From positions 1 to 64,000 of IMG/VR virus record IMGVR_UViG_3300021426_000072: a stretch of DNA of 64,000 bases, one strand, 5' to 3'. Of the stretch, positions 1 to 64,000 are shown piece by piece. The translations under genes and the position numbers were made by a program. The DNA is from a virus (taxonomy: Duplodnaviria > Caudoviricetes). How positions within the stretch are numbered: the first letter of the stretch is position 1; each line of letters begins with the position of its first letter. A model generated the notes under the pieces. That model had not been told where the DNA came from. It saw nothing but the letters and a program-made list of their open reading frames with translations, and made no database searches.

Positions 1-1
1 C

Positions 2-727
2 CGATGAAGCGTCGGAAACTGGAGTGTAATGAGTGGCAGGAGATGTTACTGTTGTATCAGTATTATTATCTGGAATTATAATCGTTGTTGCGCTTCCGAT
101 TGACGGAGTTAGCGTAATAATATGACCATCTTCTGAATCTTGAGTAAGAGTATATGTCGTATTATTATCAGTTGTCTTATAGCCTTTTCCTTCGACAAAC
201 GCAGCAACAGCTTTGGAAGTTGGAAGATTTGTACTTGTAGATTCGTTACTGATGGATGTGTCTACAGCTTTTGCGGCAGCAGCTCCTATTGTCCCTAAAT
301 CTGTAATCTGTGATTTTGTAATCGCAATACTGCCAAATGTAGCGGATATATTCCCGTTTGTTTGTGAAAGCGCTGTAAGTGTTTTGCTTGCACTTGGAGT
401 ACCAATAGTTCCGCCGTTTAAAGCATTAATTGCATTTTGCACAGTTTTTACTGTTGCTGCTTTGTTTGTCAATGCGTTATAAGTTCCGTCAAAAGAATAA
501 GTAACAGGATCTGGAAGCTGCCCGCTAGGAACTTTACCGTCAGAACCAAGGGATGCAACACCGTTAGCAACTCCAACCCGACTGTTATCAACTTTTTCGT
601 CAAGAGCATCTTGAATACCATCAACAACTGTAGCAATGACATCATTTGTAGGATAGTTATTTAATTTTCTTGCAAAATACGCAAGCCCATTGGCGTCTAA
701 AAATTTTTTTGTTTCTATGTTCGGCAT
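2..727 (-). CDS. Tail fibre/adhesin-like protein, runs off the left edge (not in the ORF track)
   Basis: RBS AGGAGG then ATG at 727; open frame to the edge (MPNIETKKFLDANGLAYFARKL...GVASLGSDGKVPSGQLP...DTTVTSPATHYTP); shares motifs with the 638-aa and 2246-aa tail proteins. Confidence 0.75.
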   Translation of the reverse strand, partial: MPNIETKKFLDANGLAYFARKLNNYPTNDVIATVVDGIQDALDEKVDNSRVGVANGVASLGSDGKVPSGQLPDPVTYSFDGTYNALTNKAATVKTVQNAINALNGGTIGTPSASKTLTALSQTNGNISATFGSIAITKSQITDLGTIGAAAAKAVDTSISNESTSTNLPTSKAVAAFVEGKGYKTTDNNTTYTLTQDSEDGHIITLTPSIGSATTIIIPDNNTDTTVTSPATHYTPVSDASS

Positions 728-762
728 TACATATCCCCTCCTTTCTGAAAATAGATGCGCAA

Positions 763-1683
763 TTAAGAGTTGTTATCTGCAACGGCAGCATCAATTTCAC
801 TGTTTGTTAAAGCTTGAATAGATGTATAAACGTTAGATGCATATTGTTTTACGCCATATACACTTATAACAGACGCTGCGTCTTGATCTGTTCCGAGAAC
901 TAAAGCAGCAGCTCCTGCGCTGTCAAAAACAGAAGTGGCAACAAAAGCAGCACTTCCTAACCCGTGAACAGCAACATCTGTGCCATCTACAGAAATAGTT
1001 CCATTTGTAGTACCTTCCTCAATAGAAAGAACGGCATTTGCTCCGTGGGCAATTTGGGATTGTAACTGAGATGTAAGTTTAGAAGAACCAATAGTTCCAT
1101 CTGTGATTGAAGCAGTAACTCTATGTTGAGCATCAATATTGACGACAACCATATCTCCGTTTTGAGATCCAGATGTGACATACTCAATCAAGCTACTCAC
1201 ATTAATGTAAATATCATCATTAGTAGCATTTGCCAGCACAAGATGGAGATATGTTCCAGCAGCGCCCCAAACACCAGAAGTGCCTTTTGTTTCAACTGTA
1301 CCGGATTGCACGACCATATCTTTGGGAATATTAATATCGACTCCAACTTTAGTCCCAGAAGGAGCTTCGCTTGTGTATTTCATTAGTTGGTAAATAGCAG
1401 CATAGTCCCCGCTGTTATTCGCTTTTACAATCGCATACGTGGCACTTTCTCCGCTGGTTTCAACATATAAACCTTTATTTCCTGTAGTCCTAAGCTGCAA
1501 GGCATTGCCAGGTTCTGTTGATATGTTGACTTTAATTTCACTATCGTTTGTAACTAAAACTGAATCGTCTTTAGCAGTAACAGAATCAAGCTTAGAATCG
1601 AAACGTAATTTTATCTTATCCCATAAATGCCCAACGCCAGTTGCATCTAAGAACTTTTTGTTTGTTAAGTTTTCGTAAGCCAT
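763..1683 (-). CDS. Tail fibre-associated structural protein
   Basis: N-terminal KKFLDATGVGHLW, IDIPKDMVVQSG-type segment, VHGLGSAAF, C-terminal ALTNSEIDAAV; tail module context. Confidence 0.65.
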   Translation of the reverse strand: MAYENLTNKKFLDATGVGHLWDKIKLRFDSKLDSVTAKDDSVLVTNDSEIKVNISTEPGNALQLRTTGNKGLYVETSGESATYAIVKANNSGDYAAIYQLMKYTSEAPSGTKVGVDINIPKDMVVQSGTVETKGTSGVWGAAGTYLHLVLANATNDDIYINVSSLIEYVTSGSQNGDMVVVNIDAQHRVTASITDGTIGSSKLTSQLQSQIAHGANAVLSIEEGTTNGTISVDGTDVAVHGLGSAAFVATSVFDSAGAAALVLGTDQDAASVISVYGVKQYASNVYTSIQALTNSEIDAAVADNNS

Positions 1684-1700
1684 TTAAATCTCTCCTTTCC

Positions 1701-1744
1701 AAAAAAATAAAAATGGAAGGACGGGCTGCTATAGCCCGTCCTTC
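1701..1744 (-). terminator. Intrinsic terminator
   Basis: GAAGGACGGGCT / AGCCCGTCCTTC inverted repeat, with a T-tract following on the minus strand. Confidence 0.8.
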
Positions 1745-1749
1745 GTATA

Positions 1750-2019
1750 TTACTGTTGTTCCTTATTTAATTCTTTATATAAATCATTATACTCTTGTTC
1801 AGATACTTCCTGAATTAAAGCATCTTCATATCGATTAACACCAGGAGGAATGCGCTTTAGCCAACTATCTCTGTATATCTTTTCATTAAAAGAGGATTGC
1901 ACAAATTGAGCTTCATCAATATTGCAAACATACATCTTGTTTTTGACAGAATTCCATTTAAGAAATGTAAACCCAACGTTAGTGACTTCGTTGTTTTGAA
2001 TGATTTTGAAAAATATCAT
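1750..2019 (-). CDS. Small hypothetical protein, possible fibre chaperone or accessory
   Basis: ORF directly after the giant tail protein, AAGGAG RBS. Confidence 0.6.
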   Translation of the reverse strand: MIFFKIIQNNEVTNVGFTFLKWNSVKNKMYVCNIDEAQFVQSSFNEKIYRDSWLKRIPPGVNRYEDALIQEVSEQEYNDLYKELNKEQQ

Positions 2020-2031
2020 ACTCAACACTCC

Positions 2032-5000
2032 TTAAATAGCAAACATTACTACAATGCCTCGTTCTTGATAACCATCAGAAGAAATACTTGTTGTTGCAAA
2101 ATTTCCCTCTGGCCCAATGACGTAATGGAAAGAATTAGAGCTTTGCGTTGAAGAATTTGTCCGAATCCAGTAACTTGCCGATCTAACCCACACACCACCT
2201 TGGGCTCCTGTTGCCACAATGTTGTTTGTTGTATCAGATACGTTTCTGCCACCAACAAAATCATGTGTCCTAGCAGTTTCCGCAGAAATATAAACATAAT
2301 AACGAGATGGTGTATCAGATCCTGCATTTGTTTTACCCCAAACGTCAAATTCGTTTACTGTTGTTCCTTCCAGTAAGGTCGGATCATCAACTCCGATTAT
2401 CATTTTCCCTGTCTCTGGAATTTGAACGCCCATAAACTTAACTCTATCTCTGTTTGTTGTAATCCACGGGATTTGATATCCTTCATTTATCATAAGCGAA
2501 TCGGTAGTAGGACCGAGGTCAGCATACGAAGGCGCAAAAATCTTATCGGAAGTTGTAACCAGAACGTTGTAATTATCAGACCCGCCTTTTGTTCTAATAT
2601 ACACTTCTTGAATAACAAATTGCCACTCATAAGGAAGCGCATTATAGAATCTCGAATTCAAGAAAGATCTGAGTTTCGAGTTTGTCCAGCCACCTTCTGT
2701 TGTGCTTTCATTCTCCGACGCTTGATACATTTCATAGTATTGAGAAAGTGCACTCTTTGAAATGAACGAAGCAGAATCTTTTGTTCCTGTTCCATCCGTC
2801 TTCGTATATAATCCTGCTCCTCGATATTGCATTTTGATAGACTCATGAGGCCAGCAAACAAGCTCTTTTATAATTTTTTCACCAAGGTCGTCGTGCCAAA
2901 TTTTACACCAATGAATCCATCCTTTTGCTGCTTCATCAAAACCACTTGTTCCTACAGCAATTCCACCAAAAGAGAGAACTGCATCGGAAATGGTGTTTTG
3001 GAGGCGAGGTACTTCAGAATAAAGTATTGTAGGATTATATCCGGCATACCGTTCAGTTTGCCATGTTCCTTGCGCTGTATCATCAGAATTATACCCGTTA
3101 AAAATAACAATGTAACGACCACCATTGTCTGAAGACACAATAAGATTTTTTGATCCTTTGCGATGTTTGATAACAAGAATGCCTTTATTCCGACCATAAG
3201 ATATAATTTCATCCCTGTTTCCCCATTGAATTTTAATGCATTCGTTTTGGGAAGGAGATGCAGAACCCGGATTGGAATAATATACTTTAAACCCTTCTGC
3301 TCCATTTTGATCATAACAACTAATGAGCGTAGCATCTCTCTGGTTATTATTAAACTCATAACTCACAGCAAGAGTAAACGTATCTGCATTTTCATCAAAC
3401 AACTTAATATCATTACGTCTGACAATTGAGGTACCATCAAAATATCTATTCTGAAGCAAGACTGAAGAAGAAACATTGGTAAAGGTAAAATCTTTACCAA
3501 GAGGAATGTCAACCTCATCTTCTTCGGAAAAATATGTTGATGCTTTATTTTGTCTTGCAACCGCATAAATTTCCGCAATAGACATTTGATTTAATTTCGT
3601 GTTCACAGGAGGCAGTTGAGCTCTATCCCAGACTGCATAAACATCAAGGTCTGAAGTTACAAATCCAGTAGATTTGTCCCATCCTTTAAACACTTTGTAG
3701 TATCCTGCTGATTCTTCATCAGCTAACGTGGGGAATCCAATAGTACCGGATTCGTCATAAACGGCTTCTGCTCCATATTCAATATTGTTCTTTATATCAT
3801 ATAAACTTCCGCCAACTTTATCATACCAGCGGACAGTATACGTTATAATTTCAGATGAATATTCAGCAGTAACATTTTTGTCTGAATCAACAGCCCCTGT
3901 CAATCCATTCCATCCTGTAAATGTATATCTGTATTGTCCGACAGGATCAATATAAACAGGAGTGTTAATTTCACCAGCAAGAATAGGATCATAAGCTTCG
4001 CCGTTTAAATCGATATACTGAATATAATCATTATTTTGTTTGTCTTTGATGCGAGTCCCATCCATGTTAAAGAAGTTAACAGCATAGTAGGGAACAAGAG
4101 ACTGATAATGAATGGAAAGATTTCCATAGCTCCAAACCCTGTTGATTTCATCAAGATGATCGTCAACAGAGCCAGATCCCCAAACATTATTAATTGCTTC
4201 AAGTTTTTTCTTTGACATGGTGGTAACAGAAATAATACCTGTAACAACTGGCGCATTCTGTTCTTGTCCTAATGCGTTGTAACCTTTCCATGTGCTTGCA
4301 ATCTTGCTAAGTGCGTCAAGGTTATCGAATGACCAGTTTATTCCAATCGCTCTGATACGTTTCGTAGCTTGATTTGAAGCATTTACTGTTTGAACCAAAT
4401 ACGTAGCAATTGCATTTGACACGGTAGCGTTACAGTTTTCAATCTGGACAGATACAAGATTTTGCCCGCCTTCCATCGTGAAAGTATTCACTTTGTTCAA
4501 GTTGTGAGCATAAATACCAGTACAAGCATTCAACTGAACACTCTCCAATGGTGCAAAGGATGGCAATGTCACATAACCAGTCTGAGTATTTCTTGTATCG
4601 ATTGTTTTCAGCTCAACGTTTGCAGACACATCCAAAGAGTCAGAGAAGTTGGGCATGTTTCGAATTGAAAGGCTTTGCAGTAAAACCGAAGGAATATTCA
4701 AACCTGTTCCAGAAGGCCAGTCGTTATTAACACTTTCTCCGCCAAGATTTACTTCCATTAATTTGGATGCACCCGGAGCAGCAAACGTGCTATTTTGAGT
4801 TTCATTCAAAGGTCTAATATACTGAATTAATTTATCTGGAGTCACATACAACGTAGTGTTATTACCCACAGAAACATTATTAAATACAGTAACTTCACCT
4901 GCTTGAACTTTCTGACTTGCCACTCTTGTTGAGTCTTTAATAAACGTCATATACGTTTTAGCATAAGCTTTAACTGAGAATGTTTTTGTACCTTCTGCTC

Positions 5001-8000
5001 CATTTGTACGGAAAGTAGTTGCGTTTGTTGTATTGTAATATCCATACTTACCGTCCATGTATGAAGTTTGATAGGTTAAAAACTGTTTGCGCCAATAAGT
5101 TTTGGAGCCTTGTAAACGTGGAAGATACGAATCATCATATTGAGCATCTGCGCTTATAATTGTTTTATATGGCTTAATATACTTATTATAAGCATCAATA
5201 ATCATTGCTGCATGAGGTCGTTTACTTTGATAAGTATCCCATTTCTCTAAGATCGCATTTGAATCCCACGCACCCTGACTTCTTAATGAAATATACATTC
5301 TTGACAGCTCGTTGTAGTAAGCAGCCTGAATGTTTTTATAAATCGTATTCGTAACAGCATTAAAGTACTGTCTTCCTGACGGGGTTCCATCTACAGTATC
5401 GCCATAGTCAATGCCGTAATCACCAAAAGGCTTACCGTCATTGTCTGCTGCGAGAATGGTGTCCATGTCATAAGCAGCTTTTACGTTCCATAAATATCTT
5501 TCTTCTGTTTCATCCCAGTCATATGAATAGAAAGTATTTTTACTAACATTATCATATGCTTCAAAGAATTCGAGCATCAAAAAATGGTAAAGCAAAGAGT
5601 CTATTGCAAAATATTGGTGAACTTCATTTTTGAATTTTGTAGGATTCCCAATTGTAGAAACAACCCAAGCAACAGCGTTATCCCAAGAAGTAACAACTTC
5701 GCTAAGATTGGCATTACTAGGATTCATACGCCATTCAAAATGTTTTACTTTTTTATACTCTCCTTGGCCTGCGTCCCATTCTTCTGTTTCCCAACGCCCC
5801 TTACCGTCATCAGCGTTTGGGTTAAACGTAGCTGCCGTGCTTCTGAATCGTTCTGGTTCAGTATCGTTACCAGAAACTTCGATACATGCTTTTGTGGGAT
5901 GTTCTCCAGAGCCGTCCTGACCAAACACAGCTTTATTCTTTTTACTGTTGCAAATATCACCCATAGCATACAGAACAGTTTCATTCGGCTCAACTAAAAG
6001 AGAGCTGAACCAAACAGGAACGTTGTTTGTGTTTGTAAAGAAAACAGCACAAGGTTTGCCTTCGATAACGTCCCGAACACCTGCTGTAGCCCTAGAAGGA
6101 GTAACATAAGGCTGGTATGTATTATACCAGTCAACTGCATTCACGTTGTTTGCGTTTTCAGAAGAAGCAACGTTTACTTTGATGTTCAAATAGTTTACGG
6201 GAATGGACGACTCAGATATTTTATATTTTTTTCCAGTTCCTTTAAAATCAATATCTAAGTTATAAGAAGAACGTCCATAAGCAGCGGAAGAAGTGCCTTG
6301 CACTTTAAACACTGTACCGTCTTCTGTTTCTGGCCCACTGGCAGCAGAAAGTTCAAGAATTGTAGATCCATCTTGAATGGTAATGTCCGCAGGCACGGGA
6401 TCTTCTTTGCTGGTTGTCATGCGAGGCGCAAAGATCTGGACAATAGTCAAGGTTGGCGCAGCTAAATGTAAAGCTTCGACAGAAATTCTGTCTGAAGAAT
6501 CAACAATAGTATTTGTTGAATATCTACGCACTTTTTCTTGCGTTGTATTTCCACATGAAACATAATTCTGGATCATTTGCTGTGTCGTTAATTGAGCATT
6601 GTATACTCGAATTCCATAGACCCAGACATCACAATGTTCAGAACCGATTAACAGAGCGTTTTCGTCCTGAACAAGAATCCCGGAAGAAGCATATTTGTTT
6701 ACATTAGCCGGAATTCCGTCAAGCCACACAGTAGCCACTCTTTGTGCGGTTGCTTTTTCTACAAGAACGGAAAGATCAACTCGACTTTCTTCACAATAAC
6801 GGAACTCCTGACCAGCAGCATTATTTAATCTCAATTCGCCATTATTCGCTTTTAATATAATGCCTCTGGTAGAACCGTCATTAAGTTCTTGCATTGCAAC
6901 AGCGTCATATTGATCGCTGTTGCGAACTGCAAAAGATATATCAATCGTTTTGCCGTTAGAATCTTCATCTTGGAATAAGCAACGAGGAAGTAAAGCTGTG
7001 TTTCCTTTCTTCACCACAAAAGCTGGAGCTCCGTTTCTGTCTGTTCTGAAACCGCCATTTTCCCAGTCGAAATTAGTGCTCAAAGTAAGATCAGCAAAAC
7101 TATCCCTGTCAACATCTGTATTGCTATGTCCTATAGGATCAAGAACATACACAAGACTATCGTCTGTATAATAATTGATGTTGTAATCAACTTGCGCTGC
7201 AATAATCTGCATATTTGCAACTGAAGACTCACAAGTAAGCGCCACGTTATATGTTTTGCTTACAAGAGGAGAGAATTGATATGTTCTCAAAGTTCTGTTT
7301 GCAGTAATAGAAACAGGATTTTCTTGATCTATTTGAATCGTTGCGCTAGCTACTTCATTATTTGGATCAAAAACGAAATAATTAATGTCAACTAAGTCAA
7401 ACTGATTGCATGAAATTGTCGGTTTTGCAAATGCAACAATAGGAGAACTTACTCCCGTTCCCCAGATAAGCGTATAAGAAATATCGTTTGCTGTATCCTC
7501 GGGATTATCCGCAGACACCATGCTTGCGCTTATGTAGTTAATACCGCTTGTAAAGTACGTTTTATCCAAAAGAACTGTTAACGTCAGACTTCCTGTTACT
7601 GTTCTTGTTTCAGTATGTGTGCCAGAGCCGGAAGTAACAGCTACAGATACAATGTTTGTGCTATTCGCCTCAGCAGAAACTTCAATCGGAACATATACAT
7701 TTGTATTGGAGTTGTTCAGCATGATAGCATCAATAGAACTTCCCCAAGCAAGACTGAACGCAACGCACTCCACCGTCCATTTGCGAGTTAACGAAGCTCC
7801 TCCGACAGAAGTGATTCGTGCTTCTACAGTATTTCTTGCAGAACCGTTTAAACGAGCTTGTGCATTAAACGTAAATGTTGTACCGCTTTCACCCGTTTGG
7901 TTTGCAGCTTCTTTATTGTTCACATACCAAGCAACAGAGATGTCTGTTGCATCTGAAGAGGTAGCAACAAAACTAAAAATAGCTTGTTCGCCATTCCGAA

Positions 8001-8772
8001 TTGTAGTTGGTCTAACAACTCCAGTTAAAGCAATTGTAGAAGCGGAACCGCCACCGCCACCACCAGATGGGAGTAAAACAGGAGTAAACACATCGTTTGA
8101 AAGGACAGTGTCGCCCTTTTTCAAATACAAATAGTTGTTTTCATCAACTACTGCTCCGTCAAAATCAAGGCCTGTGCTAATGGTGTCAGTATGATTATTA
8201 TCATACCGAACATTGATTCCGCCTTCATCTTCTGTAATTTCTCGAACAAAATTACCGAAGTTGTTAAAGTTATCGTTTAATGTTGATACTGTTTCGCTTA
8301 ACCCACTAACATCAGAACTTGAAGCAGCTCCAATATTCGTTCTTGCTTGAGTTTTCTCTTCTCCTGTGAGAGTCTGTTGAGTATACAACACAGCCCCATT
8401 AGGAATAGCTGAAGAAGATGCTGCTCCGATATTTTGACGAGCTTGTTCTTTTTGACTATCTGTTAAATTTTGCGCAGTATACTTTACAGCATCGGGAGTG
8501 GAAGTGCTTACGTATTTTTCACCAGCAGAATCCCAACGATATAAAATATTCTGTGATAAATCAAGATATAATTTAGATGCGACTCCGGTTTGAGGAAATG
8601 CGCTGGTTGTTGCACATTCTATTACGTCATGCACAGAATTCGGAAGTTGCGATTCGGTTAAATGACCATCTGCATCAAGCTTTGCCGGATTGTTAGCCGT
8701 ACCATATGTGTTTTCAAGGTTCGTTTTAAACCGTTGAAGATTATCTTTTGAAATGAGTGACAACTTGCTCAT
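2032..8772 (-). CDS. Giant multidomain virion protein: Ig/lectin-like, CotH kinase-like, LRR-like, Listeria-Bacteroides-type repeats, DUF6273-like C-terminus
   Basis: QGTSSAAY...DNVSKN...YDMDTILAADNDG (CotH-like); YTVRWYD...FKGWDKS repeats; GGWTNSKLRSFLN...DKIFAPS...YWIRT. Confidence 0.7.
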   Translation of the reverse strand: MSKLSLISKDNLQRFKTNLENTYGTANNPAKLDADGHLTESQLPNSVHDVIECATTSAFPQTGVASKLYLDLSQNILYRWDSAGEKYVSTSTPDAVKYTAQNLTDSQKEQARQNIGAASSSAIPNGAVLYTQQTLTGEEKTQARTNIGAASSSDVSGLSETVSTLNDNFNNFGNFVREITEDEGGINVRYDNNHTDTISTGLDFDGAVVDENNYLYLKKGDTVLSNDVFTPVLLPSGGGGGGSASTIALTGVVRPTTIRNGEQAIFSFVATSSDATDISVAWYVNNKEAANQTGESGTTFTFNAQARLNGSARNTVEARITSVGGASLTRKWTVECVAFSLAWGSSIDAIMLNNSNTNVYVPIEVSAEANSTNIVSVAVTSGSGTHTETRTVTGSLTLTVLLDKTYFTSGINYISASMVSADNPEDTANDISYTLIWGTGVSSPIVAFAKPTISCNQFDLVDINYFVFDPNNEVASATIQIDQENPVSITANRTLRTYQFSPLVSKTYNVALTCESSVANMQIIAAQVDYNINYYTDDSLVYVLDPIGHSNTDVDRDSFADLTLSTNFDWENGGFRTDRNGAPAFVVKKGNTALLPRCLFQDEDSNGKTIDISFAVRNSDQYDAVAMQELNDGSTRGIILKANNGELRLNNAAGQEFRYCEESRVDLSVLVEKATAQRVATVWLDGIPANVNKYASSGILVQDENALLIGSEHCDVWVYGIRVYNAQLTTQQMIQNYVSCGNTTQEKVRRYSTNTIVDSSDRISVEALHLAAPTLTIVQIFAPRMTTSKEDPVPADITIQDGSTILELSAASGPETEDGTVFKVQGTSSAAYGRSSYNLDIDFKGTGKKYKISESSIPVNYLNIKVNVASSENANNVNAVDWYNTYQPYVTPSRATAGVRDVIEGKPCAVFFTNTNNVPVWFSSLLVEPNETVLYAMGDICNSKKNKAVFGQDGSGEHPTKACIEVSGNDTEPERFRSTAATFNPNADDGKGRWETEEWDAGQGEYKKVKHFEWRMNPSNANLSEVVTSWDNAVAWVVSTIGNPTKFKNEVHQYFAIDSLLYHFLMLEFFEAYDNVSKNTFYSYDWDETEERYLWNVKAAYDMDTILAADNDGKPFGDYGIDYGDTVDGTPSGRQYFNAVTNTIYKNIQAAYYNELSRMYISLRSQGAWDSNAILEKWDTYQSKRPHAAMIIDAYNKYIKPYKTIISADAQYDDSYLPRLQGSKTYWRKQFLTYQTSYMDGKYGYYNTTNATTFRTNGAEGTKTFSVKAYAKTYMTFIKDSTRVASQKVQAGEVTVFNNVSVGNNTTLYVTPDKLIQYIRPLNETQNSTFAAPGASKLMEVNLGGESVNNDWPSGTGLNIPSVLLQSLSIRNMPNFSDSLDVSANVELKTIDTRNTQTGYVTLPSFAPLESVQLNACTGIYAHNLNKVNTFTMEGGQNLVSVQIENCNATVSNAIATYLVQTVNASNQATKRIRAIGINWSFDNLDALSKIASTWKGYNALGQEQNAPVVTGIISVTTMSKKKLEAINNVWGSGSVDDHLDEINRVWSYGNLSIHYQSLVPYYAVNFFNMDGTRIKDKQNNDYIQYIDLNGEAYDPILAGEINTPVYIDPVGQYRYTFTGWNGLTGAVDSDKNVTAEYSSEIITYTVRWYDKVGGSLYDIKNNIEYGAEAVYDESGTIGFPTLADEESAGYYKVFKGWDKSTGFVTSDLDVYAVWDRAQLPPVNTKLNQMSIAEIYAVARQNKASTYFSEEDEVDIPLGKDFTFTNVSSSVLLQNRYFDGTSIVRRNDIKLFDENADTFTLAVSYEFNNNQRDATLISCYDQNGAEGFKVYYSNPGSASPSQNECIKIQWGNRDEIISYGRNKGILVIKHRKGSKNLIVSSDNGGRYIVIFNGYNSDDTAQGTWQTERYAGYNPTILYSEVPRLQNTISDAVLSFGGIAVGTSGFDEAAKGWIHWCKIWHDDLGEKIIKELVCWPHESIKMQYRGAGLYTKTDGTGTKDSASFISKSALSQYYEMYQASENESTTEGGWTNSKLRSFLNSRFYNALPYEWQFVIQEVYIRTKGGSDNYNVLVTTSDKIFAPSYADLGPTTDSLMINEGYQIPWITTNRDRVKFMGVQIPETGKMIIGVDDPTLLEGTTVNEFDVWGKTNAGSDTPSRYYVYISAETARTHDFVGGRNVSDTTNNIVATGAQGGVWVRSASYWIRTNSSTQSSNSFHYVIGPEGNFATTSISSDGYQERGIVVMFAI

Positions 8773-8781
8773 CCCCCTTTC

Positions 8782-9513
8782 TTATAAAATATTAAACATA
8801 GCGTCAATTTCAGCATTGGTTGCTGTTTCAGGAGTAAGATTATCTACATACTGTTTAATTGTTTGATCTGCAACGTCATCTATTTTAATAGTACTTCCAT
8901 ATAAAACAACATTTCCAGTTAAGGTGTTTACGCTTGAAACAGGAGGAGCAGGAATATTAGCAATGCTGTTATCTATATATGTTTTAATTGTTTGATTTGA
9001 ACTTGAATTAATTTTAACGTTATCTCCATTTATTACAACAGCTCCAGTCGAGCCATTAACGCTTGTGACACCTCCATCATCGCCCATATAAGAGACAGAA
9101 TAGTATGGGGATGCGGTACTTCCATCATACCACGTAATAATATATTTGCTCCATACATATTTACCTGCTTGTGGATCTGGAGTGCTAGTCCATCCACTTG
9201 ATGCATTAGGAGGATTTGTTCCGTCTGTTGACGTTTGATATGTAACACTAATTGAAGCTCCTCTTTGCTGAGAAGCGAGCCGAGCGACATCCTGAACCCA
9301 TTGCGTAGCAGTTCCTTGATAATCACCTACAGATTGAGCTAAAGCATATAAAGAAACAGAGCCCAAGTTTACAATATTGCCATTGGCATACTGGGCATAC
9401 AAGCATCCTGTTTCTCCTTCGTTGCCATCTCCAATCCAAACTCTTGTAACTCCCTGAACAATAGGCAAAAATTCGTTGAACACGGGCTGAAATTCAAATT
9501 CTCCGTTGGGCAC
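8782..9513 (-). CDS. Tail fibre/baseplate adaptor protein
   Basis: TYQTSTDGTNPP...GKYVWSK motif, two VTSVNG.TG.VV repeats, C-terminal TATNAEIDAMF. Confidence 0.65.
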   Translation of the reverse strand: MPNGEFEFQPVFNEFLPIVQGVTRVWIGDGNEGETGCLYAQYANGNIVNLGSVSLYALAQSVGDYQGTATQWVQDVARLASQQRGASISVTYQTSTDGTNPPNASSGWTSTPDPQAGKYVWSKYIITWYDGSTASPYYSVSYMGDDGGVTSVNGSTGAVVINGDNVKINSSSNQTIKTYIDNSIANIPAPPVSSVNTLTGNVVLYGSTIKIDDVADQTIKQYVDNLTPETATNAEIDAMFNIL

Positions 9514-9834
9514 TTAGTCCACCCTCTCTCTTATGTACTGAGTGCCAGCTTCACATTTAATTTTTCTGCTTGCACATCTTGTACCGTCATTCATAATAAC
9601 ATTCAGTTGAATATAACATTGTGCGTCATTTGCAAATAATAAAGATTCTTCCTGTGTAAAATTAACAATAGCAAGAGTTCCCCCGTCATCTGGGCTAAAA
9701 CTGTCTACATTGCGTTGTAAAACTGTATGGTCGTTTTGATAATAACAAACAACTATTCTTGTTATATCTGAAACAACAAAAGGAATCTTAAATCTATGCA
9801 TTATAGTTTCACCAGGAATAAACAATGCAATCAC
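9514..9834 (-). CDS. BppU N-terminal-like small baseplate protein
   Basis: FTQEESLLF...YIQLNV...GTRCAS pattern; tail context. Confidence 0.5.
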   Translation of the reverse strand: MIALFIPGETIMHRFKIPFVVSDITRIVVCYYQNDHTVLQRNVDSFSPDDGGTLAIVNFTQEESLLFANDAQCYIQLNVIMNDGTRCASRKIKCEAGTQYIRERVD

Positions 9835-9869
9835 TTCCTCTCATAATATATTAAATTGATGTTGATTGC

Positions 9870-10115
9870 TTAAGACCTGCATATTGCATCGATTTCTGCA
9901 ATAGTTAATGGAGCAAGAGGAATATCTCCAAGACCAAGTTCTTTAAAAGAAACATCACCAAGCAGTTCAACACCATTGATTGATGGCTTATTTATAAGAT
10001 CTTCATAATCTCCACTATCACCGCCTCCACCCCCGCCATTTCTTGCAACAGGAGTGGAGAGGGTGAGCGTGTGGTCATTAGAACTGCGTACAAGATGTAT
10101 CTCTAGAGATTCCAT
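9870..10115 (-). CDS. Small fibre linker protein
   Basis: RBS AAGGAGG then ATG 10115; DYEDLINKPSINGVELLG motif; ends PLTIAEIDAIC. Confidence 0.6.
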   Translation of the reverse strand: MESLEIHLVRSSNDHTLTLSTPVARNGGGGGGDSGDYEDLINKPSINGVELLGDVSFKELGLGDIPLAPLTIAEIDAICRS

Positions 10116-10131
10116 GCGCTCACCCTCCTTT

Positions 10132-10473
10132 TCACTCGTTTTCAGCGTAAGTAACCTCTTCCGTGATAATGAAGTCCCCAACAAATGTTTCTTTTATTTC
10201 GTTTTCGTATTCGAGTTGAACATCGAATTTATAATTACCATAAGCTAGTTCATTCGTGTCTTCAGGTTCAATTCTTAATTGGTAATCACCATGATCTAAT
10301 TTGACAATTTCATTATTTGTTAGTTTTTTTTGAAATAAAAAAGGCTTATCCCGAGTTGTTTTCTTAACTGTAAAATAGATTTCTGAAAAATCAACTCGCG
10401 TTGTTTTGTGATCCGGATCTTCTATTACAAACCGAACCAGCCTTATATCACCTCTTGGCATTCGGATCATCAT
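10132..10473 (-). CDS. BppU N-terminal-like baseplate protein
   Basis: RGD...YFTVKK...IEPEDT...YKFDVQL...F.ITEEVT pattern. Confidence 0.55.
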   Translation of the reverse strand: MMIRMPRGDIRLVRFVIEDPDHKTTRVDFSEIYFTVKKTTRDKPFLFQKKLTNNEIVKLDHGDYQLRIEPEDTNELAYGNYKFDVQLEYENEIKETFVGDFIITEEVTYAENE

Positions 10474-10505
10474 CTGGTTCAGCCCCCTTTACTGTATGAA
10501 TGCCG

Positions 10506-11495
10506 TTAATTTAAATAAACAGATACCCAATCTTTAAAAGATATTTGTTCGACAAATCTTATTTGAGCAAAGTCTTCATTTCGAGTTTCATTATAAATAT
10601 CCATTAATCCATACGAAACTCCTTGGACAATATCTTGAATAGACATTCCTGTAAGACGTTTAAATTTGTCGCACATTTTTTGTAAGATTAGCATTGTTTT
10701 TATTATTACTGAATTATTGCCATAAATTCGTCTATCTTGACAGTAAAAATATACATGGAATAATGTTTGAATAAATTTAGTAGTTAATGATTCTTTTGAA
10801 TTTAATTTGTTTATATTTTTTTCCATATAATCAAGTATAACACCCATCGTTCCTGTGACATAATCAGGCATACTTTCAGCAAAATAACTGCCAGAAGACA
10901 ATGAATCGGCTTTGCGATTCCATATATATATTGGTTCTTTATATCGATATATGGTTATATCTTCTGTTGAAAATATACAGCCAACTTTTGTTGAAAGATT
11001 TATATCTTCGCAATAGCCGAGGTTGTCGTAACAAAGATTATATTTTTCCCAGAATGTTTTTTCATAAAATTTTCCGTGTGTCCATGCTTTGGTTGCATCT
11101 TGTAATATGCAATCAGAAGATCCAATCAAAGTCATTATAAAATCTCCGATGATGTGATCTTTTGCATTATTTTCTAAAATAAAAGATTTAATTTTATCAA
11201 ATGCTTTATCTACAAAAAGGTCGTCTTGATCAGCAAAACAAATCCATTGACCAGAAGCATGTTCTGCTCCTGCTTGACGGCCAGGACCTGGGCATCCATA
11301 GTGTTTATCATTTATAATTATTCTAATGTTTAAATCTTTGTTGCTGGAAATAATGCTGTCAATGCTTTCATCTGATTGATCGTCAGAAATTATAACCTCA
11401 ATCTCATTAATGCATTCGTTTCTTTTTATTGAGTTTAACAATAAAGAAATGTACTTTAATGGATTGTATGTAGGAACAACAATAGAAAATAACAT
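10506..11495 (-). CDS. Glycosyltransferase family 2
   Basis: FSIVVPTYN, EVIISDDQS, GPGRQAG, WICFADQDD, EDINL motifs; RBS GGAGG before ATG 11495. Confidence 0.9.
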   Translation of the reverse strand: MLFSIVVPTYNPLKYISLLLNSIKRNECINEIEVIISDDQSDESIDSIISSNKDLNIRIIINDKHYGCPGPGRQAGAEHASGQWICFADQDDLFVDKAFDKIKSFILENNAKDHIIGDFIMTLIGSSDCILQDATKAWTHGKFYEKTFWEKYNLCYDNLGYCEDINLSTKVGCIFSTEDITIYRYKEPIYIWNRKADSLSSGSYFAESMPDYVTGTMGVILDYMEKNINKLNSKESLTTKFIQTLFHVYFYCQDRRIYGNNSVIIKTMLILQKMCDKFKRLTGMSIQDIVQGVSYGLMDIYNETRNEDFAQIRFVEQISFKDWVSVYLN

Positions 11496-11524
11496 CTTTT
11501 CCTCCGTCAGATTTAATCGATACA

Positions 11525-12013
11525 TTACAGCCCAAGAACTATTCTGTTAAAGTCTGCTGCCGTAATTTTTGTTCCAGCAGTCAATCCAGATTTGATGCTT
11601 GCGTTGATTTTTGTTCCCGAAGTAATTGAAGTGCCCGTTTGGTTGATATCTTCCTTCTTGATTTTGTTGCCCTTCACTACAGCAGTATACGGATTGGTGT
11701 ACTCAACTGTAAGGGTTATTGTGGGAGTGGAATAAACGCCCGATCTGTTCCGCACTTTGAGTACGGCCCGCCCCGGATAATTGACGTTTTTCAGCGCACT
11801 CTCGTCTGAATACCACTTTCCCCACTTATCGTTTGTGTACGACTGCGTACCGCCGCCCCAGGATAGGTACCAATCCCCCGGAGACGATACGCTGATATCT
11901 ACCTTGTGTCGCACATAGGACGACCCGGTCGGGTAAGTAAGAGCGCCCATATCAATGGTTCTTGCTTCCTGATTCGAGAACCCGTTGGAGTATGTAAGCA
12001 CAAGATTTCCCAT
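11525..12013 (-). CDS. Hypothetical tail-associated protein
   Basis: ORF coupled to the fibre gene; C-terminal GTKITA repeats; GC-rich N-terminal part. Confidence 0.55.
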   Translation of the reverse strand: MGNLVLTYSNGFSNQEARTIDMGALTYPTGSSYVRHKVDISVSSPGDWYLSWGGGTQSYTNDKWGKWYSDESALKNVNYPGRAVLKVRNRSGVYSTPTITLTVEYTNPYTAVVKGNKIKKEDINQTGTSITSGTKINASIKSGLTAGTKITAADFNRIVLGL

Positions 12014-12017
12014 GTGA

Positions 12018-13934
12018 TCACCTCACATAAATCCATATTCTACCATTTACTTGAATTGAACTGGGTTCGTTCATTGTGCCTCCAGCCCAAATATCATAGG
12101 AAGGTATTTCACTTACAGTGCCAACAATTCGGTCAGGCCATTTACATATTTCATCTCTTGTCATGACATCAACAGTTCCTCCGGGACCAGAACATACTGC
12201 ATCTCCAAGATGATAATTGTTTCTATCTCTATATGGATATGCTAGAACTCTTCCTGCTACAGCAATAGGTGTTTTTGCTTCTTCGGTTTCACCCATACAA
12301 GTACCATAAGTATCAGAAGTAAGTCTACATCCAGCTTGTAACCGAAACTCCGTAAGTTTCATAACTCCTTCGGCAGTTTCGTAAACACATCGTCCGCCTT
12401 CAGATGCTTCAGCTTTACGGCATTCTGCGTAGTCGTTCCATACAGCGTTGTACACCTTGCTAGCCGTAACTGTTCCTGTGAACGTTTTATCACCAGCAAA
12501 ACTTTGTGCTCCCGTACTCACTAAGCCAGCAGTAGCAGTTGTTGCATTACCGTATGTTGTATTGGTATTTGGGTTGGCCGGCATTTTGACGGTGAAAGCC
12601 ACGCCTCCTGCTACGCCAACAGTAGAAGTTGTATTCCATGCAAGAGTCGGCGCTTTGTTTGTAAACGCATATGTAGTATTTGTGTTTGGGTTTGCTGGCA
12701 TTTTAACCGTCAAGGCTGTTCCACCCACAACACCAACTGTTGATGTTGTACCCCATGACAACGTAGGCGCAGAATTAGAAAAGGAATATGTGGTATTTGT
12801 GTTTATTAATGAGTACCACGAACCCCAAGAAGCAGAAGAGTATTTACGATAATAAACTGCATCTGTAGTCATTCCAAGAGCAAGTTGAGTACCATAGTTT
12901 CCGTCTGAGCCTTTAGCTTCATATATGTGATACCATGCATTTGAAGGAAGGCCATAGTTTGTTCCATTTGTATACTCTCTTAATTGAAAGGAATTATTTG
13001 CAGGTAAATGGTTTGCAGATTCTGCTACTCTTGGAACATCAACTCTGAATGTAGTGCCCGATAAAGCAAGTCCAGATCCAGCAGCATATGTAGTATTTGT
13101 ATTAGGATTAGCTGGCATTTTTACTGTCAAAGCTACTCCACCAACAGTACCGACAGTAGATGTTGTGTTCCATGCCAATGTGGGAGCATTGTTTGAAAAT
13201 GAATATGTAGTATTCGTGTCTGGATTTGCTGGAATCTTTCCACTCGTAACGGAAAGACCAGTAACATGTCCTTTCCCATCAGTTTGTAATGTTACTCCTT
13301 TTACTACGTCAATGCTCCACGCCGCAGCAGCGCCAGACGCAGAAGCACTAATATCAGAACCTGTTGCAGTTGCAGGAGTATAGTGATTTGCACTAGATGT
13401 TACTTTTGTGTTTGTATCCGTAAATACTGCATTTGAAGGAACTGACTTTTCAATCGTGAAACCACTATCTTTTATTATCTTGCCTGTTGTACTGTTAAAA
13501 GTAGCGATATGATTATCTGTTGATGAAGTCGGTCCAATTACAGCCCCATCTATATTTGACTGAACAACAGTCCAGTGGTCATTGTTTGCTGCTGTGCCGT
13601 CCACAACACAAATAATCATATCGCCAATTTCACATGCTTTTCCGGCATACGTTCCTGCGGTAACTACCTTATACGTCCATCCTTGATAATGTGTATTTGG
13701 AAGAGTAGCAACTGTAGCTCCCGAAGACCCAATAGTTCCTTTGAAGACCATTGCATCGTTTGCTTGGAAAGCGTTGTTAACAAAAGCAGTTGTTGCTATT
13801 TGCGTATTGTTGGTTGAAGCTGCAGCGGTTGGAGCTGTAGGAGTTCCTGTTAATGCCGGAGAATTTTTTGGAGCTAAAACCGCCTCCAGTTTTTCCTTAA
13901 AATGCTGTAATCCAGCATTATCAAGAAAACTCAT
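12018..13934 (-). CDS. Tail fibre with internal repeats and a C-terminal peptidase-G2/intramolecular chaperone-like domain
   Basis: SPALTGTPTAPT...TQIATTAFV; repeated APTLAWNTTSTVG..GGVALTVKMPANPNTNTTY; VYNAVWNDYAE...PIAVAGRV. Confidence 0.8.
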   Translation of the reverse strand: MSFLDNAGLQHFKEKLEAVLAPKNSPALTGTPTAPTAAASTNNTQIATTAFVNNAFQANDAMVFKGTIGSSGATVATLPNTHYQGWTYKVVTAGTYAGKACEIGDMIICVVDGTAANNDHWTVVQSNIDGAVIGPTSSTDNHIATFNSTTGKIIKDSGFTIEKSVPSNAVFTDTNTKVTSSANHYTPATATGSDISASASGAAAAWSIDVVKGVTLQTDGKGHVTGLSVTSGKIPANPDTNTTYSFSNNAPTLAWNTTSTVGTVGGVALTVKMPANPNTNTTYAAGSGLALSGTTFRVDVPRVAESANHLPANNSFQLREYTNGTNYGLPSNAWYHIYEAKGSDGNYGTQLALGMTTDAVYYRKYSSASWGSWYSLINTNTTYSFSNSAPTLSWGTTSTVGVVGGTALTVKMPANPNTNTTYAFTNKAPTLAWNTTSTVGVAGGVAFTVKMPANPNTNTTYGNATTATAGLVSTGAQSFAGDKTFTGTVTASKVYNAVWNDYAECRKAEASEGGRCVYETAEGVMKLTEFRLQAGCRLTSDTYGTCMGETEEAKTPIAVAGRVLAYPYRDRNNYHLGDAVCSGPGGTVDVMTRDEICKWPDRIVGTVSEIPSYDIWAGGTMNEPSSIQVNGRIWIYVR

Positions 13935-13953
13935 ATATTCTCACTCCTTGTTT

Positions 13954-14301
13954 TCAGATAAAAGTAACAAAATCTTCTAGGACTTCCATTGTCTTAAATG
14001 TAATACCATCAACAAGTGGAAGCTCTATTTTTTCAAAAGTTTCTGTTACTTCAACTTCGTCTAGCTCTTTCATTTCTTCAAGATAATTTGTATAATTTTG
14101 ACCTTCCAAAACACCGTTGGCGTTAGCTAAAGGACGATATTTGGACGCAATTGTTTCTACTCGTTCTTGCTGAAATTCAACATGAGGACGAAGCTTTTTC
14201 CTTAACATAAAAATATCTTTTTGCTCTTTGACATGATAATCAGGAAAAGTAGCAAAGTTTTCCAGTTCGTTATAAGCTCGAATAATCTGATATTGTTTCA
14301 T
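13954..14301 (-). CDS. Hypothetical protein (tail module)
   Basis: ORF with AAGGAG RBS between Tal and the fibre gene. Confidence 0.6.
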   Translation of the reverse strand: MKQYQIIRAYNELENFATFPDYHVKEQKDIFMLRKKLRPHVEFQQERVETIASKYRPLANANGVLEGQNYTNYLEEMKELDEVEVTETFEKIELPLVDGITFKTMEVLEDFVTFI

Positions 14302-14314
14302 AACTTAATCTCCT

Positions 14315-17300
14315 TTATGATTTCACATATAATGTTCCTGTATATCGTTCTGGTCCGGATTGGCCCATAGTATACAACTGTGCGCCGGAATATTGGGTGT
14401 ATGTCCCCGGTGTATAGCCGCTTCGTGCGTCCGTGTAAACCGATGAGCAATTAATCGTGCTTGGCAACACTCGTGCATCCGACAGCGATACAGACACGTT
14501 GTAAACCGTTCCCGTGACCCGTGTCCCCACCGTTACTCTGCTAACGGTGGGTTTACTAAAATTTATCGTTGTACCATCCGATAATGTTATGGAGTTGTCT
14601 GTATGCGATGAAATATATGGTTTCCACAATTTCCACAGAGGATATTGACTTAAATTAATAACCTGTTCTTGTCCTTGAGGGTGCTGATCTGTAGGTTCTG
14701 ATACAGACACAAATTTAGTTGCATATAAAGCTCCGTCCCATTTGCATTTAAGACCGCTGGAATCAGGGGTTTCTCCACCGATCCACAAAGCATAGTCTTT
14801 AATTGTAGATGTTGTAGTATCTGCATTTAAAACTATTTTAGAAGATCCTGATCCTTTGGAAAGAGAATTTTCGTTAATATCCCAATTCCCAATCTTCCCT
14901 GTGATCGCTGTAAGGCCCGTATTATTCCAAGAACCGATGGTTACATTATTAGCATCTTTTATTGTTAACGTTCCGTTTGTATTGTTTGCCCCTCCAAGGA
15001 CTAAACTTCCGCCACTAATATTTGATGCAGTCAAGTTGATAATGCTTACATTGTTAGCATCAATTGTGCCGCCACTTATGCGGTTTGCGCTCATGGTGCC
15101 AGACGTAATACGATCAGCACTCATAGATCCTGACGTGATTTTGTCTGCTGAAATTTCACAAGCTATAGTACTGCTTGCGGTAATAGTACCTGTTATTTCT
15201 GCATCTTTTGCCTTTAGTTTACCATCTGCTGTGACACTGAACTTTGGAGCATTGTTTCCTGTTCCTGTGTATGTGCCACCAGCCCAAAATGCAAAATTGG
15301 AACCTGAAGTATTCACCAAACCAACAGTACTGCTGTTTTTTGCTGTAGAATTGCCAATATAATCAGATCCAAAGTTCCATCCAGCAATAGTGCCTTTTAG
15401 AGCGTTAAAAGATCCATCTGCCTGAACAGAAAACTTAGGCGCATCATTTCCGGTCGCTGTTCTTGCTCCTCCAGCCCAAATTACAATGCCACTGGTTAAT
15501 TTAGCTAGACCAATAGTAGAGCTATCTCTTGTATTGCCGTTGCCAATATAATCAGAACCAACAGTCCAAGTACCAATAGATGCTTCCACTGTAGTAATTT
15601 TGCCGGAAATGTCAATGTTTCCATCTGCTGTAGCTTTAATATAGTGAACTGCGTTATTAGACGTTCCTCTAATGTAAAGCCCATCTGTACCGTAATACGC
15701 CCCATCGGAAGAAGAAGATAAAGAGTCCGTACCGTTATAAATGAATGCATTTGTTCCATCAGAGCCAACTGTAAACGGTTTCCCAGTGCTCCCAATTAAA
15801 ACGTTACCTCCATTAGAGAGAAGTTTTAATGTTTTGCCTGAAGATACGGAAATTGTATCATCTGCTGTAAAGTTCAAAGTTCCATTTACTGCGTCCATAT
15901 TAAAAGCAGTACTTCCAAAATAAGCGCTTGCTCCATTTTTGCTTACTTTTAACTTTCCACCAATGTTTAATCCGTCAGTGCCCACATAAACACCAGTAGC
16001 ATTAGAGCCTATACTTGTTGTGGAACCAGCGTACATGTAAGTAATAGTGTTACCGCCTTCAGAACGACTTGCTATTTCAAGACCAGCAATGTTTCCTGTT
16101 GTTGCTATGATCTTTCCTGATACTTCTACCGTGTTATCATTTTTTACTTTAAAATTCTGAGAATCAACAGTAAATTTACCAGTACTGGAAAGATTAAACA
16201 CTCCGTTGGAAGATATATTAATTGATCCTCCTGTTACATCAAGTTTGCCTTGAGACTCAATGTTAATTCCAGACCCGCCATAAACGTTAATCTCGCCGCC
16301 AGATTGAATATCAATGCTGGCAGGAGTTTCATCGTGTTGAGCTGTAATTTTTATGTATGAGTCTGATGCTTCAGGATGAGAAGTTTCAAGAGATCCTGCT
16401 GGTTTATAACCATCAATAGTAGCATACAATGTTAAAGCTTGATTGCTGCCTATTTCCAGTTCTTGACCAACAGACGCATTTAGCTTATCTGTTGTGATAG
16501 ATCCTGTTTCAATCCGTTCCGCAGATAAATAGCCAGTATAAATCGCATCTGCGGTTATCCCTTTACCTGTGCCTATATATCTCCAGTTCCACTCTCCATC
16601 TGGGTTTTTCTCTGAGGAAATGGCCCATCCTCTGCCTGTAAACATCATTGCCGATCCACCATCGGCATCTTCAAAGATAACATTGCCTTTTTCATCTGTA
16701 TACCAGTTAGAAGTTCCTCCTGAAATATACAAACGATTTGCTTCTATCACGCCTTCAAGACGATCCGCTGAAAGCTTTCCAGATCCTGTTAATGCAGAAG
16801 ACCTTTTGTATAAAGTTTGATTTGCTTTATAGTCGTTGGCAACTTCAGCAATCTTTGAAAGAACATCGGAAAAACTCTGCTGTCCGATCATAGATAGTTT
16901 TGTGTTAATTTCAATTGACGTTTTCCAAGGCTGATCATAGCACTTATTAATTACATCCAAATAAGCCCATTGATTTATATCTATTTCCTGATCAACCAAA
17001 TGAACAGCATAAGAAATATCAATATCAGGCCAATCAACATTTTCACTCAGTTCATTAACTGAAAGACCGACATTTTTTTCAGTTGCAAACAAATCAAGAT
17101 ATTGGATCTCATAAAGTGCTTCAGGATGAGATATTTCTTTTAAATTATCTAATGCATCAGCGTATAAAATATTTTCATCGCCTTCTGCATATTTAGGTTC
17201 TTGCCAATAACCTTCTCGATACATATCTCCAAGAGATTCCATTAAATTCTTTTCTGCTTGGATTAAACTGTTCTGAGCTTGTTTTAGCAAAGATAATTTT

Positions 17301-20239
17301 GTTATATACACATCGTCAGAATCAGTCAAGAATTTATCCATTAAATATGTAATACCATGTCTTTCTCCTGACGGTTGAGCTGAAAGAACTTTATACATTA
17401 CGTTCTTAACAAAAAAAGTACTTGCAAATCCTACAACTCTCAAGAAATGTGTTGCGCTTGGGATTTGATTACATACAAGCTTAATATTCATTGTGTTTCG
17501 GGGAGTTGTAAAGGTAAATGTATTTGTAGCACCTAACAGTTTTCTGTTAGAATCAAAGAAAAGTATTTTAGTCCCAGCCGGAAGACTAGCTTCATATTGA
17601 GTATTTTCATAAACTGAAATATTAGAACTAATATGCTTTTCTCCTCTGTCAACAAGCACATTGTTAACAAAGTCGCCATCTGTATAAAAAAGTCCTGTCA
17701 ATTCGTTAGAAGAAGGGAAACTAAGCGAATCAAAAGAGTAAAAAGCACAAGAAAGCGTGTTGTTTATATCTTCGCTAACCCATACTCTTTTATTGTCAGT
17801 ATCCAGTCTTATTTGTGATCCGGCTTGAAGTTCTTCTTCAGTAGAAAATAACCAATAGTTTTCAAATTCATCTTTAAAAGCATAATTTCCTTTTATTAAA
17901 GCTTCGCCTAAATCGCAACGATATTCAGACGCGACTCCTTTCACAAGAAATTCCTGCTTATAACATCCAGAAATAACTGTTTTAAAGAATGAGGTCATAG
18001 CATCGTTATCAGTTGTTCCTTTAACAGGTTCGTAATAGTCTTGGCCTGCAATATATAACATCATACGAGGCATACTATATAAGTATTTATTACCAATGCT
18101 AGACACTCTTATTTTTTCAGGGTCGTCAGAAGAATTCATTATATATACATAATTCCATCCATTATCTCCATCTTTACCCCAACAAAAATGTAATTCTCCG
18201 AATGTAAATGAATTTGTGTAAATGCGATAATACCAGCCATAAGAAGACAAAGCTGCTTCATAATTTGGAGCAGGATCATCATCATAAACAAATTCCATGA
18301 TATGTTTTTCTGTCGATCCTTGCTTTGTAGAATTTTGAATTGCATCTTTGTTGCTAAGAATCATATCTTCTCTTGGCCCGAATAAACCAGCAATATTATC
18401 CGCAGAAAAAAGATATACAACAGAATTAGAAGTAAATGTGTCTTGGGAAGTCCATAAAGTTATTCTTGTTGGTTTATCTACTTTGTTAACGCCATATTCA
18501 TAATTTGCTGGGTATAAAAGCAAGTAGCTATTATTAAACCATACATAACATTGCTGGGTGTCAGCAGCACGATAAACAATGTCTGCTTGTCCATTTTGAG
18601 GAAATAAATTTCTCGAATCATAATTGATTTCATCATGTAACAAGTAGTAATTTCCAAGTTCATCGTAAAAATAATTATCAATGTTATTTCCAAGATACTT
18701 TATGTAAGTTTTTTCCCATGTTGTAGGAGATCCGGGATGAACAATATAAATTACACTACCTTTCCCGGAAATCGCAGTACCATTATTTTTTATTCCTGTT
18801 GCAGTTGCCCATGTGAAATAGTTTCTTTGTGCTTCAAGATAGTCTGATCTATAAATAATTCCATCAGGATTATCAATATCTAAATACACATTTCCATTTA
18901 AAACGCCATGATTCTTAATTCTTAATTTTAAAAACCCAGTTCCACTTGAAGCCGTTTGTGTTAATTCAAACCTCTTAGATGATAAATCCGATGAAGCTTG
19001 TTGGGCTTGAATATATAAATCTGGCATATTCCACTGGTACTCTGCAAGAGAATTAAGCATATCGTCAGTTAATAACCCTATCCTTTGATAATAAGAAAAG
19101 TCCATTATATAAGGAAAGTAATTAGTAACTATCTCTTCTGTATAAGAAAGAGTTGTAAAGTTCATCGTTTTTGGAGTTTTATATACCTTAAAAAGATGAG
19201 TTCCATCATACACATAAGTTCTTGATACAAAATCAAGATAAGACCATTTAAGGCGATTCCTATATACAGTAGCAGATGCTGTAAAATAGTAATTGCTTCC
19301 AAGCCATGAAAAGCAATACTCCAGATTTTCATATACAGTTTCATTAAAAGTTAAAACAACATGATTTGCTTCTTGTAAAGAACATAATCCGGTTCTGTCT
19401 CCATAAGAACCATACGCAGAAAGTTTTGTTACAATATTGTCTGCGTTTAGTGTTCTTGTAATTCCTGAAACGTTTTTGTCGTAATAGAGAGCAAGAACCT
19501 TTTCTCCATTAAGAACTTCAACAGGAATTGAACCTTCTTCTAAATTCTCAGAAAAAGGATTCATAGGAACAAGATCAACAGTTCTTCCTACTTTTTCAAC
19601 GCCATCCTCGATATAAACACCTTCACCATGATATATTGGTTTGGCATCAAACAGTTCACAGAGAGAACCGATCATTTTAAACGCTCCTGTTTTTGCCGGA
19701 GCTGTAAACGTTCTTACTTTTTCTTTTGCGGTATCAGAAGAAAATTTTTCATCTTCGTAAAATTTTGTTGTATTAACTCCTATATGCCACCCTGTTCCGT
19801 CAAGGATTGTCGATGCTAATTGCTCAATCGTTCCTACATTGTTTCCTTCCTCATCCGAAAATTCCAACTCAAGATTTTTTGTTTTTAATAAATGGGAAAC
19901 GTGAAAAGCTTTAACATCATAAGATTTAGTTAAATTGTTATGAGAGACTTTTGTTTCAGATAACAAAAACCAATCTGTTTCTTGACGACCATCAACATCT
20001 GTTGAACAAAGTTTAAGTCGATAATCGCTGATAAGATAATCAACTCGATAGTTTTTATCCTGCCCATTTTCTGTAGAACACATCGACGGTATTTTAAAAG
20101 AAATTTCTTTATAGCCGTTCCTTTCAGTGCGAACAAACACTTCATATGCTTGCCCGGAAACGTCGCTTAAATTATCGTATAGGTTACACAAAGTATTATT
20201 TGTGTAATCACATACATCTAAAGTAATAGTTCTTTGCAT
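14315..20239 (-). CDS. Baseplate hub/Tal fused to a central fibre
   Basis: Follows Dit; ILDGTGWHIG, KNVSGITRTL...IVTKL..YG; GITADAIYTGYLSAERI and ADKITSG repeats; G.IAGW beta repeats. Confidence 0.8.
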   Translation of the reverse strand: MQRTITLDVCDYTNNTLCNLYDNLSDVSGQAYEVFVRTERNGYKEISFKIPSMCSTENGQDKNYRVDYLISDYRLKLCSTDVDGRQETDWFLLSETKVSHNNLTKSYDVKAFHVSHLLKTKNLELEFSDEEGNNVGTIEQLASTILDGTGWHIGVNTTKFYEDEKFSSDTAKEKVRTFTAPAKTGAFKMIGSLCELFDAKPIYHGEGVYIEDGVEKVGRTVDLVPMNPFSENLEEGSIPVEVLNGEKVLALYYDKNVSGITRTLNADNIVTKLSAYGSYGDRTGLCSLQEANHVVLTFNETVYENLEYCFSWLGSNYYFTASATVYRNRLKWSYLDFVSRTYVYDGTHLFKVYKTPKTMNFTTLSYTEEIVTNYFPYIMDFSYYQRIGLLTDDMLNSLAEYQWNMPDLYIQAQQASSDLSSKRFELTQTASSGTGFLKLRIKNHGVLNGNVYLDIDNPDGIIYRSDYLEAQRNYFTWATATGIKNNGTAISGKGSVIYIVHPGSPTTWEKTYIKYLGNNIDNYFYDELGNYYLLHDEINYDSRNLFPQNGQADIVYRAADTQQCYVWFNNSYLLLYPANYEYGVNKVDKPTRITLWTSQDTFTSNSVVYLFSADNIAGLFGPREDMILSNKDAIQNSTKQGSTEKHIMEFVYDDDPAPNYEAALSSYGWYYRIYTNSFTFGELHFCWGKDGDNGWNYVYIMNSSDDPEKIRVSSIGNKYLYSMPRMMLYIAGQDYYEPVKGTTDNDAMTSFFKTVISGCYKQEFLVKGVASEYRCDLGEALIKGNYAFKDEFENYWLFSTEEELQAGSQIRLDTDNKRVWVSEDINNTLSCAFYSFDSLSFPSSNELTGLFYTDGDFVNNVLVDRGEKHISSNISVYENTQYEASLPAGTKILFFDSNRKLLGATNTFTFTTPRNTMNIKLVCNQIPSATHFLRVVGFASTFFVKNVMYKVLSAQPSGERHGITYLMDKFLTDSDDVYITKLSLLKQAQNSLIQAEKNLMESLGDMYREGYWQEPKYAEGDENILYADALDNLKEISHPEALYEIQYLDLFATEKNVGLSVNELSENVDWPDIDISYAVHLVDQEIDINQWAYLDVINKCYDQPWKTSIEINTKLSMIGQQSFSDVLSKIAEVANDYKANQTLYKRSSALTGSGKLSADRLEGVIEANRLYISGGTSNWYTDEKGNVIFEDADGGSAMMFTGRGWAISSEKNPDGEWNWRYIGTGKGITADAIYTGYLSAERIETGSITTDKLNASVGQELEIGSNQALTLYATIDGYKPAGSLETSHPEASDSYIKITAQHDETPASIDIQSGGEINVYGGSGINIESQGKLDVTGGSINISSNGVFNLSSTGKFTVDSQNFKVKNDNTVEVSGKIIATTGNIAGLEIASRSEGGNTITYMYAGSTTSIGSNATGVYVGTDGLNIGGKLKVSKNGASAYFGSTAFNMDAVNGTLNFTADDTISVSSGKTLKLLSNGGNVLIGSTGKPFTVGSDGTNAFIYNGTDSLSSSSDGAYYGTDGLYIRGTSNNAVHYIKATADGNIDISGKITTVEASIGTWTVGSDYIGNGNTRDSSTIGLAKLTSGIVIWAGGARTATGNDAPKFSVQADGSFNALKGTIAGWNFGSDYIGNSTAKNSSTVGLVNTSGSNFAFWAGGTYTGTGNNAPKFSVTADGKLKAKDAEITGTITASSTIACEISADKITSGSMSADRITSGTMSANRISGGTIDANNVSIINLTASNISGGSLVLGGANNTNGTLTIKDANNVTIGSWNNTGLTAITGKIGNWDINENSLSKGSGSSKIVLNADTTTSTIKDYALWIGGETPDSSGLKCKWDGALYATKFVSVSEPTDQHPQGQEQVINLSQYPLWKLWKPYISSHTDNSITLSDGTTINFSKPTVSRVTVGTRVTGTVYNVSVSLSDARVLPSTINCSSVYTDARSGYTPGTYTQYSGAQLYTMGQSGPERYTGTLYVKS

Positions 20240-20260
20240 AACCTTTCACATCCCTTTTTA

Positions 20261-21352
20261 TTATGCATAAGTTGGTTTATATTCAAATTTTAGTCTTGTA
20301 ATATTTGTTCCTTGGGAGCCTGTAATAAATATTTCATTCATAGAAACAACTGAAGTTTTTATACTTCCGCTTCCAATGTTATTCATGACAGTGAGGGTGT
20401 GTTTGTCAGGAACCGCTACTATTTTCTTCCATCCATTCAAATAAATATATTTTCCTATGTACCAATTTTTTTCTTCTTCTTCTTCATAAAGTATATTAAC
20501 AACAGAAATTCGATTATCATTAAAAGAAACAAACAAATCTCGGATAATAGGAAAAGAAGGTTCAAGATCAATAAACCCTTGATCGTGATAAAGAAATGCT
20601 AATTCATTACCATAATCAGTTTTCATAATTGTTTTCCCACTAATTCCATCCGTATATAAATAATCATTTCCTGTTGTGTTAAAAGCTTTGTATTTTGTTT
20701 TCTGATCTGTTGTTTTGTTATAAATTGTTATTCCGTCAGCTCCAGCTTGTCCTGCAATAATAACACCTATTTTAGCTCTCTCAGTTCCAGGATTATATAA
20801 AAGAATTTGAAGCGGGTTTGTAGAGAAAGACAAATTTGTAAATTCTAAATTAGGAAGCATCTCTGCTTTATCTAAAATGCCCGTATTGAGCATGATTTCT
20901 TCATGATAAGAATCTGTATTTAAATTATAAAAAAGATGGTTGTTTACTTCTAATCCACGAGCATATGGATAATATGCTTTCATCGTGATCGTAACAATCC
21001 CATTTAAATAATTTTTCATATCATCTATATTGACATCTGTAACTGTAGCATAATAATAGCACCACGGCCTTCGATTAAATACAAGCTTTCCTGATTTGCC
21101 AATCTTAAACAAGCTGTTTAATTTTGCCATTATACCTCTTGCTATATGTTTTTCTTCATAAAAACACCTTAAAACAAACTCTTTTGGAGTTTTAGAACAA
21201 CCAAAAAAATACCCGCCATCATGCCCATCAAAAGTTTCTTCATAAACATTTGATTTAGCAGGCGCATAAACGTATGTATGACTATTTTCAGGAGCATACT
21301 CAAGTCCAATATCAGCAATATCAATATCGCAAAAAGAAAATCCGCCTTTCAT
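20261..21352 (-). CDS. Distal tail protein (Dit)
   Basis: GFSFCDI..DIGL, G.DGGYFFG, GKLVF..RPWCYY, AYYPYARG; lies upstream of Tal. Confidence 0.8.
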   Translation of the reverse strand: MKGGFSFCDIDIADIGLEYAPENSHTYVYAPAKSNVYEETFDGHDGGYFFGCSKTPKEFVLRCFYEEKHIARGIMAKLNSLFKIGKSGKLVFNRRPWCYYYATVTDVNIDDMKNYLNGIVTITMKAYYPYARGLEVNNHLFYNLNTDSYHEEIMLNTGILDKAEMLPNLEFTNLSFSTNPLQILLYNPGTERAKIGVIIAGQAGADGITIYNKTTDQKTKYKAFNTTGNDYLYTDGISGKTIMKTDYGNELAFLYHDQGFIDLEPSFPIIRDLFVSFNDNRISVVNILYEEEEEKNWYIGKYIYLNGWKKIVAVPDKHTLTVMNNIGSGSIKTSVVSMNEIFITGSQGTNITRLKFEYKPTYA

Positions 21353-21390
21353 TCAATTCACCGCCTTTCCTAATAAATATATTTTCTTTC

Positions 21391-21418
21391 TCCTTTATAT
21401 CTATTTTTAAAATGGCTT
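21391..21418 (-). promoter_or_regulatory. Candidate phage promoter, class II (AAGCCATTTTAAAAATAGATATAAAGGA)
   Basis: Sits between a terminator and the Dit RBS; resembles motifs at 56975-57000 (-) and 63597-63623 (+). Confidence 0.5.
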
Positions 21419-21471
21419 ATTTTAAAAGAAATCAATACAATACAAAAAGAAATAGCAAACATGTTAGTAAA

Positions 21472-21510
21472 AACAAAAGAGGCGGGCGTTTATTTCCCGC
21501 CTCTTTTGTT
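21472..21510. terminator. Bidirectional intrinsic terminator
   Basis: AACAAAAGAGGCGGG / CCCGCCTCTTTTGTT. Confidence 0.85.
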
Positions 21511-21517
21511 GCAAAGT

Positions 21518-21841
21518 TTATTCTTCTGGAGCTGAAGTTTCAGGTTCTTCTACGTCAATCGAACTTGGAAGCATACCGATGCTTTCATGTAAAAGTTGTC
21601 TTCCGTCAATAGCAGTAAGAGTGACCGTCATCATAACACGGGCAGCATTTATATTGGCATAGTTCGTAGAAAGCTGCGCATAATAAGCAGCTTTCGCGTT
21701 TTTCATGTTCTGTTCAACATTGCCATTCATACCAGAATCAAAAACCTTGGGAAAACCAGATACCTGATTGTAAATACCATAAGGATTGTTTTCAGAAGTA
21801 ATTACATTAACTGCGTTAACAATGAGAATACTGCGTGCCAT
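21518..21841 (-). CDS. Hypothetical protein of the fibre cassette
   Basis: ORF with RBS, last gene before the terminator. Confidence 0.6.
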   Translation of the reverse strand: MARSILIVNAVNVITSENNPYGIYNQVSGFPKVFDSGMNGNVEQNMKNAKAAYYAQLSTNYANINAARVMMTVTLTAIDGRQLLHESIGMLPSSIDVEEPETSAPEE

Positions 21842-21861
21842 TTTGAATTACCAACCTTTCT

Positions 21862-22776
21862 TTATTCGATTACTCGACAACCATAGATAATAATCTCGCC
21901 ACCAGCCGGAATAAGAGTTTTTGTACTATCATACTGGTGAAATTTCACACCGGTAAGTGCGGTAATACTTGTTATATTTGTTATTCCGTCTGTGGTAGTA
22001 GCGGTATATGTTGCCTGCTGAACGTTTTGTGCATTACCAGAAGAACATGCCTTGCCCAAACTATATGCCATACCACCAAATGCATGAAATGTATATACGT
22101 TCCAGTTTGTAGAAGCCCCAGCAACTGCTATTTGCAACGTTGGAAGGCTTTTTACATTGTTATCCTGATCATAAAAATCTGCGCGAATATAATCACGAGT
22201 TGAAGTAGTAGGTATTCCTATTTTATGAATAATTTGTGCATGTGCAAGTTTAAATGGGAGTCCATCTTTATCTGTATTTACAGTAATAGTTGTTAAATTT
22301 TCATTAATTGGTACTCGAACAATTTCCTCCATCGGACCGTAAAGCTGACCGACGCCAAGCATCTGTGCAATAGCCGCTTTTGTAGCATCAGGATACTGCC
22401 CAAGTGTGATGGTTTCATTGGCAAGATCGGAACCAGCAGCTTTAGCAAGGCCATAGAAAGCAGATTCGTGTTGCTTGGCAATACCCATAACCGCGCTTGT
22501 ATTTGTTCCTTGCTGTATTTGGTTTGAACCGGCAAAGTCTACGACAAGTGCGCCTGTGTTTGAATCAGTAAATAGGCCTCTGCCTCGTTTAACCAGACCA
22601 TATTCGGAGGTGGAAGCATATGGGATGTTTGCCACCCCATCATTGAGAATGCTTGCACCATTTACCTGAACATCTTGAACGGGACCTGTGGCGGGATCGC
22701 CTTTAATGCAATCGAGAGCATTGAAGTTACCATTTTTTTTGTACTTTATAGCCCCTGATAAAATTGTAATAGGCAT
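21862..22776 (-). CDS. Fibre/receptor-binding-like protein
   Basis: DVQVNGASILNDGVANIP module, paralogous to part of the upstream gene; ends IYG.R. Confidence 0.6.
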   Translation of the reverse strand: MPITILSGAIKYKKNGNFNALDCIKGDPATGPVQDVQVNGASILNDGVANIPYASTSEYGLVKRGRGLFTDSNTGALVVDFAGSNQIQQGTNTSAVMGIAKQHESAFYGLAKAAGSDLANETITLGQYPDATKAAIAQMLGVGQLYGPMEEIVRVPINENLTTITVNTDKDGLPFKLAHAQIIHKIGIPTTSTRDYIRADFYDQDNNVKSLPTLQIAVAGASTNWNVYTFHAFGGMAYSLGKACSSGNAQNVQQATYTATTTDGITNITSITALTGVKFHQYDSTKTLIPAGGEIIIYGCRVIE

Positions 22777-22789
22777 TTAACCACCTCCT

Positions 22790-24940
22790 TTAGGTCCATT
22801 TGCGTTTGCCATAAAGCCAGTATTTTGCGGTTCCTGTCACCGCGGTTATTGTGATCTTGCTGAAAATAAGCGGAGGTGAAACGAGCTGAACCGGAGTGGA
22901 CATAGCCGATGTATCGAGTATCTGTCCGCCCATTAACACAGTCGTTGCCACGTTTGTCCTTCCTGTATTTGATCTGCTCACAATTTCTAACAGGCCGCCG
23001 TTTTGAGTAATTTTAGAAATTCCGGTTCTTTGTTCCGCATTTGCGGCTTGGGTATACTGATTAAAATATGCATCCTTAAACGAAGAACTTCCGTTTCCAT
23101 ACCAAAAGCGAATCCTTCCATAATCGCCTTTCCCAGATATGTTGTCCTGCGTTGGAGTCGTGAAAACCAGAATCGCATCAGTTAATTCAAGTGCATCTCC
23201 ATACTGATCAACAGTTATCTCATGGTCTGCCTCTGTGGCGTTTGTGAATGTATCGATTCTGATCAGTTCCCACGGAGACTCGTAGACACCAAGCATCTTC
23301 TGAATGGCAACCAGAGCCGGTTCGGGATACTGCCCAAGCGTGACAGTCTTATTTGCAAGGTCAACTCCGGCGAGCTTGGAGAGGCCGTAAAAAACCGCCT
23401 CATGCTGATGCTCTGGAGCAACCCCTCTATATCCAACGCTCCCTTGCTTTATAACTGTTGAATCAGCAGTTGATACATACAGCGTGCCATCTGACATAAG
23501 AGATATGCCATAATACCACCTTCCAACTTTAACAACACCCGGAACATTAGCCCCCGCAATAGGAATATTCGCCACACCGCCGTCGAGGATGCTTGTACCG
23601 TCAATTCGTACATCTCTCGCTCCGGCATCAACATACTTCTTGGTATCTACAGGATATGCAATCTCAACAGAATCAGCATCAGTCCAGATTGTATTTGTGC
23701 CTATCCGTAACGACATGGTTGCCGAATCGATTTGTACAGTGTATGGCTCTTCAAGCACAGCGCAAACCGTGAAAACCGTATCTCCGTCAACGCCAGTCGG
23801 TAACGCAAGATACAAGTTCAGCGTGTTGGTATCCGGGGGTGTGTAAGCAAAGAAGTGCGGAACCGCACCTTCGTTCGGCATATTCCATTGGTACTTCGCA
23901 ATGTTGCTGATCTGTGTGCTTTTGTTTTTGATCTTGCGTGCAAACGGAATACCTTGCTTTTGATACCCGTCCCTGTCTGCGTATGCTGTTTTTGTCATTT
24001 CGGACAGCTTCAAACTATACGCAACTCTTTCAACCGTCAAAACACCAGTCAGCACATCAAACTCGCCACCGTATACGGTCCCAGCTTCAGACTGCCACGA
24101 GATCGGAATGGTCGTGCCAGAATATGGTTCATAAGTGGTTGCGGTTGCTCCAAATTCTACTTGCATATTGGAAATGGTAATTTCGTTCCCACTTCCGTGA
24201 TGCCCATAGAACCCAACCACCAACCATTTCCCTGTCGCTGATGTTGTGAAGGTTATCGGAGGTCTATCGGTTGTTGTGTTTTCATTATAAATCAAACTTC
24301 CATTTGTTAATAAAGTAGGATACTCAGTAAATTCGTATACTCTTATAGCCAAATCTCCACCACGATATGTAGTATCGAATGAATAAGCATACTGAGTATT
24401 TGGAGTACATGGCATAATGTATCCGCCAGTTGCATTGCCAGTGATCGTGACTATTCCGTTCTCGCTTGACCATTTGTTATAGCTCGAACTAAATGCAAGT
24501 TTCTTTTCTTCATTTACATCAAGAAGATTCTTGCCAGACCGATAAATATTCACTCCATCCCATCCAGTAATCGGACGGATGTTATCAGGAGACGGATCAC
24601 CAGAGCCAGCCTGTTTCGGAGCAAATAACACTTTCATGTCATATAGCTTAAGCCCAGGAACACCATCATTAATTGCAATCGGATTACCAGACTTGGAATC
24701 AATGATAATCGGGGCTTTTTGAGCCAAACCTTCCAGATGTTCTTCGTAGGTAGGAATTTGAATACCTTCTGGAGCGTTCGTGTCATCAATCCATAATTGT
24801 GTATTCGGATTCTGCGGTTCTGTGTCTTGAACTGCAATAAAATCAGACGGATCAACAGGAGATGGGATTCTCCCCCGAAGGTCATCATACAGGAGCTTGC
24901 CATCGCCAAGCGTCATAATTTTGTTTTCTTGAATGCTCAT
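22790..24940 (-). CDS. Fibre/receptor-binding-like protein with a carbohydrate-binding-like domain
   Basis: QAGSGDPSPDNIRPITGW, GKNLL, MQVEFGATATTYEPY, GTVYGG motifs typical of Bacillota phage tail proteins. Confidence 0.7.
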   Translation of the reverse strand: MSIQENKIMTLGDGKLLYDDLRGRIPSPVDPSDFIAVQDTEPQNPNTQLWIDDTNAPEGIQIPTYEEHLEGLAQKAPIIIDSKSGNPIAINDGVPGLKLYDMKVLFAPKQAGSGDPSPDNIRPITGWDGVNIYRSGKNLLDVNEEKKLAFSSSYNKWSSENGIVTITGNATGGYIMPCTPNTQYAYSFDTTYRGGDLAIRVYEFTEYPTLLTNGSLIYNENTTTDRPPITFTTSATGKWLVVGFYGHHGSGNEITISNMQVEFGATATTYEPYSGTTIPISWQSEAGTVYGGEFDVLTGVLTVERVAYSLKLSEMTKTAYADRDGYQKQGIPFARKIKNKSTQISNIAKYQWNMPNEGAVPHFFAYTPPDTNTLNLYLALPTGVDGDTVFTVCAVLEEPYTVQIDSATMSLRIGTNTIWTDADSVEIAYPVDTKKYVDAGARDVRIDGTSILDGGVANIPIAGANVPGVVKVGRWYYGISLMSDGTLYVSTADSTVIKQGSVGYRGVAPEHQHEAVFYGLSKLAGVDLANKTVTLGQYPEPALVAIQKMLGVYESPWELIRIDTFTNATEADHEITVDQYGDALELTDAILVFTTPTQDNISGKGDYGRIRFWYGNGSSSFKDAYFNQYTQAANAEQRTGISKITQNGGLLEIVSRSNTGRTNVATTVLMGGQILDTSAMSTPVQLVSPPLIFSKITITAVTGTAKYWLYGKRKWT

Positions 24941-26613
24941 GCAGATGTCACCTCGTATTCGTCAATAATGCTTTGTGTTTCCTGTATACTTGCGACATCT
25001 GCCATGCTGATTAGCTTAGACCCTCCAACTCCGTTTACAGAACCAACATACACATCACCGTCAAAATGCCCGTCGCCATTCCAGTTAAGGACAAAAGCGT
25101 TAGAGCGTGCATCGGTTGAGAACCCGCTGCCAACAATGAAAGCCTGTTCGGATGTGCGACCAACATAGTCCCACTTGTTTTCATCAAACGTAGCGTCGGA
25201 GTTTGCAGTCTTGCAAGAGAATCCGAAGCCGTCCTTGTTAACAAGATTTCCGACGACGTAAGATGTATTTGCAGTCCACGAGGGGAATACAGTCGGGTCT
25301 TCAACATTGCACCCACCGGCAATAAACGTTGATGTGCCAACATTGCGAAGAGCAACACCGATTGAAGAACTATATCTTACGTTTGGAGAAACATGGATTC
25401 CTTGACCAATAGCAACGTTGCCAGTAGATCCATCAGCGGTGCCTTCAATATAGTTGCTGATACCGAGCAAAACAGATTCACGGGTTTCATCAACCACGTT
25501 GTTTTCGCCGAACACGAAGTTGTAATATGGATCTTTTCCACCAACTTCGTTTCCAACGCCGATGAGATAATTGAAATCCCCGCCACTATAATTCCCGAAA
25601 CCAGCAACAAGCGATCCGCGATTTACGCCATTTGCTTTTGTGAGCATGTTTACACCAATAGCGAAACTATCGAAAGTACTGCCACTGTTGTGTTTTACGA
25701 GCAGAGGCGGCTGTTCAGTTTCCCATATCAGAGAATTCGGAAGGGCCTTTTTGGTTTCGTTTATCCGTTCGATAAGTACAGTATATGTTCCAGCGGTTCG
25801 AGTAAACAGAATTACTTCATTCCGGCTGTTCATATCAAATGTAATAACAAACGGAACATTATAGTTCTTTTCGACTATACCGGGGTTTATGCCGCCACTG
25901 GCAACAAGCAGATTGCCAATATACTCGAACACTTTTACATTTCCGTCATGATCATAGTTGAGCTGGACTGGAAGAATATAAACAGTTCCGTTGACGGTAA
26001 CCCGATAAAGATTTTCTTTGTACGCTCGCCCAGTCACAGGAGCAACGCCTGCGGCACAAGGGGCACCAGAAGGCTGCGCTGTCGTCACGGTAAACTCTCC
26101 GTTGAAAAGAGGGGTGTATGTACGAGCAGTAATACCAGCATTATCAAGTGCGTCTTTGTCAACTTTCACAGAGATGTCAGGTTGTTCTCCCGGTATGCCA
26201 AGAGCAGTAATATCGCCCTTCGTAACTGCGGAAACAGTAGCAATGTGACCTTCGTCGGTAACAGCTATCTTGTAAAGACCAGAAGCCGTTGCGGTCGTCA
26301 GTCTGTTTGCATCGGTTGCGTGATCGTATGCAATTTTGCCATGATCTCCACGATAGGCAGTAGACGATGTTTCGCCAAGAGCAACACCACTAGTTCCATT
26401 GATAACATCAAACGTATGGGAGCCTGTTGCATCTGTTATGGTTATTTTGTGCCCATTTTCAATGTTTTGAACATCTACAGTAGGGGAAAAGCCATCTTGT
26501 CCGGTTTCTCCTTTAGCTCCAGGATCGCCTTTATCGCCTTTAGCTCCTTGTGGACCTTGTATAGCAGGAATGCCAACCCATTCATTTCCTGATTTTACAT
26601 TAAGAATGTCCAA
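24937..26613 (-). CDS. Adhesin-like fibre protein (short collagen, YadA-like head repeats, CBM5/12-like module)
   Basis: GXY repeats; LGETSSTAYRGDHGK; G.NN.V beta-roll repeats; WTANTSYVVGNLV...FDENKW; RSNAFVLNWNG. Confidence 0.7.
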   Translation of the reverse strand: MDILNVKSGNEWVGIPAIQGPQGAKGDKGDPGAKGETGQDGFSPTVDVQNIENGHKITITDATGSHTFDVINGTSGVALGETSSTAYRGDHGKIAYDHATDANRLTTATASGLYKIAVTDEGHIATVSAVTKGDITALGIPGEQPDISVKVDKDALDNAGITARTYTPLFNGEFTVTTAQPSGAPCAAGVAPVTGRAYKENLYRVTVNGTVYILPVQLNYDHDGNVKVFEYIGNLLVASGGINPGIVEKNYNVPFVITFDMNSRNEVILFTRTAGTYTVLIERINETKKALPNSLIWETEQPPLLVKHNSGSTFDSFAIGVNMLTKANGVNRGSLVAGFGNYSGGDFNYLIGVGNEVGGKDPYYNFVFGENNVVDETRESVLLGISNYIEGTADGSTGNVAIGQGIHVSPNVRYSSSIGVALRNVGTSTFIAGGCNVEDPTVFPSWTANTSYVVGNLVNKDGFGFSCKTANSDATFDENKWDYVGRTSEQAFIVGSGFSTDARSNAFVLNWNGDGHFDGDVYVGSVNGVGGSKLISMADVASIQETQSIIDEYEVTSA

Positions 26614-26657
26614 GCTATATCACTCCTTTCTTAGTAATTATTGGTTTCTTTTGCGTA

Positions 26658-29186
26658 TCAAGTCCGGGATTTGAACTGATACCAACCATGCAGAGAATAC
26701 ATGTCTCCTTCATCAATATTATTGATGTTAAAGAAGTTGCAATATCCTTTGCCATAGGTTGCCGTAAACATTGCTTTATCACCCGTGGGATAGAATTTGT
26801 GATCTCCAAGGTCATAATTCTCATCAATGTCCACCCGGATTTCATGGTCTGTGGAATACCCTACCACATGGCAACACGTTGCATCGTTGCTCTTTGTAGC
26901 CTCAGAAGAAGCATCACCCACGGCACGATTCGTTGCTCCGATGTACTGTGTGTTCTTGTAAACGGCTCCACCCTCATATGTTGAGTTCCATGTCCATTGC
27001 AGACCATACCAGATCATCATCTTAACATCTTCAAGCGGTATCAGATCGACAAACGCTTCAAACTTGATTCCATCAAAGATGAGTCGATGGTTTTCCTGTA
27101 ACACTTCACGCCCTGTGCCGTCTGCTTTTTTCGTGTTGGTGGCTTGCACAAGGTTCGTCCAATCCATCTCAAACATGGAACAACTGCCACTACCGGAAGA
27201 AACCGCAATGTTATCGGCTTTGAAAGCAAGAGCCGTTCCCCGTGCGGTTGGTGTTGATCCTTCTCCGGTATTGTTGTACTGATGGTTCCCACCTGTGAAC
27301 GTATCGGATTCGGTGGAATCTCCGTCAATGTTGTTCAATGCTTTTACAACGAACGGTGCGAACCAATCCGTGACTGTTGTAATCAATGGCACTTGGTTTT
27401 CCGCAGAAGTGCTGATGTCTGCGGTGGAGTTGGCAATCAATCCAATCCGATAGAAGTCGAACAGATTGTTACCGCCTTTTTTCTTCAAAGTGATGGCAAT
27501 ATCGTTTAATGCGTTATACTTTGAAATCAGCGTAACCGCATTGCCGTTGTCACCAATTACATAGTTGATCTTTTTTCCGGCAGATAATACCTTCTGTTTA
27601 ATCGTAATATTCCCATAGGGAATAAAAGCAGAAGGAAGGGTTTCTCCCTCGACAATAACGCATCTCTGGTTCAGAACAGTAAGCGAAACCTTATTCGCAG
27701 AGATGTAATAATTGAATCGAATATATGCCGTATTTGCCGGGGTTGTGAACGTGTTTCCATTTCCACCACTCAAGTAGTTGTCTGAACTGTCATAAGCAAA
27801 CCATCCGGCAGCAGCATTGTGCCAAGGTTTTACGATGGAATCATCAACTGCCGGGACAAGACCAACGGTGTACTTCGTGCTTGCCTTGACGGGAATCGGT
27901 GCGGTGCAATTCCACGCCTTATCGAATTGTGTGGAAGAATACGGCACACCGTTTACATAGTAGTGCGGTGAAATGGTTTCACTCGTCTGCTTTGACGGAT
28001 CGTACTGATTGGCCGTAGGGTACAGCGTGCGGTCATCAAGCAATGTACTCTGATTCCCTATCGCTTCCTTTAACGAAGTAATAGACTCAGCCATGCCATT
28101 AGGATTTATCCAAACATTAACTTCTGGATCAGAAGGTTCTGTAGTCCCGTAATATACGCCAGAATTTCCTGTATCTCCCTTGACACCCTGAATACCCTGA
28201 GGTCCTTGAGGACCTGTGTCTCCCGTGTCTCCTTTATCTCCTTTTTCGCCTGTAGCACCGTCAAAATAATCTACTCCCTTTACAGGGGTATAACCATCAT
28301 TACCGGGATCGCCTTTAGGACCTTGTATTCCTTGAGGGCCCTGATCTCCTGTTTCTCCTTTAGGACCTTGAAGACCTTGTGGTCCTTGCTCTCCATCGAA
28401 ATAGTCAACTCCTTTAATTGGAGTGTAACCGTCTTGACCGGGATCTCCCTTGTCGCCCTTTTCGCCTTGAATACCTTGAATTCCCTGTGGACCTTGAGAA
28501 CCAGTATCTCCTTTAGGTCCTTGAATACCCTGTATTCCTTGAGGGCCTCTTTCACCTTGGATTCCTTGTTCTCCTTGTGGGCCAATGTCTCCGGTTTCAC
28601 CCTTTTCGCCACGATCACCTTTTTCACCTTGAATACCTTGGATACCTTGATCGCCTTTATCACCCTTATCACCTTTAAAGGCTCCACTGTCCAAAGCTTC
28701 CTGCAAAGTATCTGCGACAGTAAAATGAATTTGATCTAATACTGTTTGAGCCTGCGAAGCGTAGTTTTCTGCTTGCTCTGCTTGATTACGAGCTTCAGCA
28801 GCAGAAACATTTAACGCAGCTATAGTTTGAGAAATTGTGCTTTGTTGAACTGGAGTTGGTTCTTCATCAGTAGGCTGAGCTCTTTTAGTCACATTAATAA
28901 TGGCGTGGTACTCTGTTTCACCGTCACCATCACCTTCATGAAGAAATATCCATACATGAATGTTTTCGCCTGTCGTTAAAAATTCATCAGGAATATCAAC
29001 GCCAGATGAATCACCAATCATAGTTTTACTATTTTCAATTTCATTATTGCTAAAATGAACTTCATATGCATCTGGGAGTTCTATATCTGTAAACTTTAGT
29101 TTTTGTCCATAATCATATTGAAAGAGACTCCCTGTGTATGATACGACCCCTCGTTGAAGACGTAATGAAATAGTATTGCCTCTCAT
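26658..29186 (-). CDS. Collagen-like fibre protein
   Basis: Long GXY run (~28170-28680) with GYTPVKGVDYFDG breaks; N-terminal LFQYDYGQ BppU-like domain; RBS AAAGGAG before ATG 29186. Confidence 0.85.
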   Translation of the reverse strand: MRGNTISLRLQRGVVSYTGSLFQYDYGQKLKFTDIELPDAYEVHFSNNEIENSKTMIGDSSGVDIPDEFLTTGENIHVWIFLHEGDGDGETEYHAIINVTKRAQPTDEEPTPVQQSTISQTIAALNVSAAEARNQAEQAENYASQAQTVLDQIHFTVADTLQEALDSGAFKGDKGDKGDQGIQGIQGEKGDRGEKGETGDIGPQGEQGIQGERGPQGIQGIQGPKGDTGSQGPQGIQGIQGEKGDKGDPGQDGYTPIKGVDYFDGEQGPQGLQGPKGETGDQGPQGIQGPKGDPGNDGYTPVKGVDYFDGATGEKGDKGDTGDTGPQGPQGIQGVKGDTGNSGVYYGTTEPSDPEVNVWINPNGMAESITSLKEAIGNQSTLLDDRTLYPTANQYDPSKQTSETISPHYYVNGVPYSSTQFDKAWNCTAPIPVKASTKYTVGLVPAVDDSIVKPWHNAAAGWFAYDSSDNYLSGGNGNTFTTPANTAYIRFNYYISANKVSLTVLNQRCVIVEGETLPSAFIPYGNITIKQKVLSAGKKINYVIGDNGNAVTLISKYNALNDIAITLKKKGGNNLFDFYRIGLIANSTADISTSAENQVPLITTVTDWFAPFVVKALNNIDGDSTESDTFTGGNHQYNNTGEGSTPTARGTALAFKADNIAVSSGSGSCSMFEMDWTNLVQATNTKKADGTGREVLQENHRLIFDGIKFEAFVDLIPLEDVKMMIWYGLQWTWNSTYEGGAVYKNTQYIGATNRAVGDASSEATKSNDATCCHVVGYSTDHEIRVDIDENYDLGDHKFYPTGDKAMFTATYGKGYCNFFNINNIDEGDMYSLHGWYQFKSRT

Positions 29187-29219
29187 ACGGTGTCTCCTTT
29201 CCATTAAAAATTAGAAGAG

Positions 29220-29247
29220 GGGAGGGTGCCAACAAAGACACCCTCCC
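29220..29247 (-). terminator. Intrinsic terminator after the TMP gene
   Basis: GGGAGGGTG / CACCCTCCC hairpin followed by CTCTTCTAATTTTT on the minus strand. Confidence 0.65.
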
Positions 29248-29255
29248 GATGGTAG

Positions 29256-32200
29256 TTAGAATGAATATCCAGAAAGATTAAGACCTTGTTTTGTAATTTC
29301 TTTTACAAAAGCTTGTCCCACTTTTCTTGCCACTTTATCATAATCTTCATCAGACTTAAACTCGGCAGCATTAATTGTAATATTGATATCACCAACACTT
29401 GTATTTCCTTTTAAAGATAAATCAGAAAGAGATGTTGTTGCAGATTTAACTGTAATATACTTAAATGAATCGAGCATTGCTCTCATCAAAGAAGTATCTT
29501 CTGCATCTAAGAATGATTCCGGTCTCTGAGGAGTTCCGTCTACCCAAGCTGGGCCTGTGAAATCAACCAACCCACCTTCAGCATAATGCATTGAGTAATT
29601 TGCTCCTGCTGATGTATACGAGGATTTTACTGGATTCTTTTTATCTTTATAGTCATCTTTCAGATAAACAACATCCACTAAACGACCCATTTCTTTTGCA
29701 GCAGCAATGGCTTTTTGCATAGCTTCAGTGTAACTTGAAGCTGGTACAGACCCGCCTTGCGAAGTTGGGTTGCCTCTTTCGTCTGTTGTTGTAAAATAAT
29801 ATGTCTTTTGCGCTGGTTGTTTTTGAGGTGTAGAAGATTGAGGCTCGGGCGTAGGTGCTTCTATTGGCTCAATTATCTTATAAATATTATTCAAATCTTC
29901 AAGAGACAACTCTTTTCCATTTGAAAAATCGATTGTATTTATTGTGCTATCTGATAAACCATAAGGAGAACCAACTTCACCAGAAACTCCAATTACATTA
30001 ACATTAAAGACATTATTTTTAAGTTCATCTATTTTTGATTCAACATCACTAAGAGAATGATTGTGAAGATCAAAAGTAGCACCAGTTTTATTTGCATTAA
30101 CGTCATTATCGTAATATTCGCTCCATTGTCTTTCAAGTAAAGCCATAGAGTTTTGGTCGTTATTTTCTTTAAAGGAACGATATTCACGATCTGTGTTACG
30201 CATATAATCAAGGAAAGAATCTTTGCTTGTTAAAATAGATGTAATCATTGCGTAGTTGGAATCCACAATGTCGTTTGCTTTCTTCCAAGTGTCTTCCCAT
30301 CCTTGAATCATTTGCTTTTGAGCGTCTGGGAGACTCTTCATGAAAGCTTCGTTTTCTTTTCTCATGAATTCCATGATCTTATCGTAAGAATCTTCAAAAG
30401 AACCAGAAAGAATATCATTCATCTCTGCTGCAAAATTATTTGCATCAGAAAGAATGTCGTTAAGAAGTTCTTCATTATATTGAATAAACTTACCTAATCC
30501 TTCTGCCTGTTCATCAATTCTTTCGTTTTCTGCATTTAACTGATCTTCTGCAATTGACCAAGCCTGTTCTTTTTCAAGATCTTCAATCTTACGTTGTAAT
30601 TCTAAAGCATCTTTTGATCTTGTTGGATCAGCTTGAATTAACGCTAATTGTCTTCTGTAATCCGCAAGTTCTTCGTCTTTATCTGCTTGTTCAGAAGCTT
30701 TTTTGCGATAAGCGAATCGTTCATTTATCAGCCGTTTATACTCTTCGAGATTTTCCTTTTCTTTATCAAGATCTTTCTTTTTAAGATCCCATTCATTTTG
30801 CAAACGTCTCTTTAACAGATCAACAATAGTATTCTGCATAGAAACATTTGCATTAAGAATTTCTCGATTACGTTTCTTTTCGGCTTCAATTTCTTTGTCT
30901 ACCGCGTCTTCCAGAGCTTTTCTAACTTGCATAATCTTTTTAACATTTTCATCGTGAAGCTTATTATTCTTTTCGATCTGAACGTTTTCAGCTTCAAGAC
31001 TTTCTTCTCGTTTCTTTATCTGTTCTACAATTCTTTTTTCTTCTTTTGATCCGTCTGAGAATAAAGCATGTTCTTTTTCTAATTGAACAATTTCAGCCAT
31101 TAGTTCGTTTACACGCTCATGTCTTAAATCATTTTCTTCTTCAATTAGAGCATTAACATTTTTCAGTTCTCCATTTGACTGATATTTAGAAGATTCATAT
31201 CCGAGAAGTTTTAAATTATGATCGTATTCAGAAGCAATTAAATCTTGATCTTCAAAAATCTTATCAAGTCTAATTTTTGCAAGTTCTCTTGTTTGTTTTC
31301 TTTGTTCTATAATTAAGTTTTGCAGATTAGACTCATAAGTATTAATCTGATCAAGATACTCCCGTTGTATTGCCGGATCAAGCAACCCAGCCAGCATTCC
31401 TTCGTTATATTGAGACCAGAGAGTATTTACAGCCGCTATTTCTGCTTCAACTAAATCAGGAATATTATTTAAATACATTTGCATCGCTTCAAAATAAGCG
31501 TCATAATCGTTTGTATCTAAATATTCTTGAGCTTGTTCGTTAAGCATTTCATTAACATGTGTAATTTCTCTTGTTGCATCTTCATAGTTTTCGGTAAGGC
31601 CAGATAGATTGCTTTCAGCTAAAGCTCTATTAAGCTCCATTTGGGATGTTTCTGTTTGAGCTATAGCTTCTTGATATTGGTAAACAGCGGCCTGTGCTTC
31701 AAACCACGCAGTAGAACCTTCTTGCAATGTGTTCATTTGTTCAATAGCTGCGGTTTCAGCTATTTTATTATTAACTGCAATGGTGGAATTGATTCTTTGT
31801 TGCTCACGAAGCATATCTTCGTATTGGCTCCGATAGCCTCCTGACTCATAAGCACTCCCATACATAGAAGCAATATTCTGGTTGTGGCTTGCAGTCTGAG
31901 TATTCTGTTGAAGAACTTTTGCAATTTGAGATAATCTTTGAGAATTAATATCAAGTTGCATTTGAACAAGTTGATTGTCCAATTCAGCATTTTCTTCTTC
32001 TTTTTCCCATATCTTATCTCTTACATCTCTCCATGCATCTGTATCTTTTTCAAATTCCGCCAATTGTTTTTTCCAAGCCGTTATATCAGAATCATTGTTT
32101 AATCTGCGAGTTTGTATTTCTTTTATGTTCTGTTCTGTAAATCTTTCATAATCAGCAAAACGATCTTCATTCATTGCTCGTTGAGCATATTTTTCGAGCA

Positions 32201-35200
32201 TACTTTCTTTATGTGTTCCTGGCTTTGTCTGTTCTTCGAGCTTATCTGCAAGAACTTCTATTTTCTTAGAATTAATACTGTTAATAGTATTATTAATCTC
32301 TGCTAAAGCTTCTTCGGCAGCATAAACTGCATCACGAAGTTTATACCAATCGTCAGAGCTACTGGAAACAGTTTTCATCATATTATTAAGTTCAGCTATA
32401 TTTTGATTATAAGCTTCTCTTAACTCATATTGTAAATCAATCTGATTGTTGATATTGCCAAAAGAGCCAGAATAATCATTTCTAAAATCAAGATCTTTTT
32501 CTGTTGATTCTAAAAGTTTGCTACGATGCTCCAATTCTGCAAGACGACGTTTTTGACTTTCAAGAAGTTTATCAACGGCGGACTTTCCTCCACCGCCACC
32601 TCCACCACCGCCTCTGGTCCCAGAACCTAAACCATCAATGACGAGTTTTGCATCGAAAGAATCTTTTCCAGCGTTAACCTCTAAATGAGCTTTTACGCCC
32701 CAAGCTTGAAGTTCTTTGAGAACGCTTTCTTGAGCTTCATTGAGGTAAAGATCTGTTTCATTAAGAGCTTCATCCAGACTTACACTGACTGGACCGCTTC
32801 CAATAGTTATTGGAGCCCCTTTAACTTCGATTGCATCGCCATTTTTAAAGTGGTCTGTCAAAGTTTGGCTAATACTTTCGCTTAGAGAATTTGCATAATC
32901 TTCAATGCCTGATATATCAACTTGCTCCGAACTTTCAAGCAAACTGTCAACCAGAGCTTTATTCATGGATTCAAGTTGTCGTTTGTCCACGCCAAGCAAT
33001 CCTGCAACAGCGTTTACAGTTTCAGAATCTCTTTTCCCTTGTTTATACTGTTGTCTATAATATTGATTCTGAGAAATTTTAGACATAGATTGATTCATTT
33101 GCATAATCGCAGAGCTTGATTTCTTTGCGTCTTTGCTGAATAAATCCATGTAGGCTGTTGTTGATTTTGTGTCTTTTGCGAAATTCTTAACATCAGCAGA
33201 AGCCTTCTTCAGAGCTTCGTCAACATTATCAATACCGGTTTTAAAGTTTTCTGTTGGGATGCCTGCTTCTTCAAGAACTTTTGTAAATTCTTTATACTGT
33301 TCCTGATTTTCGGCGTAATCAGCTAAAGAAGTTGGTTTATTTATGCCTTCATATTTGTTAAGTTGCCGTTGTGCTTTAAGAATAGAGGCGAGCTGATCGT
33401 TTCCTGAAGTGTAAGCATCGATTATTGTTTGATCTGTAGTGCCAACATAATCGTTGTATGTCCCCTTTAGAACAGAATCAAACAATTCCTGTTGAGTGTT
33501 AATCTTTTGGAAGTCTACAAGACCATTTATCCCATACCCAAAATTAGTAGCAATATCTTTTGCATACTGTCTTTCGAGACTAGATAAAGTATTTGAAGAT
33601 CCCGAAGTAACCATATTGGAGCTAAGAACCTTACTGGCAAATTGATCCCCGAAAATGGTTGTTAGTTCTTCTCTGTCTCCACCAAACGGGTTTTCATTTC
33701 CCATCTCATCTAAAGCTCTTAATATAGATGTCGCTCTTTCTGCTTTTGAAGAATAAGCATCTATTGTAATGCCTTTGTATTCGTTTGACTTTGAGGCTAA
33801 CGCTTCTATAAACTTTCCAAAAGCAACATTGTCTGTATCTGTCGATGTTGTTACTGTTACAGGATTATAGTTTTCATCAACAAAATTTCTTTCGACAAAA
33901 TAAGAAGATAACAAACGACCAAGTCCCGTATCTTCTACTGCCTGTGTGTAAAGACTACTGTTTATATCGCCTCGATTAACAGCATCAATTAAATCCTGAA
34001 GACTGTTAATTTGTAAACTGTAGATATTTGTTAATAAGGTATCTGCATTAATAGCTTTTTGTCCTGCCTCTGAAGCGCCTTCTGTGCTAATAGCGTCTTC
34101 TAACGCTTTTCTAAAAGTAGATCTGACAGGGCCTTTTGATTTAATTTTTTCTGTTTCTTCGGCTTCGGCTATGACATCTTCTATGTCTATATTTAAATTA
34201 AAAGCATCAGCAATTTCTTTAACATTTTTAGCAGTATTCGAAACAAGGGTTTTCATTGAATCTTCATATTCAGATTCAGCAGCTTCAATTTCTTCTGTTG
34301 ATGGTTCATAATCAAATAGATAAATAGAGTCACCAATTTGTAATATCCAATCAGAAGACAAATCAACCAATTTTTCTGCTACGGCTCTTAATTTTCTCTC
34401 GTTTTGTTTAAATTTATCTTCAGTTAGAATTTGTGTTTCATTATTATCTGTAATTTTATACAAAGGGCCAGTAAAACTAGAATCATCAACCCAGGCGGGA
34501 AGTTCTCCTCTTCCTGTAGCCCAACGCTTATGAGTAGCAAAAAAGTTTAAATCATAATCCTCTAAAGCTTCATTAACACCCTGTTCTGTTTCAGGATATT
34601 TATAAACGCTTCTCATAGCGTTCATTTGTTCTTCAATTAGCTTATCTCTATCTTCAGGTGAAACTTGTCTTACAACAGCTTTAGCAATGTTCTGTTTGAC
34701 TTCACTTTCAGTTTGTTCAGCAAAAGTTTTTCCGTATTTCTTTTCTAAAATTCCTTTATATTCTTCGTCAGACAGATTATCTAATACATATCTAGTTAAA
34801 GCTTCTCTTGAAATTAACCCTTCTTCATCTGTATATGATAATAGATTCTTTAAGGCAGTTTGATATGCAGCATACGGCCTCTGAGAATAATTTTCAGTAC
34901 TTTGAACATTATTAATAAAAGAGGACATAAATGAAGGAATATACTTCTCGTCGATTCCGCTTGCAATTGCAACATCATTTATTATTCTGTCTGCTCTTGC
35001 GTTTAAAGCCTCTCCTATTAATTGTTCTTTAATTTCTTTTGTTAAGCCGCCGTCAGCTTCGCCTTTATATGTAAGAATAAAGTCAAGAAGCTGTTTTCCC
35101 GCAGAAGTTCTTTGACTCTTTGTTCCACCTTCGCCAGAGATAATTAAATCGGCGTATTTGTCGGCAGAATCAATGTAATCTAAATCAGCAGGAAGATTAA

Positions 35201-38200
35201 TCAGCTTTTTATCGTAGATATATTTTAATGTTTCTCGCATCCATTCGCCAACGGAATTTTCCATAAAATTTTCAGGACTTGAATAATCCATCATTCCAAT
35301 TCCGGTGCTGACATGATGTTCATGAGAAAGATAAGATTGAAGATTTCCAGACGCTAAAGCATATTCAAGATTTGAACTAATATCAAAAGGGTTTGAACCA
35401 TATTTTAATTCTGTGTCAATTATATTAGCAGTATTACGACCTTTTCTCTTATTGTTTTCTGTTTCAAATTCTTTCATTTTAGTAATAAGAGCGTCGTAAT
35501 TGCCTATTAATCCTTGAACTTCCGATCCTACGTGCCCAAATTCTCCAGCCAAAGAGCCTAAGTTGGCTTCAAGCTGGGTTGTTTCATCTGAAGTTAATCC
35601 TGTTACCGAGTTTGATTTTTCAATAAGACTCTTAGTTTCTTCTATGATTTGATCTACTCCAGATGTGCGATCAGATATCTGTTTGATTTGAGATTTTCTT
35701 ATAGTTCTTTCTTCTTCTTTTTCAAGAATTGCATTATCACTTTTTCGTTTTTGTTCTCCTATCGAGCTAACAATCCCAGTTGTAATGAGTGCAATACCAG
35801 TAAAAAGCGCAGCCCAAGGTTTGGCAGCAATCATCATTGCTCCTAAGGCAATCCCAAGAATCTTTATAGCCCCAGACAAGGCTCCAGTTGCTTTCTCTGC
35901 TGCTGTAATATTCTGAATTGTTTCAGATAAGAAATCGAGAAAACCTGTAGCAGTTTCAGATAATTCAAAAGAACTAATTAAATTATCAAATGCTGTTTTA
36001 ACATTATTTAACTTTGCTTCTAATGAATCAAGATAATTTTCATACTTACGGTCGGTAATACCCTCTGAATTTTGAGCAGTATCAAGATATCTTTGAGCTA
36101 ACTCTCCGCCGTCTTCCGCAAGGCCTTGCAACAATGTAGCGATATTAGAACGCTGTCTGCCTGCACCAAGTGTTGTAAGGATCATGCTTTGAGTTGTATC
36201 GTCTGCATTCTCCCATCCAGCGCCAATATCTTGAAGGATTTGGTATGGACCTCTAAAATTTCCTTTATCGTCATACAGACTAATCCCCATACGAGATAAA
36301 GCTTTTGTTGCAGCCGTGCTTGAAATATGTCTTCCGGCTTCATCTGTGAAATCTTCGTTATTGTTTACTTTGTAAAGTCTGTAAATTAAAGTATTTAAAG
36401 AAGATCCAATATTAGAACCGCCAAGCTGAGTTTTAGAAGTGCCAATAGTTAATAATGTAACAAGTTCGCCATAAGACATTCCAGCTTGTTTTGCGGCAGC
36501 GGCAGACTTCTGCATACCTTTTGATATTTCAGAAGCTGTTGTAGCAGCAGAGTCGCCAAGAGCAACAAGAGCATCCATAGCTTCCTGAGAATTATCTACA
36601 AGCCCATTTTGAAGAGCTGTAGTGATAATCTTTGATGCTTCTGTTGTTTTTATTCCTGCGACCTTGGAGAACTTAATCACATCGTCAAGTCGAGCGTCTA
36701 CTTCTTCATCACTCAAACCTTGTCTATAAAGATTTGATGCCGCTGAAGTGACTTCTGTTACAGTAGATCCAGAAGTTTGAGCTGTTCTAATCAGCTTATC
36801 TCCAAGTTGAGAAATTTCTTCGTCAGATTTTAAAGTAATCATCTGAATTTCAGTCATTGACTTATCGTAATCTCTGACGAAAGATGTAACTTCTTTCCGA
36901 ATTCTATACCACAGTTGTCTTCCAAGCATTCTTCCGGCGGCAGAAGCAAGGTTTGAAACTGTTGTCATTGCAGCGTTCATTGCGTTCTGGCCCGAAGAGA
37001 AATTCTTTTGTTCAGCTTCCGCTGCTCTTAAAGCTTCTGTATATCCTTTAATTTTCTCCTCTGCTTGTGCGATGTTTTTGTTTAAGCTTTTATCTTGTTC
37101 TGCATTTCCTGTTAATTGAGACCTCCAAAGATTTATATTGCCTCGTTCGTCTGCAATTTTATTACTGTATGCTTGAGCTTGATTTTCTAAACTAATACGG
37201 TAATTCTCATCTTGGTTGTAAAGCTGCATAAAACGAGAACGAGAACGTCTCATTCTTCGTTGCTGCTTGTATCGATCATATTGTTGTTCTTGCTGTGCAA
37301 GAGCCATATCATTCTGACGAGAAATTGAAGCTATTTGATTCTGTCTTGTTATGTCAAAAGCATCATTTTGTCTTTGCAAATCTTCATTTAAAATCTTTTC
37401 GTAATCTTCTTTGGAGAAAGAATTTAACAATGTAGATAATTCGTCATATTTATCTTTTCCAATCTTATCGTTTGCTCTAAGATTATCTAAAGATCTGCGA
37501 AGAATATCTTGTTGCTTTTCAAACTTCGAAGCCGACAATTTTATTTTGTCTTTTGGATTTGCATTTTTGCCTTGAGATGAGAGTATGAACTTAGAAATAT
37601 CTTCGCTCATTATTTCTTCTGCATCTTCTAATAACATTTGTTCGTATTCTTCTTTTAATTCATATGCAGAATTTAAAGCTGTTTCTGCTTTTGTTAAAGC
37701 TGCTTTATCTTCGTCCGTTGGCTTTGTTCCTGCTTTTTCTTTTAATATATCGTAAGCAGATCTTGCCCGTTCGATATTCTCATCAATTTCCTTTTGTTCG
37801 TTTACTATCTTTCTTGCACTACTTGTTGTTTTTCGATTTAAAATTCTGTTGAACACATCTTCATTAAACGCAACAAAATCGCCAGAAGCTCCAGCTCTTA
37901 ATGTCTGTTCAAACTGTTGATTCGCTAAATCAAAAGAAGTAGAAAATAATGCAAGTTCTTCATCAGAAGCTCCAATTCGAGATAATGTATTACGAAGATC
38001 TTCATAATGATCTTGACCTAATTGGAACTTAAAATTATCCCACTGTGTAGAAGGCTTTTTTGCCGTCTTTTGTTCATATTTTCTACTCATCGACGCCATG
38101 CGTCCACGAAGCTCTTCATATAAGTCTACTGTTTCATCAATATGCTGTCTTCCAGAAAATGCCTTTGTTAAGTCCGGCTTATCCACCTGCGTAACAGGCA

Positions 38201-41200
38201 CAGAGCCTTCAAATGAATACAGAGGAGGAACAGGAGGTTGGTTATTAGATCCTCCTCCTCTATTATTCTGGAGAGGTAATTCAGGCGAGTTTAATGAATG
38301 ATTAGATTGAAAAGAAAAAACTCCAGGCAACGCATATTTATTGAAATATCCCTGTCTGATTTCATGGAATGGATCAGGGTTATTCATAAGATTGATTGCA
38401 GCAGAAGAAAGGTTACGCATACGCTCTTCTACGCTGCTAATCATTTCTGTAGTAATCGGAACAGATCTTGTTTCAAGTTTTCCGTTGCCATAAGAGATTA
38501 TTCCTGCATGAGTTGCTTTGTTGTCACCTGCATACAAAACGGGCTGATCGTATCTGTGACTTTGTCCAGTCTTTTCGTCAATCCACTCAAGAGACTTATC
38601 GTGAGTAAAACCTTCTTTTGCATCCCAGTTTGTAATAGCTCCAGTCCTTGGATCACGAGTAACAAGATCGATATAGCCAACAGAATCAAGCCGACGACCT
38701 AATTTATCGACACCAAGATTTGGATGGACAATACCGCCATTTTTCTCAGCACCAATAATTTCTAAGTCTTTCATGAAATCTGGCAGGCTACGTACAGAAC
38801 TAACAATAGATTGATAGCGCTGTTTTACTTTTGCATCATATAGTTTGCTATCTTCTGTTGGTAATTCGGGGAACAAAGATAATTTTTTCCCTGTTTTTTC
38901 GTCTACCCAATTAAGCAAATAATCGTTTAATAACGCCTCATATTCGTCTGGCGTGCCATAATCATTTTGATTTTTCATTCTTCTGCCAGCCCAAGTTTCT
39001 TGAACTTTATGATAAGCAGAACCAAGAAGCATTAAAGGAGTTATTTCATCAGGAATTCCCGCAATGTATCTGGTGTACCAATTCTCTCCGCCGCTGGCGC
39101 TTTTTTCAATAGTGTGTAATTGGCTCCATGAATACTGACGAGTATTTGCTTTATTTACGGCTTCTGCAATAGCTTCTTGCCGAGCAATATTTTCAGAAGT
39201 AGCCAGTAATTGAGGATCTGCCCCTGAAAGAACAATACTCTTAGAAAGGAGAGCATCCTGTTCAGTATCAAATGCACTTGCAAAATTAGAACGAGAACCA
39301 GTTAGACGACCTTTCGCTAATCCAGAAGAACTAATAAATCCATCTTTTCTATTTGCAGCTTCTTCTGTTATACCATATCCGTGTAAAAATTCTAATCGTT
39401 TCTTTTGAAGCTCAGTTTCATAAAGCTGATTTCTCAAGTATTCCTTTTGAGCTTGAGAAATTCCCGGACGATTATACTCATCAGAAACTAATCCCGCCCA
39501 ATTTGCGTACAATCCTTTTAATTCGTTTTCATCTTTCGTAGAAACAATTTGAGCTTTATTAGAAGCGATTTGAGCCATCAAAGAATTATTTTTACGAAGA
39601 TATTGTGCTTTAGCTTTATCTGCGGGATTATTAGATGATTCAAGCGCATCTAATCCTTGTAAAAATTCTTGAGCTTGAATAAAAGATTCAATCATGTCAT
39701 TGCTAAAAGCACTATCCATTCCCGCTGCCAACATACTTGTTGTTAAATTTGAATAACGAGATGGAAAATTCACTTTTGAAAAATCTTTAACATTCGAAAA
39801 ATCACTGTTTTGAATTGCAGCATGTAAATTTTTAAACATACTGACATAAGGTGTTCCAAGATTTTTCGCGCCTCTTGCATAATGAGACCAAGAAGCAAGA
39901 ACACCAGTTTTGGCAAAAGTTGTATCGATATCGTACATTGCACGAAGATCAACGCCAGCCTGTCTTGCAAACTTAGCCCATTCAGGATCAAGCCAGTTCC
40001 CCTGAGAAAGAGCATCTCCAGCGTTGGAAACTCCAGCCATATCTAAAACAGAAGCTGCTTTTCGATAAAGCATGTCTGCAAAATCAGAACCTCGTACTTT
40101 TCGAGCTCCTCCTTTAAGAGGAATATCTTCTTCTTCTTTAATTGTTGGGCTTAATTTTGCAGCTTCAGATCCTCTAAATTTCCATGTTCTTTCTACTATT
40201 GTTCTTAATCTATTTCTGACAGCCTGAACAGTATCTCCATCGAAATCGCCGCCGCCCATCTTTTTGATAGTGTCCATGTTCATAACCATGGCATTACGGC
40301 TTATACCATACTCATCTAAAAGATTAATAAAATCTTTGGAGTTATATAACTTAAATTGTTCACCTACGTTGTTAGGGTAACGCCAACCTGCAATCTGATT
40401 GTCTGCCCACGCAGCAAGTGCAACAGCATCTTCGTCGCCTCTGCCTTTTAAACTTAATATGTTTGCAAGGTTTTTATTGACAGGAGCTTTTTTGTTGGCT
40501 TTTGCCATAGCGCTAATCAGTTCGAACGGATTGTTAATTGCAAGAGCGTTTAAAGCATCGCCCTTGGCAAAAAACCGTTCATTTAAAAGATCATCCTTAG
40601 CACTTTGAATTGAATCATTGACTCTTGCTCTTGCTTCGGGGTCGCTAAAAAAGAGACTATGATCTGCACTTACTCTTTGAGCCAACGGGTCATCTGGGTC
40701 AGAAAAAAGTAACTTGATAGTTTCTTCTGGATTATGTTCAAGAGTATCAATATACTTTTCCCATTTCTTTCTGTTTGCTGCAACATCTTTTTTACTAAGC
40801 GCTAAATTTTGAGTAACTTGTCTTGAAATAGAATCACTTCTGCTTAAAAATTCTTTATCTGTTGTTACTCCTCGAACACCACCAATTAAGTCGGCAATGT
40901 CAGAAAATAAATCTTGTATTTCTGTGTGACTTTTGCCTTTATAAAACGTGGTTTTATCCATCGTTTTATCGATCAAGGCCTCGTATTTAAGGATGTCTAC
41001 AAAATCTTCATCGAAAGATGTGAGACCAGATTTCTTATATGCTTGACGAACTGCTTCAATTCCACTTTTTTTGTAAAGCTCTTTCATTTCTGCTGGAGCA
41101 TTCCATGTCGGAGCGTAAAAAGAATCAACGTCTCCATATACATCTTTAATCATCTTTTTAAAATCAGTATTAAACCCAGCACCTTTAAATCCTACTGATC

Positions 41201-43154
41201 TTAAAGTCATTGCATCAGCAGGAAGGTATCCAGGCATAAACATAGCCCCGCCATCGAAACCTGTAAGAGAGTTCAAATCAACAAAAGCTATTTGATTTTT
41301 ATCAGGCATTCTTCCGCCAAGTTCAGAAAGAGGAATAGAAGGTGTATGTATTCTGTTTCTCGCATCAATCGGTTTGTTTAATCCTTTTATGGTATCAAAT
41401 GTTTCATCTTGGGAAATAAGATTTTGGAAAACATCTACGCCATACTTGTCAACGAATTGTGTTGCTTTTTCTAAATAAGCAGATTCAAGAGCCAAATCGA
41501 TAACGCCATTCTTATGAATGCCCGTAGGCACATAAGTTCCATTTTTGCCATAGCTGATTGTATTATATTTTAACTGATGATTTCCGGGAGTTGTTATAGT
41601 TTTTCCGTTTTCAACGTCAAATAACTGCGACACAAATGCCATTGTTTCAGCATTTGGTTTTGGTCTGCCGTTTTCAAAAATCGTTCTTCCAGAAGAATCC
41701 TTCTCGTAAATCCTGTCTGAAAGGTCAAGCTGTAACATTCTACGTGGACCGCTTTCAGAGCCATATGTGTTATGACCAGCCATTCCTAAAAGATCCGTAT
41801 AAATAGAACGACTAATCATCTTATTTACGGATTTCCCAGCAGGTCTTGTTTCAGCTAAAGATTGTTTAGGCTCTTTATCGTCAAGTATTACTCCATTTTT
41901 CAGATCATCCAAGGTTAAGGACATAATCTGGAAATAATCAGGACGAATATTTATAGAAGAATCAACAGCGCTTGAATTATCTGCGGAACGTCTATAACTT
42001 CTTGGCTTATCGAGATATAAAGGTTCTCTAACTGGGATTCCCTGTAAAGCGTCGAATGCAGCAAAGCTTTCTGATGCAACATGCGATGTTTTTCTTGCGA
42101 TTGCTTTTTGAGCATAATCATCGGAATTGGAAAGAAAATGACGGTACATCGGAGCACCTTCCAATGCCGGACGGAAAATATTTCTGTCTAAAAATCCTAA
42201 TGCAGCACCGTATTCTGCTTCGCTTATAGGTTTAGTGGGCATGATGAGTTGCCCGGCTTTTCCGTTAGCGACTCCTCTTTTTGCAACACCTGCCATCGTT
42301 AAAGCAGCTTCAAATGCAGGATATTTAGAAGCGACAGCTTTAACAACAGCATAATCTTCATCAGTTAAATTTCCCCCTTGATATGCTTTTCTTTTAGCTC
42401 CATTGCTAAAAGACGTTGTTTTTGGCACATCAGGGAAATTTCTAAAACTTTCCGGTAAACGATCTTTATACGTTACATACTCCGGTAAAACAGACAAACG
42501 TTTAAGCGTTCCTTGAGACGCATCTATTACCTTTTGATAATACGTGTCTCTGTTGTGAGAAGGCGTAGTATACTGAACAACACCTTTTATCAGCTCATCA
42601 ATTTGAGAATTAGATAATCCATATTTTGCGGAAACAGCCGAAGCGCCTTTTGCAAACGGTCCATTATTTTTCAAAATCGACATAAGCGCATCGTCTGATT
42701 GAGGCCCCATATTCCGAGTTGTCTTTCTCAATAAAGAAGAGGCTGTTTTTGACATGTCTGTAAATTCATGTTCAAAATCTTTAGCTAATGCTGAAGGAAC
42801 AGAAGAAAAAATCTTTCCTATAGATCCAGTAGAAGAGAATAACGATTCAACATTAGCTGTTAAATAGGCAATTCCTTGTTTTAAGCCTGTTATAATGTCG
42901 CTACTTATGGATTCTCCAAGCGCAGCGTTTTGAAGAACAGAAGTCAAACCTTTATATTGCTGGACAATATTAGTCTTTGCAGATGAAACATAAGTAGACA
43001 TTGCACTTGGAATGTTTCCAAATGAATTATTACTAAGCGAAGATAAAGAAAAGTTATCTTCTAATGTTTGTAATTGAGTCTGGCAAGCTAAAAGTTCTTG
43101 TTGGTCAAATGGTTTTAAATTTGGATTAATCTCAATGTCTATACGATTACTCAT
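29256..43154 (-). CDS. Tape measure protein with N-terminal two-barrel RNA polymerase and PD-(D/E)XK nuclease domains (4632 aa)
   Basis: TMP core YDKSMTEIQMIT...AGRQRS...KLNNVKTAF (~35950-36870), hydrophobic segment, coiled coils, C-terminal YAEGGLVDFTGPAWVDGTPQRPESFL; lies downstream of the chaperones. RNAP motifs at aa ~633-1085, nuclease motifs at aa ~1341-1545. Confidence 0.92.
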   Translation of the reverse strand: MSNRIDIEINPNLKPFDQQELLACQTQLQTLEDNFSLSSLSNNSFGNIPSAMSTYVSSAKTNIVQQYKGLTSVLQNAALGESISSDIITGLKQGIAYLTANVESLFSSTGSIGKIFSSVPSALAKDFEHEFTDMSKTASSLLRKTTRNMGPQSDDALMSILKNNGPFAKGASAVSAKYGLSNSQIDELIKGVVQYTTPSHNRDTYYQKVIDASQGTLKRLSVLPEYVTYKDRLPESFRNFPDVPKTTSFSNGAKRKAYQGGNLTDEDYAVVKAVASKYPAFEAALTMAGVAKRGVANGKAGQLIMPTKPISEAEYGAALGFLDRNIFRPALEGAPMYRHFLSNSDDYAQKAIARKTSHVASESFAAFDALQGIPVREPLYLDKPRSYRRSADNSSAVDSSINIRPDYFQIMSLTLDDLKNGVILDDKEPKQSLAETRPAGKSVNKMISRSIYTDLLGMAGHNTYGSESGPRRMLQLDLSDRIYEKDSSGRTIFENGRPKPNAETMAFVSQLFDVENGKTITTPGNHQLKYNTISYGKNGTYVPTGIHKNGVIDLALESAYLEKATQFVDKYGVDVFQNLISQDETFDTIKGLNKPIDARNRIHTPSIPLSELGGRMPDKNQIAFVDLNSLTGFDGGAMFMPGYLPADAMTLRSVGFKGAGFNTDFKKMIKDVYGDVDSFYAPTWNAPAEMKELYKKSGIEAVRQAYKKSGLTSFDEDFVDILKYEALIDKTMDKTTFYKGKSHTEIQDLFSDIADLIGGVRGVTTDKEFLSRSDSISRQVTQNLALSKKDVAANRKKWEKYIDTLEHNPEETIKLLFSDPDDPLAQRVSADHSLFFSDPEARARVNDSIQSAKDDLLNERFFAKGDALNALAINNPFELISAMAKANKKAPVNKNLANILSLKGRGDEDAVALAAWADNQIAGWRYPNNVGEQFKLYNSKDFINLLDEYGISRNAMVMNMDTIKKMGGGDFDGDTVQAVRNRLRTIVERTWKFRGSEAAKLSPTIKEEEDIPLKGGARKVRGSDFADMLYRKAASVLDMAGVSNAGDALSQGNWLDPEWAKFARQAGVDLRAMYDIDTTFAKTGVLASWSHYARGAKNLGTPYVSMFKNLHAAIQNSDFSNVKDFSKVNFPSRYSNLTTSMLAAGMDSAFSNDMIESFIQAQEFLQGLDALESSNNPADKAKAQYLRKNNSLMAQIASNKAQIVSTKDENELKGLYANWAGLVSDEYNRPGISQAQKEYLRNQLYETELQKKRLEFLHGYGITEEAANRKDGFISSSGLAKGRLTGSRSNFASAFDTEQDALLSKSIVLSGADPQLLATSENIARQEAIAEAVNKANTRQYSWSQLHTIEKSASGGENWYTRYIAGIPDEITPLMLLGSAYHKVQETWAGRRMKNQNDYGTPDEYEALLNDYLLNWVDEKTGKKLSLFPELPTEDSKLYDAKVKQRYQSIVSSVRSLPDFMKDLEIIGAEKNGGIVHPNLGVDKLGRRLDSVGYIDLVTRDPRTGAITNWDAKEGFTHDKSLEWIDEKTGQSHRYDQPVLYAGDNKATHAGIISYGNGKLETRSVPITTEMISSVEERMRNLSSAAINLMNNPDPFHEIRQGYFNKYALPGVFSFQSNHSLNSPELPLQNNRGGGSNNQPPVPPLYSFEGSVPVTQVDKPDLTKAFSGRQHIDETVDLYEELRGRMASMSRKYEQKTAKKPSTQWDNFKFQLGQDHYEDLRNTLSRIGASDEELALFSTSFDLANQQFEQTLRAGASGDFVAFNEDVFNRILNRKTTSSARKIVNEQKEIDENIERARSAYDILKEKAGTKPTDEDKAALTKAETALNSAYELKEEYEQMLLEDAEEIMSEDISKFILSSQGKNANPKDKIKLSASKFEKQQDILRRSLDNLRANDKIGKDKYDELSTLLNSFSKEDYEKILNEDLQRQNDAFDITRQNQIASISRQNDMALAQQEQQYDRYKQQRRMRRSRSRFMQLYNQDENYRISLENQAQAYSNKIADERGNINLWRSQLTGNAEQDKSLNKNIAQAEEKIKGYTEALRAAEAEQKNFSSGQNAMNAAMTTVSNLASAAGRMLGRQLWYRIRKEVTSFVRDYDKSMTEIQMITLKSDEEISQLGDKLIRTAQTSGSTVTEVTSAASNLYRQGLSDEEVDARLDDVIKFSKVAGIKTTEASKIITTALQNGLVDNSQEAMDALVALGDSAATTASEISKGMQKSAAAAKQAGMSYGELVTLLTIGTSKTQLGGSNIGSSLNTLIYRLYKVNNNEDFTDEAGRHISSTAATKALSRMGISLYDDKGNFRGPYQILQDIGAGWENADDTTQSMILTTLGAGRQRSNIATLLQGLAEDGGELAQRYLDTAQNSEGITDRKYENYLDSLEAKLNNVKTAFDNLISSFELSETATGFLDFLSETIQNITAAEKATGALSGAIKILGIALGAMMIAAKPWAALFTGIALITTGIVSSIGEQKRKSDNAILEKEEERTIRKSQIKQISDRTSGVDQIIEETKSLIEKSNSVTGLTSDETTQLEANLGSLAGEFGHVGSEVQGLIGNYDALITKMKEFETENNKRKGRNTANIIDTELKYGSNPFDISSNLEYALASGNLQSYLSHEHHVSTGIGMMDYSSPENFMENSVGEWMRETLKYIYDKKLINLPADLDYIDSADKYADLIISGEGGTKSQRTSAGKQLLDFILTYKGEADGGLTKEIKEQLIGEALNARADRIINDVAIASGIDEKYIPSFMSSFINNVQSTENYSQRPYAAYQTALKNLLSYTDEEGLISREALTRYVLDNLSDEEYKGILEKKYGKTFAEQTESEVKQNIAKAVVRQVSPEDRDKLIEEQMNAMRSVYKYPETEQGVNEALEDYDLNFFATHKRWATGRGELPAWVDDSSFTGPLYKITDNNETQILTEDKFKQNERKLRAVAEKLVDLSSDWILQIGDSIYLFDYEPSTEEIEAAESEYEDSMKTLVSNTAKNVKEIADAFNLNIDIEDVIAEAEETEKIKSKGPVRSTFRKALEDAISTEGASEAGQKAINADTLLTNIYSLQINSLQDLIDAVNRGDINSSLYTQAVEDTGLGRLLSSYFVERNFVDENYNPVTVTTSTDTDNVAFGKFIEALASKSNEYKGITIDAYSSKAERATSILRALDEMGNENPFGGDREELTTIFGDQFASKVLSSNMVTSGSSNTLSSLERQYAKDIATNFGYGINGLVDFQKINTQQELFDSVLKGTYNDYVGTTDQTIIDAYTSGNDQLASILKAQRQLNKYEGINKPTSLADYAENQEQYKEFTKVLEEAGIPTENFKTGIDNVDEALKKASADVKNFAKDTKSTTAYMDLFSKDAKKSSSAIMQMNQSMSKISQNQYYRQQYKQGKRDSETVNAVAGLLGVDKRQLESMNKALVDSLLESSEQVDISGIEDYANSLSESISQTLTDHFKNGDAIEVKGAPITIGSGPVSVSLDEALNETDLYLNEAQESVLKELQAWGVKAHLEVNAGKDSFDAKLVIDGLGSGTRGGGGGGGGGKSAVDKLLESQKRRLAELEHRSKLLESTEKDLDFRNDYSGSFGNINNQIDLQYELREAYNQNIAELNNMMKTVSSSSDDWYKLRDAVYAAEEALAEINNTINSINSKKIEVLADKLEEQTKPGTHKESMLEKYAQRAMNEDRFADYERFTEQNIKEIQTRRLNNDSDITAWKKQLAEFEKDTDAWRDVRDKIWEKEEENAELDNQLVQMQLDINSQRLSQIAKVLQQNTQTASHNQNIASMYGSAYESGGYRSQYEDMLREQQRINSTIAVNNKIAETAAIEQMNTLQEGSTAWFEAQAAVYQYQEAIAQTETSQMELNRALAESNLSGLTENYEDATREITHVNEMLNEQAQEYLDTNDYDAYFEAMQMYLNNIPDLVEAEIAAVNTLWSQYNEGMLAGLLDPAIQREYLDQINTYESNLQNLIIEQRKQTRELAKIRLDKIFEDQDLIASEYDHNLKLLGYESSKYQSNGELKNVNALIEEENDLRHERVNELMAEIVQLEKEHALFSDGSKEEKRIVEQIKKREESLEAENVQIEKNNKLHDENVKKIMQVRKALEDAVDKEIEAEKKRNREILNANVSMQNTIVDLLKRRLQNEWDLKKKDLDKEKENLEEYKRLINERFAYRKKASEQADKDEELADYRRQLALIQADPTRSKDALELQRKIEDLEKEQAWSIAEDQLNAENERIDEQAEGLGKFIQYNEELLNDILSDANNFAAEMNDILSGSFEDSYDKIMEFMRKENEAFMKSLPDAQKQMIQGWEDTWKKANDIVDSNYAMITSILTSKDSFLDYMRNTDREYRSFKENNDQNSMALLERQWSEYYDNDVNANKTGATFDLHNHSLSDVESKIDELKNNVFNVNVIGVSGEVGSPYGLSDSTINTIDFSNGKELSLEDLNNIYKIIEPIEAPTPEPQSSTPQKQPAQKTYYFTTTDERGNPTSQGGSVPASSYTEAMQKAIAAAKEMGRLVDVVYLKDDYKDKKNPVKSSYTSAGANYSMHYAEGGLVDFTGPAWVDGTPQRPESFLDAEDTSLMRAMLDSFKYITVKSATTSLSDLSLKGNTSVGDINITINAAEFKSDEDYDKVARKVGQAFVKEITKQGLNLSGYSF
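38350..39140 (-). other. PD-(D/E)XK (RecB/AddB-family) nuclease domain within the TMP; boundaries approximate
   Basis: YSWSQL...WYTRYIAG...LLGSAYHKVQE...GAEK...GYIDL (D1496)...WDAKEG (D1511)...DQPVLY. Confidence 0.8.
39700..41650 (-). other. RNA polymerase domain (YonO/RdRP-like double-psi-barrel family) within the TMP; boundaries approximate
   Basis: FDGG (D634), LRSVGFKG (R652), SRQVTQNL, WRYP (R925), GGGDFDGD (D970-D974, nt 40233-40247), DTTFAKTG (K1082); same order as in the 813-aa RNAP. Confidence 0.88.
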
Positions 43155-43269
43155 GTTTTTACCTCCTTTTTAGGGTTTAACTATATAGAAATAGCAAATG
43201 CTAATATGTTTGCAACTTAATTTTTTGTTATGACATCTTAAATGTAAGAAAGGAAAAGTCGATATTGAA

Positions 43270-43440
43270 AAAGTAAAATTAATCCTGACTTCGAACCACA
43301 ATGGTTAAAAGATGCTATAAAGTCAATGTTAAAAGGACGTTAAAAATCCTACAGCAACGAAGATCAGGACAAGTTATTAAAATAGTAACAACCAACAGTA
43401 AGAGGAGAGGGGAGTGCAAATGCGCTCCCCTCTTTTTATT
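43270..43440 (+). ncRNA. Candidate structured small RNA antisense to the tail operon
   Basis: TCCTGACTTCG (43283-43293) can pair with CGAAGATCAGGA (43358-43369); three GTTAAAA units inside; ends in a hairpin with a plus-strand T-tract. Confidence 0.35.
43406..43440 (+). terminator. Intrinsic terminator, T-tract on the plus side
   Basis: AGAGGGGAGTGC / GCGCTCCCCTCT followed by TTTTATT. Confidence 0.7.
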
Positions 43441-43789
43441 AATTCTGATCTTCTTTTACTTGATCTTCTTTTTCTCGATTAGATTTGATCATTTCAATTA
43501 TGTTTTTAAAATAGTTCGTTTCTTCTTCAAGAAGGAATGGCTCTGCATCAAGTTTAATTAAATCATACAACCAGTTAATAACATAAGACTTTTTAGAATT
43601 AATTGTATTACGTTTTTGAACTTCGAGTTTTAAAATGCTTTCAACTTCATTCCAACTAGTTGTTTTACTTATAGATAATCCTGAATCAAGAACTATCTGT
43701 TTCCACATCGGCTCTAAATACCATAATCCATTATCTGCTTGAACAATAGTAACATCCATAGCCTTTTTGATGAAAACTTCATTTAGCAT
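43439..43789 (-). CDS. Hypothetical protein
   Basis: ORF with GAGGAGG RBS. Confidence 0.65.
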   Translation of the reverse strand: MLNEVFIKKAMDVTIVQADNGLWYLEPMWKQIVLDSGLSISKTTSWNEVESILKLEVQKRNTINSKKSYVINWLYDLIKLDAEPFLLEEETNYFKNIIEMIKSNREKEDQVKEDQN

Positions 43790-43790
43790 A

Positions 43791-43967
43791 TTAATCCTCC
43801 TCTGCCTTGCCTTCTAAAGTCAAGGTACAAATCATTTTATCGTTCATTTGCTCTTCAGCATAAATAACCGTATCAATGTCAATCCTACCGTATTTGTTAT
43901 GTCGATACATAACAATTGAATCTTTAGGGTATTGAGATAATATTTCAATCAGTTCTCCGACGTTCAT
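43791..43967 (-). CDS. Small hypothetical protein (58 aa, MNVGELIEILSQYPKD...)
   Basis: Read manually; N-terminus resembles that of the neighbouring small ORF. Confidence 0.6.
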   Translation of the reverse strand: MNVGELIEILSQYPKDSIVMYRHNKYGRIDIDTVIYAEEQMNDKMICTLTLEGKAEED

Positions 43968-43971
43968 GTTT

Positions 43972-44133
43972 TCACCCCAAAATTACAGCAGTAGAACAAG
44001 CATATTTGTCAACAGATCCTGTTAAATAATATGAGTCTTCAATAGACACTGTATCTATTTCTTTGAAGTCATTTACAACAGGAAGATCAGGAGGTAGTTC
44101 CTGCAATGATAAAATCAAATCTTTTACTGTCAT
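43972..44133 (-). CDS. Small hypothetical protein (53 aa, MTVKDLILSLQELPPD...)
   Basis: Read manually; ATGA overlap with the upstream gene. Confidence 0.6.
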   Translation of the reverse strand: MTVKDLILSLQELPPDLPVVNDFKEIDTVSIEDSYYLTGSVDKYACSTAVILG

Positions 44134-44546
44134 TTCTTATCACGCTTCTTGCCTTTAAAGAAATGATTCTTTTCATCATCAGGAATAACGCCTAATAAAT
44201 GCTGAATTGTATTTTGTTCCTTAGTTTCAATTGCACCTTTTTCTTCTTTGTGTTCCTCTTCTTTTTCCGTTTTTTCTTCAACGTATATATAAGGATTAGG
44301 AAGATTTTTTCCCATAATCGATCTGACACAATCAATCATTCTTTGCTTGGAAATTCTTCCGTCGATAGATCCTTTACGCCATTTCACACAGCAAACTTTC
44401 GCTTTGCTGAAGAGCTCATTAGCTTCCTGATCTTTAAAATTGGCTTCCTCTGCTTGCTCTATCCAGTTTCTTGCAGCAGCATTAAATGTGCCTTCGTCTT
44501 TATTCAAGGCTTCTTGCACTTTAGAATATAATTCATAATTCTGCAT
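44130..44546 (-). CDS. Hypothetical protein
   Basis: ORF with AAGGAG RBS. Confidence 0.65.
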   Translation of the reverse strand: MQNYELYSKVQEALNKDEGTFNAAARNWIEQAEEANFKDQEANELFSKAKVCCVKWRKGSIDGRISKQRMIDCVRSIMGKNLPNPYIYVEEKTEKEEEHKEEKGAIETKEQNTIQHLLGVIPDDEKNHFFKGKKRDKK

Positions 44547-44561
44547 TTTAATTTCTCCTTT

Positions 44562-44945
44562 TTATTTCAAGTATTCTTCGAACCAGCTCATATCGCCAAG
44601 TACTTTTTCGGCGGCTTCCTTCTGTTTTGAACCAGCTTCGATAACCGTCATTTGTCCCGGCATACCAATTAATGTTGCCGCACTATTAGACGTACTTGGC
44701 TTAGAAAGCGGATTTGAATTTTCGATGATACTATTAATTGCTTTACCATCTTTTTTATCAAATACAGTTTTTCCATACATGTTAGAAACTGATTCGAATT
44801 TAATTCGCTTGCCCAAAGCTTCTAAAACATCTTGAAAGAAAACATATGACATATTATTTATTTTATCTTCATCAACTTCGCCCAAGTGAGCCGCTATAGC
44901 TGCGACAGCTTCATCGAGACTTAACGATTCCCTTGGGCTTCCCTG
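44562..44945 (-). CDS. Tail assembly chaperone, T (GT) portion reached by -1 frameshift
   Basis: The -1 frame is open from the slippery site into ORF 44562-44885, which has no good RBS of its own. Confidence 0.75.
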   Translation of the reverse strand, partial: QGSPRESLSLDEAVAAIAAHLGEVDEDKINNMSYVFFQDVLEALGKRIKFESVSNMYGKTVFDKKDGKAINSIIENSNPLSKPSTSNSAATLIGMPGQMTVIEAGSKQKEAAEKVLGDMSWFEEYLK

Positions 44946-45505
44946 TTTTTTCTTTGAGCCTCAAGTTTGTCCTCTATATGATTCAGCCTGCCTACAATTT
45001 GAACTATACGCTCAACTTGTTCTGCGTCCATTTCATTATAGTTATCTCTTACAAAATCAGCATCATCAAACGCAGAAACAAGAAAATCATACACAACAGC
45101 GTCACCATCTCTTGTTTGATCGATAACTCCTGCTTTTAAAACAAGAAGTTCGCTTAAAGGATAGGATTTAAGCAAATTATAAGCAGATGCTGTTTTATTC
45201 CTAAAGTATTTTAATTTGGTTGGTTTAATTTCAATTTTTTCTCCTTTGATGATGACATAATTACTATCGTCGAAAGGAGTTTCTGTTTTAACCGGACTTT
45301 CAGAAGGAACTTCTTCTTTAACAGAAGATTCCATAGGAGTATTAACATTTTGTGGAGATTCCAAAGGGACGCTATTTTTAACAGGCTTTTCAGATGGTAT
45401 CGTGTTATTAGGAGCAGAATCAATAGGAGTAAGAGGAACTTCTGTAAATCCTTCTGGTACTCCCGGAATCTTTGATACCTTTGGTAATTTTGGCATTTCC
45501 TTCAA
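44921..45505 (-). CDS. Tail assembly chaperone G
   Basis: Follows the tail tube gene; ends with slippery A AAA AAC. Confidence 0.75.
   Translation of the reverse strand: MKEMPKLPKVSKIPGVPEGFTEVPLTPIDSAPNNTIPSEKPVKNSVPLESPQNVNTPMESSVKEEVPSESPVKTETPFDDSNYVIIKGEKIEIKPTKLKYFRNKTASAYNLLKSYPLSELLVLKAGVIDQTRDGDAVVYDFLVSAFDDADFVRDNYNEMDAEQVERIVQIVGRLNHIEDKLEAQRKNREAQGNR
44945..44951 (-). other. Programmed -1 frameshift heptamer A AAA AAC
   Basis: In-frame X XXY YYZ heptamer 8 codons before the stop; the -1 frame reads ...QGSPRESLSLDEAVAAIAAHLGEVDEDK. Confidence 0.8.
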
Positions 45506-45513
45506 TTCCTTTC

Positions 45514-45553
45514 AAAATAAAAAAAGGGGATACTGTAAGGTTACAGTATCCCC
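45514..45553 (-). terminator. Intrinsic terminator after the major tail gene
   Basis: GGGGATACTGTAA / TTACAGTATCCCC with a T-tract on the minus strand. Confidence 0.85.
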
Positions 45554-45609
45554 CTAAGATTAACTAACTGAACCTTATATATAAAAACCTTATTTGTTAG
45601 CAATCAAAA

Positions 45610-46386
45610 TCAGGCACTCTTCTTCCAATACGCCGTGCTGTAGCAGCCTTCGTCGTTCCGTTTCGCATCCAGAGCCTGAAGTTCGAACGTAAAGGTCGCA
45701 GCGCTCTTGTAAGAAGTGTCCATACCAGGAATCTGAGTGATACGAGCGCGGAACACGCGAACAATGTAATAGCCAATAATGTCAGACTGGCTGCAGTCGT
45801 CGCCAGAACCATACACAGGCCAAATACAAGTCGCTTCGCCAATGGCGCTTTCCTTGTTCGTAACGATCAGTTCCTTAACTTCCTTGACATACTTGTAGAT
45901 AACATCCACAAAATCAATGTCATCATCAGCAGAGAACGTGATCTGCTTACCGTTGACCAGATACTTGCCAGCGGTAATTGTGCCAGAACCAGTTACTTCC
46001 TCCAGACCAGCAATGAAAACAGTGCCAGCAACAGGAGTCTCAATCAGAGTAATCTGATGATTCTGGTCCGGGGAATGCCGTTCCTTGGTGTCCATTTCAT
46101 AGTTGGCATTTGTCTGATAGTCACCAGCCGCAGTTTTGTTTGCCATAGAGAACAGATCGGTATCAAACTGGGCAGAAGTAAAGTTCAGGGTGAAAGTAGA
46201 AGCACCCGGAAGAACGGCTAACGGGAACAGAGACCAACCACCTGTGATATCTGTGGTCTGAATATCGGCGCTGACGGTAGCACTCGCCAGTTCGTCGAAG
46301 GCATAAGCATGTCCATCGCAACGACGGAAAATAACCTTCGGCACGTCAGCAACGTATCCACGCAGGTTAGCATTATAAGTTGCCAT
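45610..46386 (-). CDS. Major tail tube protein
   Basis: Position; ITGGWS, MDTSYKSAATFTFELQALD; high-expression codon bias; RBS GAAAGAGG before ATG 46386. Confidence 0.8.
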   Translation of the reverse strand: MATYNANLRGYVADVPKVIFRRCDGHAYAFDELASATVSADIQTTDITGGWSLFPLAVLPGASTFTLNFTSAQFDTDLFSMANKTAAGDYQTNANYEMDTKERHSPDQNHQITLIETPVAGTVFIAGLEEVTGSGTITAGKYLVNGKQITFSADDDIDFVDVIYKYVKEVKELIVTNKESAIGEATCIWPVYGSGDDCSQSDIIGYYIVRVFRARITQIPGMDTSYKSAATFTFELQALDAKRNDEGCYSTAYWKKSA

Positions 46387-46544
46387 AGTACATGACCTCT
46401 TTCTAAAATATTTATAACAGCTCCAATTGTTAGTTCTTCCCCAAACCACAATTAAAACTTGTTATACAATAGAGGCCTTCAAATACCCTTTACGACTTAC
46501 CAAGCCGCATGGAATGTATTTATATCCCGCCCATTTTGGCGAAA

Positions 46545-47012
46545 TCATAATACTTTCAAGAAATAATAAGATAATACTTTTCTTGAATAGCCAATAGTTC
46601 TAGTGCCAACATCGTTTCCTCCGTCGGCAGGCCAGAATCTATATCCAGTATCAGCAACATAACGAGACGAACGAAGTAGTGTGTCTAATCGATCTGCAAT
46701 CAGGTCAAGACGCGAAACAAGACGGTCATCTCCTACGTTATACATATCGCTGTCTTTCACATAAATATCGAAAGTAAGAAGTTTTCTTTTGATATTGGGA
46801 ACGCTTGTATCTCCAATAGGAGTTTCAGAATAAATAATTCTACAAACTTCATCTGTTAACAATGCGTTTGTAAATCCAGCTTTAATAAAATACCTTCTGT
46901 CAAACTGAATTATTCCTGCTTTCGGAGGTATTTTCATGAGAACTTTTAATTCATGGTCAGGCCAAATAACTTTTCTTATTATTGTATTCCAATTGTTAGT
47001 CCAACCTATCAT
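46545..47012 (-). CDS. Putative tail terminator/completion protein
   Basis: Directly precedes the tail tube gene; LTFDIYV...RLDLIADRL. Confidence 0.6.
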   Translation of the reverse strand: MIGWTNNWNTIIRKVIWPDHELKVLMKIPPKAGIIQFDRRYFIKAGFTNALLTDEVCRIIYSETPIGDTSVPNIKRKLLTFDIYVKDSDMYNVGDDRLVSRLDLIADRLDTLLRSSRYVADTGYRFWPADGGNDVGTRTIGYSRKVLSYYFLKVL

Positions 47013-47419
47013 TTAAACACCTCCTTGAATTCACCAACTATTTGTGGCTCAATTTGTTTTATTACTTCTCGTTTAAATACATCAGAATTAACTAAAACAT
47101 CCTGGACAAGATCATTAATAAAACCTCTCATTAAAAATAATGTTTCATCAATGATATGATTAACCGATGGAACATCTCGGTCCTTTGCCGGTATTCTCTC
47201 TAAGCTGATTCTATTTCCTAAATCAACGTTAAGAATATAGGCAAATGCTTCAGATGCATTCGCTATTTCCTTTTGAGCTTCTTCAGTTTTACACGCAGAT
47301 ATAAAAGATGCTCTTCTGGATAATTCATAATTCTTAGCAAATTGTTCAATCCAAAGAAGTTCTCTTTTAACAACAGAACATAATTCTGTTGACATATTAA
47401 TAACCATGTAAACCACCAT
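47009..47419 (-). CDS. Hypothetical neck-region protein
   Basis: ORF in the head-tail joining block; start uncertain (ATG 47395 likely). Confidence 0.55.
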   Translation of the reverse strand: MVVYMVINMSTELCSVVKRELLWIEQFAKNYELSRRASFISACKTEEAQKEIANASEAFAYILNVDLGNRISLERIPAKDRDVPSVNHIIDETLFLMRGFINDLVQDVLVNSDVFKREVIKQIEPQIVGEFKEVFK

Positions 47420-48176
47420 TAGCCCTTTTTGCTTGCAGCTTTAGTGTTCCATACTCTTGATTAAGATCCAAACCTACAGCGTTAACATCCACAATTTCAT
47501 ATGTGTTATTACCCCAATCAAAATAGTGGCCTATTTTAATATTTCTTGTCTGCTCGTTAAATTGAACAGTCATAAGGGTAAGAACACCAGCGATTGTGCC
47601 GGGAGTAGAAGCAACAGCAACATATTCCGGTCTGCCATCGTACCGATAAGCGTTTGCAGGAATAGAATCAACAATTGTTTTCTTTAAAGGACTTTCATCA
47701 TAAGGACGCTCATATTTTTCACGGCTCAATAAATATCCATCTTGATCCACGACATAGCCTTCGTCATCTGTTTCAACTTCCTGATATTCATAAACAGTAA
47801 GTTTCATGTTGCATCTTAAAGCTCTTGAAGGCATGTTGTTGCTTTCTTTATTAATTGCCCAATCTAAAATATATATAGTTCCTTCTGGATCAATTAACAT
47901 ATCGCCTTTTCTAATTCCGCTAGTTAAAGAACATCTTATATTTAAATTATTATCTGTATTTTCATAACGACTTTTTGTAGAATCTGGATATATTTCTCCT
48001 CGAATATATTGTGGAGTATATCCATATAAGAATTTAGTGTACCAGTTATGTAAAAGTTCAAAATTCATAACAGTATTTGGTATATCATTATTTAAAAACT
48101 CATCAAAATCAGCGGCCAGTGTCTTTGGAATCCTGAACCGCTTGGTAGTACCTTGCGGTACATAAGGAACAGACAT
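47397..48176 (-). CDS. Putative head closure/stopper protein
   Basis: Position; IRKGD...YILDW...RCN pattern and C-terminal beta-barrel motif seen in SPbeta-like neck proteins. Confidence 0.55.
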   Translation of the reverse strand: MSVPYVPQGTTKRFRIPKTLAADFDEFLNNDIPNTVMNFELLHNWYTKFLYGYTPQYIRGEIYPDSTKSRYENTDNNLNIRCSLTSGIRKGDMLIDPEGTIYILDWAINKESNNMPSRALRCNMKLTVYEYQEVETDDEGYVVDQDGYLLSREKYERPYDESPLKKTIVDSIPANAYRYDGRPEYVAVASTPGTIAGVLTLMTVQFNEQTRNIKIGHYFDWGNNTYEIVDVNAVGLDLNQEYGTLKLQAKRANGGLHGY

Positions 48177-48188
48177 AGGCTCACCCTC

Positions 48189-48518
48189 TTATGGCATAGT
48201 TTTTGAGATAAATTCGTTAATAGACATACTATTAGCTTTAATCCCGTGATAAGATAAATTTTGAGGTAAACGCTGAATGGCATTTGCCTGATCGAGAATT
48301 TTATGCCGAATCTTATTAAACCTAGCAGTAAGTTCTTCAGGCCAATCTTTCTTTTGTTTATTTCCAGCAAAATAGTAAAAAGCGTCCTCAATGTCCATAA
48401 GAACACGCTTTAATTCAAGATTAAGCATTTCAGTATAATCTGGAAAGCTATATTCTTTTTCTACAACTGTTTCCAGATTTTTATTTTTATACTCAATTTT
48501 CACTTTAAACTCACTCAT
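48189..48518 (-). CDS. Hypothetical protein
   Basis: ORF with RBS in the neck block. Confidence 0.6.
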   Translation of the reverse strand: MSEFKVKIEYKNKNLETVVEKEYSFPDYTEMLNLELKRVLMDIEDAFYYFAGNKQKKDWPEELTARFNKIRHKILDQANAIQRLPQNLSYHGIKANSMSINEFISKTMP

Positions 48519-48530
48519 TTACCTTCACCC

Positions 48531-48965
48531 TTAAACCCCGCTTGTTTCGCGGGCCATCATTTTATGAAAAACCCGAATACGTTCAAGTTCAAGAGTATCA
48601 TATTCTTGTCTAACAGACTTATAACCTTCTTTCGCTCCGGTAACAGATAAAGCATCTGTCGTATAACTGATTGCTCCGTCACCAGACAAATCGGAAAGTA
48701 TTTGTGCTAAAAATTTCATTTTAGCAAGAATAAAAATATATTCTTCTTCAACAATATCAAAATCATAATCAAAAACAAGAACGTTATCTTCGGTCGTTGT
48801 GTACAAGGTTCTATCATAACTTTCAGGGTGATTTACATCGACAAAAAACTTTTTAATGGCCTGAACGATAAACTTTACATAATCTTCAGGCGAAAATGGA
48901 TATGCAGACTTACGCAACGAATTTTCAGCTTGAAGATCGTTCGCCATCTCTTTAATGTCGAGCAT
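48531..48965 (-). CDS. Putative head-tail adaptor
   Basis: Helical protein of about 145 aa, two genes after the capsid gene; ISYTTDALSV hairpin. Confidence 0.55.
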   Translation of the reverse strand: MLDIKEMANDLQAENSLRKSAYPFSPEDYVKFIVQAIKKFFVDVNHPESYDRTLYTTTEDNVLVFDYDFDIVEEEYIFILAKMKFLAQILSDLSGDGAISYTTDALSVTGAKEGYKSVRQEYDTLELERIRVFHKMMARETSGV

Positions 48966-48985
48966 TTAAATCACTCCTTTTTAAG

Positions 48986-49498
48986 TTAATTATTGTCGGA
49001 GGCTTCTTCTCCAAGCAGATCCCGTGCAGGCATTTTAGACTGAAGCAGTTTTAATTTGCTGGCTGGTAAATCCATGATCTTACCAACTTCCCAAATTTCA
49101 TGCAGTTCCACAGGATCATCGATTTTAGAGATCCACGATTTGAATGAGGCAAAAGGCTTATTCAGCATTTCCATGATTTCATCTGAATCACGATGAGGTT
49201 CGGCGGATTCATCAGTAAAACCACCAAGCTGTTCAAGACTTAACTCATGCCCTTGCTCATCTACCGGTACTAACATTTTCCTAGAAAAAAACTTTTTACG
49301 ATTGCAGATACTCTCAATATAGAGAATATCGTTAACGGAGAGCATAACAAAACTGCCCGGTTTAATGTTGGCAGATAGAATACCGTTGCTCATAGTCACG
49401 CCGATGTCATGAGAACAGCGATTGTATACACGAAATTTCATATCTCCGTTGAAAATTTTGGGTTCATTCATATTGCTCATTTCCTTCATACCTTTCAT
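48986..49498 (-). CDS. Hypothetical head-associated protein
   Basis: ORF directly after the major capsid gene. Confidence 0.6.
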   Translation of the reverse strand: MKGMKEMSNMNEPKIFNGDMKFRVYNRCSHDIGVTMSNGILSANIKPGSFVMLSVNDILYIESICNRKKFFSRKMLVPVDEQGHELSLEQLGGFTDESAEPHRDSDEIMEMLNKPFASFKSWISKIDDPVELHEIWEVGKIMDLPASKLKLLQSKMPARDLLGEEASDNN

Positions 49499-49505
49499 TG
49501 AATAA

Positions 49506-49532
49506 GGAGAGGGGCTCTAAGAGCCCCTCTCC
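49506..49532 (-). terminator. Hairpin/terminator after the major capsid gene
   Basis: GGAGAGGGGCTC / GAGCCCCTCTCC. Confidence 0.7.
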
Positions 49533-49540
49533 GTTGTCGT

Positions 49541-50539
49541 TTAACCAATCTCGTAAGCACCGATAGTCGGAACGCTGCCGACAACCCAAGCCGCACCAAA
49601 GCGCTGAGACAGTTCAGTCTCGAACGTATGGTCGTCAATGGTCTGCTGAGTCATGCTGAAAGTCGGGCCTTCATTCAGGACTTTCAGGTTCCGCTGATCG
49701 TTGGAAACACCAGCAGAGATGATGTAAATCCAGTCAGGATCGAGAATAGGCGTGGTCTTGCCATCTTCATATGCATTAACCATCTGCACAACACCACAGC
49801 CATTGTAACGGCCCAGATAACCGTTGTTGTTCTTCTCATCGATCATACTGCCAGAATACTGAATGCTGTTGGCGTTTACAGGAGCACCAGCCAGACCAAA
49901 CAGTCCTTCAACAGCAGCAGCGTCGCCCACCAGGGAAACACCGCCCAAACGCTTGAAGTACTGAAGTTGAGCATCCAGAGTAGCCTTAACAATACCCGTA
50001 CCAGTACCATAGAAAGGAGAACTGTACTGGGCAATCGCATTATGCAGAACCTGCTCAACATGCTTCAGTTTCAGCATCGTGAATTCTTTATTGGCATCAC
50101 GAATCAGATCGGGCATGTTGATACGGCCCATGCGGATATCCCAAACATTGATAGCGGGACGAGCAGCGATTTCAAAGGTATTGATAGAGAACTGACGATC
50201 AGTCACATAGCTACGAGCAGTAGTAGCACCGGTAGCCTGAATGAACGCCTTGATACCAGCAGTCTTCATCCGATACATCGGACGATCACCCAGTCCGACA
50301 TTGCGGATATCAGCAAAGGTCTCCATGAAATTCAGGGAATTCTGTTGCAGTTCATTGATGGTGAACGCAATGATCTGACCGATCTGATACATGTTCTGAG
50401 GATTCATTTCCTGAGCCAGTTCGTTTACGATAGCGGAAGCCTCTTCCACCTTATCGGAATCAACAGATTCACGACGAACCTGAGCAGCCATTACTTTAAT
50501 GAGCTTGCTGTCATTCTTAACTTCGATAGCCATTGTCAT
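49541..50539 (-). CDS. Major capsid protein
   Basis: Position after protease and decoration genes; FADIRNVGLGD and GYLGRYNG motifs; strong codon bias. Confidence 0.85.
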   Translation of the reverse strand: MTMAIEVKNDSKLIKVMAAQVRRESVDSDKVEEASAIVNELAQEMNPQNMYQIGQIIAFTINELQQNSLNFMETFADIRNVGLGDRPMYRMKTAGIKAFIQATGATTARSYVTDRQFSINTFEIAARPAINVWDIRMGRINMPDLIRDANKEFTMLKLKHVEQVLHNAIAQYSSPFYGTGTGIVKATLDAQLQYFKRLGGVSLVGDAAAVEGLFGLAGAPVNANSIQYSGSMIDEKNNNGYLGRYNGCGVVQMVNAYEDGKTTPILDPDWIYIISAGVSNDQRNLKVLNEGPTFSMTQQTIDDHTFETELSQRFGAAWVVGSVPTIGAYEIG

Positions 50540-50547
50540 TCACCTCC

Positions 50548-50982
50548 TTAACCAATAGTACCGTCAGCCTTCAGAGAGTACACAGTACCCACCACAGGCG
50601 TCCCGGTCACACAAGTAGTAACAAACTCTTCACCAAGCAGTAAAGCATGAGCCCGCATCAGTTCACCAACAGGCTGCACGTAATTCCGCTTGTCGTACTC
50701 CTGGTAGTCTTCCACGTTGAACTGGAAGCTGTTTTCTACGAGGAAATGCCGCTTGCCGATTTCCTGAACTTGGAAACGATAAGCAACCACACCGCCGTAA
50801 ATGTCCGTAACTTCCATGCACAGGAACTTCGCATTGCTGTCCGCAGCAGGCAGTACGAACGAATCGGCGTTATTGCCAGTGCCCTGATCCATAATGAGAC
50901 CATTCGGAACAGGATTGGCGGCGCCGTTCTTCAGGGTGCCTTCATAGACATAACCCTGTAACTTAGTCATATAGCCAGCCAT
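50548..50982 (-). CDS. Putative capsid decoration protein
   Basis: 144 aa, between protease and capsid genes; same codon bias. Confidence 0.6.
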   Translation of the reverse strand: MAGYMTKLQGYVYEGTLKNGAANPVPNGLIMDQGTGNNADSFVLPAADSNAKFLCMEVTDIYGGVVAYRFQVQEIGKRHFLVENSFQFNVEDYQEYDKRNYVQPVGELMRAHALLLGEEFVTTCVTGTPVVGTVYSLKADGTIG

Positions 50983-51020
50983 AGCTAGTCATTCCTTTCA
51001 TAAGAAATAATCTCTGTTGA

Positions 51021-52250
51021 TTACTTTTCAAGCAGAGAATAATTTGTTCTGGGAGTTTCGCTTTCAAGTAAAGAATATTTCTTCGTAGAAGAAAGATCTC
51101 CCATAAACGGATTGATTTCCGCCGTAACTGTAGTCTTTTCAGCCGTCACTTTGGCTTGTTTCATTTCCTCAATTTCGGCTTTAAGAGCTGCTACGACCTC
51201 TGATAACTCAGCGATCATTTGTTCAGCGGTCTTCTTTTGTTCCACATCGATGACAGGCGGGTCTTCTTCAGCAGTTTCATCGCCAGGATCATCAGAGGGA
51301 TCATCTGAACCTGAATCATCTCCAGATTCAGAAGAATCGTTGCCAGAATCTTCTGCCGCATCTCCATCTGGAGCTTCAGCAATTTCAGATTCTGCAACAT
51401 GGATACCGTCAGTTGTTTCAACCAGAGTACCCTCTTCTACTTGACTTGTCTCGGTGGAAACGCTTACAGACTGACGAACTTCTTTGCCCGTTTCTGTATC
51501 ATAAGCCACCTGAACATGTGTTTCGTCGTGGTATTCCCGTGTAACAACAGCAGCATTTTCATTAGTGGTTTCAGGATTTTCCTGTTCACCGGTTTCTTGT
51601 TCAGCCACAACAGGCTGAGTGACTTCAGTTTCAGCAACTTCAGTCTTGGCTTTGGCTCCTGTCATTTCACTCTCGCCTCCTTCGGCTTCATCTGCTTTCT
51701 GTGCCACTAATTCTAGTGCCACAGCTTCTTCGCAGGCAGGATAGGTTACAATAGCTGTACCTTCCAGATAATTGTGTTCAGACGCATCAATAAGGATCGT
51801 TTCATCATCAAGTTCATCATATTCTCCAACGGCGACTTCAAAAGAGAACTTTAAAGCACCTTCGGCAAACAGCTCAGAAATAGCTTTACTCAATTTGCGA
51901 TTACGCTTAGGAATTCTGGCATAGCCAATTAAGGCGCAAGAATCTCCGTTGACTTCTTTTTCAAACTTGTAAAAAGATCCGATTTGCGTCGAATGAAACT
52001 CGCCTGTTTTTTCGTCATACAGATGACCAAGGCGATTGTAGTTTCCGTTGATTAAAGCCTTTTTATCGGCATACAACGGAAGCCCAACATACCGTGCTTC
52101 ATTACCTACAATTTCATCAATGAACGCTTCAGTAACTCTCGCACCATTAAGATTCGCCTGTGGTGCTTCACAGATGCGGGCCTTCACAGTCATATAGATG
52201 TCTGACTGTTGAATTTCGGAGATGACAGAAGCAAAAACAAATTTACTCAT
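51021..52250 (-). CDS. Prohead protease/scaffold
   Basis: ANLNG, LGHL, LKFSFEV, IVTYPAC motifs followed by an acidic tail; RBS GGGGAG before ATG 52250. Confidence 0.75.
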   Translation of the reverse strand: MSKFVFASVISEIQQSDIYMTVKARICEAPQANLNGARVTEAFIDEIVGNEARYVGLPLYADKKALINGNYNRLGHLYDEKTGEFHSTQIGSFYKFEKEVNGDSCALIGYARIPKRNRKLSKAISELFAEGALKFSFEVAVGEYDELDDETILIDASEHNYLEGTAIVTYPACEEAVALELVAQKADEAEGGESEMTGAKAKTEVAETEVTQPVVAEQETGEQENPETTNENAAVVTREYHDETHVQVAYDTETGKEVRQSVSVSTETSQVEEGTLVETTDGIHVAESEIAEAPDGDAAEDSGNDSSESGDDSGSDDPSDDPGDETAEEDPPVIDVEQKKTAEQMIAELSEVVAALKAEIEEMKQAKVTAEKTTVTAEINPFMGDLSSTKKYSLLESETPRTNYSLLEK

Positions 52251-52381
52251 ATCCATTCTCCCTTTGCTTTCGCGTTCAGTGGGGGAAGACAAAGAGCGCT
52301 CAAGCGAATCTATGGTAAACACCATAAGGTGTAACCATTAAAATAAGCGGGACTTACACCCGAAGGATGCCCGCATTTCTG

Positions 52382-53938
52382 TTATTCATTTCCCATAGAT
52401 CCTTCTGGATTAGAAGGCTTCGGCTGTTTACCTCGAATTGCAGCTTCTGGATCAGATTTTCTTTCTGAATCATCTACTGGATTGCGACCAGCTTCATTCT
52501 GTGCGCTGGCTTCAACATCCCGTGGAGCCATAATCTTATCTGTTCCATCTGACTTTTCCTGTTCTCTCTTCTTTCTTTCTCTTTCCAGAGAATAGCCCTC
52601 AGATTTAGACATTGTGTCAGTAGAGATAACGCCTTTCTCCCAAAGTTCAAGAGCTTTTTCACGAAGGGCTTTCTTTCCTTCGATAGAGAGAGGCTGGAAA
52701 TGGAATTCAGGAATCTGTTTAAGATTATAAGTTCCGGGGATACTTTCAGTAAGACGCTCATTAATCTTGGTCATCATTTCGCAGAACTCTTTTCGGAAAG
52801 CTTCGATACGAGCTTCCGCTGTTTGAGTTGAAACCTGCGCAGATGCAAAAGTAGAGCCGTCTTCTGAAACACCAGTCACAAGAACTCCGCTAATACCTCC
52901 GGCAGAAAGAATATCGTTATTGACGTTTCTGTATTTATCCCATTGAAATAAGTCATCCATGTCAAACTGAATTGTTTCTGCTGAAGCTAAATGGTTTGTA
53001 ACAGCCACAGGAGTTCCACTCATTGCCTGAATAAAAATCCTTCTGACTTTCGACAGCTGCGGTTCATCAGGCAAAATATCGTTTGTTTTAGAACTTTCAC
53101 CATACTTAACATGAACAAAACTTCTTTTGCCGATATTGAGCATGGCATCTTCATAACTGGAGATGAGTTCTTTCTTGGCAAGAGGCCGTAAAGCAGAAGC
53201 AATAAAAGGAATTGCATACTTTTTCCATGTTTCTTTCGGACCTTGTAAGACAAAGGTATAATCAGGATTAAGCTGTGCATACTGCTTATTAGCTTTAACT
53301 GCTTTTTGGATTTCCTCTGGATAACCTTTTAAAACATAATCACGATTGCTATCCTTAACCTTTTCATCAATGCTGTAAGATTTAGTCTCAATTTCATTGA
53401 TAATGCTTTGACAGTCAAAGTCAACAATCGGTGTTCCATTAAAGGTTGTATTACCAATTCTCCATTTATTAACAGGAAGAGTAATTAAGTCACCGTCTTT
53501 TAAATAACAACAGACATTATTAAACTTCCAAAGTTCAAGCATGATTGCGTCGATCTTTTCTCTGAGCCGCATACGTTTATATTGCTGCTCGAAAAGTTCA
53601 TATGTTTTTTCATTTGACTTAGTAAGGAACCAGTCCGAACAAGTAGAAAAGGGAACAAACACATGATAAATCATGCCATGAACAATAGGATCGGCATCAG
53701 AATAATAATCAGCCAACTGATAAAAAGACTGAATATTAGCCTGCTTATCTCTTAAAAGCGAAACATAGTCGAAAGACGATAGTTCACCAGAAAATGTGAA
53801 ATTGGAATTAGAGAAAGCTTGAATAGTGTCCTCACCTGAAGCTGGCTTTTCAACTCCAACCACGATCTCTTTCTGTTCCTGAGGCTTACTCGCCACAATT
53901 GGTTCGGCCCGGTTAAAGAACCGATCAAATAACGCCAT
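52382..53938 (-). CDS. Portal protein
   Basis: 518 aa directly after the large terminase; YAIPF, DKYRNVNNDILSAGGI motifs. Confidence 0.8.
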   Translation of the reverse strand: MALFDRFFNRAEPIVASKPQEQKEIVVGVEKPASGEDTIQAFSNSNFTFSGELSSFDYVSLLRDKQANIQSFYQLADYYSDADPIVHGMIYHVFVPFSTCSDWFLTKSNEKTYELFEQQYKRMRLREKIDAIMLELWKFNNVCCYLKDGDLITLPVNKWRIGNTTFNGTPIVDFDCQSIINEIETKSYSIDEKVKDSNRDYVLKGYPEEIQKAVKANKQYAQLNPDYTFVLQGPKETWKKYAIPFIASALRPLAKKELISSYEDAMLNIGKRSFVHVKYGESSKTNDILPDEPQLSKVRRIFIQAMSGTPVAVTNHLASAETIQFDMDDLFQWDKYRNVNNDILSAGGISGVLVTGVSEDGSTFASAQVSTQTAEARIEAFRKEFCEMMTKINERLTESIPGTYNLKQIPEFHFQPLSIEGKKALREKALELWEKGVISTDTMSKSEGYSLERERKKREQEKSDGTDKIMAPRDVEASAQNEAGRNPVDDSERKSDPEAAIRGKQPKPSNPEGSMGNE

Positions 53939-53957
53939 CGGGCTTCAGCCCCCTTTC

Positions 53958-55649
53958 TTAAAAACGATTGAACGTTTTAATAATATTTTTTGAAAAACCA
54001 TCATCAAATCCGCCTGTAACGCCTATACACTCACGACCATGCTGATGCAGTTTAATACTGACCTTTTCAAGTTCGGAGATATAGTCATTACCCATAGCAA
54101 GTGCTGAATAACGGTCTTTATGCATCGTAGACTTAGGTACGTCATAAATGAAGTTACCGCTTGCGCCTACTCTGGCAACAATATTGCCCATTTCAATCTG
54201 AAGAGCGTCTGCCTCAATAAAATTGGCAAACTCTTCTTTTGAAAATTTCTTTTCGGATTCTTCCTGTTTTTCCCTCATGATTCTGGAAGAAATAGGAAGC
54301 TCTATTGTCTGCTTTTCAAGAGCAACTCTTAAATTTGTATAGATTCTCTGGTTAAGCTGATTGACAGCCCTGAAAGGATGCAAAGCCTGAACAGCGTCCG
54401 GGTTGGTTAAAGGTTCATCATCTACAACCAACGGCGGATACTCCCTCCCGGATTCACCGTCAATCCATGCCTTGTCAAAGAATCTGTCGAAACTATCACC
54501 TATGCCCCTTGCGTCGTAAACAATCTTTTCAGTATTAGGGAATTTAATGTGATAGTACTTTCTGACTGTTTCTGCGAGATAGTCCAAAGGAATACCATTA
54601 AAGGAACGCAAATGGACAACCTGCTTACTGAAAGACCCGTCTTTCTTTTCATTAAACTTATGTACAACCAAAACACTATTGTCTGATCCTTTGGCTTTGG
54701 ATGTAGCTATATCCAACGAAATAATATACCGGGACTTAGAGCCTTTCGGCTGTTCCATTTCAATGTTGGATAAAGTACGACAACTTTGGACAAGATCAAA
54801 TGGAAGAGCTGAATCTTCAGAAGACCCAAGGAATTTTGACTCATATTCCATTTGGAACGTTGTCTCAGGAATACTGTCCTTTTCTTCCATGTAGTACTTC
54901 TCTTTGGTTAAACCTTCCGCAATTGGGGTCTTGTAATGCAGCACACAAGCAAAATAAGACTTGTCTCCAGAAGCCATCCGCTGAACAATACGTTCGAATT
55001 CTTTAAAGAATTCATAGTTCTTTGGACAGGCAGAAGTAATATAGATGATCTTGGAATCAAAATCATCAAAACCAAAAGCCCGAGGATTATAGCGGGTTTC
55101 GTTTCTTGTGGGCTTCGCAACTTCCTGAAGAATCTTCATATCCACATCACGAGCTTCATCCACAATAAGAAGCTTACATCGATAAGATCTGGCACGGGCA
55201 ATAGGAACTGATTTAATTGTGCTGCCGTTCTTCAGCATGATATTGGACTCGTCTTTACTAATAGAAACATATGTCTTTGCGTTAGTCGGACGAATTTCAT
55301 TCCTGACGTTTTCGTTCTCATTGCAAAGATCACGTATCTTTTCAGCAATACGAGTAGCCTGGTCTGCCGTAGGAGCAACAACAAGAATAGAAGTTCCGGG
55401 ATAAAGAGAACCAAGGGAAATAGCAATAAATGCCGTCAGCCATGTTTTACCATACCCACGAGGAGCAACAATAGCCGATGTAGTAGCATTACCAACCCCA
55501 CGAGCAATAACATGCTGAATTGGAGTAAGCTTTACAGGAGCAAAGGCACTCTCAATATACATATCCATATGGGTACGGAAATAGATTATCTGTTCTTCTA
55601 TTACGTCCCAGTTGGTGATTGTGCCGTTTTGTCTTCGGGTGTCAATCAT
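53958..55649 (-). CDS. terL: Terminase large subunit
   Basis: Walker A APRGYGKT, Walker B LLIVDEAR, YITSA, nuclease SLDIA...KDRYSAL. Confidence 0.95.
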   Translation of the reverse strand: MIDTRRQNGTITNWDVIEEQIIYFRTHMDMYIESAFAPVKLTPIQHVIARGVGNATTSAIVAPRGYGKTWLTAFIAISLGSLYPGTSILVVAPTADQATRIAEKIRDLCNENENVRNEIRPTNAKTYVSISKDESNIMLKNGSTIKSVPIARARSYRCKLLIVDEARDVDMKILQEVAKPTRNETRYNPRAFGFDDFDSKIIYITSACPKNYEFFKEFERIVQRMASGDKSYFACVLHYKTPIAEGLTKEKYYMEEKDSIPETTFQMEYESKFLGSSEDSALPFDLVQSCRTLSNIEMEQPKGSKSRYIISLDIATSKAKGSDNSVLVVHKFNEKKDGSFSKQVVHLRSFNGIPLDYLAETVRKYYHIKFPNTEKIVYDARGIGDSFDRFFDKAWIDGESGREYPPLVVDDEPLTNPDAVQALHPFRAVNQLNQRIYTNLRVALEKQTIELPISSRIMREKQEESEKKFSKEEFANFIEADALQIEMGNIVARVGASGNFIYDVPKSTMHKDRYSALAMGNDYISELEKVSIKLHQHGRECIGVTGGFDDGFSKNIIKTFNRF

Positions 55650-56584
55650 ACTGTCTCACCCGGCTCTTCTGTATAGTCTTCGTCCTTCATTGAATAAACA
55701 ATATACGCAAGCCCGTCTAAAGCTGCATCAACAACATCCTTTTCCCATTCAATTTTCTTAACGCATGGGTGACCGTGAGTTTCGCAGTACAAAGTTGTTT
55801 CAGCCCAGTTGTTTAAAACATTCTTATCTCCGGGTTTACGTTTACACGCAGCAAAGTTACCTGTTTTCATCAACAGATCCAGCACAGCATTCGCATCTTT
55901 TACGTCCTGCAAGGTGCATCTGCCCATCATATAATCGTTCAGTGCCTTATCGGCAAGCAAGGACGCTTTTGCCGCTTTTTTTGCCGTATCTCTCAAGGCG
56001 GTGTCGGAAAGATCAAAATCCTCTTCCAAACCTTTATAGTAAGTTTCAAGATATTCAAGTTCCTGTTCTTTAAACTCACCGTTAAAAAACTCATTATAAG
56101 TTTTAACGTTTTTGTCTTTAGACTTGGAAGAGCTTTCTTCGACTATCTTTCCGGTTTCCTTTGCTTCGTCATAGTTATTTGCGTTTACGTCAGACGTATG
56201 GTCTTCGTACTTATAGTTTTGACTTAACCTGAAAAGCTCCGGCATAACAGAACAGGCAATATGCTCAAGCAATACCTGTTTTCTGTCTTCATTTGATTTT
56301 TGATAAACACTGGACTTCGCCGCTTCAAGTTTTGCCTTTTCAATAGCATTTGACCATACGTTTTCTTTCCATTGCCGATTATTCTCCCAAAAGTATCTGC
56401 GCATTTCATCTTTTGACTGAATTTTGGCAACACATGATTTGCACCATTTGTCTTTTTTGCCGTTTTCCAGCCAGTCTTTATTCGCAAAAAATGCAGACAA
56501 AGGTTTTGTCTGGTTACAGTGCAAACAAAGACGAGTCTGCGCTGGCGGGGTAGAACCTCTCGGTTTAGAAACAATATAAGGCAT
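55646..56584 (-). CDS. Zinc-finger protein, probable terminase small subunit
   Basis: CLHC...WCKSC; overlaps the terL start. Confidence 0.6.
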   Translation of the reverse strand: MPYIVSKPRGSTPPAQTRLCLHCNQTKPLSAFFANKDWLENGKKDKWCKSCVAKIQSKDEMRRYFWENNRQWKENVWSNAIEKAKLEAAKSSVYQKSNEDRKQVLLEHIACSVMPELFRLSQNYKYEDHTSDVNANNYDEAKETGKIVEESSSKSKDKNVKTYNEFFNGEFKEQELEYLETYYKGLEEDFDLSDTALRDTAKKAAKASLLADKALNDYMMGRCTLQDVKDANAVLDLLMKTGNFAACKRKPGDKNVLNNWAETTLYCETHGHPCVKKIEWEKDVVDAALDGLAYIVYSMKDEDYTEEPGETV

Positions 56585-56589
56585 TCAGA

Positions 56590-56937
56590 TCACTCCGAAC
56601 CTTCCAGAACGTCTTTAACTTCCTCGTCTGATACATCCAACAGTTTCTTTTCCGGTTCAGTAAGATCTTCTTTCTTAACTTTAATATAGCCCTTTTCAAG
56701 CGGCATACTTTCAACCGTCTTAAAGAATCTTTCATTACGAACCTGATTGTAAAATTCTGCCAGAGCAAGGAACAGTTCCGGCGTTTTTTCATACTTGTAT
56801 TTAATAATATGGTACTTAGGATGTTTTTTAGCGTAAACGTAAGCAATTCCCTTATCTTCAAGGAACTGAACTTCACGTTTCCACTGAGTGGAATACTCTT
56901 TATCAAATACATACTTCGGAATCTTGGATTCACTCAT
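56590..56937 (-). CDS. Hypothetical protein, first gene of the late operon
   Basis: RBS GGAG before ATG 56937; FLEDKGI...YKYEKTPEL..AL. Confidence 0.65.
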   Translation of the reverse strand: MSESKIPKYVFDKEYSTQWKREVQFLEDKGIAYVYAKKHPKYHIIKYKYEKTPELFLALAEFYNQVRNERFFKTVESMPLEKGYIKVKKEDLTEPEKKLLDVSDEEVKDVLEGSE

Positions 56938-56974
56938 AATAATCACTCCGTTAATCATTAATTAGGAGATATTC

Positions 56975-57000
56975 TCCCTTATAGTGTTTTTGGAAAGACA
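56975..57000 (-). promoter_or_regulatory. Candidate late promoter, class II (TGTCTTTCCAAAAACACTATAAGGGA)
   Basis: About 40 nt before the first late gene; shares AAAAA-N2-3-CTATAAGGGA with 63597-63623. Confidence 0.5.
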
Positions 57001-57127
57001 CGCTTTAAAAAGATAAGAAAATGAATATTATGAGTACTATTTATTTTCATTTGATTGCATTTTCTTTTTGGAATGTCGAATGGTTTTTAAAAAACGAACG
57101 CAGTGAGTCATAAACATAAATAAAACC

Positions 57128-57174
57128 AAAAAAAGGGGACAAACATATTGATACAGAATTCTGTCCCCTTTTTT
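57128..57174. terminator. Bidirectional terminator-like hairpin in the strand-switch region
   Basis: AAAAAAAGGGGACA / TGTCCCCTTTTTT. Confidence 0.7.
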
Positions 57175-57176
57175 AT

Positions 57177-57250
57177 TTTGAAAAGAGGTTTGGAAATTAA
57201 AAAGAATTGGAATTTGAAGAGAGGTTTGAAAATTTAAAAAAGTGTTGGAA
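57177..57250 (+). repeat. Imperfect tandem direct repeat (two units of ~37 bp) rich in TTGGAA/TTTGAA
   Basis: TTTGAAAAGAGGTTTGGAAATTAAAAAGAATTGGAA versus TTTGAAGAGAGGTTTGAAAATTTAAAAAAGTGTTGGAA. Confidence 0.7.
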
Positions 57251-57431
57251 TGGAACTGAAGTGAAGGAATTCCAGCGTCTGAAAGTTTTTCAGCGTAAAT
57301 TGGACGACGTTGGAACACAATCTGTAGCCTGATCAACTGTAGATTGCAAACTCTTTATCAGTAAATGTGCTGATAAGACAAAAAAGCGTTCATTTTAACA
57401 AAAATGACGCTAAAAAGAAAGGGGAATACTC

Positions 57432-57740
57432 ATGAACAACCTGATTCTCTTCATTGTCTGGTGTGCCTCGATTGCTGGCGACTTCAAAACCTACGTTGTC
57501 GCCGCCGAAAACGAAGAAAATGCTGTAAAAACCATCCCACTTTTCATGCGGCAGGACTTCGAAGTCTCTTTTGCGAGCTTAGATCAGGCTTGCGACTATG
57601 GATGCAAGTACATCGGTGACGATACGGTCATATTCGAAGACAAGTTTTTCGTATACAACACAAAGACAAAACGACTTGAGTTTGATTCTCTCGTTAATTA
57701 TGACGTAAGACCAGACCTCAAGTCCGCTAATCCCACCTGA
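57432..57740 (+). CDS. Hypothetical early protein
   Basis: RBS AAGGGG; its stop codon lies inside the hammerhead core. Confidence 0.7.
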   Translation: MNNLILFIVWCASIAGDFKTYVVAAENEENAVKTIPLFMRQDFEVSFASLDQACDYGCKYIGDDTVIFEDKFFVYNTKTKRLEFDSLVNYDVRPDLKSANPT

Positions 57741-57802
57741 TGATGGAGCTGGTGGTTCCGCTCCGAAAGCAACGTCGTGAGACGTGGCTTGTGGGAAACC
57801 AC
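57731..57802 (+). ncRNA. Hammerhead ribozyme, type I, with loop II pseudoknot
   Basis: Stem I TCCCAC/GTGGGA; core CTGATGA (57737-43) plus an extra T; stem II GGAGC/GCTCC; GAAA; stem III GC..ACGTC-GTGA-GACGT..GC; CUU cleavage triplet ending at 57790; loop II GTGGTT pairs with AACCAC (57797-802). Confidence 0.88.
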
Positions 57803-57846
57803 AACAGAATATGCAGCTATGCAATAAATAGCAGGAGGTTGCCGCT

Positions 57847-58071
57847 ATGAAGAAAGCAATCATCATCCTCGTTGCCCTTATTATTGTTTTTGTTGTCGGA
57901 TTTATGTCGGGAGCAAGAACAGTCCTCTTTGACTCTCCCAAATGGGTTGAAGAAGTCCACGGTCAGTACTTAATTGTTACTGACTTCTTTGGCAACGAAT
58001 ACGTTGACATGGCTGACAAAACTGGGCATATGTACTCGTATTTCTCTTATGTTGTCGAAAGAAGGCCTTGA
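57847..58071 (+). CDS. Small membrane-anchored or secreted protein
   Basis: AGGAGG RBS; MKK followed by a hydrophobic stretch. Confidence 0.7.
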   Translation: MKKAIIILVALIIVFVVGFMSGARTVLFDSPKWVEEVHGQYLIVTDFFGNEYVDMADKTGHMYSYFSYVVERRP

Positions 58072-58073
58072 AT

Positions 58074-58487
58074 ATGACAGGTTAGTGGCTTTATGACCCA
58101 ATACATCCCAGCCGGATCGACGAAGAGTTTTATGGATATTTCGAAGGAAAAGACGCCTTTGAAATATTCACAAGCTTTCTTGTCACTTTTTACGAGATAT
58201 CCGTTATGAACAAAGACAATCCTAACGGAGCTTATGCTCATAAGGTGTCGGCTGTTGTCAAAGAAGGTAGAGCATCTTATATCGTTGAGACATCATTTTA
58301 TGGATACTCTGCCGGAGAAGAGGAATGTCTAAGCGAAACAGACCTTTTCAGAGGATTAATAGATCGTTTACTCAACTATAAAAACTATATAAATCCGGTC
58401 GTTTACTCAAATAACGAAGGTCACTTTATTGAAGATAACGACCCAAGTGAGCTTGTTCCTATACTTCCAATAGAATTGCCTTTCTAA
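58074..58487 (+). CDS. Hypothetical protein with an in-frame TAG at codon 4 (readthrough, pseudogene, or true start at 58206)
   Basis: ATG 58074 follows the upstream stop with GAAAGAAGG; TAG at 58083-85; frame then open to TAA 58487. Confidence 0.5.
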
Positions 58488-58661
58488 GAATTTCGTCCTG
58501 AGCAAGACGTTAAAAGGCTTTTCTTAGTTTTGAAAATTCGAGCCTTGTGCTCTTTATATAAATTGCGAAGCTGCTGTCGCATAGAGTTCAGCAGTCGGTT
58601 AAAGCTCCGTTAAAAGCTTATTTTCAATTCCCAGAACACAAACAACAAGGAGGAAACTATC

Positions 58662-61103
58662 ATGAAACTCATCAACAAGATCAACCTCGCTGAAAACCAT
58701 GTGGAAAAGATCGCTCTCTTTGACTCTGCTCTCACCCGCAAATTCGACGATATGGGACTCGATCCCATCAACGTCATTTGCAAAATTTGCGCTGAAACCC
58801 CGAAGCGCAAGGAAGCCGAAGAGATTGTCAAGGCCACGCTGACCAACATGGTCGCGTCGGGCTTCATGTTCAACGGAAGCATCAACACGCCCTTCATGTC
58901 CGGTGCTTCTGACGGACGCAAAGCCACTTCAACGTGGATTAATCAGGACATTCTGCCCGGTATGGGAAAATGGGCGATGTGCGGACTTGTAAGCAAGAAA
59001 ATGGAGCTTGCCATCAATAAGTACATGTCATACACTGGACTTCTGTCTTCTGCAAGCAAGCCGTTCGATAAGGCATTCAGCAAGAAAATCGATATTCGGC
59101 GTGTTGCCGTAATCAAAGACGTAGATGTCATAGTCGATGCCATCGTTGACTATGTGTCAGCAACAGACGGGATCGAGAAAGAAAAGACCCGCCAGCTCGT
59201 CATCAATGCCTTTGATGGATTTGGATGCATCCGCATCGAACTTACCAACGGCGAATCTGTCACCATTCGTGCACCTTGGATGAAGGCGTTCGTACAGGCT
59301 ATTGACTTCAAGAAAGTATACGCTTGGTGTATCAAGAACGGAGTTAAAGCAGAGTTCGTTGATCGTTGGGGAACAACGTGGAAACTCAAAGACGTAGACA
59401 TGATTCTTACAGAAAGCTGCTTCAAAACAGCAAAACTGTACGATTCGTGGGAACAGTATTGCTCCGCTTTTGAAGAATTGAAACACGAAGTGTGCGTGTG
59501 TGTTCGTGAGCACGCACCTAAACTGAAAGGTCTTCCTTATCAGCAAGGGCAGACTCTTCTCGGCACTGAAGACGATGCAACGTCTTTCATGCAGCACGCC
59601 AAGGCTACCGTGTACAAGTACCATGAACCGAAGAACGCAGCTAAACTGCTCCGTGGATGGCAGCGGGTTGCTGCTAAGATTTATCCGGCTCTGATGAACG
59701 AACCGGAAACATATCGGACGATTCAGGAAGCATTCACCACCAAACGCAATGACATGCTTGGCGGACGTATCCCTGAACTGGGATATAATGCGTTTATTGC
59801 GCCCGATCCTGTGGCGTTTATCCAGCACCTGTTTGGACTGCCCATCACGGGATACCTGAAGGCTGGCGAATGCTTCTGTGCAGCCGCAAAACCCGGAACA
59901 GTAGACGTAACTCGTAATCCGCATTTGGACAATGCGCATGTGCTGCTAAATAACGTAACCTTCTGTCCTCTGGCTGAAGGTCCTACGATGTTTATCAACA
60001 TTTTCGACGCAACGACCATTCGTCTTCGTTGTGACTATGACGGTGACCACGTCTGGTACAGTCAGGATGAGCACCTGCTTGATCTTGTTGAAAGAACTTA
60101 CAGCGAACTGAAGAACATCCCGATTGACTGGGATGCTCCGAAAGCTCCGAAAGGACCTGTAAACAAGAAGACGATTGGTGAGTTCATCATCAATCTTATT
60201 CATGGATCAGAGATTGGTCTGTACGCAGACGCTCTGACTAAAATGTGGAACACCAAGTATGATCGTGAAGTGTGTGACTGGCTCACTTGGGCTGGCAACG
60301 TACTGATCGACGCAGCAAAGCACGGAAGTGTAAAGATTGAGAAACCTGACGCAGTCAAGAATCTCAATTATGTTTCACTTCCTCTGTTCGCCATGTATGC
60401 CAAGGCGGATGCTGATCATCCTGCCGGAAGTGACTATTGGCTCAAAGAACGGGTTACTTCTACTGGCATGGAACTTCCGCCTCGGTGTGCTTACTCTGGA
60501 TCTTTCTTGGATATGTATTCCAAGAAGATCAAAGAGAATATTCCTGAAGTGTTGGAAATTGAAGGTCTTAACGACCAGATGTTCGATTTCACTATGCTGA
60601 TGATCAACATTCACAGGAAAGTCGGAAACTTCGTTGGCTTATCAAAGAAGGGTGTATATGATCCAGAAACTAATACATTCAAAGATTGTGGACTGTTTCA
60701 GGACATCGCCTTCCGTCACAGCTCCCAGTGGAACGAACTGATCGGAAATGCTTCCTTCTTCGCAAACCGTCAGGAATGGGAAGAGGAAACAGGAAGAACA
60801 GCTCGGAAAGAGATTCTGGATTGGGCTTACGCTCAGTACCCGGACCTCGAACGTTCTCCTTCTATGGACGAACGTATTGACGATGCCTGCTATGACATCA
60901 TTCTTCGCAACATCTTCACTTCGAAGATGAGTGAAGGTATGGACAAAGTCGTAAAGCAGGCATTCTGGAGAATTTACGGAGATAAAGCCGTAGAAACTCT
61001 GAAGAGCAAACTTCATCCTGAACTTTCGGACGAAGAACTGCTTACTCTCCCTGACATCGATTGTGATGATGTTGAAGAACTGGTTAATCCTGACGAGGAT
61101 TAA
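58662..61103 (+). CDS. YonO-like single-subunit DNA-dependent RNA polymerase (non-virion RNAP)
   Basis: NKYMSY, FDGFG (D185), IRAPWMK (R203), TESCFK, YQQGQTL, TRNPHL (R418), CDYDGD (D458, nt 60033-60047), IDAAKHG; AGGAGG RBS. Confidence 0.9.
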   Translation: MKLINKINLAENHVEKIALFDSALTRKFDDMGLDPINVICKICAETPKRKEAEEIVKATLTNMVASGFMFNGSINTPFMSGASDGRKATSTWINQDILPGMGKWAMCGLVSKKMELAINKYMSYTGLLSSASKPFDKAFSKKIDIRRVAVIKDVDVIVDAIVDYVSATDGIEKEKTRQLVINAFDGFGCIRIELTNGESVTIRAPWMKAFVQAIDFKKVYAWCIKNGVKAEFVDRWGTTWKLKDVDMILTESCFKTAKLYDSWEQYCSAFEELKHEVCVCVREHAPKLKGLPYQQGQTLLGTEDDATSFMQHAKATVYKYHEPKNAAKLLRGWQRVAAKIYPALMNEPETYRTIQEAFTTKRNDMLGGRIPELGYNAFIAPDPVAFIQHLFGLPITGYLKAGECFCAAAKPGTVDVTRNPHLDNAHVLLNNVTFCPLAEGPTMFINIFDATTIRLRCDYDGDHVWYSQDEHLLDLVERTYSELKNIPIDWDAPKAPKGPVNKKTIGEFIINLIHGSEIGLYADALTKMWNTKYDREVCDWLTWAGNVLIDAAKHGSVKIEKPDAVKNLNYVSLPLFAMYAKADADHPAGSDYWLKERVTSTGMELPPRCAYSGSFLDMYSKKIKENIPEVLEIEGLNDQMFDFTMLMINIHRKVGNFVGLSKKGVYDPETNTFKDCGLFQDIAFRHSSQWNELIGNASFFANRQEWEEETGRTARKEILDWAYAQYPDLERSPSMDERIDDACYDIILRNIFTSKMSEGMDKVVKQAFWRIYGDKAVETLKSKLHPELSDEELLTLPDIDCDDVEELVNPDED

Positions 61104-61338
61104 CCTATGACTAAGCTGTGCTATCGGCTAGACGGGCTAAACACAAAAACGCCTAAGAATTCATACACGGGAGATCCACAGGGTCTCTCGTAATGAGTCC
61201 TTGGGACTCAACAAGGCCTGAGGGGGTCTTTTTTCTCTCCCCGGGCGATTTTTCTGCAGGGGGCATTTTTTGGCTTCGCCTCCCAGCTCATCTTAGCATG
61301 TTACTTGAATGCACCTATTGCTCACTTCAATCAGCATG

Positions 61339-61365
61339 ACGGGCAAGCCCTTCAGATGCTGTGAA
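61339..61365 (+). promoter_or_regulatory. Hairpin motif copy 1 (ACGGGCAAGCCC-TTCAGATGCTGTGAA)
   Basis: Variant of the motif at 61959 and 62946; about 40 nt before the ATG. Confidence 0.5.
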
Positions 61366-61405
61366 CTTACTTTTTGAAGTTCAATATTGAAAGGAGCGAA
61401 ACTAT

Positions 61406-61621
61406 ATGACCATTCGCAAGATGAATGAAGCCCAGCGTGTTGCCCAGATCAAGGTTGAAATGCAGAACCGACAGGAGAGCCTTGAAAGACTCGCCAACAA
61501 AGCGGAGAAGAACCTTTACCTCAGTCCTGACGAGATCGAGCTCGGTCGAGAACACGTGGCATGGATCAATCGCAACAAAAAGATCCTTCAGGACTTTTAC
61601 AAGCCTGCCACGAGGATATGA
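61406..61621 (+). CDS. Small hypothetical protein
   Basis: GAAAGGAG RBS; coiled-coil-like. Confidence 0.7.
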   Translation: MTIRKMNEAQRVAQIKVEMQNRQESLERLANKAEKNLYLSPDEIELGREHVAWINRNKKILQDFYKPATRI

Positions 61622-61873
61622 CCTTTTCCTGCCCCGGCTGCTGCTTTGCGCCGGTCGGGGTGGATGACTGTTCAAGATGTTCAACTCTGCCGTCTTGTTA
61701 TCAAGGCTGGCAGACTTGAGTACCTTGCGACATGTCCTACGTATAGAGAATGTTTTGCGGATCTTGCCAGTCTGCTTGACATTTTCTGTGCGGGTCGGGG
61801 TGGATTATGGGTCTGCCCCGATTCTACTCAGCAAGATACTTTGTTTTCTTCATGAGTTTCCTCCTTTTCTTTT

Positions 61874-61909
61874 GTGAGCTGGTACTGGGAGCCAGCTCAC
61901 TTTTTTTTT
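61874..61909 (+). terminator. Intrinsic terminator
   Basis: GTGAGCTGGT / GCCAGCTCAC followed by T9. Confidence 0.9.
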
Positions 61910-61958
61910 AAAAGCGGGGGGGATTTTTTCTCGCCTTCCAAACTTGCTCACCTTTCCT

Positions 61959-61987
61959 ACGGCGCAAGCGCCTGTAGATGCTATGAA
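61959..61987 (+). promoter_or_regulatory. Hairpin motif copy 2 (ACGGCGCAAGCGCC-TGTAGATGCTATGAA)
   Basis: Between a terminator and the RNase H RBS. Confidence 0.6.
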
Positions 61988-62021
61988 AATTATTTCTATT
62001 CAACAGAAAGGAGCCAAAACA

Positions 62022-62459
62022 ATGTATGACGTGATTATTTTCACGGACGGTGCTTGCTCTGGAAATCCCGGTGTTGGCGGTTACGGAGCTATCCTGACCT
62101 GCAAGGGTGTCGAGAAAGTCGTTCGTGGCTACTGCGCTCAGAAAACGACCAACAATCGTATGGAACTGATGGCTGTCATCTCTGCTCTGAAAGCCCTGAC
62201 CAAACCCTCCAATGTGGTTGTTTACACTGATGCTAACTACATCTGCCAGTGTGTCTCCCATGATCGCAAATGGCTGACAGACAAAGAACGTGTCAACAAT
62301 GACCTCTGGTTGGAGCTTATCACCACGGGTCTGAATGGCGGACATAAGATCACATTCCAGAAGGTAAAGGGTCACGACGGTGTCGTTATGAACGAACGTT
62401 GCGACAAGATTGCCAAGGAACAGTGCCGGAAAGCTCGTCATGAAGCTTTCAATAAGTAA
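62022..62459 (+). CDS. rnhA: Ribonuclease HI
   Basis: IFTDGACSGNPG, TTNNRMEL, YTD, N.DLW, KVKGH, NERCD; RBS GAAAGGAG before ATG 62022. Confidence 0.95.
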   Translation: MYDVIIFTDGACSGNPGVGGYGAILTCKGVEKVVRGYCAQKTTNNRMELMAVISALKALTKPSNVVVYTDANYICQCVSHDRKWLTDKERVNNDLWLELITTGLNGGHKITFQKVKGHDGVVMNERCDKIAKEQCRKARHEAFNK

Positions 62460-62479
62460 CGAACAAGGAGGAATGTCGG

Positions 62480-62671
62480 ATGCATGACCCTGAATTCACT
62501 CTGACCGAAACAGGATGCGTTGGCATCCTTCCTGACGGAACAGAGATGGAATTTGCAACTCAGGATGAATACATGGAACGCTACCATGAAGATGAGAATG
62601 AAATTTATGACGAAATGGCAGAAGCGTTCGATCATCCTGAATATCCTGAATACCCGGAGGACTGGTTTTGA
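62480..62671 (+). CDS. Small, highly acidic protein
   Basis: AAGGAGG RBS; very D/E-rich with almost no basic residues. Confidence 0.7.
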   Translation: MHDPEFTLTETGCVGILPDGTEMEFATQDEYMERYHEDENEIYDEMAEAFDHPEYPEYPEDWF

Positions 62672-62946
62672 TGTTTATCTTCTACGGTCTTTTAATCCTG
62701 GGCCTCATTGTACTGGCGTTTCTCGGAGGTAAATGCATCTCTGATTCATACAATCAATGCATTATCGAAGAACTGCGTTATCAGCTCCGGCTTTACCAAA
62801 CAAAAGAAGGTATCGGATATCTTGCACCTCCTGTGAAACCAAGAAGGAGAATGTACATGCCTATCGGCCAGCCATTTATGGACAAGCTGAAAGAAAACGG
62901 GCGTGCTACCCAACAAATCTCCTCTTCCCAACAATCAGGGGAGTGA
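62668..62946 (+). CDS. Small membrane protein
   Basis: N-terminal hydrophobic helix; coupled to the upstream stop. Confidence 0.65.
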   Translation: MMFIFYGLLILGLIVLAFLGGKCISDSYNQCIIEELRYQLRLYQTKEGIGYLAPPVKPRRRMYMPIGQPFMDKLKENGRATQQISSSQQSGE

Positions 62947-62974
62947 CGGCGCAAGCGCCTGTAAATACCATGAA
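62946..62974 (+). promoter_or_regulatory. Hairpin motif copy 3 (ACGGCGCAAGCGCC-TGTAAATACCATGAA)
   Basis: First 18 nt identical to copy 2; heads the structured ssb leader. Confidence 0.6.
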
Positions 62975-63138
62975 GGATAACCATCAATCCTTCAACTCGG
63001 CGTCCCACACCAATGAGTATAAAAATGCCGCCGTGGGATAGACTATCTCGGTCGATAAAAGAGGAGCCGCATACGGGTTGAACAGTATGACTCCAACAGA
63101 AAGTAAACCACAAAAGAAATTATTCGGAGGTAAGAAGA

Positions 63139-63510
63139 ATGAATCGTGCGTTTATTATCGGACATGTTACCAAGGACGCTGAAACCCGTTCCGTGAATGT
63201 GAAAGGCATTCCTACCCTGGTTACTGACTTCACCGTCGCCGCCAACGAAGGCTACGGCGAGAACCAGACGACAGCCTATTACCGGGTGTCCATCTGGCGT
63301 GATCGTGGAGCGAAGATGGCTCCGCATCTGGTGAAGGGCCGCGCCGTGAGTATCGCCGGTATCCCGTCCGTCCGGGCATGGAAGGATAACAACGGTGATC
63401 CGCGTGCCCAGCTGGAAATGACGAACCCCACTGTCGAGTTCATCGGCAAGAAGCCGTCTGATCCTGATGACCTGCCCTTCGCAGCGGAGGCCGTCGAAGA
63501 AGAGGCGTAA
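63139..63510 (+). CDS. ssb: Single-stranded DNA-binding protein
   Basis: MNRAFIIGHVTKDAE...FTVAAN...LVKG..V.I.G; acidic tail with DDLPF. Confidence 0.92.
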   Translation: MNRAFIIGHVTKDAETRSVNVKGIPTLVTDFTVAANEGYGENQTTAYYRVSIWRDRGAKMAPHLVKGRAVSIAGIPSVRAWKDNNGDPRAQLEMTNPTVEFIGKKPSDPDDLPFAAEAVEEEA

Positions 63511-63523
63511 TGTATTCCCATAT

Positions 63524-63561
63524 GAGAGTCTGACTTGTTGAAAGTCAGGCTCTCTTTTTTT
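63524..63561 (+). terminator. Intrinsic terminator
   Basis: GAGAGTCTGACTT / AAGTCAGGCTCTC followed by T7. Confidence 0.9.
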
Positions 63562-63596
63562 GTTCTTTTTACGAAACCGTTCGGTACCGAACTTTG

Positions 63597-63623
63597 AAGC
63601 CATTTAAAAAATGCTATAAGGGA
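63597..63623 (+). promoter_or_regulatory. Candidate phage promoter, class II (AAGCCATTTAAAAAATGCTATAAGGGA)
   Basis: Between a terminator and the next RBS; matches 21391-21418 and 56975-57000. Confidence 0.5.
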
Positions 63624-63656
63624 AGTACTGATTTTTTCAATGAGCGAGGTTTTTTC

Positions 63657-63926
63657 ATGGAAACGTGTTTTAACTACTGTGACGATAAACAAGCTTTTTT
63701 TTCATCAGACGAGCGAAAATGGATTACGAGAATCCGTAAGCTCCAAGCACAGAATCCAGATGAAGTAATTATTCTGCGACAGCCTGAGACAAACGACGGC
63801 TGTATTTACGCAAAGCTTCCTGCTTCATATCTGAAAGTACAGCCAAAGAAGAAAATGGTAATGACAGAAGAGCGAAAAGAACAACTCATGAAGCAGTTGG
63901 AGAAGACAAGAAAGAAACCTAAGTAA
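63657..63926 (+). CDS. Phage hypothetical protein (METCFNY...SSDERKWITRI)
   Basis: GAGG RBS before ATG 63657. Confidence 0.7.
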   Translation: METCFNYCDDKQAFFSSDERKWITRIRKLQAQNPDEVIILRQPETNDGCIYAKLPASYLKVQPKKKMVMTEERKEQLMKQLEKTRKKPK

Positions 63927-64000
63927 CTTTGGGAGATTTTGATTAAATCAGGGCTTCTAAATTCAAGGATGACCAAATTATCGTTTTTGTATCTGGAGGC

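What the first reader, a model, noticed from the sequence alone, without database searches (positions are those of the whole stretch)
38200..39140. Second enzymatic cargo in the TMP: a PD-(D/E)XK nuclease between the RNAP and the tape core
Seen: aa ~1341-1545 carry the RecB-family motifs SWSQL, LGSAYH...E, GAE, GYID, DAK and QPVLY, but lack the Cys ligands of Cas4/AddB. A Pro/Gly/Asn-rich linker (SPELPLQNNRGGGSNNQPPVPP, ~38220-38290) follows, before the coiled-coil TMP part. I know of no description of an RNAP-nuclease-TMP triple fusion. Inference: the nuclease might nick or resect the incoming genome end to expose the ssDNA or hairpin template that some virion RNAPs need, process ends for circularisation, or attack host DNA. 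The linker may be a release site.
Basis: partly seen in the sequence, partly recalled or inferred. Interest (0 to 1): 0.88.

Follow-up and report, generated by a model that had tools for sequence, protein, structure and literature searches.

The report
Nuclease domain inside phage tape measure
The 4,632-residue tail "ruler" protein of this uncultured 127-kb phage carries, right behind its built-in RNA polymerase, a well-conserved DNA-cutting domain of the RecB/AddB/Cas4 type that has lost its iron-sulfur cluster. The phage therefore probably injects a nuclease together with its polymerase, an arrangement I could not find described.

Summary
Residues ~1303-1612 of the 4,632-aa ORF at 29256-43154 (-) form a PD-(D/E)XK nuclease domain.

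- **Fold:** the AlphaFold2 model has pLDDT 88.8. It matches the AddB, AdnA, ACE1, Dna2 and Cas4 nuclease domains (Z 10-13; Foldseek probability 1.0).
- **Sequence:** a profile built only from tape-measure copies scores 28-64 bits against 120 stand-alone Pfam PDDEXK_1 proteins, and 52 bits against this phage's own replication-module nuclease.
- **Conservation:** in 26 distinct tape-measure copies (21-95% identity), D1496, D/E1511, K1513 and Q1537 are kept in 25 of 25.
- **Cysteines:** the domain has none. The stand-alone copy keeps the Cas4-type cysteines.
- **Co-occurrence:** every relative found through the YonO/QDE-1-type polymerase part also has the nuclease ~520-550 residues after DxDGD.
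- **Closest published case:** Thermus phage P23-45 gp96, the only published polymerase-tape-measure fusion, shows no detectable nuclease by sequence.

Best reading: an active nuclease that threads single-stranded DNA, injected with the virion polymerase. It would act at time zero on the entering phage DNA end or on an unwound strand. That role is inferred, not shown. The "release site" idea has no support.

This is a new variant of a known kind. Other agents of this scan noted the domain on this same genome only.

The parts
29256..43154 (-). Single 4,632-aa ORF (P0001): tape measure protein with an N-terminal enzymatic module
   Evidence: Open frame. PF10145 at E 1.2e-27, and 12 PHROG tape-measure families.
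39288..41657 (-). YonO/QDE-1-type two-barrel RNA polymerase module (about aa 500-1289). The metal-binding DFDGD is at aa 970-974 (nt 40233-40247).
   Evidence: MGGGDxDGD is invariant in 15 giant homologs. Weak hit to phrog_8308, and 2.4e-8 for a homolog. The model matches RDR2/QDE-1 at E 2e-4 to 5e-3 and P23-45 gp96 (8h2m) at E 0.016.
39189..39290 (-). Low-confidence, probably flexible segment between polymerase and nuclease (aa ~1289-1322)
   Evidence: pLDDT 35-37 in the two-domain model, whose pTM is 0.45.
38319..39248 (-). PD-(D/E)XK nuclease domain of the RecB/AddB/Cas4 family, without cysteines (aa ~1303-1612; profile core aa 1341-1605)
   Evidence: AF2 pLDDT 88.8, pTM 0.83. Foldseek: ACE1 at E 4.5e-6, plus AdnA, Dna2, RecE and MGME1. 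VIA Z: 13.0 AddB, 12.6 AdnA, 11.7 ACE1. Profile scores.
39009..39026 (-). Motif LGSAYH (G1378, H1382), equivalent to the RecB-family GxxxH motif
   Evidence: G in 24/24 and H in 20/24 tape-measure copies. Aligns with GTLIH of the stand-alone nuclease.
38742..38756 (-). Strand motif IGAEK with E1470
   Evidence: E in 21/25, Q in 4. Invariant in the 15 giant proteins.
38664..38678 (-). GYIDL: catalytic aspartate D1496
   Evidence: G1493 25/25 and D1496 25/25.
38616..38624 (-). DAK: the (D/E)xK motif, D1511 and K1513
   Evidence: 23 D plus 2 E of 25. K in 25/25.
38532..38546 (-). QPVLY: the RecB-family QxxxY motif (Q1537, Y1541)
   Evidence: Q 25/25, Y 23/25.
38175..38318 (-). Variable Pro/Gly/Asn/Gln-rich disordered linker (aa ~1613-1660) between the nuclease and the helical tape part
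   Evidence: 12 invariant columns of 116, with many insertions and deletions. pLDDT below 40.
36168..36788 (-). PhageMin_Tail (PF10145) core of the tape measure, aa 2123-2329
   Evidence: E 1.2e-27, 97.6 bits.
35757..35885 (-). Hydrophobic helix pair, aa 2424-2466 (candidate membrane hairpin of the ejected tape measure)
   Evidence: Kyte-Doolittle window mean of 1.6-1.9.
58662..61103 (+). Stand-alone YonO-family RNA polymerase gene (813 aa), a non-virion counterpart of the tape-measure polymerase
   Evidence: phrog_8308 at E 1.4e-74. Among 14 control genomes this family matches only in B. subtilis.

Best explanation
Residues ~1303-1612 of the tape measure protein form a catalytically competent Mg2+-dependent PD-(D/E)XK nuclease of the RecB/AddB/AdnA/ACE1/Cas4 branch.

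It is a diverged, cysteine-free relative of the ~280-aa exonuclease that this phage group keeps in its replication module.

It is hard-wired ~520-550 residues behind the DxDGD centre of a YonO/QDE-1-type virion RNA polymerase. Together the two form the head-proximal cargo of the tape measure.

Inferred mechanism:
1. The tape measure is expelled from the tail at infection. The polymerase-nuclease module reaches the cytoplasm just ahead of the DNA and folds there. Having no Fe-S cluster to rebuild would make this easier.
2. Like its closest structural relatives, the nuclease accepts only a single strand threaded into a narrow channel.
3. Its likely substrate is therefore the 5'-ended strand at the entering phage genome end, or a strand unwound by the adjacent polymerase.
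4. Cutting that strand would expose or clear a single-stranded template for pre-early transcription before any phage gene is expressed.

Shown here: fold, motifs, conservation, co-occurrence and position. Inferred: delivery into the cell, activity, substrate and purpose.
For: **Fold.** AF2 pLDDT 88.8. Foldseek probability 1.0 to ACE1, AdnA, Dna2, RecE and MGME1. VIA Z 13.0 to AddB, 12.6 to AdnA, 11.7 to ACE1, over 214-267 aligned residues, which is more than the minimal core. In BFVD, 78 hits have E <= 0.001, and all 50 listed are 235-609-aa proteins rather than tape measures; wherever a name is given it is a PD-(D/E)XK, RecB- or Cas4-family nuclease or exonuclease.

**Sequence.** The tape-measure-only profile scores 52 bits against the phage's own PF12705 nuclease and 28-64 bits against 120 others.

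**Catalytic residues.** D1496, D/E1511, K1513 and Q1537 are kept in 25/25 copies at 21-95% identity.

**Coupling to the polymerase.** All 15 giant homologs and all 8 IMG/VR loci have both domains at constant spacing. This includes P0019-21, which were retrieved through the polymerase region alone.

**A separate time-zero role.** The phage and 5 of 5 relatives checked also encode a stand-alone nuclease. In this phage it lies in the replication module.

**Cysteines.** The stand-alone copy has Cys21 plus C238/C246/C250/C256. The tape-measure domain has none, and the whole giant proteins have 0-2.

**Relatives' mechanism.** ACE1, AdnA and AddB thread ssDNA through a 10-13 A channel and cut the 5' strand of unwound ends (PMC12094033).

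**Delivery precedent.** P23-45 gp96 polymerase is in virions and transcribes pre-early genes (PMC10770324).
Against: - No activity, substrate or delivery data exist for this protein, and the phage is uncultured.
- P23-45-type polymerase tape measures work without any detectable nuclease. A nuclease is therefore not generally required for tape-measure-borne transcription.
- The relative placement of polymerase and nuclease is not confidently predicted (pTM 0.45), so a physical hand-over of a strand is not supported by the model.
- Degrading one's own entering DNA is risky and needs control that I cannot identify.
- E1470 is Q in 4 copies, H1382 varies in 4, and Y1541 is E in 2.
- The window copy itself is under Pfam's cut-off.
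Confidence: 0.5

Rival explanations
1. End resection for recombination or circularisation. The injected nuclease resects the entering genome end 5'->3' so that terminal repeats can anneal, or so that host or phage recombinases can load. Its role is genome establishment rather than transcription.
For: RecE and lambda exonuclease are among the fold matches (Z 9.4 and 6.8). The nearest viral matches are recombination or replication exonucleases. Three related records are classed as having direct terminal repeats.
Against: The phage already encodes two exonucleases and an SSB in its replication module. The trailing end arrives long after the first gene products could be made. At least one 'terminal repeat' record (G003) has the tape-measure gene running off its end, so those repeats are assembly circularisation rather than physical ends. 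Strict linkage to the polymerase is not explained.
Confidence: 0.13
2. Host takeover. The injected nuclease attacks host chromosomal or plasmid DNA immediately on entry.
For: The catalytic residues are conserved. It would be present before any phage gene is expressed.
Against: Only a few copies would enter per virion, and if the P23-45 precedent holds they stay tethered to the tape measure. The closest structural relatives cannot admit duplex DNA and need a free or unwound single strand. No helicase is fused.
Confidence: 0.12
3. Counter-defence. The domain either destroys single-stranded DNA molecules used by host immunity (pAgo guides, retron or reverse-transcriptase products), or occupies the incoming DNA end to keep RecBCD/AddAB off it.
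For: The best Foldseek match is ACE1, an ssDNA endonuclease of a pAgo defence system. The domain would act at time zero, when defences matter most.
Against: The resemblance to ACE1 is a shared fold at 11-13% identity, no closer than to AddB or AdnA. End capping would not need an invariant catalytic triad. No defence context was examined.
Confidence: 0.08
4. Non-catalytic module. The fold is kept as a DNA-end-binding or structural spacer of the tape measure, without cleavage.
For: H1382 and E1470 are not invariant. The domain would contribute length to the ruler.
Against: D, (D/E)xK and Q are kept in 25/25 copies down to 21% identity, while the surrounding tape sequence is almost free to vary (2-6 invariant columns per 100 residues in much of the core, against 29-37 in the nuclease).
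Confidence: 0.07
5. RNA-directed role. The nuclease cuts nascent transcripts or RNA-DNA hybrids made by the adjacent polymerase, for 3'-end formation or primer generation.
For: Obligate fusion to an RNA polymerase. Unusual termination by P23-45 vRNAP is reported.
Against: Every listed solved match above Z 5 is a DNA nuclease or Cas4-like protein; the only other entry, an eIF3d cap-binding domain, scores Z 4.7. P23-45, where the odd terminators were seen, has no detectable nuclease by sequence.
Confidence: 0.05
6. Selfish in-frame insertion, such as a homing-type PD-(D/E)XK endonuclease, with no role for the phage.
For: PD-(D/E)XK homing enzymes exist (general knowledge).
Against: It sits at the same position in all 26 copies across 21-95% identity, with no empty site found. 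It carries the RecB-family QxxxY signature.
Confidence: 0.02

Closest known systems
Thermus phage P23-45 gp96 (also P74-26, G20c, TSP4): tape-measure-fused virion RNA polymerase (Chaban et al. 2024, PMC10770324)
   Same: Both are giant tape measures (5,002 aa against 4,632 aa) with an N-terminal two-barrel polymerase carrying DFDGD. Both phages also have non-virion polymerase paralogues elsewhere in the genome.
   Different: gp96 has no detectable nuclease. Pfam finds only Peptidase_M23, and the tape-measure nuclease profile scores -3 bits. The paper does not mention a nuclease. There is no BLAST-level similarity to the window protein. P23-45 keeps its RecB-family exonuclease as a separate gene.
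AddB / AdnA nuclease domains of the AddAB and AdnAB end-resection machines
   Same: These are the best structural matches (Z 13.0 and 12.6, 247-267 aligned residues). Both have the D...(D/E)xK and QxxxY motifs. In both cases the nuclease is placed C-terminal to a DNA-unwinding motor.
   Different: Those domains bind a 4Fe-4S cluster through four cysteines and follow a helicase-like motor. This one has no cysteine and follows an RNA polymerase. Sequence identity is 10-14%.
ACE1, the Argonaute-associated Cas4-family ssDNA endonuclease (PMC12094033), and Cas4
   Same: Best Foldseek hit (E 4.5e-6, Z 11.7, rmsd 3.6 A over 214 residues). Same N-terminal S-x-S-x-L motif and the same catalytic layout.
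   Different: ACE1 and Cas4 are stand-alone Fe-S proteins of defence systems. This domain is embedded in a virion protein and is Fe-S-free.
Stand-alone phage RecB/Cas4-family exonucleases (Pfam PDDEXK_1), including this phage's own at G000 99279-100019
   Same: Homologous by profile (52 bits). The motifs align one to one. All 50 listed BFVD matches are stand-alone-sized proteins (235-609 aa), and those with a name are PD-(D/E)XK, RecB- or Cas4-family nucleases.
   Different: The stand-alone gene sits in the replication module and keeps the cysteine ligands. A single-sequence search of 1.8 billion proteins with the tape-measure copy found no stand-alone relative, so the tape-measure copy is strongly diverged.
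Tape measure proteins with other enzymatic inserts (M23 peptidase in P23-45 gp96; muralytic domains in T5 pb2 and mycobacteriophage TMPs)
   Same: An enzyme is carried within the ruler protein and delivered at infection (the rest is general knowledge).
   Different: Those inserts act on the cell wall. This one is a nucleic-acid enzyme paired with a polymerase.

Membership tests
PD-(D/E)XK superfamily, RecB/Cas4 branch (Pfam PDDEXK_1, PF12705) | Restriction-endonuclease-like alpha/beta core fold | tested here: met
   AF2 pLDDT 88.8. Z 10-13 to AddB, AdnA, ACE1, Dna2 and Cas4. Foldseek probability 1.0.
PD-(D/E)XK superfamily, RecB/Cas4 branch (Pfam PDDEXK_1, PF12705) | Catalytic D ... (D/E)xK in consecutive strands | tested here: met
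   D1496, D1511 and K1513 are kept in 25/25 copies. They align with the stand-alone nuclease's IVD ... DHK.
PD-(D/E)XK superfamily, RecB/Cas4 branch (Pfam PDDEXK_1, PF12705) | RecB-family QxxxY motif | tested here: met
   Q1537 25/25, Y1541 23/25.
PD-(D/E)XK superfamily, RecB/Cas4 branch (Pfam PDDEXK_1, PF12705) | Score above Pfam's gathering cut-off | tested here: inconclusive
   The window copy scores 20.8 bits against a cut-off of 22. Three of 6 family members match PF12705 at E <= 1, the best at 2.2e-13. The tape-measure profile hits 120 PF12705 proteins at 28-64 bits.
PD-(D/E)XK superfamily, RecB/Cas4 branch (Pfam PDDEXK_1, PF12705) | Metal-dependent nuclease activity | not testable with these tools
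   Needs biochemistry.
Cas4 / AddB / AdnA / ACE1 iron-sulfur nucleases | Four cysteines ligating a 4Fe-4S cluster (one N-terminal, three C-terminal) | tested here: not met
   No cysteine in aa 1300-1625. The stand-alone paralogue has C21 and C238/C246/C250/C256.
AddAB/AdnAB-type resection machine | Nuclease fused to a helicase or helicase-like motor | tested here: not met
   The upstream module is a two-barrel RNA polymerase. Pfam finds no helicase family in the protein.
Tape-measure-fused virion RNA polymerase (P23-45 gp96 type) | Two-barrel polymerase with DxDGD at the N-terminus of a tape measure protein | tested here: met
   DFDGD at 970, invariant MGGGDxDGD. Fold matches to RDR2/QDE-1, and weakly to gp96. 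PF10145 lies downstream.
Tape-measure-fused virion RNA polymerase (P23-45 gp96 type) | Presence in virions and pre-early transcription | not testable with these tools
   Uncultured phage. Shown only for P23-45.
Lambda exonuclease / RecE toroidal exonucleases | Closest structural class and ring-shaped oligomer | tested here: inconclusive
   Lower Z than the AddB/AdnA/ACE1 group (RecE 9.4, lambda exonuclease 6.8). The oligomeric state was not established.

The most novel reading that the evidence does not exclude
The polymerase and nuclease work as one machine, analogous to AddAB but with an RNA polymerase as the unwinding motor. Anchored at the tape-measure pore, the polymerase transcribes the entering DNA and feeds the displaced (or 5'-ended) strand into the nuclease channel. 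The first kilobases would then enter as an RNA-DNA hybrid or single strand. This would both pull the genome in and hide it from duplex-specific restriction and CRISPR at the most vulnerable moment.
Probability: 0.12. Interest if true: 0.88.

Novelty: new variant of a known kind. Interest (0 to 1): 0.62.

Why it matters
Tape measure proteins were long seen as passive rulers. The P23-45 work showed that one can carry a virion RNA polymerase.

This finding shows a whole, so far uncultured, phage lineage (at least 26 distinct copies, some of them TAG-recoded) in which the ruler delivers two nucleic-acid enzymes in fixed order. The second is an iron-sulfur-free remodel of a common phage exonuclease.

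If the nuclease prepares the template for a QDE-1-like polymerase, it would bear on an open question: how single-subunit two-barrel virion polymerases start on incoming duplex DNA. It would also be a natural example of an Fe-S nuclease fold re-engineered to survive unfolding and ejection.

The test is ordinary: express the 1-1660 fragment and the D1496A/K1513A mutants.

Tried and rejected
- **PDB by sequence.** The single domain, and a 6-sequence profile, gave nothing meaningful (nanobody and SusD hits at E >= 0.25). Only fold comparison worked.
- **PHROGs.** No family matched the nuclease stretch.
- **GenBank phages.** tblastn of the domain, of a distant member (P0012) and of the polymerase part found no match.
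- **Public collections.** The IMG/VR scan with the single domain found nothing. The alignment A2 was too divergent for a scan. The scan with A4 found 8 loci. The scan of GTDB genomes found no prophage copy, so the host stays unknown.
- **First profile.** My first domain profile, cut from alignment A1, was faulty: the ends of the short query were misaligned, giving 2,390 columns. I rebuilt it from extracted segments.
- **Homotrimer job.** Three copies of aa 1335-1612, to test a lambda-exonuclease-like ring matching a trimeric tape measure, returned no verdict (score 0.00; controls not run). This is neither for nor against.
- **Two-domain model.** It gave pTM 0.45, so no domain-domain geometry can be claimed.
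- **The look-up of encoding contigs.** The sample origin of the homologs was not obtained that way.
- **Last word-indexed search.** The alignment included the stand-alone nuclease, so the results were dominated by its relatives. I used them only as a test set for the tape-measure-only profile, not as evidence of which family is nearest.
- **Physical ends.** I considered inferring genome ends from the IMG/VR 'direct terminal repeat' labels. I rejected this because the tape-measure gene of G003 runs off the record's end.
- **Homing-endonuclease reading.** Rejected because the position is fixed in every copy.

Full report
**What is there.** The window holds the late operon of a phage on the minus strand: terminase, portal, capsid, tail and fibres. 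The record is an IMG/VR virus contig of 127,247 bp, and the window is its first 64 kb. One uninterrupted ORF, 29256-43154 (-), encodes 4,632 residues. Its middle matches PhageMin_Tail (PF10145, E 1.2e-27) and 12 PHROG tape-measure families. A hydrophobic helix pair follows at aa 2424-2466. The gene sits where a tape measure gene belongs.

**Checking the observation.** On sequence alone the window copy is marginal. Pfam PDDEXK_1 gives 20.8 bits against a cut-off of 22, and there is no PDB or PHROG hit. Three further lines settle it.

1. **Relatives.** An exhaustive phmmer search of 1.8 billion representatives found only 15 relatives. Nearly all are 4,000-5,600-aa proteins with the domain at ~1300-1660, and the rest are fragments of such proteins. 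One of the family members tested reaches PDDEXK_1 at E 2.2e-13.
2. **Profile.** A profile built only from tape-measure copies scores 52 bits on the phage's own stand-alone PF12705 nuclease. It scores 28-64 bits on 120 further PF12705 proteins.
3. **Fold.** An AlphaFold2 model of aa 1300-1625 is confident (pLDDT 88.8, pTM 0.83). Its solved-structure matches are RecB-family nucleases:
   - Foldseek: ACE1 at E 4.5e-6, then AdnA, Dna2, RecE and MGME1.
   - VIA-align Z: 13.0 AddB, 12.6 AdnA, 11.7 ACE1, 11.2 Dna2, 10.3 Cas4, 9.4 RecE, 6.8 lambda exonuclease.
   - In the viral library, 78 matches have E <= 0.001. All 50 listed are 235-609-aa proteins, none a tape measure, and those with a name are PD-(D/E)XK, RecB- or Cas4-family nucleases or exonucleases.

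**Conservation.** I collected 26 distinct tape-measure-embedded copies: 18 from the protein searches (17 full or partial domains plus the 70-residue fragment P0015) and 8 from IMG/VR loci. They are 21-95% identical to the window copy.

| Residue | Kept in |
|---|---|
| G1493 | 25/25 |
| D1496 | 25/25 |
| D/E1511 | 25/25 (23 D, 2 E) |
| K1513 | 25/25 |
| Q1537 | 25/25 |
| Y1541 | 23/25 |
| E1470 | 21/25 |
| H1382 | 20/24 |

Among the five closest proteins, the nuclease stretch keeps 29-37 invariant columns per 100 residues. The polymerase part keeps 46-58, and much of the tape core only 2-6. This is the pattern of an enzyme under selection, not of a spacer.

**Context: a fixed polymerase-nuclease module.**
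- Upstream lies a two-barrel RNA polymerase. MGGGDxDGD is invariant.
- That part hits the YonO family phrog_8308 weakly here, and at 2.4e-8 in a homolog.
- My 1,126-residue model matches RDR2 and QDE-1 (E 2e-4 to 5e-3), and weakly matches P23-45 gp96 (8h2m, E 0.016).
- All 12 giant homologs from the first two searches have DxDGD at ~970-1031 and the nuclease D...(D/E)xK ~520-550 residues later. In the other three and in all 8 IMG/VR loci the nuclease profile matches at aa ~1355-1715, and each locus has DxDGD at aa 978-1059.
- This includes P0019-21, which I found through the polymerase region alone.
- I found no copy with one domain but not the other.
- The segment between the two domains (aa ~1289-1322) and the linker after the nuclease (aa ~1613-1660) are low-confidence and variable.
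- The two-domain model has pTM 0.45, so no fixed mutual orientation can be claimed.

**Comparison with the published case.** Chaban et al. (PMC10770324) showed that the N-terminus of P23-45 gp96 is a virion polymerase. It is present in virions as part of full-length gp96, and it transcribes pre-early genes, including the gene for a non-virion polymerase. That paper never mentions a nuclease. I fetched gp96 and tested it. Pfam finds only Peptidase_M23, and the tape-measure nuclease profile scores -3 bits. P23-45 keeps its RecB-family exonuclease as a separate 278-aa protein. The nuclease insert is therefore specific to the lineage in this window. No GenBank phage record and no GTDB genome holds a relative. 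Four further literature searches found no description of such a fusion.

**A paralogue-like pair.**
- The phage also encodes a 283-aa PDDEXK_1 nuclease at G000 99279-100019 (E 2.3e-20).
- That gene lies between a primase-helicase and a DNA polymerase, next to an SSB and another exonuclease.
- All five related virus records checked also have such a stand-alone gene.
- The stand-alone protein keeps a Cas4-type cysteine set (C21; C238, C246, C250, C256). The tape-measure copy has none, although the motifs align one to one.
- The giant proteins as a whole have 0-2 cysteines in 4,000-5,900 residues.
- This mirrors the polymerase situation, where the same genomes carry two further stand-alone YonO-family genes.
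- Whether the tape-measure nuclease arose by duplication within this lineage could not be tested without outgroups.

**How it most likely works (inference).**
- By analogy with P23-45, and with general knowledge of siphophage tape measures, the protein is expelled at infection. Its head-proximal N-terminal part would enter last, next to the leading DNA end.
- A domain that must be stored in the tail lumen and fold on arrival cannot easily carry an Fe-S cluster. This gives a rationale for the loss of the cysteines.
- The closest structural relatives (ACE1, AdnA, AddB) bury the D-DxK site in a 10-13 A channel that admits only a threaded single strand. They cut the 5'-ended strand of unwound ends.
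- Here the neighbouring DNA-unwinding element is a polymerase rather than a helicase.
- I therefore favour action on the 5' strand of the entering genome end, or on a strand opened by the polymerase, in the service of pre-early transcription. QDE-1-type enzymes are known to use single-stranded templates (my own knowledge, not tested here).
- The same argument makes attack on intact host duplex DNA less likely.
- The separate replication-module nucleases make a general recombination role less necessary, but do not exclude it.
- The release-site idea has nothing in its favour. The linker has no conserved motif, and gp96 is not cleaved in virions.

**Confidence.**

| Claim | Probability |
|---|---|
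| It is a real RecB-family nuclease fold | ~0.95 |
| It is catalytically active | ~0.85 |
| It is delivered with the polymerase | ~0.7 |
| It processes incoming phage DNA for transcription | ~0.35 |

The overall figure for the combined statement is 0.5.

**Earlier notes in this scan.** Other agents had already mentioned the nuclease in passing while following up the polymerase on this same genome. No look-alike was noted on other DNA.

Noticed in passing
L003:4307-7174 (G000 about 92306-95173), outside the window: There is a third YonO-family gene (955 aa, phrog_8308 E 1.1e-179), besides the tape-measure polymerase and the 813-aa gene at window 58662-61103. Related virus records also carry two or more stand-alone copies, so three polymerases per genome seems to be the rule in this lineage.
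   Followed up: partly
L007, L008, L009, L010 (IMG/VR relatives), match region 10001-13285: The polymerase-nuclease region holds 4-10 in-frame TAG codons and no other stops. Read as TAG=Q, the frames open to 2,364-4,962 aa and contain the nuclease. Part of this lineage therefore appears to be TAG-recoded, while the window phage is not.
   Followed up: partly
window 29256-43154 (-) and homologs P0002-P0021: Extreme cysteine depletion: 0-2 Cys in 3,980-5,892 residues. By contrast, a 1,274-1,277-aa ORF directly upstream of the tape measure in L011 and L012 has 25-26 Cys.
   Followed up: no
window 32589-32612 (-), aa 3515-3522: A run of eight glycines, followed by KS..DKL, lies inside the tape part. 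It is kept as GGGGGGGGKS in the majority consensus of the giant homologs. It may be a hinge or a processing point.
   Followed up: no
L008 (IMG/VR record of 107,106 bp classed as 'direct terminal repeats'): The tape-measure gene runs off the end of the record. The 'terminal repeat' is therefore an assembly circularisation rather than a physical genome end, and such labels cannot be used to infer which end enters first.
   Followed up: partly
window 55646-56584 (-): A 312-aa ORF just upstream of the large terminase hits phrog_3314. Its N-terminal ~70 residues weakly resemble HNH / endonuclease VII. It may be an HNH partner of the terminase.
   Followed up: no
window 26658-29204 (-): The 848-aa ORF directly after the tape measure gives many collagen-like tail-fibre PHROG hits (best E 9e-38).
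   Followed up: no
window 38298-38702 (+): A 134-aa antisense ORF lies inside the nuclease-coding stretch. No evidence was sought for it. It is most likely a chance frame opposite a long gene.
   Followed up: no
P0047 (stand-alone nuclease relative on a 110-kb contig): NCBI names this protein as coming from a Paludibacteraceae MAG. This is the only host hint seen (Bacteroidales), and the contig may be a mis-binned phage contig.
   Followed up: no

Follow-up and report, generated by a model that had tools for sequence, protein, structure and literature searches.

Fusion of an RNA polymerase (RNAP) to a tape measure protein (TMP) has, in the literature searched, been described in Thermus phages only, a small group, unrelated to the phage studied here, in which it seemed a thermophile oddity with an 800-nm tail. 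The large ejected proteins that carry the virion RNAPs of crAss-like and N4-like phages are not TMPs, and the virion RNAP of phage N4 is a T7-like enzyme and not a two-barrel one. In the Thermus phage P23-45, the TMP-fused virion RNAP is gp96, and the same fusion occurs in P74-26, G20c and TSP4 (Chaban et al. 2024, PMC10770324); the initial annotation of our locus had cited P23-45 as its one precedent, and this precedent is real. The fused RNAP was detected in P23-45 virions and transcribes the pre-early genes (PMC10770324). It is a flat, clamp-less enzyme whose shape is thought to allow passage through the tail channel, and the connector between its two barrels (residues 613-679, ~67 aa) is short and disordered (PMC10770324). 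The virion RNAPs of crAss-like phages (phi14:2 gp66) and N4-like phages follow the same concept, an injected polymerase inside a very large virion protein (PMC10770324).

We analyzed a window of 64,000 nucleotides from the ~127-kb genome of an uncultured animal-gut phage, in which the gene at 29256..43154 (minus strand) encodes a giant TMP of 4632 aa in a single open frame without an in-frame stop. The tape measure core domain (PF10145) was matched at aa 2123-2329 (36168..36788, minus strand) with 95.6 bits against a Pfam cutoff of 33.2, and the protein is also matched by PHROG tape-measure families. The gene lies between the head/tail genes and the tail-fibre genes and belongs to the late structural operon. 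The TMP core has its nearest cultured relatives in the tape measure proteins of phages of Bacillota. The polymerase domain is located on the same polypeptide as the PF10145 core and N-terminal to it. Its predicted single-chain two-barrel core (aa ~500-1290; 39285..41657, minus strand), supported by AlphaFold (AF2) modelling and by structure searches with VIA and Foldseek, is followed by a candidate RecB-family PD-(D/E)XK nuclease domain (aa ~1340-1560; 38475..39137, minus strand) and, downstream of the latter, by a Pro/Gly-rich linker. The rest of the protein consists of this linker and a coiled coil, the tape measure core, a hydrophobic hairpin that is probably a membrane-inserting segment (aa 2424-2466; 35757..35885, minus strand; Kyte-Doolittle scan) and ~2100 more ruler residues. 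The initial annotation had the TMP begin with the RNAP and had placed the polymerase from position 39700 upward. The fusion itself stands, but ~500 conserved residues precede the core, which starts at aa ~500 and reaches ~400 nt beyond that lower coordinate. The preceding region (aa 1-499; 41658..43154, minus strand) is kept in all homologs and was modelled as a helical bundle plus a mixed part (pLDDT 73.1). No PDB match to the N-terminal 520 aa was found by Foldseek at E<=0.001, and a wide VIA search with them returned only generic helical-bundle matches (Z<=8.1).

The overall layout resembles that of gp96, likewise a giant TMP (5002 aa), whose N-terminal part holds a two-barrel RNAP and which has an N-terminal extension ahead of the core, a DFDGD loop (residues 779-783, compared with 970-974 here) and a membrane segment further on, and the Thermus phages also encode free RNAP(s) in the same genome. 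By contrast, gp96 lacks the DG...R....K pattern of the domain described here, carries a metallopeptidase where the present TMP has a candidate nuclease domain, and belongs to phages of Thermus, whereas the host here is probably a gut member of the Bacillota.

Six polymerase motifs were found in order, all on the minus strand and all in the frame that continues into the TMP core, exactly as the initial annotation had read them. FDGG (aa 633-636, 41247-41258) and LRSVGFKG (aa 651-658, 41181-41204) contain the nearly invariant residues of the first, beta-like barrel (DPBB-B; 41181..41258), namely the DG at aa 634-635 and R652...K657-G658. They are followed by the Q motif SRQVTQNL (aa 777-784, 40803-40826), in which Q779 is nearly invariant. 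The second, beta-prime-like barrel (DPBB-A; 40233..40385) comprises WRYP (aa 924-927, 40374-40385), with R925-Y-P927, and the metal-binding loop GGGDFDGD (aa 967-974, 40233-40256), with D970, D972 and D974; the beta-like motifs thus stand N-terminal to the beta-prime-like barrel. The last motif is DTTFAKTG (aa 1077-1084, 39903-39926), with K1082-T-G. We aligned 22 homologous giant TMPs that share 27-71% identity, and each of D634, G635, R652, K657, G658, Q779, R925, P927, G967-D970, D972, G973, D974, D1075, D1077, K1082, T1083 and G1084 is present in at least 21 of the 22; a 19-sequence alignment (A1) gave the same conservation for most motif residues. The three aspartates of the DFDGD loop, which the annotation had called intact, are invariant or nearly so in the 22-sequence alignment and in an 8-sequence TMP alignment, so that the loop is conserved in homologous TMPs. 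Judged by this conservation, the motif set is no chance occurrence.

The possibility that the fusion is an artefact, produced by mis-assembly or by a missed stop or frameshift that joined an RNAP gene to a TMP gene, was considered, since in some relatives the region is split into several genes in table-11 calls. All of these splits, however, are in-frame TAG codons within a single frame, indicating recoding, and the window's own frame is free of stops. One 62-kb contig covers the region without differences, and a second sample yielded pieces that are identical to it. A bovine-gut sequencing run (X8) gave short low-identity pieces only and no identical contig. Moreover, the architecture is shared by more than 20 clusters at 50% identity, which all come from uncultured phages, and all 63 homolog clusters at 90% identity contain PF10145 in the same RNAP-TMP arrangement. 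An artefact is therefore extremely improbable. A profile search with the TMP domain against 1.84 billion representatives returned giant TMPs of 3899-5923 aa, and at the tail of its list stood three stand-alone proteins (P0238, P0239 and P0241) that pass the threshold of the RdRP family PF05183. An apparent stand-alone form of the domain, P0214 (937 aa), was rejected, being a fragment of a giant frame broken by TAG codons only. No homolog of the TMP domain was detected by tblastn in 50,697 phage records, and no prophage copy turned up in scans of 185,579 species genomes. One relative (G005) is classed as a provirus.

To which polymerases the domain is related was examined by profile comparison. 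With hhalign, colinear alignments across DG, R..K, Q, R.P and DxDGD were obtained to the family of the 813-aa RNAP encoded by this phage (E 1.2e-3, 350 columns) and to SPbeta YonO (E 3.7e-3, 327 columns), at low probabilities (19% and 9%). The DG...R...K of the TMP pairs with DGFG...RAPWMK in the 813-aa RNAP and with DGCG...RLPWVK in SPbeta YonO, and SRQVTQNL pairs with PYQQGQTL in the family of the 813-aa RNAP. The comparison with gp96 gave E 0.029 over only 45 columns, around DFDGD. Motif spacing points in the same direction as the alignments. The 18 aa from DG to R that the annotation had counted in both proteins are confirmed (D634-R652 in the TMP and D185-R203 in the 813-aa RNAP), and the spacing from R to DxDGD is 45 in the TMP domain, 40-43 in YonO-type RNAPs and 38 in gp96. 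The TMP domain and the YonO-type enzymes thus share the motif order, DG-18-R, an R.P 40-45 residues before DxDGD and an AK(T/H/S)G ~95-110 residues past it; DTTFAKTG, which lies beyond the reach of the hhalign alignments, is by position and pattern the putative counterpart of the AKHG/AKSG of the free RNAPs. Direct sequence searches did not reveal this relationship: the domain has no PF05183 match in Pfam even at E<=10, aa 1-1750 matched nothing in Pfam or PDB except for a weak nuclease hit, the TMP-domain profile matched no PDB sequence, BLASTP against the window's 813-aa RNAP was not significant, and the phage's free RNAPs were not matched by a profile of the domain (A2) at E<=0.1. The YonO-type assignment made in the initial annotation is nonetheless borne out by the colinear profile alignments and the motif spacing. 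On the same evidence, the TMP polymerase appears nearer to YonO than to gp96, and the fusion therefore looks like a separate lineage. Unlike YonO, QDE-1 and the RDR enzymes, the TMP domain is not a free protein and is joined to a putative nuclease and a TMP, and SPbeta and the Enterocloster phage CB457P2 are without such a TMP domain.

The AF2 model of aa 500-1350 (pLDDT 78.6, pTM 0.67) was compared with known structures. The nearest folds were those of QDE-1 and plant RDR2 (VIA Z 15.8-16.2, rmsd 3.5-5.1 A, 410-449 residues aligned), followed by P74-26 gp62, a free RNAP of a Thermus phage (Z 14.8), P23-45 gp96 (Z 10.4 over 357 residues) and beta-prime/Rpb1 (Z ~7.5), and Foldseek gave E 4e-7 with a probability of 1.00. 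In BFVD, the best viral matches were phage proteins named RdRP. CrAss-like proteins occurred among the weaker BFVD matches, and phi14:2 gp66 was absent from the PDB matches listed by Foldseek and VIA. As to double-psi beta-barrels, the structure prediction contains a two-barrel polymerase fold of the QDE-1/RdRP type. The connector between the barrels, K657-R925, was modelled as ordered helices (pLDDT ~80-95), and by length and model it differs from the connector of gp96, spanning, as in YonO-type enzymes, 268 residues instead of ~67. Together, the model and the motifs suggest that aa ~500-1290 form a complete-looking, single-chain two-barrel RNAP of the YonO/QDE-1 type with all catalytic signatures intact.

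The putative nuclease domain scored 20.5 bits with PF12705, below the cutoff of 22, in the window's own protein, and two of eight homologs matched that family (best E 8.2e-15). The motif residues D1496, D1511-x-K1513 and Q1537xxxY1541 are conserved among homologs.

The phage encodes two further, free YonO-like RNAPs. The 813-aa enzyme (58662..61103, plus strand; metal-binding motif DYDGD), a candidate non-virion polymerase, matches PF05183 with 25.9 bits (cutoff 23.8) and is 26-28% identical to SPbeta yonO (E ~1e-32); the other one, of 955 aa, is encoded at 92306-95173 of the 127-kb phage genome (G000). Free YonO-like RNAPs were present in all five related phage records tested. These RNAPs, the similarity of the TMP core and YonB/YomU/YonG matches in relatives make it plausible that this is a Bacillota phage distantly related to SPbeta. 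Ten of the window's structural proteins were scanned with Pfam for families of SPbeta and matched none. We also searched for signs of how the early genes are transcribed. Apart from A/T runs and a tRNA T-loop word, the intergenic regions had no 9-mers in common and gave no promoter motif, and a sigma-70 consensus scan of the early region (56.5-64 kb) found 7 sites where 10.4 were expected, so that such sites are neither enriched nor clearly absent. The site count lends no support to independence from the host RNAP.

TMPs of long-tailed phages are located in the tail and are ejected at infection, and a polymerase fused to one would therefore enter the cell with the DNA. We consider it likely that the TMP is a multi-enzyme ejection protein whose YonO-type polymerase is delivered for transcription of the first genes. 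By analogy with P23-45 gp96, the polymerase would reach the cell along with the DNA and transcribe the first genes without host RNAP, and the free RNAPs of 813 and 955 aa may take over the later gene classes. The phage thus probably injects its own transcription enzyme. What speaks against delivery is the 268-residue connector, in contrast to the flat, clamp-less gp96; it leaves it a puzzle how the enzyme would be housed in, or pass, the tail tube.

In a different reading, the polymerase is active but undelivered, either because the TMP precursor loses the N-terminal module by cleavage while the tail is assembled or because the module is made as part of a precursor only, and it acts inside the producing cell as an extra non-virion RNAP or an assembly factor. 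Tape measure proteins are proteolytically processed in some phages, the Pro/Gly-rich linker past the nuclease domain fits such processing, and a clamp-bearing RNAP of ~800 aa is hard to fit into a tail lumen (PMC10770324). However, the TMP gene belongs to the late structural operon, too late for a non-virion enzyme to start an infection, and two free RNAPs are already at the phage's disposal. The fusion is also kept in every full-length family member, and the fused RNAP of P23-45 was found in virions. We regard an undelivered polymerase as improbable. Much the same holds for a polymerase-derived module with another job, such as binding or plugging the DNA end, making primers, copying RNA or pulling DNA in purely as a motor, in place of early transcription, which we think unlikely to a similar degree. 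Among solved structures, the nearest folds are those of QDE-1 and RDR2, which use RNA or ssDNA as template, the neighbouring RecB-type nuclease suggests work at DNA ends, and the promoter search was without result. On the other hand, the Asp triad and the basic residues of the first barrel are strictly conserved among sequences of 27-71% identity, which argues for catalysis, and the gp96 precedent transcribes pre-early genes. YonO, the nearest relative in sequence, is annotated as a DNA-dependent RNAP and was reportedly described as one by Forrest et al. in 2017.

Beyond delivery of the polymerase for first-gene transcription, a bolder joint reading is possible but doubtful, namely that the TMP serves entry as a three-enzyme machine and arose independently of the Thermus case. 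Here, the RecB-type nuclease would act at the end of the incoming DNA, or on host DNA, and thereby give the polymerase its template. The polymerase, anchored at the membrane pore formed by the TMP, would make the first transcripts and help to pull the genome in, and the two further phage RNAPs would make the whole programme independent of host RNAP. If this were true, repeated independent fusions of RNAP, nuclease and TMP would mark a general way in which long-tailed phages infect.

These proteins constitute a second family of predicted TMP-RNAP fusions, of ~20 clusters at 50% identity. Relative to the Thermus case, it adds a YonO/QDE-1-like lineage with a long connector, apparent gut Bacillota hosts, a putative nuclease domain and two or three polymerases per genome. 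Proteins that had been filed merely as "minor tail protein" thereby receive a corrected annotation. YonO-type enzymes also gain a possible role in the virion. Should the domain prove to be active and to be delivered, injection of a polymerase via the tail would be a recurrent solution, and it would pose the structural question of how a clamp-bearing enzyme of 800 residues is stored in a phage tail and passes through it.

The giant tape measure protein (TMP) gene occupies positions 29256-43154 on the minus strand, inside the late structural operon, and encodes 4632 amino acids without an internal stop. The protein matched PF10145 in Pfam (aa 2123-2329; 95.6 bits against a cutoff of 33.2) and seven PHROG tape-measure families, and it contains a hydrophobic hairpin at aa 2424-2466, which together identify it as a tape measure protein. 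Only 1 of its 4632 residues is a cysteine. In its C-terminal half, a conserved poly-glycine run (at least 8 G, then K-S) precedes a strongly conserved coiled-coil block. The late operon covers ~0 to 57 kb of the minus strand and encodes the terminase large subunit, the portal, the major head protein, tail proteins, collagen-like fibres and two more giant proteins. Both of the latter genes (2246 aa, 2032-8772; 1974 aa, 14315-20239; minus strand) lie downstream of the TMP gene in the tail module, together with the collagen-like fibre genes (24937-29204). The full IMG/VR record, of which the first 64 kb are analyzed here, is 127,247 bp long and 92% complete (CheckV), and the phage DNA occurs in animal gut metagenomes. 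A single 62-kb contig covers the region with zero differences, and identical pieces were present in a second sample from that study.

The initial annotation had assigned six polymerase motifs (FDGG, LRSVGFKG, SRQVTQNL, WRYP, GGGDFDGD and DTTFAKTG) to the TMP's N-terminal part. Their positions and order were confirmed, as was the D-to-R spacing of 18 residues, which equals that of the 813-aa RNA polymerase (RNAP) of the same phage. Searching 5.8 billion proteins with TMP aa 560-1300 yielded 63 clusters, all of which were 2765-5892 aa in length and contained PF10145, with identities to the query from 96% down to 27%. When 22 sequences from these clusters were aligned, at least 21 kept D634, G635, R652, K657 and G658 in the first-barrel part, Q779, R925, P927, the run M966-G-G-G-D970, D972, G973 and D974, and D1075, D1077, K1082, T1083 and G1084. 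The three aspartates of DFDGD, previously noted as intact in this TMP, were invariant in the homologs aligned, with F, V or I as the middle residue. Conservation of the motifs at ~27% identity is not accidental. The TMP domain (the RNAP core, aa ~500-1290) itself fell below every Pfam and PDB sequence threshold, both in direct searches and when its profile was compared with PDB sequences. A profile of eight family members retrieved 68 matches from 1.84 billion representatives; the full-length matches were all giant TMPs (3899-5923 aa), while the last-ranked ones (E 1e-5 to 5e-4) were stand-alone proteins of 1000-1200 aa, three of which passed the Pfam RdRP family PF05183.

An AlphaFold2 model of TMP aa 500-1350 was built from a 19-row alignment, with a mean pLDDT of 78.6 (>90 around the first-barrel motifs) and a pTM of 0.67. 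Foldseek against the PDB returned maize RDR2, Neurospora QDE-1 and Arabidopsis RDR2 (E 4e-7 to 2.6e-4, probability 1.00), directly followed by the Thermus phage polymerases P74-26 gp62 and P23-45 gp96. The structure-comparison search VIA gave QDE-1 and RDR2 (Z 16.2-15.8; 410-449 residues; rmsd 3.5-5.1 A), the free RNAP gp62 (Z 14.8) and gp96 (Z 10.4), with beta-prime/Rpb1 subunits matching over the second barrel only (Z ~7.5). In the BFVD viral library, the top matches (E 2e-12) were phage proteins bearing the name RNA-dependent RNA polymerase. The polymerase fold proposed from the motifs is borne out by structure prediction. The phage thus carries a conserved polymerase fold, its catalytic residues intact, joined in frame to a genuine TMP, and free polymerases are encoded in these phages as well.

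Profile-profile comparison aligned the TMP domain with the 813-aa RNAP family (E 1.2e-3, 350 columns) and with SPbeta YonO (E 3.7e-3, 327 columns), colinearly across DG, R..K, Q, R.P and DxDGD, whereas the match to gp96 was confined to 45 columns around DFDGD (E 0.029). The spacings from DG to R, from the basic K of barrel 1 to R.P of barrel 2, and from R.P to DxDGD are 18, 268 and 45 residues in the TMP domain, 18, 210 and 40 in the 813-aa RNAP, 17, 226 and 43 in a third, 955-aa RNAP of the phage, and 17, 221 and 43 in YonO; gp96 lacks the DG/R pattern, so that only the last spacing (38) applies. In its published structure, gp96 has a flat shape without a clamp, and its connector (613-679) is short and disordered (PMC10770324). 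Given this geometry, we read the TMP domain as a YonO/QDE-1-type polymerase and not as a gp96 ortholog, and the fusion probably arose independently of gp96 or at least diverged very anciently; both readings come from motif and structure comparison and not from a phylogeny.

The polymerase is flanked by two other regions. TMP aa 1-499 are conserved throughout the family, and their model (pLDDT 73) resembled nothing more specific than generic helical bundles; gp96 also carries an N-terminal stretch (~370 residues) before its structurally aligning part. A RecB-type PD-(D/E)XK nuclease domain, separating the polymerase from the ruler part, is predicted at aa ~1340-1560 (38475-39137, minus strand), with the family pattern D1496, D1511-x-K1513 and Q1537xxxY1541 conserved among homologs. 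PF12705 scored 20.5 bits here, just under the cutoff of 22, and reached E 8.2e-15 in homologs. For gp96, no such combination of RNAP, nuclease and TMP is described.

The free 813-aa YonO homolog (58662-61103) matched PF05183 (25.9 bits) and is 26-28% identical to SPbeta yonO (E ~1e-32). The late operon gives way to the plus-strand arm near 57340-57430, and the RNAP gene is preceded by several short ORFs on the plus strand that start near 57432, 57847 and 58206 and have good ribosome-binding sites; an overlapping minus-strand ORF favoured by simple ORF picking (57579-57941) is probably wrong. The 955-aa protein, encoded outside the window at positions 92306-95173 of the full record (961-3828 of locus L020), had no Pfam match and carries the motifs DGCG, RAPYIKG, RSP, DWDGD and AKSG; its C-terminus is Cys-rich and zinc-finger-like. 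The phage therefore encodes three two-barrel polymerases in all. Related phage records were tested as well, five in number and three of them complete, with terminal repeats: each has one or more free YonO-like RNAPs, and three of the five have two.

The cultured relatives lack the fusion. The TMP-domain profile had no match in SPbeta or Enterocloster phage CB457P2, with positive controls matching in the same run, and the nearest cultured TMP, that of Psychrobacillus phage Perkons (2439 aa), begins its core ~440 residues in, leaving no room for a polymerase module. Both the free RNAP and the TMP core have their closest cultured relatives exclusively in Bacillota phages, and SPbeta-type YonB, YomU and YonG families occur in relatives; the sequences thus point to a likely Bacillota host. 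The TMP frame of several relatives is broken by TAG only, 2-10 times in the polymerase stretch (L003, L004, L005 and L006; positions 6001-8541) and five times across 11.9 kb in L027 (6912-18814); in every case the pieces share a single frame, so TAG looks recoded there. Table-11 gene calls cut these TMPs into pieces; that of the phage studied here has no in-frame stop.

Tape measure proteins are located in the tail lumen, form or line the DNA channel, and are ejected first. By analogy with gp96, the N-terminal TMP module would arrive at the cytoplasmic side beside the entering DNA end, and its polymerase would begin transcription without the host enzyme, after which the 813-aa and 955-aa polymerases would take over later gene classes. 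A connector-bearing enzyme of ~800 aa plus the predicted nuclease would have to be stored in or passed through the tail tube. Speculatively, the nuclease may prepare the template or attack host DNA. In P23-45, gp96 is present in virions, is active and transcribes pre-early genes, the gene for the free RNAP among them (PMC10770324).

Full-text searches for a TMP-fused RNAP returned only the P23-45 paper, and the precedent cited by the initial annotation is indeed a TMP-fused virion RNAP (PMC10770324). The supplementary survey of that paper lists genomes of gut siphoviruses that encode two free RNAPs, but no TMP fusion, and NCBI records one member of the family simply as "minor tail protein". 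The concept of a giant TMP fused in its N-terminal part to an RNA polymerase is known from gp96; what differs here is the polymerase lineage and architecture, the additional predicted nuclease domain and the three-polymerase genomes.

Follow-up and report, generated by a model that had tools for sequence, protein, structure and literature searches.

Known Single-Chain Two-Barrel RNA Polymerases

Single-chain two-barrel RNA polymerases (RNAPs) are the simplest relatives of cellular RNAP. To our knowledge, the only ones that have been studied are YonO, the P23-45 pair, the crAss gp66 enzyme, and QDE-1 and the RDRs. In the Thermus phage P23-45 (and also in P74-26, G20c, and TSP4), a virion RNAP fused to the tape measure protein, gp96, is accompanied by a non-virion RNAP, gp64 (Chaban et al. 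2024; PMC10770324; PDB 8h2m, 8f72, 8f5m). The gp64 gene lies within a 9-kb end region occupied by gp96, and gp64 itself extends over 49 kb (PMC10770324). YonO of SPbeta is a DNA-dependent enzyme with a DxDGD triad. From a single start site it transcribes 37 late genes as one operon, and it becomes inactive when the triad is changed to Asn (Forrest et al. 2017; PMC5467207).

The phage genome described here, like those of its relatives, combines three deeply diverged polymerases of this kind. One resides in a giant tape measure protein, another is encoded by the stand-alone gene P0001, and the third is an orthologue of YonO. The analysis shows what the three enzymes are, how they fold, and that their active sites are conserved; it also shows them to be deep paralogues that are kept together as a set. 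Such a polymerase arrangement has been published only in two-enzyme form, for the Thermus phages.

The window analyzed, a stretch of 64,000 nucleotides, covers only half of a 127-kb phage record, which is linear and 92% complete. The phage appears to come from animal gut; two related contigs derive from metagenome bins labelled Paludibacteraceae, one of them from yak reticulum. A megablast search with 14 kb of the window against phages returned no match. The features discussed are collected in Table 1.

Table 1. Coordinates of the polymerase genes, their motifs, and neighboring elements.
Feature	Position	Strand	Remarks
Tape measure protein gene P0002, 4632 aa	29256..43154	-	Pfam PhageMin_Tail at aa 2123-2329; tape measure PHROGs match
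RNAP domain within P0002, ~aa 404-1149, candidate virion enzyme	39708..41945	-	
DFDGD of the tape-measure-borne polymerase, aa 970-974	40233..40247	-	Aligns with DYDGD of P0001
Terminator-like hairpin GGGGACA/TGTCCCC	57128..57175	.	A run and T run at flanks; reads alike on both strands
Junction element TTGGAATGGAAC ... TTTTCAGCGTAAATT	57245..57301	.	Single-copy, conserved; candidate late promoter or packaging site (putative function)
Three small ORFs after the strand switch and before P0001 (102, 74, 93 aa)	57432-57740, 57847-58071, 58206-58487	+	
Leader ahead of P0001	58530..58650	+	AT-rich box (TTGAAA...TATATAAAT), then hairpins
P0001, stand-alone single-chain two-barrel RNAP, clade I of the YonO-like superfamily	58662..61103	+	813 aa
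First barrel segment FDG...R203...K208	59214..59285	+	Conserved basic residues
CDYDGD, metal-binding aspartate triad (D458, D460, D462), aa 457-462	60030..60047	+	
RNase H gene	61944..62459	+	Pfam RNase_H, E 4e-34
SSB gene	63139..63510	+	Pfam SSB, E 2.8e-14
Third polymerase, 955 aa, YonO orthologue (clade II)	92306-95173		Outside the window; head of the replication module
Tyrosine integrase	114767-115789		Outside the window

P0001 Encodes a Two-Barrel RNA Polymerase

A strand switch at ~56.96-57.43 kb separates two blocks of genes. The minus-strand block carries an HNH-like gene, the large terminase, portal, major head protein, the 4632-aa tape measure protein, and tail fibres. P0001 diverges from this block as the fourth plus-strand ORF after the switch and begins ~1.3 kb into the non-structural block, with an ATG start and an AGGAGG ribosome-binding site ahead of it. 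The three small ORFs that precede it show no Pfam or PHROG match and are not kept in relatives. A sequence-only reading of this DNA had described a CDYDGD polymerase as the fourth gene past the strand switch, divergent from the late operon; coordinates, motif, and gene order are all as it described.

Several lines of evidence place P0001 in the YonO-like polymerase family, where that reading had put it. The protein scores 25.9 bits against the Pfam RdRP profile PF05183, above the curated cut-off of 23.8, with an aligned part confined to aa 458-576. It matches phrog_8308 with an E of 1.4e-74 over profile positions 83-706 of 847 only, and tblastn aligns it with SPbeta yonO at 26.5% identity over 72% of the query (E 1e-31). 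Sequence searches of the PDB with P0001 and with its family profile yielded no match, P23-45 proteins included. The AlphaFold model (pLDDT 87, pTM 0.81) agrees with the Pfam, PHROG, and tblastn results. Its top PDB matches are all two-barrel RNAPs, led by RDR2 (Z 27.0, rmsd 4.1, 618 residues aligned) and including QDE-1 (Z 24.5), P23-45-type gp64 (Z 15.8), phi14:2 gp66 (Z 11.5), and gp96 (Z 10.8); a Foldseek search with the model gave an E of 6e-17.

P0001 carries every conserved active-site residue of two-barrel RNAPs. None of the three aspartates of the triad varies among the 44 clade I sequences or among the 33 rows of an alignment with YonO orthologues. In the first barrel segment, G186 and R203 are invariant in clade I (44 rows) and D185 and K208 are present in 43 of 44, while a joint alignment shows all four residues to be invariant across both stand-alone families. 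R203 and K208 are probably the catalytic basic residues of the other barrel. P0001 is thus a genuine, intact-looking single-chain two-barrel RNAP of the YonO/QDE-1 superfamily, and its product would be a DNA-dependent, active, non-virion enzyme.

A Polymerase Domain in the Tape Measure Protein

The polymerase domain near the N-terminus of the tape measure protein is a remote homologue of P0001. Direct BLASTP between the two proteins found nothing significant, and the link is seen only by profiles and folds. With hhalign, the domain aligns with clade I at a probability of 97.4% (E 1.4e-11), and R203 and K208 of P0001 fall opposite an invariant R/K of the tape measure domain. The AlphaFold model of the domain (pLDDT 78, pTM 0.70) matches QDE-1 with a Z of 19.1 over 524 aligned residues, gp62/gp64 with a Z of ~16 (16.3), and P23-45 gp96 with a Z of 11.5. 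Profile and fold matches therefore agree on a polymerase of the same broad family within the tape measure protein, which the sequence-only reading had also recognized. The tape measure N-terminus had no match among cultured phages by tblastn.

The domain is kept in 51 giant tape measure proteins. In 16 tape measure proteins that share 28-69% identity, the motif M-G-(G)-G-D-(F)-D-G-D is invariant except for the second G, which is nearly so, and the F. The enzyme is presumably located in the virion and delivered through the tail. With a remote homologue of P0001 in the tape measure protein, a hand-over from a virion to a non-virion enzyme like that of P23-45 is plausible.

A Third Polymerase Is the YonO Orthologue

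The earlier count of two homologous enzymes held for the stand-alone and tape measure polymerases and fell short by one, since a third polymerase of 955 aa is encoded beyond the window. This protein matches phrog_8308 over its full length (E 1e-179) and shares 34% identity with SPbeta YonO over 90% of its length. Its gene lies 35 kb from P0001 among genes for a primase-helicase, exonucleases, a second SSB, and Pol III alpha.

Phylogenies separate the two stand-alone enzymes. P0001 and the 955-aa gene occupy separate deep clades in a FastTree phylogeny of 139 rows, and IQ-TREE under LG+C20 places SPbeta YonO and the 955-aa gene opposite P0001, with an SH-aLRT of 100 for the split between clade I and clade II. 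An AU test rejects the union of both stand-alone families of the phage in one clade (p 4e-62). This disposes of a recent, lineage-specific duplication of YonO as the origin of P0001. By these trees, the 955-aa protein, and not P0001, is the true orthologue of SPbeta YonO, and clade I is a deep sister clade to the YonO orthologues. In a tree of 126 full-length representatives, drawn from the best 150 of 548 matches, 62 group with P0001. Clade I is broad, and the phage collection searched contains no cultured member of it.

The polymerases recur together in related phages. A scan of viral contigs found nothing with a single-protein query and gave matches with an alignment-based one. Five related records of 105-151 kb each contain one clade I gene and one clade II gene, along with a giant tape measure protein that has a DxDxD at aa 900-1140 and an N-terminal region homologous to those of the others. 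A BLAST-type search and a purpose-built HMM found nothing for the tape measure polymerase domain in these five relatives, where it was recognized only by the DxDxD motifs, mutual BLASTP, and one weak HMM match. Recognition by such signals makes the domain less certain in G003 and G005, whose motifs read DEDGD and DYDAD; with this qualification for the two, sequence comparison indicates that the trio is kept as a set in all five. In every relative examined, the clade I gene follows the junction with the terminase block at a distance of 1-3 kb.

The Junction and the P0001 Leader

The DNA between the two gene blocks holds a candidate for a late promoter. The junction core, CAGCGTAAA, occurs once in 127 kb and is kept in seven related phages, with an A-for-G change in L012, ~180-330 nt from the first conserved late gene. 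A core that is both single-copy and conserved fits a single late promoter. The terminator-like hairpin separates the junction element from the late genes; its best 50-nt fold is -17 kcal/mol, and a stable hairpin is found at a similar offset in most relatives. Near the late promoter region of SPbeta, the junction motif had only a chance-level 8-of-9 match, and a counterpart there was rejected.

The leader ahead of P0001 has a near-identical counterpart in L010, despite a protein identity of only 67%, and is partly kept in L011. It is unique in the genome, and a three-sequence fold is weak. No Rfam family matched the leader, nor did an Rfam search of 56.5-64 kb return anything. The element may serve as a promoter or as a leader. 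Searches with k-mers found no repeated promoter-like motif for any of the three polymerases: the only exact k-mers enriched in intergenic DNA are tRNA T-arms, and 7- and 8-mer enrichment in the plus-strand block gave nothing consistent.

A Proposed Three-Step Relay and Its Alternatives

These features suggest a relay in which the tape-measure enzyme, the P0001 enzyme, and the YonO orthologue act in turn, a reading that we favor tentatively and place slightly short of an even chance. Upon injection, the tape-measure enzyme would transcribe the first genes to enter the cell, P0001 included, as P23-45 gp96 does for gp64. The P0001 enzyme would then transcribe the 61-kb early/middle block, which contains the gene for the YonO orthologue. 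The ~65-kb late operon would fall to this last enzyme, in line with the role of YonO in SPbeta, with the junction element as a possible promoter. We infer the order of action and every promoter assignment in this scheme. That a whole clade of ~105-150 kb phages, known from metagenomes of animal gut and other sources, should run all of its gene expression without host RNAP, by a cascade of three anciently diverged enzymes of which the clade I one has no known cultured or studied relatives in its lineage, and with one conserved promoter for the late operon, is a broader proposition that we regard as somewhat unlikely.

The assignment of the last step depends on how far SPbeta can serve as a guide. 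The YonO-type gene lies just upstream of the late operon and co-directional with it in four phages (SPbeta, Perkons, D-1873, and PMBT24), and an HU gene comes next; this placement is a recurrent feature observed here, not a published definition. The 955-aa gene lies 35 kb from the late operon, and the phage genome has no match to HU (PF00216), which makes transfer of the late role from SPbeta unsafe.

A rather unlikely alternative is that the host polymerase starts the programme. It would transcribe the first genes, including P0001, on infection and after induction, the P0001 enzyme and the YonO orthologue would divide the middle and late genes, and the tape-measure enzyme would be an accessory that aids, for instance, DNA entry or a few pre-early transcripts, with no obligatory hand-over. 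The phage genome encodes a tyrosine integrase, which suggests a temperate lifestyle (a serine recombinase was not found); after induction there would be no virion enzyme, and host polymerase may then have to begin transcription. SPbeta, the only studied phage with YonO, is likewise temperate, and its remaining induced genes are read by the host enzyme. The YonO-dependent share is 37 of 148 induced genes (PMC5467207). The leader of P0001 holds a TTGAAA box and an AT-rich box, with a weak sigma-70-like TTGAAA/TATATA pair, and another weak sigma-70-like site lies in the junction, but a sigma-70 scan of the region gave 7 promoter-like matches against 11.7 expected from shuffled sequence. Nor is lysogeny documented, as a search of 185,579 species genomes turned up the clade I gene type only once, in a metagenome-assembled genome on a contig of 9.7 kb. 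Finally, a tape measure active site that stays invariant in 16 proteins as diverged as these argues that the enzyme does real work.

The sequence-only reading had proposed a shorter relay, in which the tape-measure enzyme produces P0001, and P0001, as the functional YonO, goes on to read the middle and late promoters. P0001 is indeed homologous to YonO and adjoins the late operon, though divergently, and P23-45 demonstrates that a relay of two such enzymes exists. This role for P0001 is quite improbable: the phage and each of the five relatives checked encode a closer orthologue of YonO, and P0001 belongs to another deep clade and fails to group with SPbeta YonO. P0001 also does without the N-terminal ~80 profile positions of YonO-type enzymes and the C-terminal CxxC pairs, which the 955-aa protein and YonO possess. 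In every characterized or annotated YonO phage that we looked at, the polymerase gene runs in the direction of the late genes, which P0001 does not. Since the 955-aa enzyme is the YonO orthologue, reading late promoters is more likely its role than that of P0001.

The conserved partners downstream of P0001 could point instead to replication. Eight relatives keep the polymerase, RNase H, and SSB genes in this order while the flanking small genes vary, and QDE-1 and RDR2, the closest enzymes in solved structure, use single-stranded templates; P0001 might then make primer or R-loop RNA at a phage origin, with mRNA secondary. Parallels include ColE1 RNA II with RNase H, T7 RNAP at the primary origin, and QDE-1 on single-stranded DNA with RPA. 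We consider this the least probable reading, as the main replication module lies 35 kb away beside the 955-aa polymerase, no origin-like repeats were seen adjoining P0001, and RNase H is equally explained by clean-up of R-loops left by minimal polymerases that have no lid and rudder (PMC5467207).

Comparison with Known Systems

The fusion of one polymerase to the tape measure protein indicates that the strategy of P23-45 is not confined to phages of thermophiles and would here be one tier longer. If their promoters differ, as is presumably the case, the three enzymes would form a compact natural set of orthogonal polymerases, of use as parts in synthetic biology and in studies of how minimal polymerases evolve their recognition of promoters.

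The logic of a virion-delivered polymerase resembles that of N4-type cascades from a virion enzyme to a second polymerase, whose enzymes are T7-like and unrelated in fold. It is also shared with the gp66 virion RNAP of the crAss-like phage phi14:2 (PDB 6vr4), which is related in fold. This enzyme is a capsid-packaged protein of 2180 aa rather than a tape measure fusion.

The best structural matches of P0001, QDE-1 and RDR2 (PF05183; PDB 2j7n, 7w82; Z 24-27 with 618-633 residues aligned), are eukaryotic cellular RNA-dependent RNAPs. P0001 is only 11-14% identical to them and is a phage gene in a transcription/replication context. Its nearest studied relative, YonO (PMC5467207), is DNA-dependent, unlike these enzymes, and the homology between P0001 and YonO is detectable in sequence. 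P0001 is nonetheless a deep paralogue of SPbeta YonO that is shorter at both ends and has no C-terminal CxxC pairs. Its gene diverges from the late operon instead of running with it, and no HU gene follows.

The closest parallel in organization is P23-45. In both phages, a two-barrel polymerase with DFDGD lies in the N-terminal part of a giant tape measure protein, a separate homologous stand-alone polymerase is encoded early, and the proposed hand-over follows the same logic. Sequence similarity to the P23-45 proteins is undetectable here, yet the models of both enzymes match gp64/gp62 and gp96, while being structurally nearer to QDE-1/RDR2. P23-45 comes from a hot spring, whereas this phage has an apparent animal gut source and an integrase. 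Where the late genes of P23-45 are read by the host enzyme, this phage has a third polymerase of its own.

The 813-aa RNA Polymerase and Its Locus

The strand switch lies at ~56.96-57.43 kb. The ORF map agrees with the sequence-only reading, which had placed the polymerase gene as the fourth and first large gene after the switch, divergent from the late operon. The sole genes before it are three small plus-strand ORFs, without database matches (Pfam, PHROG) and without conservation across the relatives compared. The CDYDGD motif noted in that reading is present at aa 457-462 (peptide RLRCDYDGDHVW).

Features of the phage discussed here (window coordinates unless marked)
Feature	Position	Strand	Remarks
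Tape measure protein, 4632 aa	29256-43154	-	
Head protein	49541-50539	-	
Portal	52382-53938	-	
Large terminase	53958-55649	-	
HNH-like gene		-	structural block, left of 813-aa gene
Collagen-like tail fibres		-	structural block, left of 813-aa gene
Terminator-like hairpin	57128-57175		GGGGACA/TGTCCCC flanked by A run and T run; same reading on both strands
Conserved junction element	57245-57301		TTGGAATGGAAC ... TTTTCAGCGTAAATT; core CAGCGTAAA
AT-box-plus-hairpin leader	58530-58650		before 813-aa gene; candidate promoter or leader
813-aa RNA polymerase gene	58662-61103	+	uninterrupted 813-codon ORF; ATG start; AGGAGG ribosome-binding site upstream
RNase H gene	61944-62459	+	conserved three-gene early module with polymerase and SSB
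SSB gene	63139-63510	+	conserved three-gene early module with polymerase and RNase H
955-aa stand-alone polymerase gene	genome 92306-95173 (L004:8306-11173)	+	outside the window; found by searching the full record with the 813-aa protein

Judged from sequence and a predicted fold, the 813-aa protein is very probably a two-barrel RNA polymerase whose active site is intact. It matches Pfam RdRP (PF05183) with a score over the cut-off and phrog_8308 with E 1.4e-74. The AlphaFold model, built from 33 sequences, has a pLDDT of 87 and a pTM of 0.81, and its top PDB matches are two-barrel polymerases without exception: maize RDR2 (Z 27.0 over 618 residues, rmsd 4.1) and QDE-1 (Z 24), followed by the P23-45-type non-virion enzyme gp64/gp62 (Z 15.8), crAss phi14:2 gp66 (Z 11.5), and P23-45 gp96 (Z 10.8). 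Residues D458, D460, D462, G186, R203, K255, and P420 are invariant in 44 diverse family members, and K208 and R418 are present in 43 of them. Changing the YonO triad to Asn abolishes activity (PMC5467207). With 202 matches at 55-96% identity in a 90%-clustered collection and 548 representatives at 50% clustering, the family is large and constrained.

A Third Polymerase and an Ancient Paralogy

The earlier proposal of a cascade from two homologous enzymes is supported only in part, as a third polymerase gene is present in the other half of the phage. The IMG/VR record that holds the window is 127,247 bp long, with an estimated completeness of 92%, and the window, bases 1-64000, covers about half of it. 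Sequence comparison identifies the 955-aa gene, not the 813-aa gene, as the YonO orthologue of this phage, because its product covers the whole phrog_8308 profile (E 1e-179), shows 34% identity to SPbeta YonO along 90% of its length (E 1e-110), and shares with YonO the C-terminal CxxC pairs that are absent from the 813-aa protein. Its motif is DWDGD. The label "YonO-like" given to the 813-aa gene is sound as a statement of homology (SPbeta yonO by tblastn: 26.5% identity, 72% of the protein covered, E 1e-31) but not of orthology. The 955-aa gene heads a replication module, with an exonuclease, a second SSB, a primase-helicase, a PD-(D/E)XK nuclease, and Pol III alpha downstream, and a retron-type reverse transcriptase gene lies upstream. 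The part of the plus-strand block that separates the two stand-alone polymerase genes contains nine scattered tRNA genes (Ser, Lys, Pro, Arg, Leu, Met, Thr, Gln, Asn), at genome 70899-85822 (L003:6899-19728 and L004:1750-1822, stretches of the same record right of the window).

The sequence-only reading had left duplication and separate origin as alternatives, and for the stand-alone pair the phylogeny points to ancient paralogy. A FastTree of 139 rows (126 representatives from the best 150 of 548, both families of the phage clade, SPbeta YonO, Perkons, D-1873, and PMBT24) shows two deep clades: clade I includes the 813-aa gene, while clade II holds the 955-aa gene and all named YonO-type proteins. 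IQ-TREE recovers the same split under a site-heterogeneous model on 31 rows, with SH-aLRT 100 and a branch of ~1.7 changes per site. The pair is read as ancient because forcing the phage's two families into a single clade costs 382 log-likelihood units; the AU test (p 4e-62) rules out a recent copy. In the cultured-phage collection searched with the 813-aa protein, every match belongs to clade II and is closer to the 955-aa protein, so clade I is without a cultured member there.

The Polymerase Domain of the Tape Measure Protein

The suggestion that the tape measure protein bears an RNA polymerase of the same broad family is supported by profiles and fold. The protein carries GGGDFDGD at aa 967-974, and the segment from residue 450 to 1250 is conserved across 51 giant tape measure proteins (2765-5908 aa); the MGGGDFDGD stretch and an upstream R and K are essentially invariant in 16 of the 51 (28-69% identity). 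A model of aa 300-1400 (pLDDT 78, pTM 0.70) matches QDE-1 (Z 19.1, 524 residues), RDR2 (Z 18.8), gp62/gp64 (Z 16), and gp96 (Z 11.5). In profile comparisons with broad alignments, the domain matches clade I with 97.4% probability (E 1.4e-11) and clade II with 93.5% probability (E 2.3e-7), while the two clades match each other with E 1e-103. Since these profile matches are weaker than the match between the clades, the domain is placed as a much more distant member of their superfamily and may lie a little closer to clade I than to clade II.

Conservation in Relatives

The trio is conserved in five related IMG/VR records of 105-151 kb, one of which has terminal repeats. All five have one clade II gene (E ~1e-173, bar one record where it is split) and one clade I gene (E ~1e-77). 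Their tape measure proteins are 4687-5665 aa long and all show DxDxD, the presumed catalytic motif, at aa 900-1140: DFDGD in three, DEDGD in one, and DYDAD in one, the variants occurring in records G003 and G005 (L022-L025), where the presence of the domain is less certain. By BLASTP, the first 1400 residues of these proteins are homologous to one another. Our HMM of the tape measure domain does not detect these N-termini, which are too diverged; this argues that the polymerase part is fast-evolving, far more diverged in sequence than both stand-alone enzymes. The distance from the terminase-block junction to the clade I gene is 1-3 kb in every relative, and RNase H and SSB genes follow it in the same order in all eight relatives whose downstream sequence is long enough.

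The YonO orthologue of one related record (G004:C1:19492-23932) is in three pieces, with gaps of 1.4 kb and 0.3 kb, and the YonO homologue of Clostridium phage c-st (L032) is annotated as two genes, one N-terminal and one C-terminal, with another gene between. Mobile insertions are suspected.

Two related contigs were binned with Paludibacteraceae genomes. One of them, a 9.7-kb MAG contig from yak reticulum (L034), gave the sole clade I match in a search of 185,579 species genomes. Strong AGGAGG ribosome-binding sites fit Bacteroidota hosts poorly, and those of this phage sit badly with the host link made by the bins.

Candidate Control Elements

The core of the junction element is single-copy in 127 kb and recurs in seven related phages (one base changed in contig L012), where the first conserved late gene is ~180-330 nt away. 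The element seems tied to the late block rather than to the strand switch, because minus-strand ORFs continue to its right in contigs L012 and L014. It is a possible late promoter and could equally be a packaging (pac) site. The terminator-like hairpin, a strong one, separates the element from the first late gene, and a stable hairpin occurs at a similar offset in most relatives. The leader before the 813-aa gene is almost unchanged in contig L010 despite 67% protein identity, and shows possible compensatory changes in contig L011; it has no second copy in the genome and no Rfam match. Motif enrichment in intergenic DNA and in the plus-strand block defined no repeated promoter class.

A Proposed Three-Step Transcription Scheme

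The simplest scheme, because this phage unites elements of P23-45 and SPbeta, both studied by experiment, has three steps. The tape measure enzyme, presumably injected with the tail, would act first, the 813-aa enzyme would then transcribe the 61-kb plus-strand block, and the YonO orthologue would transcribe the ~65-kb late block, possibly from the conserved junction element. This order is offered tentatively, at slightly under even chances. The conserved RNase H may clear R-loops left by minimal polymerases without lid and rudder, a reading drawn from the discussion in PMC5467207.

The scheme is weakened by two other readings, by the lack of a repeated promoter class, and by the placement of the YonO-type gene away from the late operon and with no HU gene. 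The genome encodes a tyrosine recombinase/integrase (genome 114767-115789(+); PF00589, E 4e-19), which suggests a possibly temperate lifestyle, so a host polymerase may need to start the programme after induction; a search for a serine recombinase found none. The conserved RNase H and SSB partners also allow that the module of polymerase, RNase H, and SSB primes replication.

Comparison with Known Systems

The pairing of a tape measure virion polymerase with a non-virion homologue in the three-step scheme is of a known kind, described in Thermus phages in 2024. The survey in that work names a handful of uncultured siphophages that have two single-chain polymerases, and a trio with a tape measure fusion is absent from it (PMC10770324); full-text literature searches returned no other description. 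In P23-45, the tape-measure-fused gp96 occupies a 9-kb end region that contains the gp64 gene, gp64 then spans 49 kb of early and middle genes, and the late genes are left to the host enzyme (PMC10770324). SPbeta YonO transcribes 37 late genes, which form one operon with a single start site (PMC5467207). SPbeta, PMBT24, Perkons, and D-1873 (L028-L031) all have a gene for an HU-like DNA-binding protein within ~1 kb downstream of the YonO-type gene; a search of this phage genome found no HU gene. SPbeta and PMBT24 also have their late genes, or the large terminase gene, downstream of the YonO-type gene and co-directional with it. This phage differs from all four in that its YonO-type gene is not placed before the late operon.
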